NCBI RefSeq assembly: GCF_000002075.1
Contig: NW_004797880.1
Coordinates: forward strand, 372,124-436,123
Direction: 5' to 3'
DNA length: 64,000 nucleotides
DNA from: Aplysia californica
Taxonomy: Eukaryota
Part shown: positions 1 to 64,000 of the stretch, piece after piece
Numbering within the stretch: the first letter of the stretch is position 1
How the letters are laid out: every line of letters starts with the position of its first letter
The notes under the pieces: generated by a model
The model's database searches: none
What the model saw: only the letters and a program-made list of their open reading frames with translations
Told to the model about the DNA's origin: nothing
Made by a program: the position numbers and the translations under genes

Positions 1-344
1 TGTGTGTGTGTATTTGTGTATATGTGTAAATATGTGCGTGTTGGTGTGTGTGTGTGTGTGTGTATGAGTGTGCATTTGTTAGTGTGTGTGAGTGTGTGAG
101 TGTTTTGTCTGTGTTTGAGTGCAATGTGGGCGGAGTGGGGAACAACGATGTATTGCATGACTTCACAGTAAAAGTAATACGTGTATCACGTACATGTATA
201 CTACTCAAATATCATACTGCTACCATTCAACTCATCATATTTGAGTCTAGGCCTAATGTAACATATATACTGTCGTTGAGCTCGACATCAGATACATAGT
301 ACTTAATACATGTGTAATGGGCGATCGCTTTTACGTGTCCGTGT

Positions 345-394
<50 letters not shown>

Positions 395-410
395 GTGTAC
401 GTGTGTGTGT
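1..410. repeat. (GT)n microsatellite region with two degenerate ~290-bp units
   Basis: TG repeats at 1-110 and 341-410, each followed by a similar GGGG..AACA..GTATTG..GACTTCACAGT..ATACGTGTAT..TCAAATAT segment. Confidence 0.7.
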
Positions 411-1574
411 ATAGGGAAGGGGGGGGGTGAACAGGGGTATTGTGCTAGACTTCACAGTCATACGTGTATGCTGTTCAAATATATTATTACTATCGTTTAC
501 ACGTTACATAAATGTACTGTCATTCACATCGACGTCAGGAGAACCCGTTTTCGCCCCACTCTTTTCATTTTCGAATTTCACCTTACCCTTTTGCCTTTTT
601 CGCTCCACAAAGATTCGAATTTAGTCGCTAAGAAACTTGAGAGCATAAGAACGTATAGATTCGATTACTAATAGTATAGGCAAAGATGGTATAGGTTACC
701 GTACTGCAATTGCTAATCCGTTTCGAAAATAGTTTTATGGTGAGTCGAGAAAACTGAGTGTTTATAATTTCATGTCTCTCTTCCTGTAGCCATGCTAGAG
801 GTAGTTGCCCCCGGTACACCATAGTTTGTAGCAGACTGAGTTTGGGCTTTGAACAGGTCCAACATCGTGTTGACTAAGCATGTTATTCCACTATTAGAGA
901 GGTTTGTGTTATTAGAAGACTACAAGGGGGAAATGACGGTAGTAACAAACTGAAAATCGTGACGGTACCAATTTTGAACGCTTGTTGACTCATACCTGTA
1001 CGTCTGCTCGATTGTGGGTTGATTATAGTTGTTAGATTTCCCATTCAACAACACTTAACTATAAACCACCAGAAGTGATATGAAGTTATGAGTCCACAAG
1101 CTTTTAAAATTGGCACCCTCGCAATTTCCAGTTTGTGAATAGATCTACAGTCGTTTTACTCCAGTGCTCTTAGTTTATTGTTGCTGTGCAACAGGCCGAC
1201 TGCATTTAGATAGAAGGTTATTTTATACTGCGTGCATAAATTATATACCCTGCCTGTCTGCCACGCTGAGAGGTACAACAGCACTGCAGTAAAAATGCAG
1301 AGATACTCCATAGAATCAACTGTAAAACTGTCTTCCTCGCTAATGGAGCTGACGTCTTTTTTCTTCATAGAGCCTAAGGGACTCTGACCACTCTACCACA
1401 GATATCTCTATAAAGTGCCGCCTAATCTAAATAGTGAAAGGATAACTTTCTGAAAGTATGTGAGGAAAACAAAAGAGATGACTTATAATGGCTTAAGACA
1501 TTTTGGCCAGAATCGTCCGGCCTAAGAAACCACTGGCTTGACTCTTGAGGTCACCTACACATACAGAGATGCAT

Positions 1575-1666
1575 GGGCTTGGGGATTATTACAGATAACA
1601 ATTTTACTGTCCTGGAATGAACATGCTGACAGTGTTGTAAAAAAGGCTAACCAAAGGCTGTGTTTG
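1575..1666 (+). mobile_element. Non-LTR retrotransposon RT fragment (CR1/L2/Rex-like)
   Basis: LGIITDN / LSWNEHADSVVKKANQRL resembles the post-RT motif LGV.ID..LSW..H...V.KKA.QRL; frameshifted and truncated by a GT repeat. Confidence 0.6.
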
Positions 1667-1667
1667 T

Positions 1668-1669
<2 letters not shown>

Positions 1670-1713
<44 letters not shown>

Positions 1714-1850
1714 NNNNNNNNNNNNNNNNNNNNNNNNNNNNNNNNNNNNNNNNNNNNNNNNNNNNNNNNNNNNNNNNNNNNNNNNNNNNNNNNNNNNNNN
1801 NNNNNNNNNNNNNGTGTGTGTGTGTATGTGTGTGTGTGTGTGTTGTGTGT

Positions 1851-1887
<37 letters not shown>

Positions 1888-1945
1888 CGAGCGAGCGCGC
1901 GTGCGTGTATGTATTATGTGTGAGTGCATGTGTGTGTGTATGTAT
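1670..1945. repeat. (GT)n microsatellite spanning an assembly gap
   Basis: Direct observation. Confidence 0.9.
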
Positions 1946-4900
1946 GTATTTATCATGCCACAGTAAATTCTCTTTGAGGAGATCAATAAAATCGTATTAC
2001 ATGTATCTTGTAAGTACAAAGCATGTTCCAGTAGAAGTAATAAACCTGATCGTCAAGCCTTTAATCTTTTAACTGTTTTTTAGTTGGTTGTAGCCTGCAG
2101 ACCCCAGTTTATCATACTATATAGTACAGCTACAGCTTCCGGAGATCTGTCAACGGAACCCCAAGAGAGCTAATAATGTTCTCACAACGACAGAGCACGG
2201 GTACCGGCGACGGACAGTAAATTGGAAATTGGTCATGGGCCAAAGAATTTTTACTGAAANNNNNNNNNNNNNNNNNNNNNNNNNNNNNNNNNNNNNNNNN
2301 NNNNNNNNNNNNNNNNNNNNNNNNNNNNNNNNNNNNNNNNNNNNNNNNNNNNNNNNNNNNNNNNNNNNNNNNNNNNNNNNNNNNNNNNNNNNNNNNNNNN
2401 NNNNNNNNNNNNNNNNNNNNNCTCGTTGCTTTTGCCGTTGTATTTTCTTTAGGGGAAGGGGCGAGGTACCACACTAGTGTCCTGACAGTGGAGCCAGGCG
2501 TCTGTCTGTTTTGAGACATAATCATATTATAATGAACATAATCTAGAAATCCTGTCTTGCTTAAGGTAAAAACAAACAAACGGAAAATCCTATCCTTTCT
2601 GAATAAAACTTGGGATATTTGCGATTGAAGGAGGTGGGAGTCGCCTGTGACAAACGTAAGATTGGCGACAAAAATGGACGTCAGGGTGTAGAGATTCTAA
2701 AGCTTGACTGTTCTTGGAAACTGCAAATCTACATTTTGTGCAATTGTATTCATCAATGTTTTTCAGTCAACTGCATGCAGAAAGCTATTCTTAAAAGGGC
2801 ATAACAGGTGTTGAGCAAAACAAACAAACAAACAAAACAAAACAAAACAAAACAAATACAGCAATAAACAAACAAATAAAAAACACCCTTCAAAAATTGA
2901 CAAAAAAATTGCCATGGAAGGAAAATGTGTTTTTTTTACTTTTCATTTCATCTTTAATTCGACGAGTCAATCCCAAGCAAAAGACATTAAATCCTGTACA
3001 GCAGGTTTCGTATCTTCAAGTACAATCCTACCTCATGAAGTGTCGTTCATTCACATCACGACACTCATCGGGGCCTGTGGAAATCTTAAGCAAACAACCG
3101 AAACCCTTGTGCGATGTATCTTTTTTAAAAATTTACTATTGCTGTAAAGCTATCGTCTTTCCCAGTCAGGATTTCATGTTCACAAAGATGGAAAGGTGAA
3201 AGATGAGCGGGTTTGTTTGTTTGTTTCGTTTGTTTGTTTGTTGTTTTTTTTTGGGTGGGGGTTATTTTGTTTGTTCCGTTGCTGTTGCCGTTGTATTTTC
3301 TGAAGGGGGAGGGGCGGGGTATTACACTAGTGTTATGACAGTNNNNNNNNNNNNNNNNNNNNNNNNNNNNNNNNNNNNNNNNNNNNNNNNNNNNNNNNNN
3401 NNNNNNNNNNNNNNNNNNNNNNNNNNNNNNNNNNNNNNNNNNNNNNNNNNNNNNNNNNNNNNNNNNNNNNNNNNNNNNNNNNNNNNNNNNNNNNNNNNNN
3501 NNNNNNNNNNNNNNNNNNNNNNNNNNNNNNNNNNNNNNNNNNNNNNNNNNNNNNNNNNNNNNNNNNNNNNNNNNNNNNNNNNNNNNNNNNNNNNNNNNNN
3601 NNNNNNNNNNNNNNNNNNNNNNNNNNNNNNNNNNNNNNNNNNNNNNNNNNNNNNNNNNNNNNNNNNNNNNNNNNNNNNNNNNNNNNNNNNNNNNNNNNNN
3701 NNNNNNNNNNNNNNNNNNNNNNNNNNNNNNNNNNNNNNNNNNNNNNNNNNNNNNNNNNNNNNNNNNNNNNNNNNNNNNNNNNNNNNNNNNNNNNNNNNNN
3801 NNNNNNNNNNNNNNNNNGTGTGTGTGTGTGTGTGTGTGTGTGTTGGTAGAAATATTAGCACTATTATAAGCATTAGTAATAAGCCAAGCAATGTTCTTTA
3901 TTGCCGGGCAATATTATTATGTGATTCACACTCCAGGGAGGAAATGATAATTTAGATTTTATTGAACCTGGAAAACCCAATGAGTCGACCAAATCTTCCA
4001 TCGAAATGCCAGAGAGCGTATAAATGTTTTGAGCTAATGAACCGTATCAATGTTTGTTTCTCTTTGGTTTCTTTGCTTGTTTGTTCGTTTATTTGTTCGT
4101 TTATTTGTTTGTTTGTTCGTTTATTTGTTTGTTTGTTCGTTTGTTTGTTTGTTGGTTGGTATTTAGTGGGGGTGGGTTGGGTTTTTTCTTTTGGGGGAGG
4201 GGGTTGTATTGTTAAACAAAATTTCACCTATTACATTTTAGCATTTGAAACAAGTGTCGTTGCTCTTGGCTGCTGTTGCTGTTAAGGATTTATCCCATAC
4301 ATTTCGGGACCTGACACACTCTCTAATAAAGTATTACTGCGCACTACACAGTGATTCACCCTTGTGAGAGAAAAAAAACCTCTCGATCAAGATCAATATA
4401 AACGTATGCTCCTAGATCTAGAAGGTTGCACAAGTTAAGGTAGGCATCAGAGTGAGGAAGAAATGAATTAACGGGCGACCGACCGGTGGGGCTGATTGTG
4501 CCAGACTATTTGTCGTTTCTGAAATCTCAGTCATTTTGTAGATTCTACCTACGCGATATTTTCTTGCAAAAGTCATGCTCCCTCAGGGTGGGTTTTCATT
4601 AAGTTTTTAAAGTACATTATCATGTATTTCTTACACCTCTTTCCAGATGCGTAGGCATAGACCAGTAGGTGCTTGCGTGTGTTCTCCAATATTGTTTTTC
4701 TGCCTTTTCTTTTTCTTTTTTCCTTTTTTTGGTGTAATTTTAGTTTTTAGTTTTTGTTGTTCCGTTTTTTTTAAACCGGTGTACATCGGAATTTTTGGAG
4801 ATGTAAAAAAGACTTTTTTAAGAAAAGAAAATATATCATGTTTTGTTGAAAACTCTCTCTTGAATGAACATAATTATTGTTATCTTGTTCGTATAAACAT

Positions 4901-6101
4901 CGATGGAAATGTCTCAGCAACGAAGGAGTTAAAGTCTTTTCCACAGCTACAGCTCGGCATGAAATCTGATAGTTAGGGAACCTGTATTTGAAACATGGCC
5001 GGTATATCATTATCATTCTAACGATGGGCTACGGCTCTCAAATTCATATACGTGGTATATTTTGTCATTTGTATTTTAAAGGTATATTTATATGGTACAA
5101 TAATTCAGTTTTAGCCCAAATGATTATTACCCTAACCCTAACACAAGCCTGCCTTAACCCTACACCCCCAACCCTACCCTAACCCAAACCACTTAAAAGT
5201 TACTACCTGTATCGATATTCCAACACTCTTGGGGTCAAAATCAGAGTCAAATATATCTCCCTTAACAGACACCTTGTTGTAAAATGTCTTACTAGTTCAA
5301 CAAAACAGACTGGAGACCTTAGTCTGTCGTTCTTCCTTCCGTTGACAAACCCTTACACACTTACATTTACACCTAACCTTCTGGTCGAGCAGGGCAAAAT
5401 CCCGGCCGTCTTTGACCTAAGCTTAAAGTAAGTTGAGGGCTCTTTTCGAAACTGTAACTGTAAGGTAAATGTGTTTCGAAATAACCATTATTTCACCTGT
5501 CGCTGCTGGTATTTTGAGAATGTTTTTTACAAATAGCGGATTTTTGGGTGCTATGTTGTTTTAAAACTAGAACAAGACGCTATCAAAAGTATCAGTCAAA
5601 ATCTGGTCCTTCCCCCACAGTGTTGAAGATATAGGCCAGTTGTACCCCACCCTGCCCCAAGCCTACACGCTTGGGATCTGGGTCCAGTTATTCAAAACAT
5701 CCAGCCTGCCTGTCGTCCATATAATACTAAGACTCAAGAAATGGCCCTAACTCAGGTAGGCTAAGAATGTACCGTAACAATATTTGGTTCAAGCGTTCTC
5801 TGTTGGAATATGTATCGCTAAATATAAATCACATCACTTTTTTCACAAAATCACGTATAATTTCTACTTACCGATTAGCCATTAACTCCTCCAAAGTTTT
5901 AGAAGAGGCTGTAAGGTACACAGGTGTATGCGAGGCGGCCATTAAAAGCGCGAGTCGTTTCCTGGTTCGCGTTGGTTGGTTGCGTCGTTTGGATCAGAAC
6001 CGTGTCGCGGCGAAGGCAGCACACAGGTGAGTTAATCCAAATGGTGGTATCGATACCGGACCTTTGTCCGTTGACAGATTGACGTCACAGCGATCGTGAC
6101 A

Positions 6102-6350
6102 AGAGAGAGAGTGAGAGAGAGAGGGGGGTGAGAGGGAGAGAATGAGAGAGAGAGAGAGGGGGGAGGATGAGAGAGAGAGAGAGTGGGGAGAGGGAGAGGG
6201 GGGAGAGAAAGGGTGGAGAGAGAGAGAGAGAGAGAGAGGGGGGGGATTAGAGAGTGAGAGAGAGAGGGGGGGGAATGGGGGAGGGAGAATGACAGAAAGA
6301 GAGGGAGAGGGAGAGAGAGAGGGGGGAAAGAGGGAGAGAGAGACACGGGG
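6102..6350. repeat. (GA)n / purine-rich microsatellite
   Basis: Direct observation; another at 8243-8323. Confidence 0.9.
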
Positions 6351-8238
6351 NNNNNNNNNNNNNNNNNNNNNNNNNNNNNNNNNNNNNNNNNNNNNNNNNN
6401 NNNNNNNNNNNNNNNNNNNNNNNNNNNNNNNNNNNNNNNNNNNNNNNNNNNNNNNNNNNNNNNNNNNNNNNNNNNNNNNNNNNNNNNNNNNNNNAATAAC
6501 TTAACAACATACTCCTATACAACGTTGGAGCTTGAAGTCACATTCCATATAACATAAAGATATCTGTTTTCTGAAAATGCTGNNNNNNNNNNNNNNNNNN
6601 NNNNNNNNNNNNNNNNNNNNNNNNNNNNNNNNNNNNNNNNNNNNNNNNNNNNNNNNNNNNNNNNNNNNNNNNNNNNNNNNNNNNNNNNNNNNNNNNNNNN
6701 NNNNNNNNNNNNNNNNNNNNNNNNNNNNNNNNNNNNNNNNNNNNNNNNNNNNNNNNNNNNNNNNNNNNNNNNNNNNNNNNNNNNNNNNNNNNNNNNNNNN
6801 NNNNNNNNNNNNNNNNNNNNNNNNNNNNNNNNNNNNNNNNNNNNNNNNNNNNNNNNNNNNNNNNNNNNNNNNNNNNNNNNNNNNNNNNNNNNNNNNNNNN
6901 NNNNNNNNNNNNNNNNNNNNNNNNNNNNNNNNNNNNNNNNNNNNNNNNNNNNNNNNNNNNNNNNNNNNNNNNNNNNNNNNNNNNNNNNNNGCGAACACTT
7001 TCATTTTGATTCAGTAATAAAAATTACTTCATTGACATATGATGATAATCATTTAGCGCTTAGAAAAAGTAAAACATACTTACTGAAACAACAAGACGGG
7101 GGATGTAGTCCTGGGACTAGTATAAGAAAATGTTAACAGAGCAAAAAAGAAATAAAAATACAAATTCGGTTTTTAAAATACCGATAGAATGTGTTTTCTG
7201 TTTATTTGTTTGTTTGTTTGTTTGTTTGTTTGGGGGTTGTTGGTTGTTGTTTTTTTGGTTATGTAGTAATTTGGTTGGTTGGTTGGTTGGTTGATTGGTT
7301 TTTAATCATTTTCTCGAAACGGCTTCAGGGTACTTTAGTTTTTTTACAGCTTCAATTTCTTAGCGAGATTCTGTTCCTCAAACTGCTTTTGATGTCCCTT
7401 TTTGTAATATTGCTTAGAAAGGATTTAATGTTTTCACATTCCATGAAAAATTATTGTTGCCAGTGGCCTTAACTTAAATTTAAGCAGACCCAACCAAACT
7501 GAAGAATGAATACAAGACAAGTACAAGTATCGATATTGTCGCGAATCGACACAACAGTTACGCACATCAATAGGCAAAGGTACGCGGTGCGACGTCAACC
7601 ACGAGCCAGTCTCTCTTTCTCTCTCTCTCTCTTGGTCTCTCTCTCTCCCTCTCGCGTCATGGCTTGTGTACGACAGTGGAGGGCGCATTGATATCGTTAT
7701 CGCCACCTACAAGCAAGAGGTGGTGTTTGCCCTCCATGATAAACCAAAATTCTGCCAGGTGTGGCTGGAGGAGAGCGTAATAGATTAGATACCGTAACTG
7801 TGTTCGTTTTTATTCCTCCTATGAGTACAGCGAAAAAAAAGGCAATTTGGAAAATGTATGTGTACACGTGTGTATTTCGTGTATGTCCAGCCGTTAATCT
7901 ATTACATCATGTAGATCTACATGTGTATATACGTACTTAGTCCTGTAAACTGAGACGTAGTTTTTATTTTTACATTGTATTGTTGGTTTGGGATTTATTA
8001 GACCAAACTTAACAATGTCACGATACAACTTCCGCAGTATTATGTGTGTGTGTGTGTGTGTGCGTGTTTTGTTTGTTTGTTTTTTCCCGAGGGGAGCACG
8101 GGCAGCTGTGTATGGCAGCACTGGGTAATTACTATACTACTAGACATTATTATAATTAATAATACTCTTAATACCTCTTTGTCTGGTCTTCTCATAGCTC
8201 TTATTCTTTGTTGCCTTTTTCTCCCCCCCCCCCCTCAC

Positions 8239-8276
<38 letters not shown>

Positions 8277-8279
8277 ATG

Positions 8280-8325
<46 letters not shown>

Positions 8326-8629
8326 TTTTTAATCTCTTCATGCGCTCATTTCCCCTTATTACAGAAATTATTGGAGGGGGACACACACATATGTATTGCA
8401 TGCATTGTTATCTTGCATAACATTTTTACACTATCCAAAAACCCTTTTTCTCCCTGCATCTCCATAAAATTATCTTAATCCCCTTTTTTTCAGAGAACCT
8501 AAGCTGATCTTGGGTGTCACCGCAGGATTAATAAATTGTGTGACCAGTTGATCTTTTTCTTTTCCCCAAGAATAAAGATAAGATAAAGCTTTTTTTTAGA
8601 CCCCCCCCCCCCTTCCCTATGCTGTATGA

Positions 8630-8783
8630 ATAGTAGCCCATCAATAGGCTTCCCGGGAAGCTGAGAATGTTTCGGAGTGTTCTATGGTCTGCTGGGGTAA
8701 TAATATAGCGTAAAGCGCATAGAGCCTGCTGCTGAGCGGGGATAGGCGCTATACAAATGCTATCTATTATTATTATTATTATT
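8630..8783 (+). mobile_element. 3' part of a SINE with an L2-type tail
   Basis: CCCGGGAAGCTGAGAATGT shared with the 13690-13970 element; GTAAAGCGC...GCGCTATACAAATG-(TAT)n tail. Confidence 0.6.
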
Positions 8784-10602
8784 ATGTGTCTTTTTATTCC
8801 AGGAGACAAGAATACAAGTATTTGTAGAGGTCTATACTAATACTATGTGACCAGTCGACCCCCCCCCCAACCCAAATCGCTCTCGTTTCTGTCGTCTTGT
8901 CTTCATCTTTGCGTGTCTGGACAACGGGCTGGATTTAATTTTCATTTTAAAACAGTTTACCCATTTTGGGACAAAATTCAGTTATTGATTCCATCTGTCA
9001 TTTTAAAACAGGGTGCACGTTTCTGCCGAAGTCTGGTATCGATACCTTAATAAATAAGGCGGGGAGAGTGTTTTGAAGATATTCAAAGTGACTGGCCGTT
9101 GAAATGCAAAGATGTGAGGTTTGGGCTCTCCTGGACATTGGAGGAAACTGGATATTAATATTATTACTGTCTTTTAAAATAAAACCACAGCGAGTGCCAG
9201 GCGACGAGTAGCTGCTTCAAACTGCCAGTACATTTTGTCTTGTAATCGCAGTGTGTGAGTCGTGTAGACCTGATCAATGATAGTACATAACAAGATGTAC
9301 TATCATTGACCTGATATAAGAATTCATTAGCTCTTGTACTGTGCATCGATATATCTATCTCTGCCTTTACTTCCATCATTCATACGTTGTTTTATTTTTG
9401 CTTTTCTTGTACATGTAGTTCTGTTGGGGGGGGGGGGTGTTTTTTAAAAAAAGAAATAGTCTAGGCCAGCACTTACCGCCATTAAAAAAGCCCTCATTTT
9501 GTTGTCTTTGATATCATTTATTTTTCAAGACAGGCCAAGGAATCAGTTCATTGAAATCATCTTTAGCTATGATTGATCATGTGCTGATATAAATCCCGGC
9601 ACAAAAATGGAGAGATAGAAGAACGTATAGAACTTGTTAAATGTTAAGATGGATACCAATACCAAGGCTTTGTCTATGGTCACTACTCACTACATCATAT
9701 GTACGTACATACATGTACTATACTATAAATAATCACAATGACTATGATTGAAGAAAAATAAAATCTGGTCTCACTATATAATTTTTCATTCAAATTGTTT
9801 GTATTTGTGATGTGATTCATGTTGCTCTTAATTGTTGTGTTAAGTTTTAATTAAGTATATATGTACTGAACCGTTCACCAATGAGCGCTGAAATTTATAA
9901 ACGTCTTGTTTTGCCAGTTTTGGATTTTCTTCATGAGTGTTTTGAATTTATGTTTCAATCCTCGCTTTCATTTAATTTTGGTGAGTAAGTTATACCAAAA
10001 ATATTATTTTAATTCAATCAAACTCAAACAAAATGTAAACGTGTCTACTTAAAAATTTAAAAAAATCATTTCTGAATCAAGAGCTTTTAATTTATAAATC
10101 TGAGACACACTGTAGGCTTAGCCTCTATGCTGTTTTACTCATCATTATAATGGTTCTTCGGACTCGGACTTGTTATTTTTTCTTTCTCCTTTGGGTGCCG
10201 TAAGTCTTTTCGGCTGTGTAGTTCAGTAGTTCCGACAAGCTTACTGAAATTGGTAACGAATATCTTTTTGAAAATCCAGCCTTGTACCGGTACTATACTA
10301 TAACTTACTAGATCTATAAGTAAAGTAAATTGTGTTTAAATGTGTCGATAAGCCAAGTGCAAACCAAAAACATACAATATTTATCAAAAATTAATCAAAG
10401 TGACAAAAACAAGATTTTTGTGACTGAAATACATGTGTTATTTTCACGGTTACTTCCCTTGACACAGTTTAACAGTCGTGAGCCGTTTTTCCCTTCCCTA
10501 TGTAATTTTCATTGTTACTGCCCTTGACACAAGTTTGATCCCCAGCTGATCATGTTCATCTTCAATGGAGTTCAGGTACGTGTTACATGTACTACGTTTT
10601 AA

Positions 10603-10771
10603 TTTTAGTAAGTGTTTTACGGCACTTGCAACACAATAAGGTCATATAGGTGCCAAAGATTAGAAGTGTTACGAGAGAGTAACAAACACAATAAAGGAGA
10701 GATAAGGACGACAGGTGTTTGATGGGAAAGAAGTTAGAAGCAAACCACACCAGAGCACCCACCAACCACCC
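10603..10771 (-). mobile_element. Family A interspersed repeat (~175 bp, SINE-like); further minus-strand copies at 11223-11340 and 11345-11436
   Basis: Consensus GGGTGGTTGG..GGTGCTCTGGTGTGGTTTGCTCCTTCTTTCCTATCAAACATCTATCGTCCTTATCTCC..GTTACTCTCTTGTAACACCTCTAATCTTCGGCACTTATATGACCTTATTGTGTTGCAAGTGCCGTAAAAC. Confidence 0.85.
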
Positions 10772-11545
10772 TCACATTACTACATGTAAATGTAGTAGTC
10801 AATACGTCCTTCTCTTCCTCCTCGTGCATAAGGCAATGACAGCCGTGTTCGATAGTCTGATAGATGTGAAGCACTGGACACGACTTGGTATTACCAACTC
10901 TATCAGCCGCAACCCCCTCCCAACTCAGTCACAGTGAGTGGCACCTATTAATCCCAACAAACCTCACCTTGTTCATGACCTAAATTGTGTCTGAAGGTGT
11001 ACCGGTAGTAGTGTACAACTGTCAAGCATGTTAGTGGAAAATAAAACATGGCTCGATCTCCGTGATGTTGAGCGTAGAGTTGAACCTACCATTACCATAC
11101 AAATAATACAATAACCAAATATTGCAGATTTTGGTAAGCACTAAATTAAAAAATCTGCCTCAAGGCCATGAAAAAATGAATATTATTTTCTATTTTTTAC
11201 ACGAGTGCTCTCTCAATATGGAAATACCAAATAGAGGTGTTACAAGAGAGTAACAAACACAAAAGGAGGGGAGATAAAGATGATAGACGTTTGATAGAAA
11301 AGAAGCAAGAAACCACACCAGAGCACCCGCCAACCACTCACTTTCACAAGAGAGTAACATGCACAAAAGAGTAAAGGAAGATACATGTTTGATATGAAAG
11401 AAGGAGCAAACCACACCAGAGCCTGGCAACCACCCACACAGTGGCAGTATAGGGAGCCCAAGGTCTCAAACACATTAGCCATTAAAATTGAACATACACA
11501 CAAATGAAACAACTCATGTATAACAAGAACATTACATCATAAAAT

Positions 11546-11551
11546 TTTATT
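11546..11551 (-). terminator. RPL19 polyadenylation signal AATAAA
   Basis: AATAAA on minus strand 7 nt after the stop codon; very short 3'UTRs are typical of ribosomal protein mRNAs. Confidence 0.75.
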
Positions 11552-11558
11552 GAGAAAC

Positions 11559-11673
11559 TTATTTCTTGGCCTCCTCAATGTTCTTAAGCATTTCCTCCCT
11601 CTTGAGAGCAATGCGCTCCTCACGTCTGATACGAGCGTCCTTGACCTTCTTTCTGCGGGCCTCGGCCTGGTCG
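11559..11673 (-). CDS. RPL19: RPL19 coding exon 6 (stop)
   Basis: (S)[37 protein letters not shown]; ctacag acceptor. Confidence 0.96.
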
Positions 11674-14600
11674 CTGTAGACGAGGGAAAAAAAGACAACA
11701 TTAACCAATTTGCATAGAAAAGCAATGACATTCTCGTCAAGAGGTCTAGACTTCAGGAAAAACATAAAAAGAACATTGCAAAAGCAAACCAGTGACAGAC
11801 AAAAGCACAACAGCAAATTGTACTGAACTCTGAAAAATCAATCTCGGCCAATAAAGGAAGGGGGCTAGACATAATTTTCTTTGCCCTGACAGTTCAAAGA
11901 GCATTTTTCTTGACAGTTTTCTTCTTACAGACCAATGTACTTAAAAATAAAGTCATCACCCATCCCAAAAACACATTTCAGATCCAATTACAGGTAATGT
12001 GACTGATAGAGGGGATGAGACTAGACAAACAGGCAATATTATCAAACAAATCACAAATGAAAGGTGAGGGAGAAAAAAAGACCACAAAAAAACTTTGGTT
12101 CAGATTCACATCCATAACAAGTAAACAAATTGAATTTTCAGACATAACAATCAAACAGATGTTGCTGTTTCTTGCTCAAACTTGAAAGAAAGGAAGAAAG
12201 GAGAAAACAATGATTATGATCATTGGAACAAATAAAATCTCAAATATAAGGGGGTGCTTCTTTGGGATACACATAGCAGGGATCACAGTGAAATTTTTCG
12301 CCAACCCTTGAACTTCGATGGTTGATCCCATTAGGGATTTCAGTAAATATTGCACCCCCCCCCCCCCCCCATCAGTTTAAAAAATGCAAAATAAATTATG
12401 AACTACTGTTCATGACTTTCTTTCCTCCCCCCAAGCCTTCGTCTCTGGTCCACGATAGGCCGAGCTTAGTCGAATCTGCAGATCGCGGGGCGGAACAACA
12501 GCAGAGCACATTTTGGGAAGTTCTCGCAATTGCAGAAAACTGATCCCTGATACAGCCTATATATAAGCTGGCACCCTGCAATCCCCCACCTTATTAAGGC
12601 TACTCCTATTTCGCAACAGTAATAAAGTAATTGACCTCTAGAATTTAAGAGTTTCACTACCCCATTTTGGCATCTTTGTCGCTCAGTTGTATCTGTGTGC
12701 TCAGTGACAGCATTATAGCATACCACTACCACTGTATAAATTTCAGGCTATTATCTTAATTTAGTACAATAGATATTCTGGAAAAAAAGAATGCCAGTCC
12801 CTGGTTTTGGTCTAAAGAGTACTAGAACAACGGAGTTAACTTTACATGGCTACAGGGTAGTAGGGTTGGGCTTATGCAATAATTAAGGCCGAGGCCAAAC
12901 CAAATTATCACAAAAGATGAGAACGCCTGTCAATTTCAGTTAAACAGATGCATACCCCCCCCCCCCCAATCTTTGTGAATCGGGGGACCAAGGTTGATAA
13001 GATGCCTTGCGACTTTGTTCAACTTGCTTCACCACCTTCGGCTTCAGGAGGATTCACAACTACATCTTTTCATCCAGTTTAGCCTAGTTTTTTCACCCCT
13101 CCGTGCCGAACAACAGTTTACTAGTGTATAAATCATAAACTACATAATCAGGACCCCCCCCCAAATCCTTGTGAATTCCTGCTTAGATACGACCTACATA
13201 ATTATAGATCTGGGCGATTCATTGGATCTTGATTCTACTTAATGTAATAAGACGTTGTGTCCATTCACTTCGTCACATTTGGCCTTCGGAAGGTCTAAAA
13301 TCTAGATTCTAGCCAGCAACTGTCGCTTAGAGGCTAAGACACGTAAACAAAGTACGATAGAGTAGCAAACTGTTCACCTTGCTTTTTTAGTGTTTGGGCT
13401 ACACATATAAGCTCAAATAGGGTCACCCGAAATACAACGCAAATGAAAAAATGGGTGAAGGACTGAATAAAATGAGCAGAACAAACAGAAAACATACCTG
13501 AGGAGCTTGGACCTGGCCTGCTCGGCCTTCCTCTTGTGGATGAACTCCATAAGGACACGCTTGTTTTTGAAGCCATTACCTTTGCACTTCATGTACAGCT
13601 CACGGTACCTGCCATTACAGGAAAATCAACCAGTTAATTGCACTTCTAGCTTGGCAGTAATAATAATTGCATATTTATATTAGCACAAATCCACAATACG
13701 CTTATGCACTTTACAACCATTGTTACCCCAGGAGACTAGATCACACTAAGACATTCTCAGCTTCCCGGGATGAAAACACCTGGTAAAACACTCACAAACT
13801 GTCAAGATCGTTTCTTGTCTAAAGCCAGATACCCTTCTCACTTGAGTGAAGTGAAGAAAAATGCATTTAGAGTGCCTTTCCATAAGGACATGCCTGTCCC
13901 CCAACCGACAGGATTCGAACAAAGAACTTACTGTTAGAGATTCCGGTAGCTTAACCACTTACTAGACCATCAATGCTAAAGACATCACGTAAAATGGGGT
14001 AAAAAAAAAAGTCAAACGTGAATAAATAGTAAATGATGACTATTTTCTCTTCACAGACATTCCAGATTTTGGTTCTCAAGAAATGTTTTTAAAAAAAGAT
14101 CTTTTTTACCATTTAGAAAAATACATCAAACACTTTTACCAAAGAAAAACAACCCACCCACACAACCTTTCATTGATTAGTGTGCACAACACAAGCATGT
14201 GTGTGTACCTGACGAAAGGTACAGGATGATGCTTTTGAGAAATTCCATTTTATAACTTCTGGTACAAAAGTCATGCCTGAACATATAAAAAATGTTTGTT
14301 TTTTAAAAGGTAGATAAGGTGCGGAAACAAAGTTTTGAGAATATCTTACATTTGAGCCAATACATCAAATTTCGCGGAAAAAGCGATTTGCAACACAATC
14401 CGAAAAACTGACATCCACAACACCTTGGACTGTTTGCCCCCGACACCGAGAGTAAAGGCTTACTGGCCACAAAGTCGGAACAATCGCTGACCTAGTTGCC
14501 TATGTACACATTAACAACCACTAACCAGATCTGAAATTACGAACGATAAAGGCAGAATAACTTACAAATGCTTGTCAATCTTTTTGGTCTCCCTGTACTT

Positions 14601-17600
14601 CCTGAGCAGCCGACGAAGAACCCTCATGCGACGGATCCAAAGAATCTTTGTAGGCATACGAGCATTTGCTGTACCTGTAAAGTTAAAAAGCAGGCATTTC
14701 AGAAACTTTTATTGTTGTGACTGGACTGAAGTAAGTGAGTGACAATAATCTTTCAATTTGCAGTCAACTCTCGTTCATTGCAAAGAACTAATCACAGCAA
14801 ATTCTTCACACTGTAAGGCAACAAGCTGCCTGCCAGCATCCCCCCCTCCCCTCTTTTTGGCATATACATGATGTCAATTATATTGAACTTTACCTGCGAA
14901 GAGAGTACTTTTAGTTTTTGACTTCAAACAATAAGCTGACTATCCCTTCATACATACATGAAGTAAAAAAAACAAAAAAACAACAACCATACAGTAAAGA
15001 CCTTTTGACCTTTGCCTGAATAATGACAACTAATCTCTTTCACCGTCGTGTATAATATATTTTCCAAGACGTGGGGAACAGCACAGTTCATTTTTTAGAA
15101 ATTAATAAAAGAAGAAAGCACAAACATTGTAATACAGTCAAAACAGTCCGATCGACAACTTATTAAAGACAATCACACGTACAAATATCTACTTCTCATT
15201 TCTGTTTCTAAACATTACAACGGCACTGTCCAAGACGTCAACCTGTGTAAGACAAATTACTTTCCTTCTTGACAGTGAGTGGCAATAGTGGACAAGTCCA
15301 GCTATTTAAAAAACCAACAACACAGGTCTTTCAAGTTAGGCTATCCATCTTTGCAATGTACAACAAAATAAAACAAGAAAAGTGCAATGCAACCTACCCT
15401 TTCTCTTTCCATGGCCCATGTGACGACCTTTGCGGCGAGCCTCAGCATTCTTGCGAACCCTGGCGCGGGAGTGTACCTTCACAGGCTTACGGATGATCAG
15501 ACCATCTTTCACCAGCTTCCTGATGTTCTGACCTGCAGATGAATCATTCAGGTTTCATAAATGAACTTCTCTTTCAGCTTAAAATTAAAGTCAAACATCA
15601 CTTGTAACGAATTAAAAAAGGGGCAAATCCCCCACACGACAAGAGATTTCAAGATGAAAAAGACTACTCCTAATGTAATGAGCATTGAGCATTTTTTAGA
15701 ACATGGAAATGCGCAGCATAAATGCTACATTATTATCATTATTAATCACATCCCACGAACTACATATGTTCCTGCATTACATTCAGGGGGCTTGTGCTTT
15801 CTATCAATGCCAACCCGCCTTGCGAGCGCACAAAAACTGGTCACATGTAAACTGTATAATTGTTCAAATTTTCCGAACACAACAACATTGGAGCATTATT
15901 TCAAAAGAATACCTCAAACCCTGGTGAAACATTTCTGACATGTTTGTAATTTTCTGGTGTTTTACTGAACCGGGATATATTTTATGCAAATTAGTTGTAG
16001 TAAATACAATTCCATTTGAATTTTACTGAAAAACATTTATTAAAGATGCAAAATATGTCATTTTTCAGTTTTCAAGGACTCTTTACCCATTGAAGTTATG
16101 AAACAAACTTTGGCGTTCATTTTCTCGCTAATTTCACCATTGGAACCAGGCAACCTCACCACCTTCAATCCCAAATGTTTTGATTTCTATTTAAGACAGA
16201 TGAATATTTTTTCCATTGAAAGCAAAACAAATAAGCTTTCAGATGATACCAATAACTCCACATACCCAAAAATTGACGAGTGTCCCATTTCACAGTGTCG
16301 TGACATATTATCTTAGAGGTGAGCTTCCCCAACCCAGGCTGAGAGGGATACAAAATCTCAGAAGAAAGACAGACATGCAATAAAAATTCTCCCCACACTA
16401 AATGCAATTTGGGCCTACTATGTGCGACAGCGAACCGCTAAACTGCTACACCCTCATACTTAACTCCTAAAAATAAAACAAAACATGACTTACGTGAATT
16501 GGCGTTGGCAATTTCATTAGTTTCATTGGGATCCAACCAAATTTTGTTTTTCCCACATTTGAGCACCTTCGAAGCGAGGCGCTTCTGAAGGCGAAGGGTA
16601 CTGAAAAACATCACAAGAAACCACAATAAGAACAAGCAGTGATAATAATAATATGCTTACCAAAGGGCAGTAGCTCTGCTTCAGAATCCTGCTCTAAAAA
16701 CTAGTTATGGGGCAAAAATCAGTCTCCAAAACCCTTGATTATGTTACAAACTGCCCGCTGCAACACATAAATGAAATGTATTTTCAGATCATTTACCACA
16801 AGTCTTGAATACGTTACAAATTTATACAAATAAACCTGGGTCGTTTCATATCATTACCCATAAGTTGTAGAAACAGAGACTTCGAACACAAAACAGGGCT
16901 AATAACAAAAAAGAATACCAGTCTCTTAGCCTATTTTTCCTTCTTTATTTCTGACAGTTCAAAAAACATATCTGTAAGCTTAACTTCTATTTCTAACCTG
17001 AAAAAAATTTCGAAGGTATGTCTACTAAATCTTCACAAGTGACCCTCAAGTAACACAAATCATTGAGTCTTACACGCTTCAAGATAAGCGAAAAAAAAAA
17101 AAGAAACTGGCATGAGAACACTTGTGCATTGATGGTGGGCCAGAGAGAGAGGCATCGCCAGTGTATTGCTTGGGTAAATTTATCACACAGTAGGCCTGCA
17201 CACTGTGTATAATGCATAGTGTATAGGCTAGTGAAGCAAGGATACGCGTACGTCTGTCACATGAACTTAAGTTGGTCATGGCCTGTGACTCTGCAAAGTT
17301 AGTACATAGAGCCTGCAAGTGGTTTGTTCATGAATTGGCATTGGCATTGGCATTGATTGGGCTTTCTCTCCCCTAGATTAGTTCCTCAGAGCACAGAACT
17401 GTGTACCCATCTTTATATACTCTTTTATTTTGTCTGTTCCGAGTGACCACTCAGCAGATTTAATTAAGTAAGTGAGCTGACAATGTCCAGGAGAAAAAAC
17501 AATGCTTACAGATTGCAGCCGAAATTGTTACTGCAAAAGGTAGAGCTAGATGGGAAAAAAACTTTCAAAAAGTAAAATTTGCTGGAAGCATGGCATTCCC

Positions 17601-18019
17601 AACTCTAGAATGGTTTTGCTCAAGTGCGGCTATGTCGACCACGTGGCTAGTCTGAGCGTTAATTGATAATTAAGGTTCATTTCGTTTCTACGAGGCTAGT
17701 CTGAGCGTAAATTGATAATTAAGGTTCATCTCGTTTTCCCGCCGTTGCCCAACTAAAGGGCGTTCTGTTCTTTATCCGAGTCTTGAGTATTTACTCCAAG
17801 CCATGAGGACACCTTTGACCCCAGAAAGATCGACAAGCATCTACTCCCCCCCCCCCCCAACCTTTGTTCTTTGCTTAAAAATAAACAATGCTACGTCATT
17901 TCCTAAGAATCAGCAATGCTATTTCTAAGTTGTGGGCTTTCAATGTCAAGGCTCATTTATTATCTGGGTCATTGCCTGACCTCCATATCACTCGCTTGTG
18001 TCTATGATTGAGTCTGAGT

Positions 18020-18060
<41 letters not shown>

Positions 18061-20506
18061 CCACGTCGCCGAAAGGAGAAAATTGCATCTTGTAGAAACG
18101 CGGCTACCCGCTCAATATCATAGGACAAACCATGGCCTTCGATATGAACTGTTCCCCTGACCGTTATTGCTATTTATAAAAAGATGAATTATAATGAGGC
18201 ATTGCCTCGAAGTGGATATCTAGATCACCAAGTTACTACACTGCGGAAACCGAGGAATGCCGAACGTTCCCTAAGTAAAAATTAAGGATTGCATTTTCCG
18301 TAGCAATTTTGTTTTCTCCTTCCGGACTTCATTGAAAACCAATGGATTCTCTATTCTCCCATAATGTTCATAGCTGCCACTCAGAAATTTCAAAAAAGAA
18401 AATTCACGTGAAGGTGTACGTCCGATCTCCGAAGGCCGAAGTAAAACCAGTGAGATCCAGAGGCAATATATCGGAACATATAGCCTATGTTTTTGGAAGG
18501 GAAAAGTGTCATATTTGTTAACCATAGACTACTGAATTAAAATGTATTTGAAACCCCCCCCCCCACTAAAATACTAAGTTTACTTACAAGCATTTGACAC
18601 AGTTTGGTGACTAAAAATCCAGTTTTAGTTGGCAGCTGGAGTCTTATAAAAAATGTCCTTTTACTTTAAACTTGTGAATCGATGTAGAGCAGTATTGGAC
18701 CAAGGAGGCAAAACCTTTGCCACTATACTGAGCGATTTCTTTATCGCACCAAACGCAAAGTGAAGCAAGCGGCTTGTTCAATTTTCTCATAAACTTTTCA
18801 AGTCGCACACCGTCTGCTTCTTTCTCATTTCAGCTCTTATTTTTGCATTCTGCATCAATCTCTCTCGAATTTCCGCTGTTTTTAATAAAAACTCGGCGCG
18901 CAACGCCCCGATGCTCCATCGACACTGTTGCTCCTCAATAAACAATGTGTAACTAGCGCGATAGGCACAGAAGAACGGAAGTAGAAAGCTACGGGCGGAC
19001 ATGCGCAAGACATGTTTACATCTCACTCCCAGTTCGGTGTTTTCTGCCCCAAAAAAACAGTATCACAATTTGAGACCAAGAGCGGTCCAGATGAGGAATG
19101 AGGAGGAAAGCAGCGGGAAAAGCTAGATGAAGCGGAGTTTCCGCTATTTGGCGGAAAAGTGGCTGCTATGAATGTTGTGCTCTCCTTCTGTCCTGCATAA
19201 TATTCAGATGTTTTGGATTTTTTTATATGAAAGTGGGGTGGCACTGTTTCCTTAAGCCGGGAGCCGCGTGTGTGACAGAGGAGCTGAATAAGTAAAAATA
19301 TTCCACTCACAAATTTTATCCTATTATTCTAGGAATCTATCACCCAGTTATCCAGGAAGATTCCATTATAGAGCATGACCTCTTACAATGTGTAAACATC
19401 AATTTCATTGGCCAGACTAAGTGAGGCTATTCAAATATGCAAAATATAGGCCTATAACCTAGTTCAGCATGCTTCGGTAGCCGTGATGGCACAAGGCCAC
19501 TCTAGATTTAGAATCTACGATTACATTGCCATCAATTAGCCCATCTGTAGTTTGAGCAACTCTTTTTAACCCGACACTGCCAAACAAAAGAAAATTCGGA
19601 AGGACTAAGAAGCGACCACCCCAACAAACAAAAAAGAAGAGACCTAACCCTAACCCTGGATTCTATCCCTAACCCTCTATTCTGCTGTCTCATAGTGGTC
19701 GATCGTTACGGAAGTCCTCCAAAAAATCCAGTTCCCCTAAATTTCTAGAGATCTAGATCTAAGTTGACTCCAATGTAATTCATTTTCTCCCTACTCTGTT
19801 CTAGATCTACTGGACTCATCTGTCTGAATTGTGAATGTGAACAAGTGAACATGCCCAACAAAGTCTGCTTGAGAAAAGCATGACTCATAGTCATATTCAT
19901 ATTGCTAACTTATTATTTTAACATGGTTTTACTGTTTATAGCTAAGCTTTTCCTGTTCATCATCCTTTCAAAATAAAAATATGCCAATCCTCAAAACAAT
20001 CATCTTATTGATATAAGCCTGATCATCATGGAAGGACCATGACTTGCCATGACAGCACACCACACAAGACAACATGACATGATGGCGGCATGGACCTCAC
20101 CTCGCCATTCACGGGACGGTAATACACACAATCTTTGAACGTCCTATTTAGGAAACATAAAAGGTCAATTCAAAATCAGTGACAAAATCTGCGAAATGTT
20201 CTTTGCTGCCTCACAGAGCCATTTTAATCATTTACTTGGCCCGACGAAATTACACTTAGCAGAGCAACGACCGTGCCGCTCAGCCCCAGGCCCAGGTATG
20301 TTTCTCATGGTTATGCAAGAACAGACGGATTGGTTTCATCGAAGGCATTGATATTAGCGGTACCGTCTCCAATACAAGCACAAATCGTTCATAGAATGTT
20401 TATTGAGTTAAAAACAAACATTAAATAGATATATTATGCTGGCAAAATTATATAATAATCTAAAATTGAAAGATAAATTCACAAGGGAGAAGACAACAAA
20501 CCTCAT
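11559..20506 (-). CDS. RPL19: 60S ribosomal protein L19 (eL19), 6 coding exons: 20506-20502, 16600-16494, 15532-15398, 14674-14566, 13608-13498, 11673-11559; 582 nt, 193 aa
   Basis: Spliced translation [60 protein letters not shown]...GTANARMP...[31 protein letters not shown]...EEAKK* is clearly eL19; all introns GT-AG with matching phases. Confidence 0.97.
13498..13608 (-). CDS. RPL19: RPL19 coding exon 5
   Basis: (L)[36 protein letters not shown]; ggcag / gtatgt. Confidence 0.96.
13665..13970 (-). mobile_element. tRNA-derived CORE-like SINE in RPL19 intron 4
   Basis: Minus strand A-box-like AAGTGGTTAAG, B box GTTCGAATCC, then a GTCCTT..GGAAAGGCACT..CACTCAAGTG..GGGTATCTGGC core-like segment and the tail seen at 8650. 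Confidence 0.6.
14566..14674 (-). CDS. RPL19: RPL19 coding exon 4
   Basis: (G)[35 protein letters not shown]; ttacag / gtaagt. Confidence 0.97.
15398..15532 (-). CDS. RPL19: RPL19 coding exon 3
   Basis: (R)[44 protein letters not shown]; ctgcag / gtaggt. Confidence 0.97.
16494..16600 (-). CDS. RPL19: RPL19 coding exon 2
   Basis: (S)[35 protein letters not shown]; tttttcag acceptor, gtaagt donor. Confidence 0.97.
17646..17738. repeat. 49-bp tandem duplication
   Basis: GGCTAGTCTGAGCGT(T/A)AATTGATAATTAAGGTTCAT(T/C)TCGTTT x2. Confidence 0.85.
20502..20506 (-). CDS. RPL19: RPL19 coding exon 1 (ATG AG)
   Basis: Minus strand CACC ATG AG|gtttgt just downstream of a TOP tract; phase 2 matches exon 2. 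Confidence 0.88.
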
Positions 20507-20520
20507 GGTGAATGTGCTAC

Positions 20521-20536
20521 GGATAAAAAGGAAGTT
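20521..20536 (-). promoter_or_regulatory. TCT initiator / 5' terminal oligopyrimidine (TOP) tract of RPL19
   Basis: Minus strand AA-CTTCCTTTTTATCC about 28 nt upstream of the ATG, the canonical ribosomal-protein-gene start. Confidence 0.82.
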
Positions 20537-22380
20537 ACTCCGCTTTTGAGTGCTGAGGCTCACTTGTCTACGCAAAGCTAGTTCTCAAAAATGTGCCAAA
20601 ATTATAAGTTTTGGGAAAAGAAAGACAACTGAAATATTCAAATTCAATGAATAAAGCAAATATTATTCCTCTGATTTCAATAAATAATTTACAAACGAAT
20701 GATCATAATGAGTTGTATTTATTCGCAATATACTCAAATAACCGCAAAATACCGAAAAGAAGGGTTAAAACGAAAAACGACGAGGCCCAACGGATGATAA
20801 CTCTGTTCTGTGTTCTGTAGATCTAGAGGCCCCTATTGGTAATGGTTGTTGGATTTCTTCCCCTTCCAAAGAGAAGAAACTCCCGATCTAGAACTAGAAA
20901 TTAATAAACGATTCCAAAAACAAATACATTGTACATGTACATGTAGTTTATTATGTATTCAGAAATTTAGAATTTATGATCCAGAAAGAATTAGGCCATT
21001 CTTTAGGAATTGGGTGTAGTGTTTAGGGTGAAAAAAAAAGGTATGGTTAGGCTAATGATNNNNNNNNNNNNNNNNNNNNNNNNNNNNNNNNNNNNNNNNN
21101 NNNNNNNNNNNNNNNNNNNNNNNNNNNNNNNNNNNNNNNNNNNNNNNNNNNNNNNNNNNNNNNNNNNNNNNNNNNNNNNNNNNNNNNNNNNNNNNCTTTT
21201 AAGTTGAACGTAAGCGTGAGAAAACTAAACAGTTATAACAGCTAGTCCACTCCCTCAAAAAGGCGGGAAAACAACAGTTAATTAGGCTAATTCACGGCTA
21301 ACTAGGGCTAATTCTTTGCATGTGACATGTCCTCAGAATCCCAAAACTCTCGTGCAATGACGATATTGGGCCATTAAAGTTAATTTTCAGTGAGCAATTG
21401 ATAAGCTTAGCGTTCTAACCCTCATGTTAGTATGTAAGTATGTTAGTGAAGGAACACATACATGTACACACTAATTATATATGGATGGCGGGATCTATCC
21501 ATTAGACGTAGGCTGTAATTAATTTAGTTAGTAATATAATATACTTCTGTAATGTTTAATGATATCACTTAGCGACGATCCCGCTTCAACGGCACAGAGG
21601 GCACTTATTATTTTGGTTAAAGATAGGATCTGGTTAAAATGCCATCAATGATGAATATATTGGGCTTTGAAAGTTAATTTTCAAAAAAAGATTTGACATG
21701 CGAGATCAGGTGCTTATATTTTGTAACTCGTTGAACTTTAACATGTTACATATAATACCCAAAATTGATTTAGGGTAATGATATTTGAAACGTGTCTTTA
21801 CAAGTAAACGCCGTCCCCTTTCTGGTCTCCAATCAGTAATCGTTACTGTATGTAAAACGCCTGATATAAAACGTGCCATTAACGAATTACAAAGTGCGCC
21901 TCTGAACTTTGCATGCACATCATAATAAAGGCCTACGTCCTGTTGTTCATAAGAAAATTGTGCACAAAAGGTAATCGTTTTGATGGACCATATAGAGAGG
22001 TTCGCGCTATAGTTTAGTGACCTCTTTCGCATTACACCCGCAAATTCGTTTTCAGAATTTAAAATGATAACCCAGGTGTTATCTAAGAAAGCAGAAAATA
22101 ATTAGTTATACGTGTTTGACGTATATCATTTCAGATGCACCCTTATATTTACCCCAAGGGAATGTACATAAACGCAATTAAGCACCTATATATAGTTTGT
22201 ATTTTTACAAAATGTAGTTTAATGATATTACAGGGCCTACAATTTTGTTTGGTTTGGTAATAGTACAGCGTTTTCATCTACCTGTATGAGGTCATGTGAG
22301 CGCTCGAGCTTGACATAGAATTCTTATTCTAACCAATATAAAAGACCAACAAAAATATAGGCCTACAAATTAAAGTTCAA

Positions 22381-23310
22381 GGGGCTCTCGTGACCTAGAG
22401 GTCAAGGAGTTCGCCTCAGGTCCCGAGTTCGAATCCGGATAGGCCTAGCGGCGGTAATTTTTCTTCTCTAAAATTGTCTAGTTTCACCTCCTTTCTCTAG
22501 CAATGTTTTGTCGTTGCCTTCGTCTCCACTTTCTGCCCCCACCCCTTTGCCCCCCTCCTCTGGGCTCATGACTCTTTCTGCAGCCTTTCTAGTGCTACTC
22601 CTTGGCTCTTTCTACTGCTGTCTTTCAGCCACTCCCCTGATATCTTAAGGCAGGATTTTAAAGATCTAAACATAGCATTCTCGGACAAGGCGAAAAAGCT
22701 CGGATGGAGGTCTCGTGTGCAGTTTGCGCACGTTAAATATCCCTATTGGAGGTTCAAAATCGTTAAGAGTATACTTCGCCGCCACCCGGGCAAAATTCAA
22801 AATTTCCTATCAACTGAAAATGTTGGGTGTGTCCCATGCGCTCCTATGCTGACCTTAAATGGGGGCTCTCGTTGTCTTGAGGCTTGAGGTTAAGGTGTTC
22901 ACCTGGCTCATTTAATGGCTCTGGGTTCGAATCCGGGTAGCAACGGAAACATGTTCTTTCTAAAATTGTCTCCTTTCGCCTTCTTTCCTTTTCTCTTGCA
23001 CTAGATTCTATTCTGTCGTCAGCTTTCGTCTTCACTTTCTCTCCCCCCACCCCCTCACATCCTGTGCCCCCCTCCACTGGGCTAGCTCCTGACTCTTTCT
23101 GAAACCTTTCTACAATGGCGAAAAGACTCAGTGGTCACGTGTGCAAGTTGTGAACGTAAATATCCCTTTGGTGGTCCATACTCGATAAGAGTTGGCTTCG
23201 GCCTCCACCCAGGCAAAATTCAAAATTTCCAAACAATTGAAAATGTGAAGTGTGTCCCGCGAGCTCATCTATGACCTTATGCAGTAGTGAGCGCTTTAAA
23301 ACACTTATAT
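22381..23310 (+). mobile_element. Two head-to-tail tRNA-derived SINEs (family B; ~22381-22859 and ~22860-23310); inverted copy at ~29270-29580, tail fragments at ~27447-27510 and ~58400-58450
   Basis: Each starts GGGGCTCTCG with an A-box-like segment and B box GTTCGAATCC; central CGTGTGCAG..GCACGTTAAATATCCC..GG(A/T)GGT segment resembles the Meta-SINE domain (from memory). Confidence 0.75.
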
Positions 23311-24149
23311 ACCCCCCCCCTGTTCTATGTCAAAGCAAAAGGTGCTGTTACCCCCCCCTCCCCCCTTATTTATTTCTGCTGCCCTTGCACGCCCTTCTCA
23401 CATTGCCGGACCAAGTAAATAAAGCATCGAAGCGAAAATAACAAATTGGGCATCAGGCCCTCAAATTTACCGTACACAGATTTGGACACAATCGTTTTAC
23501 CAAATCGCTATTAATTACATGTAATAAGATTTCTCCCTTAAACTGTATTACTTGTACACAGTATCATAATAATTGCGTTATTTTTTTAAAAAGTTGTTGT
23601 TTGTGTCGACTGCCCCCCCCCCCCCCTTCCCCCTCCAGCAGGACCATAGACCTATTATATTTTTCTCTACGACTGTGCAATGAATAGACATACCGAAGTG
23701 CGGGCTTGTCTATTAATATGGTGAATGGGAAATTTTCAAAAAATGATTGTGATGAGCCTTTTACCCGATGTTTATTTTAAAAACAATATTTAAAAAAAAT
23801 AGTGCTAAAACTGCAAACGTTAACCGTAGGGCCTTTGGTCTACACGCGCTTAGCGCTACTTAAGCGCTTTCAATAGAACCCTGCGTATCCCAAAATCAAC
23901 AGGACGGAGTTATACGTTTTAGAAAGAAATTGGTAGGCATTTTACATAACAACGGCAGCAACTTTCCGCCCCGTTGGCTCAAAGCAATTTTAAGCGCGCT
24001 CTGACGACAAAAGTTTTAGCTTTGATAAACCAAACATTTCTGCGTTTCTACATGAATTTCTTAATGATTCCCACTCATTAATTAATTAATCAGATCTAGA
24101 TCTACATGTTCTTATCCATTGAACAAATGTTCTTTTCAACATGGTACCA

Positions 24150-24436
24150 CCGCGATAGGATTCAGGCCCAGGCTAGCCTAGCCTAGGCTACGCAGTGCAA
24201 GCTCGGCTTTCTTGCCAGCCAAGGCTTGGCCCAGGCCCGCCGAGGCTATTCGCCCAGGGAGCGTTACCCAGAAGACACTGCGTGCGTGACCCACATTTGA
24301 ACAGCGAGTCCAGAGAGGAAGTAGCCAAAGACATGAATCAAAATGGCGTAAGGCTCCAGTTGGATACCCTTTGTCATTGATAGCGAACGTTTAATTCCAA
24401 TTTTCTGTGATTTCGGTGACCAGGAAACCAATTTCA
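24150..24436 (+). promoter_or_regulatory. Putative Argonaute promoter / 5'UTR
   Basis: CpG-rich stretch with ETS-like GAGGAAGT (~24315) and YY1-like AAAATGGCG (~24340) upstream of the in-frame ATG. Confidence 0.5.
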
Positions 24437-24455
24437 ATGTTTCCTATGCAACCAG
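24437..24455 (+). CDS. AGO2: Argonaute exon 1 coding part (MFPMQP-G)
   Basis: ATG TTT CCT ATG CAA CCA G|gtatgc, phase 1, downstream of a GC-rich promoter-like region; joins exon 2 in frame. Confidence 0.7.
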
Positions 24456-27400
24456 GTATGCTACTGAACTCACAGGACTGCGGGTTTTTTTGATAAGTAG
24501 ACTATTTATGTTTAATTTGTTCTCACACTAAAAATGCACAGGCACAGACGTGTGCTTTTTCGCATCTCTTTCTCTGCTGAGGGATGTGACTGGTTTCATG
24601 ATTCATGTTACAACACATTGATATATTTGAACAGTTCCTGTTACTGTTAATTCGTAGTCTTTGCGTTAAGCGGGTATGTTACATTGATTTAAAGAGTAAA
24701 CATCATATTCAAAGTGAACTGAATGTGATCGTAAAAACTGCGTGCACCAAAACAATGAATTCAACACAGCCAGGGCCAGGGCATGCCCCACCAAATAATA
24801 ACAAACACATGTGTTGGCCTGTGTCATAACAATCCTTTGTGTTGAGAACGAATGAAAAAAACACATGAAGCTACAGCGAGCGGCTGAGCACCTAGCACAC
24901 CTCTGTGATTGCTCAAATATAGATTTAGATCTAGAATCTAATCTAGAATCTAGATTCTAGATCTAGATCTAGATATCGTAGGCGTAGGTTAGCTAGATTC
25001 TAGACTATCTAGATTCTAGATCTAGATAGAACATTTCCACCATCTATTTTTGTAGTCCGCCGAGGCTTCCCTCACCAGTTGACTAGATCTGTAGATCTCA
25101 CTGTGGCAGGGCCGCTTAGCACGTGATGGGCTACATCACTAGGTTTCATCGCCGACTGCTAAGGCACTAAGACTAAGGCTATGTATGTGTGTGTGTGCGC
25201 GAGCTTGACTTTAGATATCTATGTGTGTGTGTGCGTGTGTGTTTGTTTGTGTGTGCGCACACACGTGTACGTGTGCGCAGTATCTTTGTGTGTGTGCACA
25301 ACTTTGAGGAGAAGGTAAATTTATGGAACGACAATTGCTGAGATTGTTTAAAAGATGGTAGCGTTAATTGCCACCGAGTGACGCGGTGTCAAGTCTGAAA
25401 ACAACACTATCTTTAGCATATAGATCTAATGTGTGTCTAATGGGTCAATTTGTTCTCAACTAATTTTATTGGACGAGCATCTAGAATCTAGAAATCTAGA
25501 TCTAGTCTAGAGCTACGGTACCAACTTGGCGTGTTTTCAATGAGACGTAGGCCTAGATCCAGGCTAGCCTTAGCCTACACTTTGGTGTAGAACCAACACA
25601 GGCAATTCTAGAAGTAGAAGGTCACAAACGCACGCTAACTCAAGCAGAAATTCACGTTATATCGGGGAACATAAATCGGGGGACGGGGGTCAGGAAAAGA
25701 TATGCACACACACACAGAGGGACAGAGAAGCAAACGCACAACACCGAGCACTCGAGCACAATAAGCTAGATCTACACACCAAAGCAAAAGAGCTCCAATT
25801 TACTCGGTGGCAATGGACAAAAAGTCAATCTTTGTCAATTGCCACCGCGTCACTCGGTGGCAATTGACACTACCTTAAAAGATATTACAAAAACAGTGAG
25901 ATCTAGATTTCTAGTCAACCTTTACTGGCGAGGGAAACCCAAAAGTCTTGGGGGAAACCCCGGGAAGACGACAAAAATGGATCGGCAGAAATACATCATC
26001 TATATTTGGGCCAATCACAAAGTTGTCCTAGGGTTTTTTGTTTACATGGAGTTTTGTGTTTTGCCTGGGGTGACTAAATGCGAAATAGGTTACTGCCTAG
26101 GTCGAGCAGTCCTGTTTTCTGGCAGTACCTTGAAGGCATCTTCAAATGAAGTATCTGAATATGCTGACATTTTAAAAATCTCTAGGTTTAGATTCTAGTT
26201 CTAGAAATTGAATTCGATGCAAAGAAATGCTGGTATTTTTTTACTTTCCCTCCCGTCTCACACTTAGCTACCAGTTGTCCATTTACAACTAAATATTGAT
26301 GCGCTGAACATGAATATCAACTTCATTTCCGTCGCAAATTAATAGTTGAAATATTTGATCTGTTCTTAATCGAGATAGACGTGCTTTGGACCAATCGGGG
26401 GGTTCCAAAAAGAAAATCTGGGGGGTCTGCAGTTTGAACCCAGAAGCAGTGCATCTGTGTGCGGGAGTGAAAGTAAAAATTTACCAAAATGCTTCTTCCC
26501 GATCATCGCAGAAGGGCAGAATGAAAGATGACGCCTAAATCTAGCAAAATAACAACAAAAATCTCGAGAACGGAAACCGCTAGGAGAAATAGAGATGAAG
26601 TTTATTTTCCCGAGCGTTCGGAGAAATTATAGTCACTTCGTAATTTTAAATACAAACTGCAATGAATGTAAATAGGTTGTTGATCTTTCTTGTGGATTTT
26701 ATCGACTGAAGGATTTTTTAACAGTTGTAGGTTTTGATAAAACAACAATGAATTGATGAACTGATTGCTGCAACTTATACTTTTATGCTCCGACGAACAC
26801 GCAAGCTTCGAGGCATGCCAAGTGCCTGCTTGTAGTGTCCAGTTTGTAAATAGCAATAGTTAATGTGCTGATACGAAGTACAAAGATGAGCTACTAACTT
26901 TTTAAAAGTTATCGTAATATGTGAACTAGAGGGCCGTAGGCATACCCACTTTTTACTTTCACCTCTGACTAGGCCTCTGTCACACAGCGCTAGCAAAAAA
27001 TGGCTTATCAACTCAAATTCAAAGTTGTTCCAAAATTCAAAATACAGCTAGCCTTTTATTTTGTTTGATGATACTATACTAATACTATTATACTATAGCC
27101 TATACTATCTGTCTTTAAGTAAAATCAAAACAAAATTGCGCTGGCAGTCACCAAAGAAATATGCATAGAGCGAATTTACCAATCAATTAGTGACAAATAA
27201 TCTTTAAAAGTTTTTTTCCATTTCGTCTCAAAAGTAGCAAAAATTAAATGGTGTGCCATTTTGCTTTATAGTGGATATGCTCAGCAGACTCACTCTACTG
27301 AGTCAGAGGATTATTGTATTTGTAGTCATTGAAAACACCAAATTTGACATCAGGTTCCTATCTGCTGCTATCTTCTGCAAATTACGGTCATACTAAAATG

Positions 27401-30400
27401 CGAAAAGACATGAAAAGATACGATACACCTGTCCTAATTGGGATGGTGTCCCGTGCGCTCACATGACTTTGTGATGCAGTCGCGAGCACCGTAAAACATT
27501 TACCCCCCCCCATAAAAAGAATTCAAGTGGGGAGAGTTGCCTGTCAAAAATCCACAAGACGCGTTTAACAACGTAATTTTCCACTTGTCACAGTGGTACC
27601 CGCGCCATAAAGCAAGAAAGTCCTATCTCAGTAAATACATAATTAATATTTTCCTAATAATATTAATAATTGTAAGGCGACAGTAAAAGACTATGACACA
27701 TCAAAAGGATGTCATGCGCCAATCTGCCCTTCATTCGGAAGTCTCGTGTGTTTGTCATGGCGGAGTATAAACTAGGAGCGGGCACGAAAAGAGTCGAGTA
27801 CTCGTTGCTCACGAGAAATGCCCTTCCCGTCGCTTCCCGGCAACTAAACTACTGCCCGGTACCGAGAAGTGATACCGCTCGTTGGTTTGACACAACGAGT
27901 AATGAGAGTGAGAGGTGTTTACGGAAAGAGCGGCACAACCAGTGAGAACTGGCACGCAGACAGTGTTACCCTTCACCGTGCCATCCTGTGTCTGAAACTG
28001 AAAGGGAGGGAAGAGGGTGGCGAGGCGAGTGGGGCTCAGGCTAAGGCCAAGGACCTTACTGTATAACCTCCGTGGCCTAGGCCTAGGTCCCCCTACCTTC
28101 CTTCACTGCTTGCGCATGCGCAACAAGGCTAGCCTAGTTTAAGATCCCGGCCACGGCCGGCCTTCTCGCTGAGTGAGCTACTCGCCCAACGTGCGAGAGA
28201 AGAAAAATTGGTCACGAGATGAGAAGCACTTCTTAGGACTGGTAGTACCGGTCCCGGCGAGAGTAGGTCAGCTTTTCGGTCTTCTCGCTTGGGAAGAAAA
28301 AAGTGCTTCCCGCCCGTCTCTAGTATAAACAAACTTTTTGGGACCATAGATGGTAAGGATTACCCCAATTTTGATCAAAGTAACCCTGAAAATGAGTCTG
28401 AAGGGACACAAATCAGATGCTTTTTCGTGCCTTATCGCGTCTTTTTTCGCATTTTAGTATGACCCGCAAATTAGGCCTACTAGTTGTGTGTTGAGATATT
28501 TAATGGTTTTTATTTAAATTATTTTACAAGGTCTAACTGTATATAGCTAGATATTCAGGGTTTCAAAGGGGCATGCCCCCGACCTGAAAAAATCAGGAGA
28601 GTTGAGGGTGTTGTGCCGGAGAATGCAATCAACTCTTCACCAGATATATTTTTCTTCTTTAAATTTAAAAAAAATGTATTTTGAACTCTGATGTCACAAT
28701 GATTAAATGGTATTTTCTGTTCTGTTCCATTTCAGGGCCTGGCGGCTATGGCCAGCCTCCGACAGGTAAGCAAGTTTACTGGTATGAGTTTGTTGATCCC
28801 CCTCCCAGCGACTGTCTTCAAAAGTCATAAGCCTTCATGAAAAGTGGTTGTTGGTATTTTTATGTGTATAAAACTTACATGCCTTTGGTAGGTCCTTTGT
28901 TTTCTTTCAAGGCTTGATGATTCTGTTCTTCAGTTTGAACCATCTGGGATGTTTACACTTGTAACAAAAGTTTTTGTTTTTGTTCAGAACATGAAAGTTC
29001 AAATTGTTTTTAAATGCCTACTGGCAAATATAGTTGTGAAGGAGTTCCCTGAAGATGGAGACTTCTGTCGATGTCGCAAGCAATCCACTTGTGTCTCTTT
29101 GTGTACTTAAACGGTGGAGACAAAAAAACCCAACTAGTTTTGTTGTGTCGTTCCTATCAAGAATCGTATGATACGAAAACAAATTGTAAACCTTGACCAT
29201 AGCATAACTGCATTTTGTTCCTGTTGAAAACTGCATGTTTGAGAGCTTGGGGGGGGGGGGGGGGGTAAAAGTTTCATGGTGCTCGCAACTGCATAGGGTC
29301 ATATGAGCTTGCGGGACACACCAAACATTTTCAGTTGGTAGGAAATTTTGAATTTTGCCCGGTTGGCGGCTGAAGCCTACTCGATTTTTGGACCACCGAG
29401 GGATCTTTAACTGGTGCAACTTGCACACGGGACCTCCAGGATTTTTCGTCCTTGTCCGAGAAGGCTTGGTGTAGATCTTACCTACCATAAGATCGGGGGT
29501 GTGAGTGTGGCTAAAAGACAGCATTAAGAAGGAGCCAAGGAGAAGCAGTTGAAAGGCTGCAGAAAGAGTCAGAGCTTTGAGAGAATGTTGAATGTAAAAA
29601 ATAAAAATAGAAAATGTTCAAAATTCTGACTTAAATGGATTGCTTGTGCCAGCGACAATTTTTGTTGTATTACTTGTTCTATACTAGTAAGGGGCTTGGA
29701 TAGGACACATTTAGCGGGTATTGTAGGGAATGATAGTTGGATTTGACCATTGTGACAGTATAGAACAGGGGCTTCAATTTGGGTATATTACATTATGATT
29801 ATAGAGGAGATTAAGACAGCATAATGTAATGTAATCTTTAATTCTATCTTAAACTTAAGTATTGAGTTCCCCTGATAGTTAATGGTTTTGAATTTATTTT
29901 GGTGAGTTTTGAGCCCCTTCTTTTGGTAATTATCTTAGTTATTTCGTTTATTAAAGTTTCCCCATGTTTTTTTTTTGTGTTTTTTTTTGTGTTGGTGTGG
30001 GAGGATATTGTGTGCCTGTTTTTTTACCTTTCTTTCAAAGTAACAGAAACTTCCTACTAGACAAATGAATTCTTGTGGCTTTTAACTGAAGTAATCTTGT
30101 GGTAAAACATTTTCTGTTTGTTTACTATTGACAGTTGATTTTATTTGTTGATCTTTTCTGAGTAACGGACATTTGTTGTATGTTAACTTAAGGTGTAATC
30201 AGTCATTTGTCTTGCATTTCACTCTTTTGTGTCCTAGCTGAACTTGACGGTAGTCTTGAGTTAGTTTTTTTTTATTTTTTAAATGTTGTAATGTTAGTTT
30301 GGTCATTAAATATGTAGGTTGTACTACTAGCTTGATGTAATACAAGGCGGTGGTCTCCTTTTATCGTGAAGTGCAATAGTAACAGTAGGGGGAAAGATCA

Positions 30401-33400
30401 TTTATTTACTGTTGTGAGGTTGGCAAAAAGAATCTTTCTGGACCTCATAAGCATAAAGGTATTTTGAGTTTTTGCATATATTTGTAGCCGCAGACATTGA
30501 AGGGGCATTTTGCCCGTTGAAATTCAAGAACTATCTGGGTTTAAGAATTTTTTAAAAGGGAGCTTTTTGCAGATAAATTATGTTCCTCATAGAATACTAT
30601 TACTTATGCCTTCATAAAGGATTTATATTTTCTTTTGTTGTTGTGGGTGATTTTTTGTTCTTTCTCTTTTTGTTTTTAAATATGTATTTCTCTTATTTGT
30701 TACTGAAACAGTTCAGTTTATTGTATGCTGAAAGAGTAGTATCATAAAATATTAAGATTTTGATTTCAGTTTTAATTGAAATCTTAGTCAAATATACGTA
30801 ACAGCTTTTTTTTTAATCCTGAAAAAAGGAACAGGAAAGAATATTTTGTTATAGCTTTTTATACGTTCTGTCTTCAATTTTTTGTTTGAATAAAATTATT
30901 GTGTGTATTCATAGTTTTAATTTCTGTTTGAGCACAGAGTGCTTGGATATGAATTTTCTTTTCTCCTGTGTATTTTTGTTCTTTTTATTGGAGGTTCAGG
31001 CACGTTTTATTTTTTTTAAAGTTGGAAAGATAATTCTCCCTGCCCTTTTATTTGTTCTCTTTTAAAAATTTGCTTTCGTTGGTGGTACTTACAATTTATT
31101 ATCGTAAATGTTTTGAATAATATTTATTTCCACACGTATGCTTTGCTGGCAAACATTCTTTTATTTTTCCTCGTCCTATGGAATTTTGTTGGTGTTTTTA
31201 AATGGTGTCCATGCCTAGGCAAAATGAGCACACTGCTTCCAGTATGGATTTATGCAGAGAGTAATGCTTCACAGCCAGTATTAACTTTTGTGAAAGGCGC
31301 TATGTCTCATCCTTTGATTTTATGATAGTGGATTCGTTGTTGTGGTGTTTGTGAGTGACTCTGTATTATCATTATCTTTGCCATTGGTGTGTCTACCTTC
31401 GTAAAGCTGTGAGTCTTTGACATCTGTTAGAGTTGGATTGATGACAGGCTGGCTATTTGAAGATTAGAAACCAGTTAGTGCCTGTTAGGTTTCTCTATTG
31501 CTTTTCATTGCTGCTTTGATTAACCAATGTCCTGATAAAAATAATGTTTTAAAATTTGAGTAACTCTGAGCATTCATTTTGTTCTTGCCTTTGCATAGTA
31601 GCATGTTTTTGTTGAGAGTCCAAATGTTTGCAGTGTGATAATCTTGTTCAATGGAAAGTTACTCTGTAAGTAAAAATAGGGTCCTGATTGTCTCTTAGGG
31701 GTAAGTGGAAAAAAACTATAAGTGCAGGGTCTTTAGAACTTAGTGTTTGCAGTGCAGTGCTCAAGCAGGCCACTCTACCTTGTGGTATGAGCGAGGCCAT
31801 TGTTTTAGTTCTTTTTATATCATCATTCTGTTAAAACCTGTAGGCCTGGTTCATTGATGTTTTAATATTAGTGTAGTATTACTGTCACGTTGATATGCAA
31901 ATAACTGAGAATTTTTTAAAGGGTTTTTGCAATTCTCTCAGGTTGCAGCAATAATAATAATTATGAACTGTTTTGTCTGTTGATTGAAACGAAAGCAGTT
32001 TTGGATCAAGGTTTTTGCAGAGGAGGTGTGGGAATTTCCCAGAAGCGTAATTTCTGGGTCATGGCCTTGAAACTGTTTTCGTCCTCACCGCCAATTTTCA
32101 GAAAAATAAAGCTTGGGTATTTGTTCTGTTTTTAAGGCCAAGGCATGCCCTCATTCTTGGGAGCTCACTTAGGAAATGGTAGGTATCCATTGAAGCTTTC
32201 CTGTCTCCTCTCTATTCTTGATTTCCAAATTTTGTTTTAATCCTTTCTTTCAAATGGCCTAAGAGACCCCACTGACCTAAGTGAACGTATGAAACAAAAT
32301 TTCTGTGTTTTCCTTTTTTGTTTTGTTTTTACCACTTATTGTATATTTCTGACACAAATGTTAGTTCAGTAACAATAACAGTATTAATACGGATCATGAT
32401 TAACAGTTCATTTCTCTGTGGGTACTGTGAATCTGTGCTGCAACATCTTTCAAGTAGAAAATAGAATACCAGAAATTCTTGTCGATCCTTCCTCAAGTAG
32501 AGAGTAGAGTGCCAATAGTTTACTTTCAGTTATCTTTTGGCCCAAACACAGGTAGATAGAAGAAGATGAAAAACTTTGTTGCTGTTTTTGAAAGTCTGTT
32601 TGTCCATTAGAGAACAAGTGTCAACATTTTATTTCTTCTCTTTTGTTGCTGTTGTAGAAAATAAAGTCATCTCCTTTGCGTTAAATGTTGTTTGATCAAG
32701 ATGAAATTCGTATGGAGGGGAGAGATAACAAGTGCTGCTAAAAACTGTTTCATCCTTTGCCACCCTCTTGTTGTACTGTTCAAACCCTGTACTTCTCCCA
32801 ATGTCTGTCGCAGTTTGGCACTACTTTTCTGTGAATTCCATACGCAAATGCACCCAGACTTAAAATGAATGTTGGTTATGAGGTAGATGGCAGGCTTAAT
32901 TTCTTGCTTATTACAACACCCCCCCCCCCTCCTTTTCACCTTTTCAATATTTTATGTTTTTCTGTATACTAGATACAAGTTCATTGCTCTTGTTAAGTTT
33001 TGGGACATAAATGAGATTGAGAGAAAGATATTTATCAAATAGAGGTCAGACGACTGACAGTTTGACAATGGTTAGACAGACTGTTATACTTTAGAGTCTT
33101 AAAGGTGAACATGATTTTCATATCTAAAGTTTGATCACTTCATTATTTGGAAGTTTTAATGATCAAAATAAAATTGATATCTCAAGGTTTGGTTACCTCA
33201 TTGCTAATTATGATTATAATAACAATGGAAGTAGAACTGTGAGTAATTGTTATTTCTTCTTCAATGAATGGATAGCTGCGAACATCATTTTTAAGAATTG
33301 ACCGGGGATGTCTTCTCATGATTGATTATCCCTGAAAATAGCATTTGCTTTGTTTGAACTTGTAGAGCTGAGTTATAATAAACAGCTTACTTCTATTGAT

Positions 33401-36400
33401 GTAAAAAAGATAAATTGGGTAAAATCATTGTAGTTAAGGATGAGAAGACTATATTGTAGGGGATATGCCATGATTATGGAGATGACCGCTCCTCTCCTCA
33501 CACAGATTCACATTTGGTTTATGGTTCTTTTTGCCCAGACAAAAAACACACATCAGTGTTGTCCAACATGTTCCTTTGAGTTATGAAAGTGTTCGTTCTG
33601 GTCTGCTGTATTCCCCACAATGCATGAACGGCAGAAATTCATGTAGTCTCTGGTCAGAGCGGGTGTATGTGCAGTGACAGCCAGCTGCACAGTTCTGCTA
33701 TGTCTGGTCTGTGATTATGTTGGTGTGCTTGCTTGGTTTGGCGGGGTTCCTTTTTGAGGGGTTGGGAGCTTTTAAAACCCAATTGGTTTGGAACAAAAAA
33801 AGTTTTACTTTTATATATTATAACAATAATGTAATAGGGTTTGAGAGAAGAGCAATTTAAGTCAGGTATCAAAATATAACGTGGGATCTGGGGGGAGGTT
33901 ATTTGGAACCTAGAAGCTCAGCTTTCAATTGGTGCATACAGAACTTGAACTTGCGTCTGTGATTGAGCAGTAAGTCACTTGGCTGTCACAGGCAGGAGAC
34001 CCAAGTTCAATTCCAGAGGGGGTAGAAGTTTTATCATTAAAAAAAATTATCAAGTATTTCAGTCTTTTTATTAGGATGTGGCATCCCTTTCTGGAAGCCT
34101 GCCTCCTTAAAATAATCTAAATTGTATCAAAGGGGGCATAAAAATACATTAAAGTAAAAAAAAAAACATAAAAGGGAGGAATCACTGTCAGATGTTCATA
34201 CCTTTTTAAGACGCTATCTGTGAAATGAGTGTCGTGTATGAAAATATTTTTGAGTGACTGGAAGTGAGTATGCTCCCGAAAAATGAAATTTAAAAAATCC
34301 ATGCAAAAGTGCCACACCGAAAGTAAAAAGAAAGTTTTTAAGCTACATGTTAGTGAATATATAATACAGGTGTAGCAGCAACTCTTTTTTGCTGTTGTAT
34401 TTGATTTTACAAGTACGTCCACTTAATCATGCATTTTAGGGAATTCTGTGTACCTAGCATCTCTGATTTATAGTAATATTTCGGTTTGCCTTGTTGGAAG
34501 GGTTACACTGTTTGTTTCAATTTATAAGCAAGAGTTTGAAGTGTTTGAAACTTTTGGGCTAAATTTCTGATCATTCTTTCTGATGCTTCATTACATTTTT
34601 CCTATTCATACCCAAAAGCAGTGCAAAAAAGATAAAGTAATAAAGGTCATACTCTTTCTCCTATCTGGAATGTCATGGAAGTTGTATATATCTGACTGGT
34701 TAATATATATTATTTGAAAGTGAAGCAGAGAGGGAGGGTTGTTAGTGTTGTACCAGTGATTGCGTTAGATTGCTAGTATTGATATTTTCTCGTAGCATGG
34801 CTCTATTTGAATTAATATATGTGAGACAGCGTGGTTTAATCAGGTGCTCGTCAAAATACAGAAATCTGAGAAAAGGGCATTTTTCCGAAAGTTTGGACTT
34901 TTTTATCGAATGCTCAAAACATGTCATTTTTCTGTTGTCTAGGACTCTTTAGCTATTAAAGTTACCAAACTTTGGCTGCCATTTTCTCGCTAATTTCACT
35001 ACTGGAACCAGGCTACCTCCCTTTTTTCAGTCGCAAATATCTTGAGTTCTTTTAAAAATAGATGCATATTTATTTAATTGGAAGCAAGTCGAATAAATCA
35101 GGTGATACCAATATCTCCACATGTCAGAAAATTGACGAGCGCCTGATTCCACTGCGTTATGACACATATTTGTTCAGCTGTCTTTTTCCCTGCCATTTTC
35201 CTACCATTCACCGCTCCAGCCCTTGTGTTGTCTTTATGCTTTTTTCACATTCAGCTGCTTTTATGAATCTTTATTTTGACAGCATGCCCCACAGCATGCT
35301 TTTTTTTCTCACCCTGTTTGGATCAAGGAAGGAAGAGCTTTTGGGCAATATTAACGCTTTGTACAAGGGTTTTCTCTGTGACTGCTCGTGCTAAGATGTG
35401 ACTTGATCAAATTTGTATAATATATGTTTATTTTTAACAATTCTTTCTTACTGATAATACATTATTTGTTCTTCTAGCTTCAAAAGATACTGGTGTTGAC
35501 AAATTGGTAAAAATAACTGTTTTCTTCATAGCTATGAAATGAAGAGAGATGTAATATTATAGTCCAGTTTGGTGCAGTTTATATCCTTAAAAGTGAATTG
35601 TTCAAGTTGAAGAAAAAATGGAAAATTGTACTTTTGGATAAACTTGATTAATTTTCGTAAATCAATGAAATTGTTACGCACCGAGAATATAGAGCTGATA
35701 ATATATATTTGAACTTTTTTTGTCAGGTGATAATTGGTAGGATAATGACATACGTAAGAAGAGAAAAAAAAGGGTGATCTGTGGCAGATGCAGAAGCAAT
35801 CCTTTCAGACGCCTTTGCTATGTATGTGGCTACGTGCTTGCCCATTTATTTAGTTGTTTCACTTGTTTGTGTACATTCATTGACTAACTCGGTTACTTTT
35901 ATTTTTCTTTAAATTGCCTTGAGTTCCTACATGTGCTCTGGTAGTCAGTCTGTTCTTTGGATTGATCGACTTTGTAGCTCTTTCCAAGGAAATATTTGTC
36001 GGAACAGCAAAACATAAAAACTTTTACTTGACAATTTTTCTACTTTTTCGTATTCTCACAAATGTATAGTGAAAATTCCTTTAAGATTAACATTTTATAC
36101 ATATTGAAATTGTAATTTAGTGTACTGTCTCAATTACTGCTCACACACACTTGCGGGTACACATCTGTGCTGTGCATTAGCATAAATTTTTTTTTAGGCT
36201 AGTGTGACTTTCTGTTGGCTATTTTTGCCTCCTCATCAATGTCTAGACGGATTGAAAGGGAGTGTGTTCCTGAGAATAAATTTTACTGTGTGGGTGGATG
36301 GCGGGTGTTCTTATGTGGTTTGCTCCTTCTTTCCTATCAAACATCTATCGTCCTTGTCTCCCTTTTTTTTATTATGTTTGTTTCTCTCTTGTAGCACCTC

Positions 36401-39400
36401 TAATCTTCGGCACTGATATGAACTAATTGTGTTGCAAGTAGTGCCATAAAACGCTTGCTAAAAGCAAACAAACCTGAGTGTGTTACCTTCACCCTTCTAC
36501 ACACGACACATCTACCTCAGTGTGAGGTAGTAGAAATTAAGTTGTCCTTCAGGAGCTTAGGTGGATTGGTCTTGTAGGCTCAGGGGAACATGGCTTGAAG
36601 TGTTAAGCAGCTTAAGCTATTGACATGTAGAGCATGTCTCTATTTGTCTTGTTTTAAAACGTTTTTTTAACAAGCCTTTAGTGGTTAAGTCCCCTCAAGC
36701 TTGTTTTTCTATTTCTTCTTCAAACAATCGCAGGGTTGTTTTTTTTTTTTTTTTTTTTTTTTTGTAAAAGCAAATTTTAATCCTCTTTTGAGGTTTTTGA
36801 GTTTTTAGAATTTTTTTCTTCCTTATGATTTCCACCGCTACCCTTTTTTTTTCTCCAGTTGTTTGTTTCATTGTTTATTTTTCTTTGCTCTTATTTTGAT
36901 GATTGCAAGAAGTTCTTGATTGTCTTTTTGACAAAGGATTAACATCAGCCTCAAAGTGTGCTCAATTTAGAACTTCACAGGCTGACAATATGAAAATAAC
37001 TCATCTCGAATCATTTATTTATTATCCTTGAGGTGGGGATCTCCCCCCCCCCACCGCCTAAATCAGTGTAATTAAATGCAGTCGGGGCGCTTTCCAAACA
37101 TTTATAATATTGCTATAGGAATTGTATCAAACAACAGGACGTATCATTGTTACTTGGGTGCTTTACAAAATAGTTATCATGCTGGGGTTACTTTGAGGAT
37201 AAGTATGGTTCAGATTCCCTGACTGGGGCATTCCTGAACTTGCTATGTGCGAAAATGTTTCATGATTTTTCACCTGATAGGTGGGGTCCTGTCAGAGATA
37301 GATTCCAAATTACAGATTCCTCTTTCTTAAGACTTCCTACCATTACTAGCTGTTTAAACCACTAACGCTTTCTAACACCTTTTTCATAACGAGAGGTGTT
37401 TGCTTGGACTCTTTATTCTGAAGCTCATGCTTTTATTCTTTGCAAGTTAAATGTTCTTTTTGTGTGTTTAATTAAGTAAAACTATAGTCTTGCAATTGTC
37501 TGTTTTCTGATAATTAATGTCTCTTGTGTTTTGCTGTGTTTACAATAGTATTTGGAAAGTTGAAAACATGTGCAAAAAAAGTACTAGATAGTACTTGTGT
37601 ACCATGCACTGTCTGTTTGGTCTCAAAATATTTGTAAGCATTATGTAGCCCTGTGTTTGCAGGGATGCATGGTTTGTTGTGTGGTATTTAAAACAATTTT
37701 TTTGTCTTAAGATTTATCATCTTTGTGTTTTATATATTCGTGGGCAGTGGTGGGGTCTGGTTTGATGCACCTCATCTACCCTTCTTTTCCCTGACACTAA
37801 TTACCATAAAAACTAATTTGTTCCCAGTAAGATGTGGCGTTCCCAGTAAGATGTGGCCACTACCATACTGACCACTCATATCAACATTGTTTTTGTCCTA
37901 GTCCAAAGCCCTCTGAGAGATGTGTGTGTGTCATTATGTTTTGTTTTCCTTGATGTTGTTTGAATTTTTTTTAAAAGGTAGATGTTTTTGCACACCTTTT
38001 GTTGAGAATATTGTGACAGAAGTAAATAGGATAATATCAGTGATAGCGAGACTCACTATGTTTTTTTTGGTGTTTTTTTTTTTCCCTTTCGTTTTTCTCC
38101 TTCAGGCCAACCAGGTCTTCATTTTCCATTTCCTGGGATGCAAGCTCAGGATGGTATGAAATGGAATGAATGTCATGTTTTTGTGCATTTATATGTTTTT
38201 GGACTTAAAAGGTGTTGATGTATGTCCATGTAAATTTGTTTTTGTGCATGGGTTCCCCTTTTAGTACAAGTTCACATGCGTTAAACGTGTATTTTTCGTG
38301 TTGTTCTGTGAATCTGTGTATTCACTTTTGACCTCTTCCGTGTTATGTACAGTGGACTGATGTGTTGGTTGTTACTTTGGACTCAATCCTTCCTCATGTT
38401 TTTGAGTGAACTCAAATCTTTTACCAAGAGGGTGCACATATGGTTTTGAGAGCACTAATAATGCGTTCTGTTTCTGTCTACTGCTATTGAAACTGAAACT
38501 GATGAGTAGCCTTGTGGTTTCACAGACTATTAATTAATTGTCAGTGTTGATTCGGACAAACAGATGAACGAAGTCCAATGGTCTGTTTATTTTATTCCTT
38601 TCTTACCAAACTGTCCGTTCGAGGTCTGTCGATGTCCTGGTGTGGTCTTGCTCTTTCTTCTACTTCTTTCCAGTGTTAATATTTTTGTAGTTTGTCTGTT
38701 CTGGAAGGAATGTTATCTTTAATCATCTGCAGATTTACTATAATAAACGACAACTCAACAGGTTTTTCTTTCCAGGGGAAAGCCCTCTTTCATGTATCAT
38801 GTATGGTCACAATTGAATAAATGGCGGATTTTTTTCCTTCTGAGAGAAAACTCAAATCTGCTGTTTATTGTGAACAGACTAGATTAGTCTAATACTTTGC
38901 AGAAATGTTGAAAATGTTAAAATCAAATGTTTTATTTGTAGTTAAAAAAGAAAGCCCGTTTCTTTCAGTTTAATAGGTCTACCCTTTTTTTTATTTGTCA
39001 TGTCCACCCCTTCTTGATTTTAGTGAAGGTAGATCCCTTTGTCTTGACTAATGATCTTCTACTCAAATTTAGTGAATTCCAATATTTCTTAAGTTTACAG
39101 GTAAACCTTTGGACAGTAAAGAAAAGTTAAGAACCTTTCCTCTGTTCAAATATATCATGTAGTGGACTTTAGTGTGAAATTTATTAAATAATTCTCAACA
39201 AATCTGTATTGTAATATAGTGCAATAAAACACAAAGTTTTTCCCTGTGTTTTCAATGAGGTTTTAGTCAAGTTAATATCCTTTTATTTTTTTGTAACGAC
39301 AAGGGTGAGTAAGGTACTTTGTCATGTTGCTCTGAAAAAATAAAAAAATAAAAATATGAAAAGACGATAATCTGACAAAAATATTTCCTCTTTGCCCGTC

Positions 39401-42400
39401 CGTCCACCCGCCAGTCCCACCCCCACCCGTGACCACGCCCATCACGCCCTCCCTCACACAGACAGAGCAGCCCCCGCCCCTTCCCTTCGCCCAGGGCCAG
39501 GTCCCCCAGGAGTCGCTGGTGCCGCCAGTGCAGCAGGCCGACTTTGTGTCCCCGCCACGGCCCAACACGGGCACCGAGGGCCGCTCCATCTCGCTGCGGG
39601 CCAACCACTTCCAGGTGCGCGTGCCCAAGGGCATCATCCACCACTACGAGGTGAACATCTCCCCCGACAAGTGCCCGCGCAGGGTCAACAGGTGAGTGAG
39701 TGGCTGTGGGTTCTCTAGATGTGCCTCATATAATACTATATCAGTGGTGTTGTGCTCTATGTAGCGGGCTTCTCGGAAAATTTTTCTTCATGTGATCACT
39801 TTGCTGAATGGTCAGTTCAGCCTTTATCTTTTCAAATCTTGCGTTTTCCTTCATTTCTTTTTCTCTGCTCTGTCATCTTTGTATAAAAAAATCCAATCAC
39901 ATTGAATATGGTTACAAAATCCAGGTAGCAGGTGGTTGGTGGTTTGCTTCTTCTTTCCTATCTAATATCTGTGTCTCTCCTTTTTTTTTGTTTGTTTGTT
40001 ACTCGCTTGCAAACCTCTAGTCTTGGTCACTTATGTGACCTTATTGTGTTGCAAGTGCTGTAAAACTTACTGAAACAAAAGAAAACAAAAAACACAATTC
40101 AGGTGAAAACCTGAACATTTTTTTAAAACCCAGGGAATTTATTTTCCTTGATGAGTGGCAACTCTGATATTGATTGTCATTTATGCTGGTTGTGGCCGAT
40201 GTTTGACTTAAAAACTCGTCTATTTTACAGAGAAATCATCGACACAATGGTAACTGCTTACCAACAGAAGATCTTCCAGGGCCAGAAGCCTGTCTTTGAC
40301 GGAAGGAAAAACTTGTACAGTAGGGAACCTCTTCCAGTGGGAACAGAAAAGGTATGTTCTGAAGTTGTGGTGTGCTTATCGGCATTGATATAAGTGTCAT
40401 GGTTCATTCACCTAGAATTGCACGTAGTATTTTTTCATCCATCGGAATCCCTCCATTCAGCTCTTCCCTTTCTTTTGGAATATTAATCAAAGGTTTTGAA
40501 TTTCTTTGTTTGTTCGGGGTATTTTTCACTGTTGTTATTTTGTTTATTACATTAAAAAAATTTTGTTTAAATTCCCTTCACTTATTTTCATGTCTTTGAC
40601 CGAACTCAGAAGGTGTCAATGTTCTTCTTGTGGGTAGAGAGTTTGTTTAAGTACACCAGCATAACTTTGAAGTTTTCGATTTGTTTTATCTTGTTATGTG
40701 TTTTTTAAAAACTGCTTCCTGTTTTCTTTCTTTTCAGGTTGAACTGGAAGTGACATTGCCAGGGGAGGGTCGGGACAGGGTGTTCAAAGTTGCCGTCCGC
40801 TATGTGGGTCAGGTCAGCCTGTTCGCTCTAGAGGAGGCGCTGGAAGGTCGTACCCGACAGATCCCCATGGACGCTATACAGGCCCTAGACGTAGTCATGA
40901 GGCACCTTCCAAGCAAAACGTAAGAGCTGTTTTCTGCTGTTATGCATGGGTTGACACCTATTTTGTTTTTCGAGGAGGCTTGCGAGTTGTGTCTTCCTTC
41001 ACAGGTGTTTTGGCTGCCCGGTTGATGTTCTGTGCGACCATAGTCAAAAAGACTGGTTTATATCCCCAACAGGGTCTTATTGAAATTAGATTGTTTACAA
41101 TTTTCAATGTTCTCTGCCCATTTGTTTTAGTCCTGTCAGATATGGGGGATAAATTTGGAGGTTCTGGGTCATGATATGATATTGGGTCGTTAAACCCATA
41201 TCTTGTACCGTGATGTGTTGCTTTGTGCGATAGAAAGACTCTTTTTTCAGTTCTTTCTAACTGGCTTGCCAACTGTCCCGAATGTCTCATGACTGTCCTG
41301 GATTCAGCAATCGGAGATTTGAGGGCTATTTCACATACATTAAACCAAAACCAGTCCTACTTGATGATGGAATTTTGATTGTTAGTAATCTTATGACATA
41401 CCATTGGGATTGGGTGGTTGGAGGGTGCTGTGGTGTGGTTTGCTCCTTCTTTCCTATCAACCATCTATCGTTGTTATCTCTCCTTCTTTTTTGTGTTTGT
41501 TACTCCCTTATAACACACCTGTTCTTCGGCACTTATATGGTCTTTTTGTGTTACAAGTGCCTTTAGACTCTTTCAAAAACGAAAAAGCTATTGGGTGTCT
41601 CAGATTAGGTTTTGAAAAGGTTGGCAATCTGGATCAAGTTTGCCATTAAAAAAAACAACCTGACCAAGGACACGCAACATAAATGCAGTGGTGAATTTGA
41701 AATTATGAGACAAAGAAAATAAAGCTTACAGACAATTGTACAAGTAGAGCCAAATAGAACTGTATTTTTCAACAAATCAGGAAGCCAGGTTTCACCATTA
41801 GCAGATTAGAAAGATAGTAATACTAGCAGAAGGAACAGACAACCAGGCAGCAGCTACGAGTCATGACAGTGAAGACCTCTTTTTTTCTTTTTCTTCTTTG
41901 ATTTTTCTATTTGGTCATATCATGCCTAATGCAATGTGACAATGTGTCTGACTTTCCACCAGTCCTTAAACATGAAAAAAAACCGCAACCCCATGGTTGT
42001 TGTGGCCCTAGAAAAAAAATTCAGTTTTAATTTGTAGTGTTGACATTTTCCCTCTTCCTCTTATGTTTGCAGCTATACTCCTGTGGGCCGCTCCTTCTTC
42101 TCACCACCAGAGGGTTATGATCACCCGCTTGGAGGTGGGCGAGAGGTATGGTTTGGTTTCCATCAGTCTGTGCGACCATCCCACTGGAAAATGATGCTGA
42201 ACATCGATGGTGAGTTATTTATCAACTGTACTTCATTAAACTAAGTTAGGTGTGATATAAATTTTTCTGAAAGCCAGGGAGCCAAGGGAGCCATTTTGTG
42301 GTCATTACACTTTAATTGGTCGAATCTGTCAGACTGAGTCATGAAAAAATCTGTTTTTGGACTTTTGTGGCCTATCATTTTTTTTTGTAGGGGGGTTTTG

Positions 42401-45400
42401 TTAGTCCTGCTGCTATTAAATTGTGGACATCCCTCTAAGTTTTAAGAATAATTTTAAAAATATGAAATTAGTAAAGCACTTGAGGGTTTGATCCATTACT
42501 CGTGCTTTGTGAATGTGAGGGTAAAGTTGAATCTCATTGAGGAAGTTACCTGGGTATGGTAAAGCAAACCTTGGAATACCTCTGTTGTTTTCCTGTTGGC
42601 AATTTTTATTTATTTTGTTTGTTTGGGTTGTTGTTGTTTTACACAAAGTAATTACATTGCAGAAAGTGATGCATCAGGCTGGCTTTTCTCTTTCTACTGC
42701 AGCTTTCTAAATGAAAGTCTAATCAATGATTGAGAATTTGTGTGTTTTCAAGGATATTTTTTCCCCTTCTGTCCTCAGTGTCTGCCACTGCCTTCTACAA
42801 AGAACAACCAGTTATTGAGTTTATGTGTGAAGTGCTGGATTTGCCAGATATCAGCGAACAGAAGCGGCCTCTGGCAGATTCACAACGAGTCAAATTTACG
42901 AAAGAAATCAAAGGTAATTATTTTTAAAGGCACCAAGATTTTAGGAAATTGCATGTCAGTCAAGGAATAAAATAGCTAAAATATTATTTTTGTGTGATCC
43001 ATAATTGAATTTGATGTTTATTCACCACTTCCGTTTTTCTGACCATGCAGAGTTAGATTGCTAGTTCTTCTGCTTTATTATATGCTCACTAGAGTGGAGG
43101 TGATTTCCAATTTGGTTGTTTGTACTTCTCTCTCTGGTTATGTATTGTAAATATTTTTATGCCGTCTAAATGCTGTAGGATGTTCTTGATGTCGATGAGT
43201 ACAGCAATGTTTTGGTATGAGTTTAGACTAGAATACTTTGAAAGCTTTGGGGTAAAAAAATTTGTCTTGATTTGTTCCTTAGCCATTGTATGTACGACCC
43301 TACTTTTGCTGTATTTAAAAGAAAAATGAATAAATAATTCATATCAGTTTAATATGCCATTATAGCTGCTTAGAATTTAGAACCCAGGTTTGATTTGATT
43401 CTTTATTCACTTAATATGCTGAGTGATAAAGCGATGGTTTCAATTGTTTGATTTGTGTGATTTCCTCCCCTCACCATAAATCAGGTCTTAAAGTGGAAAT
43501 CACCCACTGTGGTACGATGAGGCGCAAGTACAGAGTATGCAACGTCACAAGACGACCTGCTCAAACGCAATCGTAAGTTTGTCTTCATGTAGAGACGAGT
43601 GTAGGGGAACATTTTGCTTCCAAAATTTTTGTTGGGTTTGTGGTTGTGAGTTTGTCATGTACAGATGAGTGTAAAGCAACAATTTTCTTATTTTGTGTTT
43701 GGATGAAGAGAAAAGTATTGTGGAACAATTTGCATTTTTTCTTGTTTAGAATCGGGAGTTTGTCATTCATGGAAAGATGAATGTTGAGGAAAAATTTGAT
43801 TACCTCTTGTTTCAAATTGTGAATCTTTATGAAGACATGAGTGTAGAGTAACAATTTGATTTTTTCATGCAAAGAACTGTGAGGTTTTAATGTAGAGATG
43901 AGTGTAGAAGAACAATGTGGTTATTTCGTGTCTTGAGTTGTGAAATTTTGTCATCTAGTCTAGAGATAAGTATAGCAAAACACATTGATTATTTCTTGGG
44001 TGAGTTTGTAGAATTAGCACGGTTATTCTGTGTTTGATGCTGTGAAACTCTCTGTCTCTCTCTCTCTCTTTGTTTTTCTCTCTCCCTCCCCTCCCCCGCT
44101 CCATCTCCATCTCTCTCTTTACCTCCTTGCGTTTATACTTTTTAGGTAATAATTTATTTTGCTTCTCTTCATTTAGATTCCCCTTACAACTAAACACTGG
44201 TCAAACAATTGAATGCACCGTGGCTCGCTACTTCATGGAAAAGTACAAAATGAAATTACAGTGAGTATTGAAGATGTTTTTGTCCCCCAAAGCTTCTCTT
44301 TTAGTAGGCACCGGACTGAGGGTAAGGACTTTATTCTACAATGATTGAGCGTTTTTGTTTCTTTACTAAAAAGTTGGGGAGTTTGAATCCAGTAATTTCT
44401 CCCATAATTTGCTGTGGGTTGATAAGAGCGACAAAAGTATCAGATGTTGAAATGGGCCTCCCACAGCCAGAGAGATATCTGTGATCTTTATGCACAATGA
44501 TATTGCTAATTGGGCAATGGAATACCTAATAGAAAACAGTGACCCAATGATTTTTGTCAAGAAGGAGTCAAAATTCTTCCGGGCTTCAGGAGGTGTTTTG
44601 CGACCTTTTAGAAGATGTCTAGTATCGCTGTATGAAGAATAAACAAGAGAAAAGTATCAAGCTAATAACAATGTAGCTGCATAAGCTCCAGGGTTCCCAT
44701 GACTGATCTGAGAATTAAAGAGGAACATTTTTTAGGGCTGGGAGTGACCAGGGGCTTGGTGTAAGTAAGTCAGTGAAAGTAAGATTTTGTTATCCAAACT
44801 GAAGAACTACTTCCTTTATTTAGTATTACCTTCTGAAATATTGAACTGATTCAGTCAGGTATTATACAGACCCTCGACAATTTCAAAGAATGTTAGAAAG
44901 GTTTTGGTCTTGGTTGAAAATGATTTTAAACTGTATAAGCTGTATTTAATTTATGTTTAATCCTCCTCAGACATCCACATTTGCCTTGTCTTCAAGTGGG
45001 GCAGGAACAAAAACACACATATCTGCCTCTCGAGGTAAGCACAGTAAATTAGTAAGAATATTTCAGGATTTTCTATTATGGCCTACAGAAGGGGGGGGGG
45101 GGGGGGGGGGGGGTGTGACTGGTTTTACTAGATTGAACCTGAGTAAAATATAATGGGACATTCCAGGCCAGGTTGTTTCCAATTCTGGCCCTATTTTTTC
45201 TCTCCTTCTCTTATTTTTATTATTTTAAAAAATAATTAAGATTGATGTTTCAATATATTTGTCTTTCAGTCATACAGGGGCATATGGAAATCATTAAGTC
45301 TGTCCTGTAAAGGATTCCTTTTTTTCTTTCGCCCTTTAAAACAAAAATTCAAAGAGAAATGTAGTGAGAGTTCTTGTGTGATAGTTTATCCAGAATAACA

Positions 45401-48400
45401 CAGCGTTATTCTTTGACGTGTCACTTTATTTTAAACATTTATTGTTTTAAATGAATGAACGGACAATTTTGTTTGGATGCACATCCTTCATCGTGTACAC
45501 ACATTTCTTCCTTCTCTCCATCCACAGGTGTGTAACATAGTGGGAGGCCAGCGCTGCATCAAGAAGCTGACTGACATGCAGACATCCACCATGATCAAGG
45601 TCTCCCAAATGAGTCGTCTGTCTGACCCAGCATGCATTCCTAGGCTGCATTCCCCCCCCCCCCCTTTTTTTCCCCCTTCTTTTTTATAAAAAAAGTTTCT
45701 TCAGTTTTTCTCGAGGCTTTGTCAAGATATGTGGGAACAAAAACATTTTCTACTCATATAGACCCAGAACTGTGTGTGTTTAGTCCAAAAGCCCATAGAA
45801 GATGTTTTTATGATAAACAAAACATGCTTAGTAAATTTGAAGTTTGTCCAATGAAGTTTCTTGCTGCAGCTGTTATGTGTCAAAAGAACTTTCTAACCCT
45901 TCCTTGAACCTTGGCTCAAGAAAGTGTCATTGTTATGATCTTTAAAAAAACCCAGCCTGCGTCATTGTGGGAGAAGATAAAGCCTCAGCTTCTGTCTCTA
46001 CGCTGTGTGATTTGTGGACAGAATGCACAGTATGCTTCCCGAGAAGACAGAATAATGCTTCCCGAGAAGACAGAATATTTCAAAGTCATGTTGAGTACTT
46101 GTGATGTTGGCTTTTTCTATTCTTCTTCTTCTGATTTCTGAAGCAGCTCATATAGGTATTTTTATTTGTTAAGTTTTCTGAAATTTGAAATTCTCCCCCC
46201 ATTCTCTAGTTTTCTGTGCTAAATGGTTCTGGGGAATGTTAAAATCTTTTTCTCTCCCCTCTTTGTCCATGTGGAAAAGAAACTACCAAACTCTATAATA
46301 CGCTCTCAAGTCGGTCAGTTTCTAACATCTTCTGAAAGTTACTGGTGAAATAATGAGTGTGCGTTTCTCAGATCTCACCTTGGCTATCATGACTTTTCTC
46401 TATTGTAATGGGATAAAAGTTCTCTGCTTTCTCTGTGCTGTTCACAAATCACGGCAGCAAAGATTGACTGTGAGGAAATGCCTGGCTTTGTCAGATAGCG
46501 ACTCACTTGGTTCAGTTGTCCTTTGTGTCATTCAAGAGATTTTTTTTCTTTGCAAATTTGCACTAAATACAATACTGACTCTCAGAAGTAGTATTCATGC
46601 TCGTAGATTGCCAGAGGGATTATCGAGAGGAGAAAGGTCATCATGATATCGTTTTGTTTGTCGGTGACCTGTATTCATTTCAACTTGTAGATTGTTTAGA
46701 CTCCTGAGTATATTTTAGCAGCATTGTTCGAACTATTTGTCCAACAATACGTTTTCTATGTTCTTTGTATGGACAGTGTTTAATCATTTTTAGTGGATCA
46801 TTAACTAAGAAAATTGTAAAGACAAATGAAAGAAATTTGTCTAATATTAGTGTACAAAGAAGAATTTTCCTGTCATGGACATTTAAAGCAATATCAACAT
46901 AATATACCCTGGTAAGAATGAGATGCTGGAATAATTTAGAAGTAACAATAGTTTGGATAGAAATTCTAGTGATTCTGAGAGTCAGGATTGCTGTAAGAAT
47001 ATGTAATCTGTTGGTCTGTCCTCAAGCAGGTATGTCTTTATTCTATTTTCTGTAGTGCCTCATGCTTGCGTAGAGCAGCTACAGTTCCAATGCTTGTCAT
47101 CAGATTTGGCCAATTGGCTGGTAATGGGTTAAAAAAAAAGGGTTCCTGTTAGTCTTCCAATTGTAGAACAGATTTAGTTTCCCCTTCTTCACGAAGATAG
47201 GTGCTAGTAGCCTTGCTTTTTTTTTTTTTTTTTGTTTCCGTTTGTAGGTCATCTATTGCTCAATTCTATAGTTTTCTAGGATAAAAATGCACATTTCTAA
47301 AATGTATAAATTTGTCCTTTCCTCGAACTCATGGCGTACTGTAAGAGCATATGCTGTGACTACATTTCAGACAAGATGGCATTCAATTATTTGAACATTC
47401 AGTTCTCATTTTCAGTTTTCGCTCCCATTTGTGGTTAGGTTGCTACTTAGCATAGTTTTCCCTTTCTGCACATGCAATTCCCAAACCTTTCTGTGTATAC
47501 ATTTAGTATATATACAAATATATGTAGGCCTACTTGTTGTCCATACTTGTTTGGCAGCCTAGGAATGCATTTTGTGTCCTTTAAATTGAAAAGAAAAGGG
47601 GGATATCTGTTTCCATTTGAGAAAGCCCTAGCATTACTCAGTATCATAAAATGCACATAGACTGTCAAAAAAGGAGTGCCTTGTGGAAGGAATGATAATG
47701 GAGGCCGTAAGATGTTGTTGGTTTAGTGGTAGTACTGTTAAGTTGATAGTTTGGGAGATTACAAGTTTAGTACATGAAATAAAGGCCTTAAAGTTAATAG
47801 TTCGCTTGTTTTGGGGTTTTAAAAATATTTTTATAGAGAAAACTGTGTCCAAATCTTTGGTAATGAGACTTTCAATTAAAGATTTGTACATTTTCTTTCA
47901 AATTAAATTGCCTAGCGGAGTTTAAGTCTGAGTCCCCTTTTTCTTTTCTGTGTTATTTAAAGTTTCTTATGTTAGATCAGATACTTAGATACTTGCTAGT
48001 TTGCTGTCAGTTCACAGGACTAGATTCTGTTGTTCACATAAATCCCAAGTGGTAGGTATGAATAGTTGTTTTAGTGTCATCTGAATTAATAAATAGAACA
48101 CTACAATGTTTAGCTCAGTTGGTGGTGTTATGCTAAATTATAATAATGCTGATGGCCCAGTTTTGATTCCTTTGTGGGGCATTTTTTAACTAGAGTTGTT
48201 TGGGCAGGTTTTTTTTTGGCTCTCCACCCTCTCAGCTTGGTTTTAAAGTGGACAGGCATTAAAATTAGATGCCTTGCCTTTATCGACTTTACAGCAGTGA
48301 AAGTATTGTAAAGAAGAGTAAAGAAAACTTTGCCCTTCCCATTTACAGAATATAATTGATATGGCACCAAATGGGTATATCTTTGGTCTATTCTTTAGAG

Positions 48401-51400
48401 AATGAGTTTATTTTTCATCTTTTTTCAGAGAAGGGTGGTTTTTTAAAATCTTCTATAAACCCGCCAGAAACCCTAAATCTTTGGTATTGATTTTAAATTT
48501 GTCAAATTGTGAACTTATGGTTACAATTAAGTGGAAGATTTGTGGACCATAGTTGGTTGTAAATGCTCTAAGCTGATTATGTTTACTCTTTCATTGTACA
48601 TATCATTGTTGCAACACCTACCTCTGCCCTTGTTTCCTTGAATCGTTGATATAGGTACTATTGACAGGTTAAATTTTGTTGCTTCCCATTAAATCAGCTA
48701 TTTTGTATTTCCTCCTCATCAGCTAGTCATCAGTATGTTCATGGTCTTTATCTTTTTCTGTAGTTCTTTGAGACGTATGGGAATTGGCTTCCCAAAGTGA
48801 CAAACTGTCTAAAGGAAGAGAATGTTTTAATTAAATGTTTTCGGTTCTAAAATGGCTAGAAAACAAGTGGCAGTAATTTGTGTACAGTTGAGCATGCTCT
48901 AAAAGGCCACCTGTTTAAGGCAAACTGCTGTTCAGACGCACCCCCTCGTGTACATTTTAAAAATAGAGTTACTTCTCTCCTCGACAATGGGTGGCTATCT
49001 TACAGAATTTCGACTGGGCACAAATTAAATTTGTAGTGAGTGTCAGCATGAGAGTAAACTGAGTCTTCTCCCTTTTCTTTATCTAGGCCACAGCGAGGTC
49101 AGCTCCAGACAGAGAGAAAGAAATCAACAATTTGGTAAGTTGTTGTCTTTGACACAGTTTCTTGTTACACTATTTTAGTTCTTTATTTGATGGGGTCAAA
49201 CTGATGGTTGGGTGTAAGACTGATAAACGTCAAAGTGAAAAATGAATAGTTTCTAAGTTAAATAGTTGTTATTGAAACTATGCTTTATGTCTTATTTTTC
49301 TTTTATGTGTTTGTTTTTATTCTTTTTCTTCTAAATTAAAAACAAAACAAAAACAACATTAAATGTCCCCAAAATTCTGGCGATTCATAGAAACAATATA
49401 TTTAAGATACTGAAGCCATAATAATCCTTCATAGTATTTTTCACCAATTAAGTAAAAAAAAAAGAAGAAGAATATTCCTGTGCAGTCATAAGACTTGGAT
49501 GAACAAAAGGAACAAATAAAAGGGAATATTGTTGCTTCGCTTGAAAAAAGGAATAACTGTTTGCCCTTGCTTTGCAGGGTTAGTGATAAACATTTTACTA
49601 TTATAGGAAATGAATGAACAAAGTAAAAGGAAAATGTTTGTAGATCCAGAATTTAGGGACGTTTTGCCCCTTTTATATTCTCTGTGATTACCACTTGTAT
49701 CTGATAAAGTCTTCTATGTTTTCTCAAGTACATTGCTAAATAGATACGAATGACTTGGATGTTTGATTGTTGCTGTAAAATGAACTTAACATTTCCTTTC
49801 AGATATCTGTACTGTTATTTTCATTGGAAGGCTGCATGTCATATTTCATCATATTTCAATGAATATTTGGATTTTTTATATATATGTGACATCAATTTTA
49901 TGATGCATACGGTTTATTGTGTGACAGTGTCTTTTTGAATAATCCTGTTTTTGTTTTGCTTTAGTGTGAAAATGACTGGTGGAAGTAATGGAATTTTGTT
50001 TTTCTACAGAAATGTTTATTCTATGGAAAGAGTTCTTGTGATGGTGAAAGTCTTGCAGGCTGGACTTTCTTTGAAATGGTCACAGCCAAATCAGTATACT
50101 ATTGATCATCTCAAATGTTTATAAAAATTGATTTTGAGACTTTTAGTAGAGCTGTTGCAATGTATTGGTAAACAGTGCACAAGGATTATCAGGAAATGAA
50201 GGCATTAGTGTGTAGGTTGTAAATGTGGAAATAACAAATGGTTCATTGTTTGAGTCAGAACAATGTGTTTCATGAGACTTCAAAAACAAATCCCAGTTTT
50301 ATGTTGTGAGTGTCATGGCATTGGATGATTGGTCTTCGTTTACAGCGCCAGTTTTTAAAAAAAACAATCTGTGATGTTGCAGCCTTTATTATTAAAAATT
50401 TTTCTGTGTTTTTAACTTGTTGTCCATCCATGTTAATGAAAGTAGAATCCTGACATTTGTTGGATGTGTAGTGTTTCTGCTGGCAGGTTTTTGGCAAGTG
50501 ATCGTGGTAGGTTTTGGTTTTTCAGACCTGTCAAGCACTCGTATAAAATCGTAGCTCTCTGATTTTCTTTTGCCTGTTGAAGAACCCCAGTCAGATTGAC
50601 ATAAAATCCAATTTTTTTCCCTGGAATTTAATTTCTGTGGGTGGTACACATCTTATCGTAAATGATATGAAACTACACAGGTTTTCTGCGACATATGCAC
50701 GACTTATTGTATGTCATGTGAAAATATACATTTTTATTAGTGTTTATTTACGATATACATTCATTTGCCACAGTCAGCTTATAAGGGAATCTAATATACT
50801 GGGGTTCTGCAGGCTCCGATATCCCCCCCCCCCAATTTTTAGTGAGGATTCTGAGGCAAACTCCCTGTTTTTGGTTATGGAGTGGTTGGCAGGTGTGATT
50901 CTTTACTTTTTTTGAGTAGGCATTATTTAGAAACAAGCACAGTCTGGTATCTTTGCGATGATTTAGTAGCAGTATGGCAAGATCAACATCAAATAGACAA
51001 ATTGACAGCTAGTTGCTTCAGGCAAAAGTGTGCTTAAAAATGATGTTAATACAACTCAAAAAAGCTTGAGCAGTAGATAAAGCAAACAATACAAAAGAAA
51101 TAGTGGTATGTGGGTAAAGCTAATAATACAGGGTTCTCAACCTTCTTTTGTCTTGTCACACCCTTTACCAGGCTCTTAAAAAGTAATTTCACTCAAGGCT
51201 ATGCAAGCTGTTATTTGCTGTGCTGTTACCAGCAACGGTTTATTTGATTGGACCTGAACTCATGCCCTAGCGTACTTTGCATTTCCCCTTCTGAGCATGC
51301 AATGTATATTTCAGCTTGCGGTGGAGCAAATTTAGCAGTCGAACCAAGCAAGCTAAGATACCTGTGGGTTAGGGGGCTCAAAGAGATAAGGACGACATAT

Positions 51401-54400
51401 TCATTCACATGGGCACAGGGCTAACTTTGTGTTAGCATCACTATGGATCACAGTGTGGATGACCCTATTTTGAATCCCAAAACTTTATCTCGATTGTTTA
51501 ATAGAGTTTTGAATGCCCGATACCTACTTAACTGGATCCTGTCGGAGATGGATGTTTGATTCAGAGGTCCAGGTCCTTCTGCTAAAATAATCAAGAACAT
51601 TTTTAAAAAGGGAATAGACCCATATCGATGTGTGCCATACAACGTTTTAATACTTAGTGTATTAGTTTTTTTCAAATAACAGTGGCTAATGGTATGTATT
51701 TCTTGTTAACCTGTTAAGTTTAAAAGCATTCCCTCCTGCTTCATGGTTGAGAACCCCCTCGCTTTATAGATTTAAGAGTAAGGAAAAAATGAGCGCAAGA
51801 GATTTGACGGATGCTCCTTCCCTAACAGGTGACCAAGGCCGACTTCAATAACGACATGTACCTGAAGACGTTCGGTATATGTGTCAATTACGACATGACT
51901 GAGCTCAAAGGCCGTGTTCTGCCTGCACCCAAGCTGCAGTACGGCGGCCGGGTAGGCCCAGATACTGATTCTCTTTGTCACGCCTCCCTTCTTTCTTATC
52001 TTCATCCTCCTCCTCCTTTCACGTTTTCAGTTTCATGTTGTGCCTGCTATGTGCCTCACTGGAACCTCCCATGTAAAACAACTCTGTACAGTCCTTATTT
52101 CCACCCCCCACCAACCTAGTGGAATAGTTAAGGAGAGACAGTCTTAACAACCTTTTTTTTTTGTTTTCTAGTTTTTAGCAGTTTGGGTCAAAACTTAAGC
52201 AAAACTCAGCCTTTTACTTACTATATTTTGTCATCATCTTTAAATTCCATTCTTTGAAAATTTACCTCACCGTCTCCTTTCATGGTCTAGACTTTTGTTT
52301 TCAGCACTCTACAAGTCTTGTGTGTGTGTGTGTTCATATGAACTTTGTTTTATCATGGTTTGTCTGGCTCTTATGTCCTTGATGGTGGTTGGTGGTTGCT
52401 TTGGTGCATACTGCGAGGTCTACTTTATTTCAGTGTTGCTCTCTCTCTTTTTTTTTTTTTTTTGAATGGGTCTGTTTCTGGAGAAGTGCTGACATCATTG
52501 TGCGGAGCCTATGTAAAACCAAACCACAGACTTGACAACTCTTCCTTATGTTTAGGGTTTATTTTAGTCAAACAAACAACAACAACAACAAAAAAGGGCT
52601 TTTTAAAAAAAGTGAGTGTTTTGTACTCCCTATTAGCATGTGTTGTGCATTATGTGTTTTCCTTGTGTTGTCCTTGACGACTATCTTGTTTTTTTTGTGA
52701 GAGAATTGTCCTAAACTATTTTAAAAAGGAAACTGTAGGTAGTTGGCATGCGATGGTTTGTAGTTTGTTTTTCTCCTTCTTTCCTATCAAACATCTTTTG
52801 TTCTTATGTCTACTCATCAGCATCTGTGGTGCAGTGGTTAAGCACTTGGCTGTCTGGCGCGAGAGACTCGAGTTTGATTCCTGACTGAGGAACATTTTTA
52901 TCACATGTTCTCGTCTCTCTGCTCGGATGTTGTTTCCCTCACAGTCTAAGTTGGCCCAGATGGGCAGCAGTCGAAGCCTGTGTCTTAAATGATTTTAATT
53001 GAGTCGATAGGGGTGTAAAGACACCAACATGAATTTTTAAAATATGTGAGGCATGGTGGTGAAATCAGGCACTCGTCAAAATAATGAAATCAGAGAAATC
53101 CTTCATTTCTTTGGTTTGTGGGCAATTTTTTTCTAGTTTTCTTCTTTTTTTTTTGGCTCAACACCTTTTATGTCCATTTAAAAACACATTTTAGTGTGGA
53201 TTTTACTGAAAAACATTGATCAAAAGCACCAAAAAATGTAAATTTTCAGTTTTCTAAGACTCTCAGATTATGGAAATACCAAACTTTGGCGGCCGTCTTC
53301 TCGCTAATTTTACCTCTGAAACCAGACGACCCTGACCTCCTTCAATCGCGGAAGGCAAATGAACAGTTTTCTTTTTTGTTACAATGAGAACTGTGGTATT
53401 CAAGACATTTAATCCGTAATTCCGAAATTCAGAGAGACAGAAACCTGTTTAATCATACGTAGCATTTGCGCTGCTCCAGTGCACACTCAGCAACACACCT
53501 ACACCCCTCCTAATCTTACCCTCCCCATAACATACTGCATGTGGTTTTTTTTCTTTCCTTTTCCAATTTTGAACAATGGCCACTGTGTCAGTGTCTATCA
53601 TTGCATATTCTGCCCTCACATTTAACCATCTTCCGAACAATGGGTCATTTAAATAATCACTGATTGGTGTCATCTCTCGTTATATATCTGTTTAGTTCCT
53701 TGATTTTTTAAAGTTTGGTTTAAACACCCTCTCACTAATATTCCTTTGAGTGGGCTCACATTAGCAAGTGGCTTTTGTGTTATTTTTGTGGTCTGTTTAT
53801 GAGTGTGGTTTTTCACAGGTCCGAACTAAATTGTGTTTGTACGTGTTTCATGTTTGAGAACTCCCCGGAACGTGTGTGTGTGGTTGGTAGCTCTACTTGG
53901 GTGTTCCTGTAGGAAATAACAATTCCCCAGGAACCGGTGATGTGTAGGGAAAAGCGTCCGTCGTGTGCTTTACTTATTGGCCAAGGAAACAATGTGCACC
54001 GTTGCAAGCTGTGTGAGAGAATTGATCTTGCTCACCAACTGTTTGACAGTTTTCAGATCTTGCCAAGAACCTGCCTTCTTTCAGATTCTGACCTTTTGTC
54101 TGTTTTTGGACCCAGCAGCTTTCAAGCGCGAAAATTTCTCATCACAAAGTGTTTTTTTTTCTCCAGAGCTGCGGGCAACACTGTTCACTTGGTTGTCCCG
54201 GAAATATGCACAGGTTTTTGTGCAGTCGGCAGAATATCTCAGGGGCTCATGTCTTCTCACTCATCTCATTCATTTTTTTTTCCACCACGGTCATGTGCCT
54301 GCTTCATGGCTGGCCGGTCCTTCTCTTTTTCTTTTGCCCCCCAAATTAGATCCGTAAGGCCAACTTCAATGCTGACCCCTATCTCCAAACCTTCGGCATC

Positions 54401-57400
54401 AGTATCAACACACAAATGATGGATGTTCAGGGTCGTGTGTTAACGGCTCCTAAGTTGCAATACGGTGGACGGGTAAGACTAGACTCCCAGAGATAAATGG
54501 GTTTTTTCTTCATCCTTTTTTCTGTTATAAAAAAATTATTTGCACTCTTTCCCTTGTAGGGAGGTGACAGTAAGACTCCACAAAGTAAATCGTAGCTTCG
54601 TTTCCTTTCTTTAAAAAAAAAATTTTTTTCTCTCTTTTTTTTGGTCTGTTTATAACACTAAGACATGTTTCTGTCAGTCATCAATGCAAACTACCTCCTG
54701 TATAAAGTAAAGAGATCTGTTTCCCGTTTGAAAATTCCTTTCCCAAAGTGTCATGTCAGATATGATGTATCATGCACATTTGCATCACTGTCACCGTTCA
54801 GATATATATGCACCTCTTTTAGTGATTTTAAAACTTAGATAAAAACTGATTCAATTTCAATGTTTAGAGTGAACGTTTCCCAACTTTTGTAGAGCTATGG
54901 AAGTGAAAGTGAATTGTGATACATCTTTCAGATTAACACAGCTAATGCAACCCCATTGTAAGAGCTTGTCTGAAGTAGAGTAAAGTGAAGTGGTTGATAC
55001 AGTTTCTACTGTGCGCTGTTCCCACTCCATGGAAAAAAAAGAAAAGAAAGAAAGTTAGAAAGTTGCAGTCTAGATGTATAATATTGATTCGAAGGTTCCT
55101 ATTTAGTATCAAATGTTGGGAATGCATGCAGCTTGCTGTATGGATTTGGATGAGATTGGGTCTGTCTTTTGAGATACGAAGGTGATTTGATAATGAGGTG
55201 TACACATGATAGATCTAAAAAAAGGTGTTATTTTGCCATGATTCAGTGTGATAGAAAGATGGTAGAAGGGTATTTTGTTTCACTCTTTGAAATTGCATGT
55301 CAGTATGATGTGGCCAAAGAAATAAAAGTGGGGGGAGGGGGGGAGGAATAGAGATGTTGTGGAGGATATATTTTCAAATTGAAAATGGTGAAAAATTACA
55401 TGTTTTAAAATGACACCTTTTCTGCTCTTACCTATTCTCCTTGTACTAAATGTTGTTGTTAATATTCTGCAAATGATAAAGCTTATGGCTTGTATGGTTT
55501 GTCTGTTATTGTGACCCATCCGTTACAGTTTTAGGAAACATGAACAAAAAAATATCTGCCATGTGGCACAAAAAATAACGTAATTTTTAAATTTAAAAAA
55601 TCCCAAAAACCTTAATGTAGAAGGTAGGGTCAAATAAAAACATTTAATTTTTCTTGTGACTACGATGGTATAGATTTTAGTTTTGCAGAATCTGTGGAGT
55701 GATATTGTCAGAGTGATAGTTTTGGGGCAGAGCGTGAGTCGTTTTGTTTGTGCTCTCAGCCACGCATTTCAGGGAATGACAGGTTACCCTAAGAGCATTC
55801 ACGCACGGGAGCTCACACACATGCACGTAGGTGCGCATTTACACACACACACAAACACACGCTCGCGTGTGTGCCAGTGAACTTTAAAGTCGTAAGTTAT
55901 TTAATGTTTGTATTACTGTCTCTTTTTAAATAAAAAAGTGAGTTTAACTGAGCATTTTCTTGCCCCTTTCTGACAGTGAGGCATTTTGCCCTGTATCGTG
56001 TCTTCCCCTCTGTGTTATTGCAAAGTTTTTGTACATTGAATTGAATTTCTTGAATTATTTTTTGCTTACGGTTGAATTTATGTGAAATGTTTAAAAAATT
56101 AAGTACAACAGTTACAGTTTATTTATGTTTGTAAAGCTGGTAACAGTAAGTGACCAATATATTATGTATTTAAACAAAAAATATATTTTTGTAAAGTTGT
56201 GAAAAAAAAGCAGTTTTCTTTTTAAGTAAAATGAAATTCTTGTTCTGACATGGATAGTGTAAAGTTCTTTTGCTGGGTTTAGCTTAAATACATACTTAGA
56301 AGCAAAGTTATATTGAAATGTTAATTTTTTTAAGAAAAAAGATTTCTATATCTGTAACTCTCTGGTAACTGTAACGCCCCTAATCTTCAACTCTTGTACG
56401 ACCTATTTACGTTGCAAATGCTGTAAAACTCTTACTAAAATTATATAATTTTAAAAAAATACTATGTTTTTGCTTGTCGTGCAGACCAAAGCCCAAGCCA
56501 TTCCCAACCAAGGTGTGTGGGATATGAGAGGCAAACAGTTCTACCAGGGAATCGAGATCCGGGTGTGGGCCATCGCCTGCTTCGCCCCGCAGAGAACTGT
56601 CAGGGAAGATGCCTTGAGGTATGTGCTTTTACTTCTTCTTTTTACCCTTCTCCCACCGAGACCTGACATTGACAACACACTCTATGGAACATTACAGCAA
56701 CTGCTGTAAACCTGCACGTATCACTACATGGCATTGGACCGAAGGGCGAGAGCCCAGCTGTTGCTAGATCGATAACAGCAACACCAACAACTTCTTCTTT
56801 TTCTCAATAATACTGATTACATTTGCAAAGCGCATGTTCACACCCTAAAGCATGCTGTTCTGTAGAGATGAATGATCCAGACAACAGTCATGAAGTTTGA
56901 TCATCGATAAGATAGATCTGGTGGGATTTCGTATTGAATTTATCTTTCTCTGTAAATGAGGAAGGGATGCGACACGAGCTGAACTGGCGAGCTATATTAT
57001 TAAGTGATAAGATGGAATCCACAAGGAAATAGAAAGAATGGAAGTCCGGAATGTACTTGTAGGAAGGACTTAGATTCCGACCTGAAGAAGATGGAATAAT
57101 ACAGCTGGACAAAGATAGAGACTGTAGCCCTGGACAGAAGTCGGAGAGCTCCTGTTGTTGGCTTATACTCTCGATATGACGTAATGATGATGATGGTGTC
57201 AACACGGTAGTGTTTTTGTAAAGCTAAAAATTAAGTGAAAAAAAAAAAGGACACGTACACCCACCCACCCCCGCCCCCTTCAAAACTCCCTTATTTTATT
57301 CTACTCTGTTTGCCATTTAAAAATAACCGGCTTTCTGCTCTGAGGGTGATCATAGGGTGCCACTGGTAAGAACAACTTCTATTCTTTTCCCTTTTTTAAA

Positions 57401-60400
57401 ATCTCTGTAGTCTTTGCTTTTTTTCAAACACTGATTGATCATGATTAGTTTATGGAACTGCTTCTTTTAACTCCAAACTGTGGGTGGTTGGTTGGTGCTC
57501 TGGTGTGGTCTGCTTCTTCTTTCCTATCAAACGTCTGTCGTCCTTATCTCCCCTTCTTCTTTCCTATCAAACGTCTATCGTCCTTATCTCCCCTTCTTCT
57601 TTCCTATCAAACGTCTATCGTCCTTATCTCCCCTTCTTTTTTATGTTTGTTACTCTCTTGTAACATCTCTAATCTTCGGCACTTATGTATGACCTTATTG
57701 TGTTGCAAGCGGCGAAAAACCCCTTCTAAAACTAAACTAACTCCAAACTTACCCTGACAGCTCAGTGTTTGTCTTTTGTCTTCCCAGGAACTTCACGCAG
57801 CAGCTCCAGCGTATCTCCAACGACGCCGGCATGCCCATCATGGGCCAGCCCTGTTTCTGCAAGTACGCCTCGGGGCCGGACCAGGTGGAGCCCATGTTCC
57901 GCTACCTCAAGAACACCTACCAGGGCCTGCAGCTCATCGTGGTGGTGCTGCCGGGCAAGACGCCAGTCTATGGTCAGTTTCTCTTTGGTATTGTTGTTTA
58001 ATTGTGTTAACTATTTGTCCCAAATCAGATATCTGGTGTTTGTTGTAGCACGCCCCCACCCCATCCCCAGGCAGTGCCACTGACTGAAATGTTTGTAGGC
58101 CATTCCCAAAGGGGGGATATTAAAATGTTTTTTGCGCAGTAGAATTGTAAGTGGGCTGATTTTTCAATGTCATGCTCAAACTATGCCGGAACAACATAGG
58201 GGGAACTACTGCTTTTTCTTTCCTCATCCTTACTATCATCATCTTTCCTCGACTTGTTTTGTATGTTTGTCACTCTCTTGTGAACTGCTATTTCCGGGGT
58301 GCCTTGATAGTCGAAGCAGACTTTGTGCTGTTGAGGCTAGAGAGGTGAGCAGAGTAAGCCTGATTCCCTGTTTGGACTTCACTGTTGACAGCCACCCCTT
58401 GGCGCTCATATGACCTTATGCAGTTGCGGGCGCTGTAAAATCTTACTAAAACAAACAACTTCCAAATCAGATATCCTGTGTCTGATGTTGAGGATAGGCT
58501 TCTTGCTGTCATACTCTGAAGACGTGAGTTTGCTTCTAGTGTGGGGAGGTTTTTAAAAAATGAGAACTCCATTTGCCTGCTGGGATGGTGTATTCCACTT
58601 AGTCTGGGTCGATCCTGAAAAGGAGGGTCGAAGCAGCCAGCCTTTTAAGTGATCTAAATCAGGCATATCAAACTCGGGTTTCTCAAGAGTCTTCACACTG
58701 CCAGTATTTTCCCATGACAACTAATTGAAATAAATTAATATAACCTGCTGCAAAAGATATTTAGATAAAACAATATATTTTGGTAAGTGATTTTTGTTTG
58801 CATTGCCCCAAAATCGCGCTTTTTCCTTCTGTTCTCAGCCGAAGTGAAACGTGTGGGCGACATCTGTTTTGGTCTTGCCACGCAGTGTGCCCAGGCCAAG
58901 AACGTGAACAAAACCACTCCCCAGCTCCTGTCCAATCTCTGCCTTAAGATCAACGTGAAGCTGGGAGGTGTGAATAGCATCCTGCTGCCCAGTATCAGGT
59001 GAGGACAACTTTCTTGGGACTTGTTTTTTTGTTTTTTTCCCCCTTCTTCTTTTTTTGGGTTTTTTTTTTGGGTGAAGCAAAACTAATTATTTTACTATGT
59101 TTCCTGCGGAATTTGTGCTTTCTTGAAAGTTTACATAAAGACTGGCATTTATATTTTTTGGCTGGTTATTCGGAGATGTTCTAGTGTAGTTTGCGCCTCT
59201 GTTTCTTTTTATAGTTAACATTTTTATGTACATTTTCCAAAAAAATGTGTTGATGTCATTTTGATTTATTGTAGTGTCTGGTGTAGTGGTTAGGCACTTT
59301 ACAATTGCAGACAGTTCAATTCCTGTGTGGAGAGGATTTTTATAGAATATTTTGGTCTTTCTGCTGGGTAATATCCCTCTCAACGTAGGTTGGCCATAGG
59401 TTGGCCCTGACATGCTGGGTCGAAGCCAGCAGTCAGAATGATCTAAATCGTTTCAGTGCGGATGTAAAACACCTACTTTAAAAATCTTAAACATTCCCAT
59501 TAATGTATTTGGCTTTGGCATCCTGTATGTTTCTAGTATGGTTGTGGGTGGTTTGGGGGGTTGCTCTGGTGTGGTTTGCTCTTTCTTTCCTATCAAAGAT
59601 CTGTTGTTCTTATCTCCCCTCCTTCTTTTTTGAGTTTGTTAACTCTTTTGAAACATGTCTATTTTATCTTTGGCACTTATATGACGGTATTGTGTTGCAA
59701 GTGCTGTAAAACACTTACTAAAACTACTGTTTTCAAGCCGTAAGTACCAGTTTTTTTGTGTTCAAATGTAAGTGATGACTGGGTCTGTGTGATTTTCATA
59801 GGCTAATATATCAACTATTGCTATTACGATCGTATAGTTTTGCTTTTATTATTTTTTTAATCAGTTAACAGGCTGCAGGAGTCTTTTTTTTTTTACTGGT
59901 CTTTACTCTGTCATTACTTTTCCCCTCAGGCCTCATGTGTTTAGAGAGCCCATCATATTCCTTGGTGCCGATGTGACCCACCCACCTGCAGGCGACACAC
60001 TCAAGCCTTCCATTGCTGCCGTAAGTACATGTAGATGCTCATAGAGAGAATATATGAATTTGTTTATTAACTTTGATTTTAGATGTGATTTTGTGATATG
60101 GAATTGTGTTTTACTATTTAAAAAAAAGATTTTTTCATTAGATGTAGAGGTGGAATTCAGGTTTCCAAAATGGTTTTACGAGTCATGATAGTTTTTTCTG
60201 TTGTGGATGGAGGCTACTGTGGGTTTGCAATCTTTTGCTTTTGTAGGTTTTCTATTCTTTTTTCAATGACTATAATGACTAAGGTATCTGTGAGGACTCT
60301 TGGGGGGGTCCCATTTTCTGAAAACTTTAGATTCTTGTTTCTGCCCTGAATATGGGGGCTCTTTTTTTCCTTTTCTTTTTCCAAAAATGCTGGATAACTG

Positions 60401-62529
60401 TTTCTATCCTGAATACACCCTCCCCAACACACAAACACACACACTCACTCTCTTTTCTTCTGACAGTATGCCTACTCAAACTATGAAATAAACCAGGTAC
60501 TTGCACACAAGATTCAAGTCCATTACCTCTTGTAAAAGTGAACGTGGGGTTTTGGCGGGTGCTCTGGTGTGGTTTGCTCCTTCTTTCCTGTCAAACATCT
60601 ATCGTCCTGATCTCTCCTCCTTCTTTTTTATGTTTGTTACTCTCTTCTAACACCTCTGATCTTCGGCACTTATATGACCTTATTGTGTTGCAAGTTCCGT
60701 TAAACTCTTGCTAAAAAATTAAAGTAAAAGTGAACCATAGATCACCCACTGTCCGTTTCCCCTCCACAGGTGGTAGGTAGTATGGACGCTCACCCCAGTC
60801 GCTACTCGGCAACGGTTCGGGTCCAAGAGCACCGGCAGGAGATCATTCGTGACCTGGCCACCATGGTTAAGGATCTGCTCATTCAGTTCTATCGCTCCAC
60901 TAGCTTCAAGCCCACCCGCATCATCTTCTACCGTGACGGGGTCAGTGAGGGACAGTTCCAGACGGTGAGTGATGACTGCCTGTTTTATTATAGTGAGTCA
61001 CAACGCGATGGAATCAAGCGCTCGTCAATTTTTTGGCATATGGAGTTACTGATATCATCTTAAAGCTTGTTCTTTTGTCTTGCTTTCAATGTAAAAGGTA
61101 CCCATCTATCTTCAATAGAATTCTCTTATGCTCTGATTCTTATACATTTTGCTTGGTCCTTCTCCCCTATCAGATATTTATTGTTTCTTCTCCTCCTTTT
61201 TTGTGTGTTTGTTACTCTCTTGTAACATCTCCAATCTGTGGCACTAATATGACATAACTGTGTTACAAGTGCTGTAAAAGGCTCATTAAAACTTAAACTT
61301 GGGCTCTAATGGGTGAAGTCAGTGGAGGTCTTCAGAATGTTTAAAAACTGGTTAACTTTGGGGATGGAGTGGGGGTGTGGATACCAAGGTGGATAAATTT
61401 TCAGTGTGCGTAATTCAGTTAGTAGGGGGTGGTTGGATGGTCCCCAATTTTTCTGTTCTCATTTATTTCTGTCATCTTTGTTTTCTCCTAACTTCTTCTT
61501 TATTATGTAATAAAATGCTTCTTTTCGTTAAGGATCCGTACTTATGTTTCTGTGTATATATCCTCTATTCCCTTCACCCCCCCTCTCCCCCCTTGTAATA
61601 AAAATCAGGTACTGGGACACGAACTCCGCGCAGTCCGTGAAGCCTGTATGAAGCTGGAGGTGGAGTACCAGCCGGGCATCACCTTCATCGTGGTCCAGAA
61701 GCGCCACCACACGCGGCTGTTCTGCGCCGACCGCAGGGACCAGACGGGCCGCAGCGGCAACATTCCCGCCGGCACCACAGTAGACCAGGGCATCACGCAC
61801 CCCACCGAGTTTGATTTCTACCTGTGCTCACATGCTGGTATACAGGTACCCGAACCATGTTTCAATAGAAGCGTCTATGTCAAAAAGTGAACTACTTTTA
61901 GTTGGTTTTATTTGTTATTTTTGTTAAGTTCGAATTGACAACTGGATACAAGAAATGCTTTTTTTGCTGTCTGTCTTTTTGGAGTCTTGAACTCAGTCAT
62001 TGGCTTATGTGGTATGTCCTGAAGCAAAAATTAGGTTTCCCCGTACACTTAATGACCTTTTATTGTATTGGTTTGCTTCTCTTTACTCATACAAACTTTT
62101 CATTGTTATACATTACTCGGAATTAACAGCAAAAAAGTAGTCACGTTTTCACTATCAGCGCAAATATAGACTTATCACTGTTATGTGCCTCTGTGAATTA
62201 ATGGCAAAGAACTGATTTATATTTCTCCCCCACTCCCACCCCACCAAACATACACACACGCACACACACACACTCCACCCCTCAAAACACATGTACACAC
62301 ACACACACTCACACTCACGCACTACACAGGGCACCAGCCGGCCTTCGCACTACCACGTGCTGTGGGATGACAACCGCTTCAACGCGGATGAGCTCCAGAT
62401 CCTGACGTACCAGCTGTGCCACACCTACGTGCGCTGTACGCGCTCAGTCTCCATCCCCGCCCCGGCCTATTACGCCCACCTGGTGGCCTTCCGGGCGCGC
62501 TACCACCTGGTGGAGAAGGAGCACGACAG
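24437..62529 (+). CDS. AGO2: Argonaute, miRNA-class AGO (related to vertebrate AGO1-4 and Drosophila AGO1), N-PAZ-L2-MID-PIWI; 21 exon positions, about 876 codons in window, 3' end incomplete; exon 14 present in two versions
   Basis: Continuous spliced frame with all phases matching; hallmark motifs [121 protein letters not shown]. The symbol follows usual invertebrate naming; paralog identity is not resolvable by eye. Confidence 0.95.
24920..25030. repeat. Palindromic TCTAGA/AGATCT simple repeat
   Basis: TAGATCTAGAATCTAATCTAGAATCTAGATTCTAGATCTAGATCTAGA...; again at 25480-25512. Confidence 0.85.
25350..25880. mobile_element. MITE-like element with self-palindromic inverted ends
   Basis: GGTAGCGTTAATTGCCACCGAGTGACGCGGTG (~25357) is the near reverse complement of CACCGCGTCACTCGGTGGCAATTGACACTACC (~25843). 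Confidence 0.7.
27700..28352 (+). promoter_or_regulatory. Second CpG-rich promoter-like region with candidate alternative first exon ending ATG|gtaagg at 28352
   Basis: Perfect NRF1/EWG palindrome TGCGCATGCGCA at 28111-28122, CGGAAGT at ~27737, ATGGCGG at 27757, strong donor 383 nt before exon 2. Confidence 0.5.
28736..28765 (+). CDS. AGO2: Argonaute exon 2 (30 nt; [10 protein letters not shown])
   Basis: Strong pyrimidine tract and ttcag acceptor, CAG|gtaagc donor, phase 1-1, G/P/Q-rich like AGO N-termini. Confidence 0.75.
34817..35170. mobile_element. MITE with ~40-bp terminal inverted repeats; partial copies at ~15990-16310 and ~53042-53350
   Basis: ATATGTG..ACAGCGTGG..AATCAGGTGCTCGTCAA vs TTGACGAGCGCCTGATTCCACTGCG..CACATAT; shared internal AAACTTTGGC..TTCTCGCTAATTT. 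Confidence 0.75.
36290..36463 (+). mobile_element. Family A repeat; other plus-strand copies at ~39925-40075, 41411-41580, 52738-52810, 56380-56440, 57481-57735, 59545-59722, 60555-60715, 61150-61290
   Basis: Alignable by eye to the family A consensus. Confidence 0.85.
38106..38153 (+). CDS. AGO2: Argonaute exon 3 (48 nt; [16 protein letters not shown])
   Basis: Long pyrimidine tract, ttcag acceptor, ATG|gtatga donor, phase 1-1. Confidence 0.7.
39415..39691 (+). CDS. AGO2: Argonaute exon 4 (Pro-rich N-terminus and start of N domain)
   Basis: VPPPPVTTP...[50 protein letters not shown]; ccag / gtgagt. Confidence 0.93.
40231..40351 (+). CDS. AGO2: Argonaute exon 5
   Basis: [40 protein letters not shown]. 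Confidence 0.96.
40738..40919 (+). CDS. AGO2: Argonaute exon 6
   Basis: [18 protein letters not shown]...[13 protein letters not shown]. Confidence 0.96.
42073..42209 (+). CDS. AGO2: Argonaute exon 7 (L1)
   Basis: [45 protein letters not shown]. Confidence 0.96.
42779..42913 (+). CDS. AGO2: Argonaute exon 8
   Basis: [22 protein letters not shown]...[12 protein letters not shown]. Confidence 0.96.
43485..43572 (+). CDS. AGO2: Argonaute exon 9 (PAZ)
   Basis: [29 protein letters not shown]. Confidence 0.96.
43585..44020. repeat. Degenerate ~60-70-bp minisatellite in Argonaute intron 9
   Basis: Recurrent ATGTAGAGATGAGTGTAG..GAACAATTT motif at ~43588, 43657, 43835, 43890, 43957. Confidence 0.65.
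44177..44260 (+). CDS. AGO2: Argonaute exon 10 (PAZ)
   Basis: [27 protein letters not shown]. Confidence 0.95.
44971..45034 (+). CDS. AGO2: Argonaute exon 11 (PAZ)
   Basis: [21 protein letters not shown]. Confidence 0.96.
45528..45599 (+). CDS. AGO2: Argonaute exon 12
   Basis: [24 protein letters not shown]; weak donor AAG|gtctcc. Confidence 0.93.
49087..49134 (+). CDS. AGO2: Argonaute exon 13
   Basis: [16 protein letters not shown]; ctag / gtaagt, phase 0-0. Confidence 0.95.
51129..51759. mobile_element. hAT-like non-autonomous element
   Basis: Ends CAGGGTTCTCAACC ... GGTTGAGAACCCC, typical hAT/Charlie-type TIRs. Confidence 0.6.
51791..51824 (+). promoter_or_regulatory. Element X (covers the branch/pyrimidine region of exon 14a), complementary to 53945-53970
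   Basis: About 25 base pairs in three helices found by eye. Confidence 0.6.
51829..51951 (+). CDS. AGO2: Argonaute exon 14a (alternative, L2 linker)
   Basis: [41 protein letters not shown]; 123 nt, aacag / gtaggc, phase 0-0. Confidence 0.93.
52822..53030 (+). mobile_element. tRNA-derived SINE (family C); related copies at ~59275-59475, ~58490-58670, ~33955-34030
   Basis: TGGTGCAGTGGTTAAGCAC A box, degenerate B box GAGTTTGATTCC, shared GTCGAAGCC..ATGAT.TAAAT..GTAAA tail. Confidence 0.6.
53945..53970 (+). promoter_or_regulatory. Element Y, intronic partner of X
   Basis: TAGGGAAAAGCGTCCGTCG-TGTGCTT pairs with GAGCGCA-agagatt-TGACGGATGCTCCTTCCCTA. Confidence 0.6.
54350..54472 (+). CDS. AGO2: Argonaute exon 14b (alternative, paralog of 14a; not in the ORF track)
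   Basis: [41 protein letters not shown]; 123 nt, ttag / gtaaga, phase 0-0. Confidence 0.93.
56485..56618 (+). CDS. AGO2: Argonaute exon 15 (start of MID)
   Basis: [44 protein letters not shown]. Confidence 0.96.
56930..57195 (+). mobile_element. RTE-clade LINE 3' end remnant in Argonaute intron 15
   Basis: Frame from 57013 reads [52 protein letters not shown], matching the RTE C-terminal pattern WNPQGKRKRGRP..TWRR....W......AQDR..WR..V.GL; followed by a (GAT)n tail. Confidence 0.8.
57516..57640 (+). repeat. Triple 40-bp tandem duplication inside a family A copy
   Basis: CTTCTTTCCTATCAAACGTCT(A/G)TCGTCCTTATCTCCCCTT x3. Confidence 0.85.
57788..57972 (+). CDS. AGO2: Argonaute exon 16 (MID)
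   Basis: [27 protein letters not shown]...[15 protein letters not shown]. Confidence 0.96.
58839..58998 (+). CDS. AGO2: Argonaute exon 17 (MID 5'-phosphate pocket)
   Basis: [53 protein letters not shown]. Confidence 0.96.
59930..60020 (+). CDS. AGO2: Argonaute exon 18 (PIWI, first catalytic Asp)
   Basis: [30 protein letters not shown]. Confidence 0.96.
60770..60964 (+). CDS. AGO2: Argonaute exon 19 (PIWI, catalytic Glu and Asp)
   Basis: [26 protein letters not shown]...[14 protein letters not shown]. Confidence 0.96.
61609..61845 (+). CDS. AGO2: Argonaute exon 20 (PIWI)
   Basis: [13 protein letters not shown]...[10 protein letters not shown]...[11 protein letters not shown]. Confidence 0.96.
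62330..62529 (+). CDS. AGO2: Argonaute exon 21 (PIWI, catalytic His); final exon lies beyond the window
   Basis: [15 protein letters not shown]...[31 protein letters not shown]; AG|gtgggt. Confidence 0.95.
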
Positions 62530-64000
62530 GTGGGTACATGGCGGGTGCTGCTCGCGGCAGCCGCAGCGGCAGCAGTTCTTCCGTTTTAAGTCTTGGGGCT
62601 TGTCTTCCTTCCCCCTTCCCCCTTCTCCTCCCCACCCCCACCCCACCCCCCAGTGCTTCTGCACTGTTCTTACAACAGCACACACAAGGAAACCCAGTGT
62701 TTTACGTCTGTTTGTGTTGTTCTTACTTTTGTTCTCTTCCTGGAAAGATTTTTACATCAGCAGGTTGTTATATATAGAATTCAGGTAAATATAGTGTCCA
62801 TTGAAATTTACTCCCCATTTTTTACCACAACCACCACCACCACACACACCAACAAACCCCCCCCCACCCTGAGTTCAATCCTGTCAAATTGAGCCCTTCT
62901 GATTAGTCTCAGGCACATTAAGCGTTAATACTTATTTGGCATGGTTATTTTTCAGCCATCGTTTCGTGTTATTTTTTAAACTTGGAAGCTGTAGCTCAAA
63001 GAAAAAGGCATTTGCTTAGGAAAAGCAGTGGTCATATTTCTATTTTTAAAGTCTCTTGTGTTTTGGAGGGTTTCTTTTCCCATTTTAAAAAAACAGGAAA
63101 CATAGTTCAATGGAAAAGGTTTTGTTAATTAATGAATAGCAGAATTTTTCATATTTTCATTTTAAAGGTCTCTTGTTTTTTTTAAAGATATTAAGTCATA
63201 TAAAGGTGGAAATTTTGATCCCTTGTGGGTTAACTGTTAGTGGACTTCAGTTTCACTATGCATTTTAGTTTAGAAGTGCACATTTGTAAAGTCTTTTCCC
63301 GCATCTGAAAATAACCATGAATATTTTGTGGGACTGGAACATTCAAAGTTTGTTTCGCTTCCAACATCCCTGTTGTTCTCTCAGTCCTACGTTTGCCCAC
63401 CCCTTTCCTCTTTGTCCAAATGAGTGTGTGGTCTTTCCTGCCCCAGTGTGATTTCAATTTTGCTTCTGAGCAGGTAGAGTTATTCTGTCTGGCACATTAC
63501 GTTTGTTAATGAGATATTTCTTTTATTCAGCTAGAGGAACATTTAGAGAATCATTTAAATGATTATGAGATTGAAGAAGAAAAGTGTCATGTTTTTTGGC
63601 TAATTTTTATCTTTACTTCTATCCGTTGCTTGTCCTAAACTGATTGCGAAATATGACTTGAGATGTTTTGTTAATAGCAGATGCCAAGGGAATTTTCAGT
63701 ATTCATGTCCGTTTTTATTTTAGAATTATTATTTTTTTTAAAATTACTATATATGGGTAAGATCTTCTCTTGTTTTTGCTTTCTGACTTCTTTTTCCACA
63801 TCTCTGTCCTAGTTTTTACTTGACCTATTAGTATCACGAATTATTTAATACTCTGAATTTATTCCTTACTGTCATGGCATTTGCCGGCAAGCATTTGTCT
63901 CAAGGTTGCATCTTCTAGTCATCTTTTTCGGTAGCTCTTTCATCTTCATTTTGAGTAGCTCTATCATCTTCATCTGTCACTGATGGTTGATGAGTGAAGT

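Follow-up and report, generated by a model that had tools for sequence, protein, structure and literature searches.

Tandem Homologous Exons Provide Two Alternative L2 Segments, Apparently of Ancient Origin, in a Mollusc miRNA-Class Argonaute Gene

An Argonaute gene of Aplysia californica carries two tandem homologous exons for part of the L2 linker, and we consider it probable (roughly 0.8) that they represent an ancient tandem duplication that provides mollusc miRNA Argonautes with two substitute versions of the segment corresponding to human AGO2 383-423, the mature mRNAs normally containing one of them. The pair was analyzed in a window of 64 kb, the whole stretch of DNA under study (Table 1). 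Judged by its sequence, the host gene is an AGO-clade (miRNA class) Argonaute: all six domains, in the order N, L1, PAZ, L2, MID, and PIWI, exceeded the Pfam cut-off in the isoforms with either exon, and the nearest relatives among solved structures were AGO1-4, not PIWI. The catalytic tetrad D-E-D-H is intact (D664, E704, D736, and H874 in isoform X2 numbering) and presumably corresponds to human D597, E637, D669, and H807, the X2 numbers being the human numbers plus 67. Family membership suggests that this Argonaute would load miRNAs in vivo. Twenty-two coding exons lie inside the window and the final exon lies ~5.8 kb past its end; full-length protein analyses used database proteins as input. 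In caenogastropods and neomphalids, a second exon pair was observed in PIWI, in which the first catalytic Asp is swapped for Ser.

Table 1. Positions of the exon pair and associated features in the window
Feature	Position	Strand	Remarks
Host gene, miRNA-class Argonaute (N, L1, PAZ, L2, MID, PIWI)	24434..62530	+	End coordinate approximate
Upstream constitutive exon	49087..49134	+	16 codons, phase 0 donor
Arm X, candidate long-range RNA duplex	51790..51828	+	Spans the exon a acceptor and its pyrimidine tract
L2 exon a (upstream copy)	51829..51951	+	41 codons, human AGO2 383-423; Asp at S387 position; RefSeq X2, X5
Exon a donor GTAGGC	51952..51957	+	Shared by 10/11 pair-bearing genes (Gigantopelta, GTTGGC); in 1/140 other donors
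Pyrimidine-rich tract past exon a donor	51961..52021	+	82% C/T; in 9/10 genes, C/T content higher than past exon b
Arm Y, candidate partner of X	53940..53971	+	~400 nt upstream of exon b
AG-free zone	54243..54349	+	105 nt, 9 YCAY words; before exon b acceptor
L2 exon b (downstream copy)	54350..54472	+	41 codons; Arg384, Asn at S387 position; RefSeq X1, X3, X4, X6, X7
Downstream constitutive exon	56485..56618	+	L2 end, MID start

The pair has the exon structure expected of mutually exclusive exons, namely, neighboring homologous exons of equal length (123 nt) and phase (0-0), preceded by AG, followed by GT, and open in frame. A sequence-only reading of this stretch had proposed both exons, and their coordinates, splice sites, and frames were all verified, as were its counts of 26/41 shared residues and of 15 synonymously different codons among those 26; 77/123 nucleotides are identical. 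Neither copy contains stops or indels, as had been claimed. The number 14 given to the exon was corrected to coding exon 15a/15b, because the RefSeq model has 14 coding exons before the pair. Each copy matches human AGO2 383-423 as one ungapped segment, in line with the earlier alignment, but its placement just after helix 7 needs a small correction, as a 16-residue exon (human 367-382) intervenes. All the solved structures matched contain this segment once and without gaps, and the ungapped match makes it a sound inference that the fold would accommodate only one copy; the models predicted for isoform X2 by itself (pLDDT 33) and for the double-exon form of Physella (50 rows; pLDDT 45, L2 <50) were both of too low quality to bear on this. 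The introns around exon a could be aligned neither with those around exon b nor with those of the second Aplysia gene, except for repeats and splice signals, much as the earlier reading had described, and a third copy of the exon was not found within the 64-kb window. An assembly echo was rejected because of the 63% nucleotide identity, the saturated synonymous sites, and the presence of the pair in other species.

Annotation supports the either/or use of exons a and b. No RefSeq isoform of the window gene contains both exons, and among the annotated models of 11 genes, 75 of 85 have a single exon, 10 have both, and none has neither. Single-exon isoforms are annotated at the window locus and in eight other genes, which supports the claim that one gene yields two Argonaute isoforms, but the exclusivity may not be strict, as exon a is joined to exon b in 8/9 listed RefSeq isoforms of Physella. 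The other two joined models are those of Batillaria, both unreviewed predictions. Thus, mutual exclusion may leak. A Nucella cDNA contained exon a only, and the protein of a transcript-sized contig contained exon b only. The joined form stays in frame, and since both exons are phase 0-0, its mRNA would escape nonsense-mediated decay; together with the Physella isoforms, this favors an improbable alternative: the two exons would be spliced as cassettes, independently or with loose coupling, mRNAs with a, b, or a+b would all occur, and the a+b form, in which L2 would contain a repeat of 41 residues, would be a real third product that is either inactive or regulatory. However, joined models were absent (0/74) from the nine genes besides Physella and Batillaria, including those of Biomphalaria and Bradybaena, the Batillaria models are predictions, and each solved structure has a single ungapped L2 segment. 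Over 51700-56700, three Aplysia polyA single-end runs (2026) and one contig set showed no depth on exon a or b, and the next exon was nearly bare, perhaps reflecting 3'-tag libraries or a filter that removes conserved reads; the reads were piled on intronic repeats and A-rich places, and this blank coverage is not evidence of exon silence. It could be argued from the lack of exon a reads, which exon b shared, and from the faster evolution of exon a in the second Aplysia gene (dN 0.215 vs 0 for b) that Aplysia has a working exon b only, exon a being either a relic in decay or an echo of the annotation, yet this is very hard to credit when exon a of the window is one residue from those of Lymnaea and Physella (dS 0.62), is present in RefSeq X2 and X5, and has a conserved donor.

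The same ordered pair, a then b, was observed in genomic DNA of the second Aplysia Argonaute gene, Okenia (the sequencing run named in PMC7995900), Lymnaea, Littorina, Gigantopelta, Potamilus, both Lineus genes, and two further contigs. By group, it recurs in a nudibranch, pulmonates, caenogastropods, a neomphalid, and a bivalve, and both genes of the nemertean Lineus have a similar pair. Identity is 78% among a exons and 87% among b exons and 63% between a and b within one gene, and between Aplysia and Lymnaea, dN (0.011 for a, 0.044 for b) is far below dS (0.62 and 0.88) in both copies. These results bear out the earlier view of an old duplication kept by purifying selection, both copies being intact and in the order a then b. 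Exon b is probably the more constrained copy. Because both exons occur in gastropods and a bivalve, the sequences place the pair before the gastropod-bivalve split, which is of Cambrian age. As to its deeper origin, the tree from 41 columns lacked resolution and failed to unite the b exons in a single clade; one b clade (p-AU 0.18) and a Lineus-only duplication (p-AU 0.07) both withstood the AU test. Along with the single exon in the other annelid, nemertean, and hemichordate genes examined, such as Tubulanus, Lamellibrachia, and oligochaete-type genes, this would be compatible with separate duplications of one handy phase 0-0 exon in molluscs, nemerteans, and annelid-like lineages rather than a single event in the lophotrochozoan ancestor. 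We regard separate origins as rather unlikely, as the rare GTAGGC donor follows 4/4 non-mollusc upstream copies and 0/7 single-exon genes with the same intron.

We infer that exon a is the regulated copy, given its fixed non-consensus donor, its pyrimidine tract, and, in Aplysia, a duplex able to hide its acceptor. The X:Y duplex (-36.8 kcal/mol) beats 60/60 shuffles, although 4/16 constitutive acceptors were equally unusual by z-score, and it is conserved only in the two Aplysia genes among the genes compared. The YCAY count before exon b was not conserved in the other species compared. U1 pairing energy was near-equal for the two donors. RNA pairing is known to control exon clusters, by docking and selector sequences in Dscam and by bidirectional pairing. 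The X:Y duplex resembles Dscam-type pairing in that it could mask the exon a acceptor in Aplysia; unlike that system, no shared word, conserved duplex, or conserved docking or selector sequence was found across ten genes, and only the Aplysia X:Y duplex stood out. Steric exclusion of the tropomyosin type, which places the branch point of the second exon less than ~50 nt from the first donor, does not apply, because the a-b intron spans 479-2427 nt (AG-free zones, 27-137 nt) in the genes compared. Both the intron length, 0.5-2.4 kb, and the lack of a conserved docking-selector element are points in favor of loosely coupled cassettes. Three other candidates were discarded: a 12-mer that precedes both window exons (unconserved; 4 of ~100 random pairs had a match of this length), a duplex between the a donor and the region of the b acceptor (top rank in Aplysia and Okenia only), and a marginal duplex Z:W, whose improved score was traced to a G run.

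Either/or splicing of an ancient exon would, we suggest, retune a cofactor-binding surface of the protein. Six alignment columns have no residue common to mollusc a and b exons, including the S387 position, which is Asp in 13/13 a exons and Asn in 13/13 b exons, with serine absent from both. In human AGO2, S387E rescues binding of LIMD1 and TNRC6A, and AGO3 E390 works as a built-in phospho-mimic (PMC5507773). Exon a would present an acidic, phospho-mimicking Asp and exon b a neutral Asn plus Arg384, and exon choice would set the binding of cofactors (a LIM-domain adaptor, GW182/TNRC6), a task done in mammals by Akt3 phosphorylation or by paralog choice (AGO3 E390). Splicing may in this way take over the tuning done by phosphorylation in human cells, the only cells in which LIMD1-type control is known. 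Asp at 387 may be simply ancestral, because arthropod and many annelid single exons also have it; outside molluscs, the residue in b exons is E, Q, or D. That the exposed patch around human S387 is the purpose of the swap is a tentative proposal, rated below an even chance. A serious competitor, though short of an even chance, accepts either/or splicing and holds that the swap tunes the core, through L2 packing against L1, MID, and PIWI, guide loading or target release, or stability: four of the six fixed differences (390; 401, V/I; 406, T/M or V; 414, P vs T/S/N/A) lie away from 387, and the segment comes after helix 7 and runs on into MID. On the other side, the cleanest invariant switch, and a charge-changing one, is 387 together with 384, and Y393 and the C-terminal motif are common to a and b.

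The L2 exon pair was not described in the literature searched, which matches the earlier statement that no mutually exclusive exons were known in an animal miRNA Argonaute, but the isoforms themselves were already in RefSeq; what is new is the D/N split at 387 and the GTAGGC donor of exon a. Splicing of this type is familiar, and the function suggested for the Argonaute swap is a proposal. In same length and phase, tandem order, isoform swap, and ancient conservation, the pair resembles the tandem duplicated or mutually exclusive homologous exons catalogued in human and fly (PMC9741552) and the myosin heavy chain clusters (PMC3912159); in contrast, Argonaute has no occurrence in the former catalogue, and the Argonaute pair may leak to double inclusion. 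With human S387 and E390 (PMC5507773) it shares the L2 segment, the aligned position, and the acidic versus neutral state, but the mollusc state, known by alignment, would follow exon choice within one gene and involves no serine. Shrimp Ago1A/B/C (PMC3510085) likewise come from one invertebrate miRNA-class gene and have different roles, but what distinguishes them is their N-terminal ends and an insertion of 27 residues in PIWI, not a swap of homologous L2 exons. Argonaute diversity is usually counted by genes, and recent mollusc RNA-silencing surveys, which cover the lophotrochozoan miAGO clade to which the window gene belongs, merged isoforms by keeping the longest per gene and do not mention AGO exons or splicing (PMC11114477, PMC12479628). 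The swap has been kept since the gastropod-bivalve split, and two RISC cores would therefore have been needed over a very long time. As it affects the patch at which the regulation of human AGO2 is best known, the pair offers a natural D/N experiment on that site in a classic neuron model and is relevant to RNAi design in molluscs, in which AGO genes number one or two and the siRNA type is lacking (PMC11114477, PMC12479628). A broader and more speculative reading, which we consider unlikely, is that exon swaps furnish molluscs with functionally different Argonautes: the L2 pair would fix the S387 cofactor switch on or off, and the PIWI pair of caenogastropods and neomphalids would give slicer and non-slicer forms; if so, one gene could produce slicer or non-slicer and mimic or non-mimic RISC, as vertebrates do with four paralogs and a kinase.

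In the second Aplysia gene, a third copy of exon a was regarded as a probable mis-assembly: it is misplaced in the exon order, its acceptor is broken, and it lies close to a gap in a repeat of 5.3 kb (99.1%).

The window gene is annotated as 'protein argonaute-2' of Aplysia californica, and when its annotated proteins were mapped, 22 coding exons, all canonically spliced, fell in the window and one more, the last, past the window end. The spliced model was searched one exon at a time, full-length analyses used database proteins, and N stretches were kept as in the assembly. All six Argonaute domains (6/6) were found in the product, and the catalytic D-E-D-H was present at the same offset as the rest of the alignment, relative to the human AGO2 D-E-D-H positions. 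Coding exon 15 of the mapped model is represented by the L2 pair, and both the upstream exon a and the downstream exon b were located where the sequence-only reading had put them (table), each of 123 nt, preceded by AG, followed by GT and free of stops. Its counts also held, with 26 of 41 residues shared and a silent change in 15 of those 26 codons; nucleotide identity was 77/123. As had further been claimed, each exon separately matched human AGO2 383-423, and did so without gaps; along a longer isoform stretch the offset to human AGO2 was constant at 67 residues. This pair was the only doubled exon of the gene. An identical 12-mer upstream of each exon was not detected in other species. At the junction before the upstream constitutive exon, the donor was GTCTCT in Littorina and GTTTCT in Potamilus, and Glandiceps isoforms carried a 3-residue extension.

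Exon a was used in RefSeq isoforms X2 and X5, exon b in X1, X3, X4, X6, and X7, and both together in none; because these seven isoforms are listed, the alternative products are already in the automatic annotation. The annotation of 11 genes supplied 85 models, of which 75 had one exon, 10 had both, and none had neither. Of the two-exon models, two are Batillaria predictions and 8 are Physella isoforms, out of 9 listed for Physella in RefSeq; the Physella tandem forms could be either a leak or an annotation choice, and since each exon is phase 0-0, the double form stays in frame. A Nucella cDNA contained exon a alone, and the protein of a transcript-sized contig contained exon b alone; in three RNA runs the depth on both exons was zero, so coverage for a junction count was lacking. 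Either/or use is thus well supported on the basis of annotation, and it probably holds in most cases. By its testable features, the L2 pair is a tandem duplicated exon substitution and works like known cases, of which the human catalogue includes no Argonaute (PMC9741552). In agreement with the earlier statement that no description was known, no Argonaute exon pair was found in the literature covered, most subscription papers lying outside its scope. RNAi surveys of molluscs and lophotrochozoans (PMC11114477, PMC12479628, PMC4793324) left AGO exons undiscussed, and in one of them isoforms were collapsed; the nearest report, on shrimp Ago1 isoforms, differs in that these vary by a PIWI insertion (PMC3510085). 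The pair, although annotated, is apparently undescribed.

The second Aplysia Argonaute gene, on another contig (G000:C570), showed the same a-then-b order, with an identical exon b protein and an exon a that was 66% identical and fast-evolving (dN 0.215); thus, the exon duplication predates that gene duplication. The assembly lacks two MID-region exons of this gene, close to N gaps, and the RefSeq model of the gene has 816 aa. A 5.3-kb repeat there, with its differences in two patches, contains three exons and an out-of-order copy of exon a with a broken acceptor, and is probably a mis-assembled allele. The a-then-b order was also observed in genomic DNA of the nudibranch Okenia hiroi (sequencing run named in PMC7995900), Lymnaea, Littorina, the bivalve Potamilus, and Gigantopelta. 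Both exon types occurred in isoform sets of Biomphalaria, Physella, Bradybaena, Babylonia, Pomacea, and Batillaria, and two copies were present in both Argonaute genes of the nemertean Lineus and in two annelid-like metagenome contigs. Only one exon was observed in Lamellibrachia, Tubulanus, Glandiceps, and many contigs that are presumably from gutless oligochaetes.

Across 13 mollusc genes, identity was 78% for a-a, 87% for b-b, and 63% for a-b. The proposed purifying selection was borne out between Aplysia and Lymnaea (exon a, dN 0.011 and dS 0.62; exon b, dN 0.044 and dS 0.88). A tree on the 41 columns was compatible with a common or a separate origin of the non-mollusc pairs. Among 11 genes with the pair, 10 had GTAGGC as the upstream-copy donor and one had GTTGGC; GTAGGC was found in no downstream copy, in no single-exon gene, and in 1/140 other donors of the same genes. 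Since the pair-bearing genes are related, this represents conservation, not eleven independent draws. The non-coding donor mark favours one origin for mollusc and non-mollusc pairs, and sequence comparison indicates that the exon pair is real and ancient.

Coordinates and identifiers of the exon pairs and associated features
Feature	Location	Strand	Remark
Exon a	window 51829-51951		
Exon b	window 54350-54472		
Identical 12-mers	window 51735-51746 and 54298-54309		
Donor preceding upstream constitutive exon	window 45600-45605		non-consensus GTCTCC
Candidate RNA duplex	window 51790-51828 with 53940-53971		-36.8 kcal/mol; covers exon a acceptor
Second Aplysia Argonaute gene	G000:C570 about 460000-502000	minus	same L2 pair
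5.3-kb repeat	G000:C570 479280-484580 and 489100-494398		99.1% identical; near 100-N gap
Penultimate exon's end, second Aplysia gene	G000:C570 460092-460392		two more short degenerate copies
Physella acuta two-exon RefSeq proteins	P0247, P0264-P0267, P0269-P0271		both L2 exons in tandem
PIWI exon pair, Littorina	L093:82181-82276 and 83147-83239		
PIWI exon pair, Gigantopelta	L100:47852-47947 and 48905-48997		
PIWI exon pair, Potamilus	L094:81606-81698 and 86341-86427		
Tandem arrays, Littorina Argonaute introns	L093:29225-31425 and 76443-77572		56-nt and 122-nt units

Six columns (384, 387, 390, 401, 406, and 414, human AGO2 numbering) had no residue common to mollusc a and b exons. Column 387 was the sharpest, with Asp in 13/13 a and Asn in 13/13 b; Arg384 was present in all mollusc b exons and in no a exon. 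In human AGO2, S387 is an Akt3 phosphorylation site, binding to LIMD1, TNRC6A, and DDX6 is restored by S387E and lowered by S387A, and AGO3 has a built-in acidic residue, E390 (PMC5507773). By analogy, the simplest functional reading would be that the swap is a splice-set version of the human S387 switch. However, Asp also occurs in arthropod and several annelid single exons, and position 387 varies among non-mollusc b copies; it is about as likely that the swap tunes the Argonaute core via 401, 406, and 414. A function of the exon swap is plausible.

As for how the choice is made, steric exclusion was ruled out by the a-b intron (479-2427 nt) and ordinary AG-free zones, and no docking or selector word conserved across ten genes was found. 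A pyrimidine-rich tract after the exon a donor was conserved and was richer than that after exon b in 9/10 genes; together with the conserved donor, it points to control of exon a, which protein factors would exert. A candidate RNA duplex in the window beat 60/60 shuffles, and the second Aplysia gene had a weaker counterpart with equal spacing. The duplex was not found in other molluscs, and similar z-scores were reached by 4/16 constitutive acceptors; it is therefore a species-level candidate. A second duplex and a YCAY cluster, both present in the window, were marginal or not conserved.

Two copies of the PIWI exon that encodes the first catalytic Asp were present in Littorina, Babylonia, Pomacea, Nucella, Gigantopelta, Potamilus, and one further contig, and only the Asp copy was found in both Aplysia genes and Lymnaea. 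Ser replaces this Asp in the upstream copy of caenogastropods and Gigantopelta, and in Littorina, Babylonia, and Pomacea the RefSeq isoforms carry the Ser or the Asp copy, one each, which suggests that splicing may produce a slicer-dead Argonaute isoform in these three. Further doubled Argonaute exons were observed on contigs of other relatives (L049, L014, and L096, the last with a minus-strand gene) and on the Gigantopelta contig: N-domain exons were doubled in Lineus gene B (copies 14 nt apart) and L049, and the exon after L2 in L014. Alternative last exons were present in Lineus B, Gigantopelta, and L049. The unit of the Littorina intron arrays consists of an exon end plus donor, in dozens of near-identical copies.

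Follow-up and report, generated by a model that had tools for sequence, protein, structure and literature searches.

The window, a stretch of 64,000 nucleotides that was analysed as a whole, contained on its plus strand, from approximately 39 kb to 62.5 kb, a gene for an AGO-clade Argonaute of the miRNA type. The exons encoding the N, L1/PAZ, L2, MID and PIWI domains followed one another in this order, which placed the gene in the AGO clade; L2 was assigned by Pfam and PDB matches, and the remaining Argonaute exons were assigned exon by exon from motifs in the translation. Vertebrate-type Argonaute fragments were also present among the protein-search matches. Four exons and one repeat region are considered here:

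49087 to 49134, plus strand: exon '13', upstream constitutive exon of 16 codons, also present in orthologous loci.
51829 to 51951, plus strand: exon 14a, 123 nt, Argonaute linker 2 (PF16488), present as a spliced 180-nt contig in RNA assembly X11.
52770 to 53360, unstranded: high-copy repeats within the looped intron, with a very high depth of diverged reads.
54350 to 54472, plus strand: exon 14b, 123 nt, linker 2, the major form, with contigs in assemblies X11 and X10.
56485 to 56618, plus strand: exon '15', downstream constitutive exon.

Exons 14a and 14b each matched the Pfam ArgoL2 family with a score over the curated cut-off and aligned with residues 383-423 of human AGO1/AGO2. They are equal in length, in phase 0 and stop-free, with 63% nucleotide identity, and are thus a homologous tandem pair; the spacer between them is 2398 nt. 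In X11 the two exons formed a two-path bubble with depths of 7.5 (14a) and 17.5 (14b), and exon 15 had a depth of 26.2 compared to a summed depth of 25.0 for 14a and 14b. Each exon was found on a separate 180-nt contig with 30 letters ahead of the exon. A bubble at k = 31 would have this length if both exons share the upstream exon and the downstream exon at which the paths rejoin. In X10, exon 15 lay within an unbroken 1059-nt contig with a depth of 27.7, equal to the depth over 14b (~27); only 14b was spliced, and 14a was present solely in an unspliced piece. In the assemblies seen, 14a and 14b were used mutually exclusively, 14b was dominant and the ratio varied between samples, with junctions inferred from the geometry of contigs, which drop rare forms such that rare double inclusion or skipping could escape. 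Reads from 'organism B' showed at most one difference from the exons. Two raw RNA runs had no coverage of the exons and were apparently 3′-biased, and repeats swamped the variant and joint tables. High-copy repeats at 52770-53360 and 56370-56450, in the introns flanking 14b, were abundant in poly(A) libraries.

The original prediction was that double inclusion would stay in frame, and this is borne out by the length, phase and lack of stops of the two exons; nonsense-mediated decay is thereby excluded as the cause of exclusivity. Steric exclusion, which had been dismissed, is unlikely because the AG-free zone ahead of 14b is only ~105 nt long. Instead, a long-range RNA duplex between the acceptor region of 14a (X) and the intron ahead of 14b (Y) had been proposed to select 14b. 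Its elements are the following:

51791 to 51797, plus strand: outer 7-bp arm of X, weak.
51803 to 51808, plus strand: candidate branch-point motif of 14a, recognised in the sequence, with the A at 51807 (−22), within the 11-bp helix.
51805 to 51824, plus strand: core of X, with 11-bp and 7-bp arms over the branch point and pyrimidine tract; holds a UGCUC motif that most 14a tracts have in common.
53936 to 53970, plus strand: Y, the single-copy intronic partner of X, with its core at 53945-53963, ~380-415 nt ahead of 14b.

All six segments and all 25 bp of the proposed duplex were present in their places. An 11-bp helix with two G-U pairs is followed by a 2×1 loop and a 7-bp helix with only Watson-Crick pairs, and, after a 7-nt bulge, by an outer 7-bp helix with two G-U pairs. 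The claim that the duplex covers the likely branch point and the whole pyrimidine tract holds in part, since the core overlies both but the pyrimidines at 51816-51817 are unpaired. The candidate branch-point motif fits the yUnAy consensus. RNAduplex extended the pairing over the acceptor AG into the first bases of the exon (51790-51835 with 53935-53971, −45.4 kcal/mol). In a spliced-together ensemble, most pairs of the core 11-bp and 7-bp helices had probabilities of 0.86-1.0 at both 37 and 15 °C; the outer helix is present but adds little, having a probability of 0.09 or less in the ensemble, although it does occur in the full-length minimum free energy (MFE) structure. The X:Y duplex was part of the MFE structure of the whole 2951-nt region, and the core out-competed local folding in silico, in calculations that treat folding across 2 kb as an equilibrium and take no account of folding during transcription or of bound proteins. 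Within 25 kb of the gene, Y had X as its best partner, each of them was single-copy in a search of the genome (927.3 Mb, 4332 contigs), and neither arm was a repeat. A possible 24-nt in-frame micro-exon with a weak donor was seen at 53913-53936, just 5′ of Y, and Y itself contains a donor-like GTAGGG; the RNA reads covered neither the micro-exon nor Y.

Compared to shuffled controls, the energy of the core was non-random (z −4.7 to −5.7). The full duplex was reached by none of 198 shuffled X sequences, 210 shuffled introns or 158 other 2.4-kb stretches, and the core (51805-51824 with 53945-53963) by none of 353 and 315 controls; Gumbel tails were ~0.001 for the core and 0.007 for the full duplex. 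A fixed window from −28 to −3, which removes any after-the-fact choice of duplex boundaries, was then applied to 16 acceptors of the gene and scanned upstream and downstream, giving 31 tests. The 14a-downstream test was the sole outlier at z −5.65, with the runner-up at −2.5, and a rerun with 120 shuffles gave −4.7 for 14a. When a wider window permitting large loops was used, 14a had a z of −3.8 and one other acceptor −3.2. A long-range duplex beyond chance expectation is thus found at the splice site of a variable exon. The G-U pairs, which had been taken as a sign of selection at the RNA level, turned out to be a weak argument. Four G-U-compatible differences against zero to one incompatible differences gave p values of 0.06-0.19 under a decaying DNA inverted repeat, and four are too few to separate the two origins.

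Seven further loci were found to carry the exon pair, namely the Aplysia paralog, Okenia hiroi L010 (a nudibranch), the mollusc-like L011, L097 and L100, and the invertebrate L017 and L020. The paralog is a second Argonaute on genome contig C570 (~477866-489555, minus strand; L006 and L007), in agreement with PMC9334734, which lists two Argonautes for Aplysia. Its 14b peptide was identical, and nucleotide identity was 93% for 14b, 84% for exon 15 and 75% for 14a. C570 also carries an extra ~10-kb tandem copy of upstream exons that ends just past a 14a copy with its acceptor AG lost, possibly an assembly artefact. In a tree on only 41 columns, six second copies and one single b-type exon formed a supported clade, suggesting that the exon pair is old in molluscs and that one copy was lost in some genes. 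Two Argonaute genes, with an a-type exon alone (L098, 7085-7207) and a b-type exon alone (L105, 8049-8171), suggest secondary loss of the other copy. L017 (1390-2114) and L020 (1638-2615) have two similar linker-2 exons with a GTAGGC donor on the first copy, and these pairs would be either very old or an independent duplication.

Conservation and covariation of X and Y, whose lack had been named beforehand as one way to refute the duplex, were not seen in the seven other two-exon loci, which are mostly distant relatives, and none of these had a significant duplex between X and the intron (z −1.6 to +1.7; −0.8 in the paralog and +0.3 in Okenia). The best intronic partner in the paralog lies 432 nt ahead of 14b, compared to 406 nt here, and the helix that it forms has 10 bp and keeps the same register. 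Scores were −21.0 and −20.2 for cognate pairs against −8.2 and −12.8 for crossed pairs, a contrast that is partly circular because the paralog partner was picked post hoc and shows no BLAST alignment to Y. This partner was not significant, and its position is suggestive of a faint analogue of Y. Separately, in L097 a 13-bp perfect complement was seen between the region ahead of 14b (~7881-7893) and the 3′ end of 14a (~7140-7152; p 0.02); the 13-nt stretch also pairs with 14b's own end, and the complement is lost in the related L100.

Other elements around the two exons were compared in the same loci:

51952 to 51957, plus strand: donor of 14a, GTAGGC, non-consensus.
51975 to 51990, plus strand: Z, which either pairs with W or folds onto the donor of 14a (p ~0.97).
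54243 to 54347, plus strand: AG-free, YCAY-rich zone ahead of 14b.
54557 to 54569, plus strand: W, 3′ of 14b, partner of Z (12-13 bp, ~−21 kcal/mol).

A GT(A/T)GGC donor was present in 8/8 first copies and 0/31 single-exon controls, and UGCU(C/U) in the acceptor tract in 6/8 first copies, 1/8 second copies and 2/29 single exons. Judged from the sequences compared, the conserved features of the exon pair are this non-consensus donor and the UGCU(C/U) motif. Ahead of 14b there were nine YCAY motifs in 150 nt, compared to a single-exon mean of 1.7. These elements could by themselves account for the choice of exon if the complementarity were neutral, due to chance or to a short inverted duplication of the acceptor that has begun to decay. 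Proteins and splice-site strength would then decide, by way of the conserved weak 14a donor, UGCU (Muscleblind-type) in the 14a tract and YCAY clusters (NOVA/Pasilla-type). Such a neutral origin fits the lack of a significant X:Y in seven loci that retain the exon pair, the deep conservation of the donor and UGCU(C/U) and the raised YCAY counts, and it is helped by the many places that were open to the search from which the duplex came. In contrast, the tail of ~0.001 for the core and its position as the sole outlier of 31, on the very acceptor that is regulated, argue against neutrality, and a duplex and protein control are compatible. We consider a neutral duplex possible but somewhat unlikely.

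A different structure could act on the same acceptor, namely a hairpin in which X pairs with the 3′ end and donor of 14a itself and the exon is enclosed, with X:Y secondary. In the paralog this was the preferred fold (p ~1), and L011 was similar (p ~0.7). The pairing between tract and donor was also stronger in two-exon loci (mean −19.4) than in 30 single exons (−12.6; p 0.003), although composition alone pairs pyrimidine tracts with the G-rich Gly-Gly-Arg end of the exon. In this window, however, the hairpin was weak (−10.5, z +1.4); it lacked covariation (swap test p 0.42) and did not dominate the folding of four other loci, and we regard it as highly improbable as the working structure here. 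Folding nevertheless gave the paralog a way of its own, in which the tract covered by X:Y in this gene appears to be masked by another partner, the donor of 14a itself.

For X:Y we propose, with a probability of roughly 0.55, that it is a lineage-specific long-range silencer of 14a that biases the choice to 14b. The non-random core, the dominance of 14b and the preferred fold in silico support the original prediction that X:Y selects 14b; the docking/selector analogy, conservation and the outer helix do not. Y would be transcribed 2.1 kb after X and would then cover the branch point and tract of 14a, and possibly the AG, looping 14a out such that exon 13 joins 14b ~0.4 kb beyond Y. Because Y emerges so long after X, the 14a acceptor would probably be free for a while, and 14a would be chosen only if its acceptor commits before Y appears, or if proteins keep X open. 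The duplex would thus set 14b as the default.

X:Y alone cannot block the joining of 14a to 14b, and a second element is needed for exclusivity. The crossing Z:W pairing may be that element: since Z folds onto the 14a donor, binding of W to Z would release this donor, and 14b would be looped out. Compared to shuffles, Z:W was reached by 1/80 in one of four windows, it was absent from nested ensembles, and no conserved Z:W was found in the other loci. Alternatively, proteins acting at the YCAY-rich zone ahead of 14b could be repressive. W overlaps a candidate 10-nt micro-exon of the AG..GT type (54560-54569) with a good pyrimidine tract and a GTAAG donor, which would shift the frame and might be a poison micro-exon; it had no read support and was absent from the paralog. 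Several further pairings were set aside. Two of these, between the 14a body and 54219-54237 and between 53996-54012 and the end of 14b, do exist but are lost from the ensemble. Neither a conserved hairpin linking the 14a donor to the downstream intron nor a pairing between that donor and the tract of 14b reached significance; for the latter, p was 0.052 in the swap test and 0.13 for this locus alone.

The arrangement resembles human ATE1 exons 7a/7b (PMC7797038). In both there are two duplicated exons, an element between them pairs immediately 5′ of the first exon and promotes use of the second, and a crossing pair spans the second exon (R2R5 there, Z:W here); in ATE1, R1R3 blocks the 3′ splice site of the first exon. 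In contrast, R3 of ATE1 pairs with both R1 and R4, with no significant R4 partner found here, and its five elements are conserved across vertebrates, whereas no conservation was found among the loci compared. A full ATE1-type switch, with Y docking alternately on the 14a and 14b tracts and Z:W tuning the ratio, would fit the order X, Z, Y, 14b tract and W, which is that of R1 to R5, and both tracts have a short pyrimidine motif in common; the purine run of Y is also open to pairing by the 14b tract. That pairing was, however, fragmented (−22.4 compared to −45.4), and the 14b acceptor had no significant upstream partner (z −0.06 and +0.9), making such a switch very unlikely.

Insect Dscam1 and srp, with docking/selector and bidirectional pairing, likewise have long-range intronic pairing beside tandem duplicated exons, but there several selectors compete for one docking site. 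Pairing in Dscam1 and srp generally switches on the exon next to it, whereas an acceptor would be buried here. When competing selectors were sought, Y had no significant partner at 14b and X none upstream. The analogy drawn by the original prediction thus fails at this point, and X:Y falls outside the docking/selector class as defined, since a second selector was tested for and not found and no significant duplex was seen in the seven other loci. For the same reason, the lack of a competing partner of Y at 14b, X:Y is unable to explain the skipping of 14b once 14a is chosen. A duplication model for docking-site/selector pairing has been described (PMC6071210). Ago1 is also diversified by splicing in another invertebrate, the shrimp; in the parts of that report covered here, Ago1A/B/C are told apart by an insertion of 27 residues and by their N-terminus rather than by a duplicated linker-2 exon, and no RNA structure is described (PMC3510085). 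A literature search, within its limits, found no published report of this linker-2 exon pair.

At the protein level, position 5 of the exon is equivalent to Ser387 of human AGO2 (numbering by alignment; the S387D primer in PMC5983126 shows the same motif). The residue is Asp in 14a and Asn in molluscan 14b; of the single-exon invertebrate copies seen, most likewise carry Asp. The S387D mimic increases the binding of GW182 in rat neurons (PMC5983126), and by analogy the exon switch could tune silencing through this residue. A broader reading would be that of an old, apparently unreported molluscan Argonaute linker-2 switch that exchanges Asp for Asn at the Ser387 position, with the first exon held off by RNA structure whose partners turn over: a long-range duplex and a crossing counter-duplex here, and an exon-enclosing hairpin in the paralog. 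We put this forward as a speculation that is unlikely to hold; if true, splicing hard-wires what phosphorylation brings about in mammals. Since both paralogs occur in the same genome and seemingly mask one acceptor with different partners, they offer a test of structure turnover with the exon pair persisting. If real, the duplex would be a compact and directly testable RNA-structure control of exon choice in a mollusc, acting on a core miRNA effector of a classic model of learning and memory.
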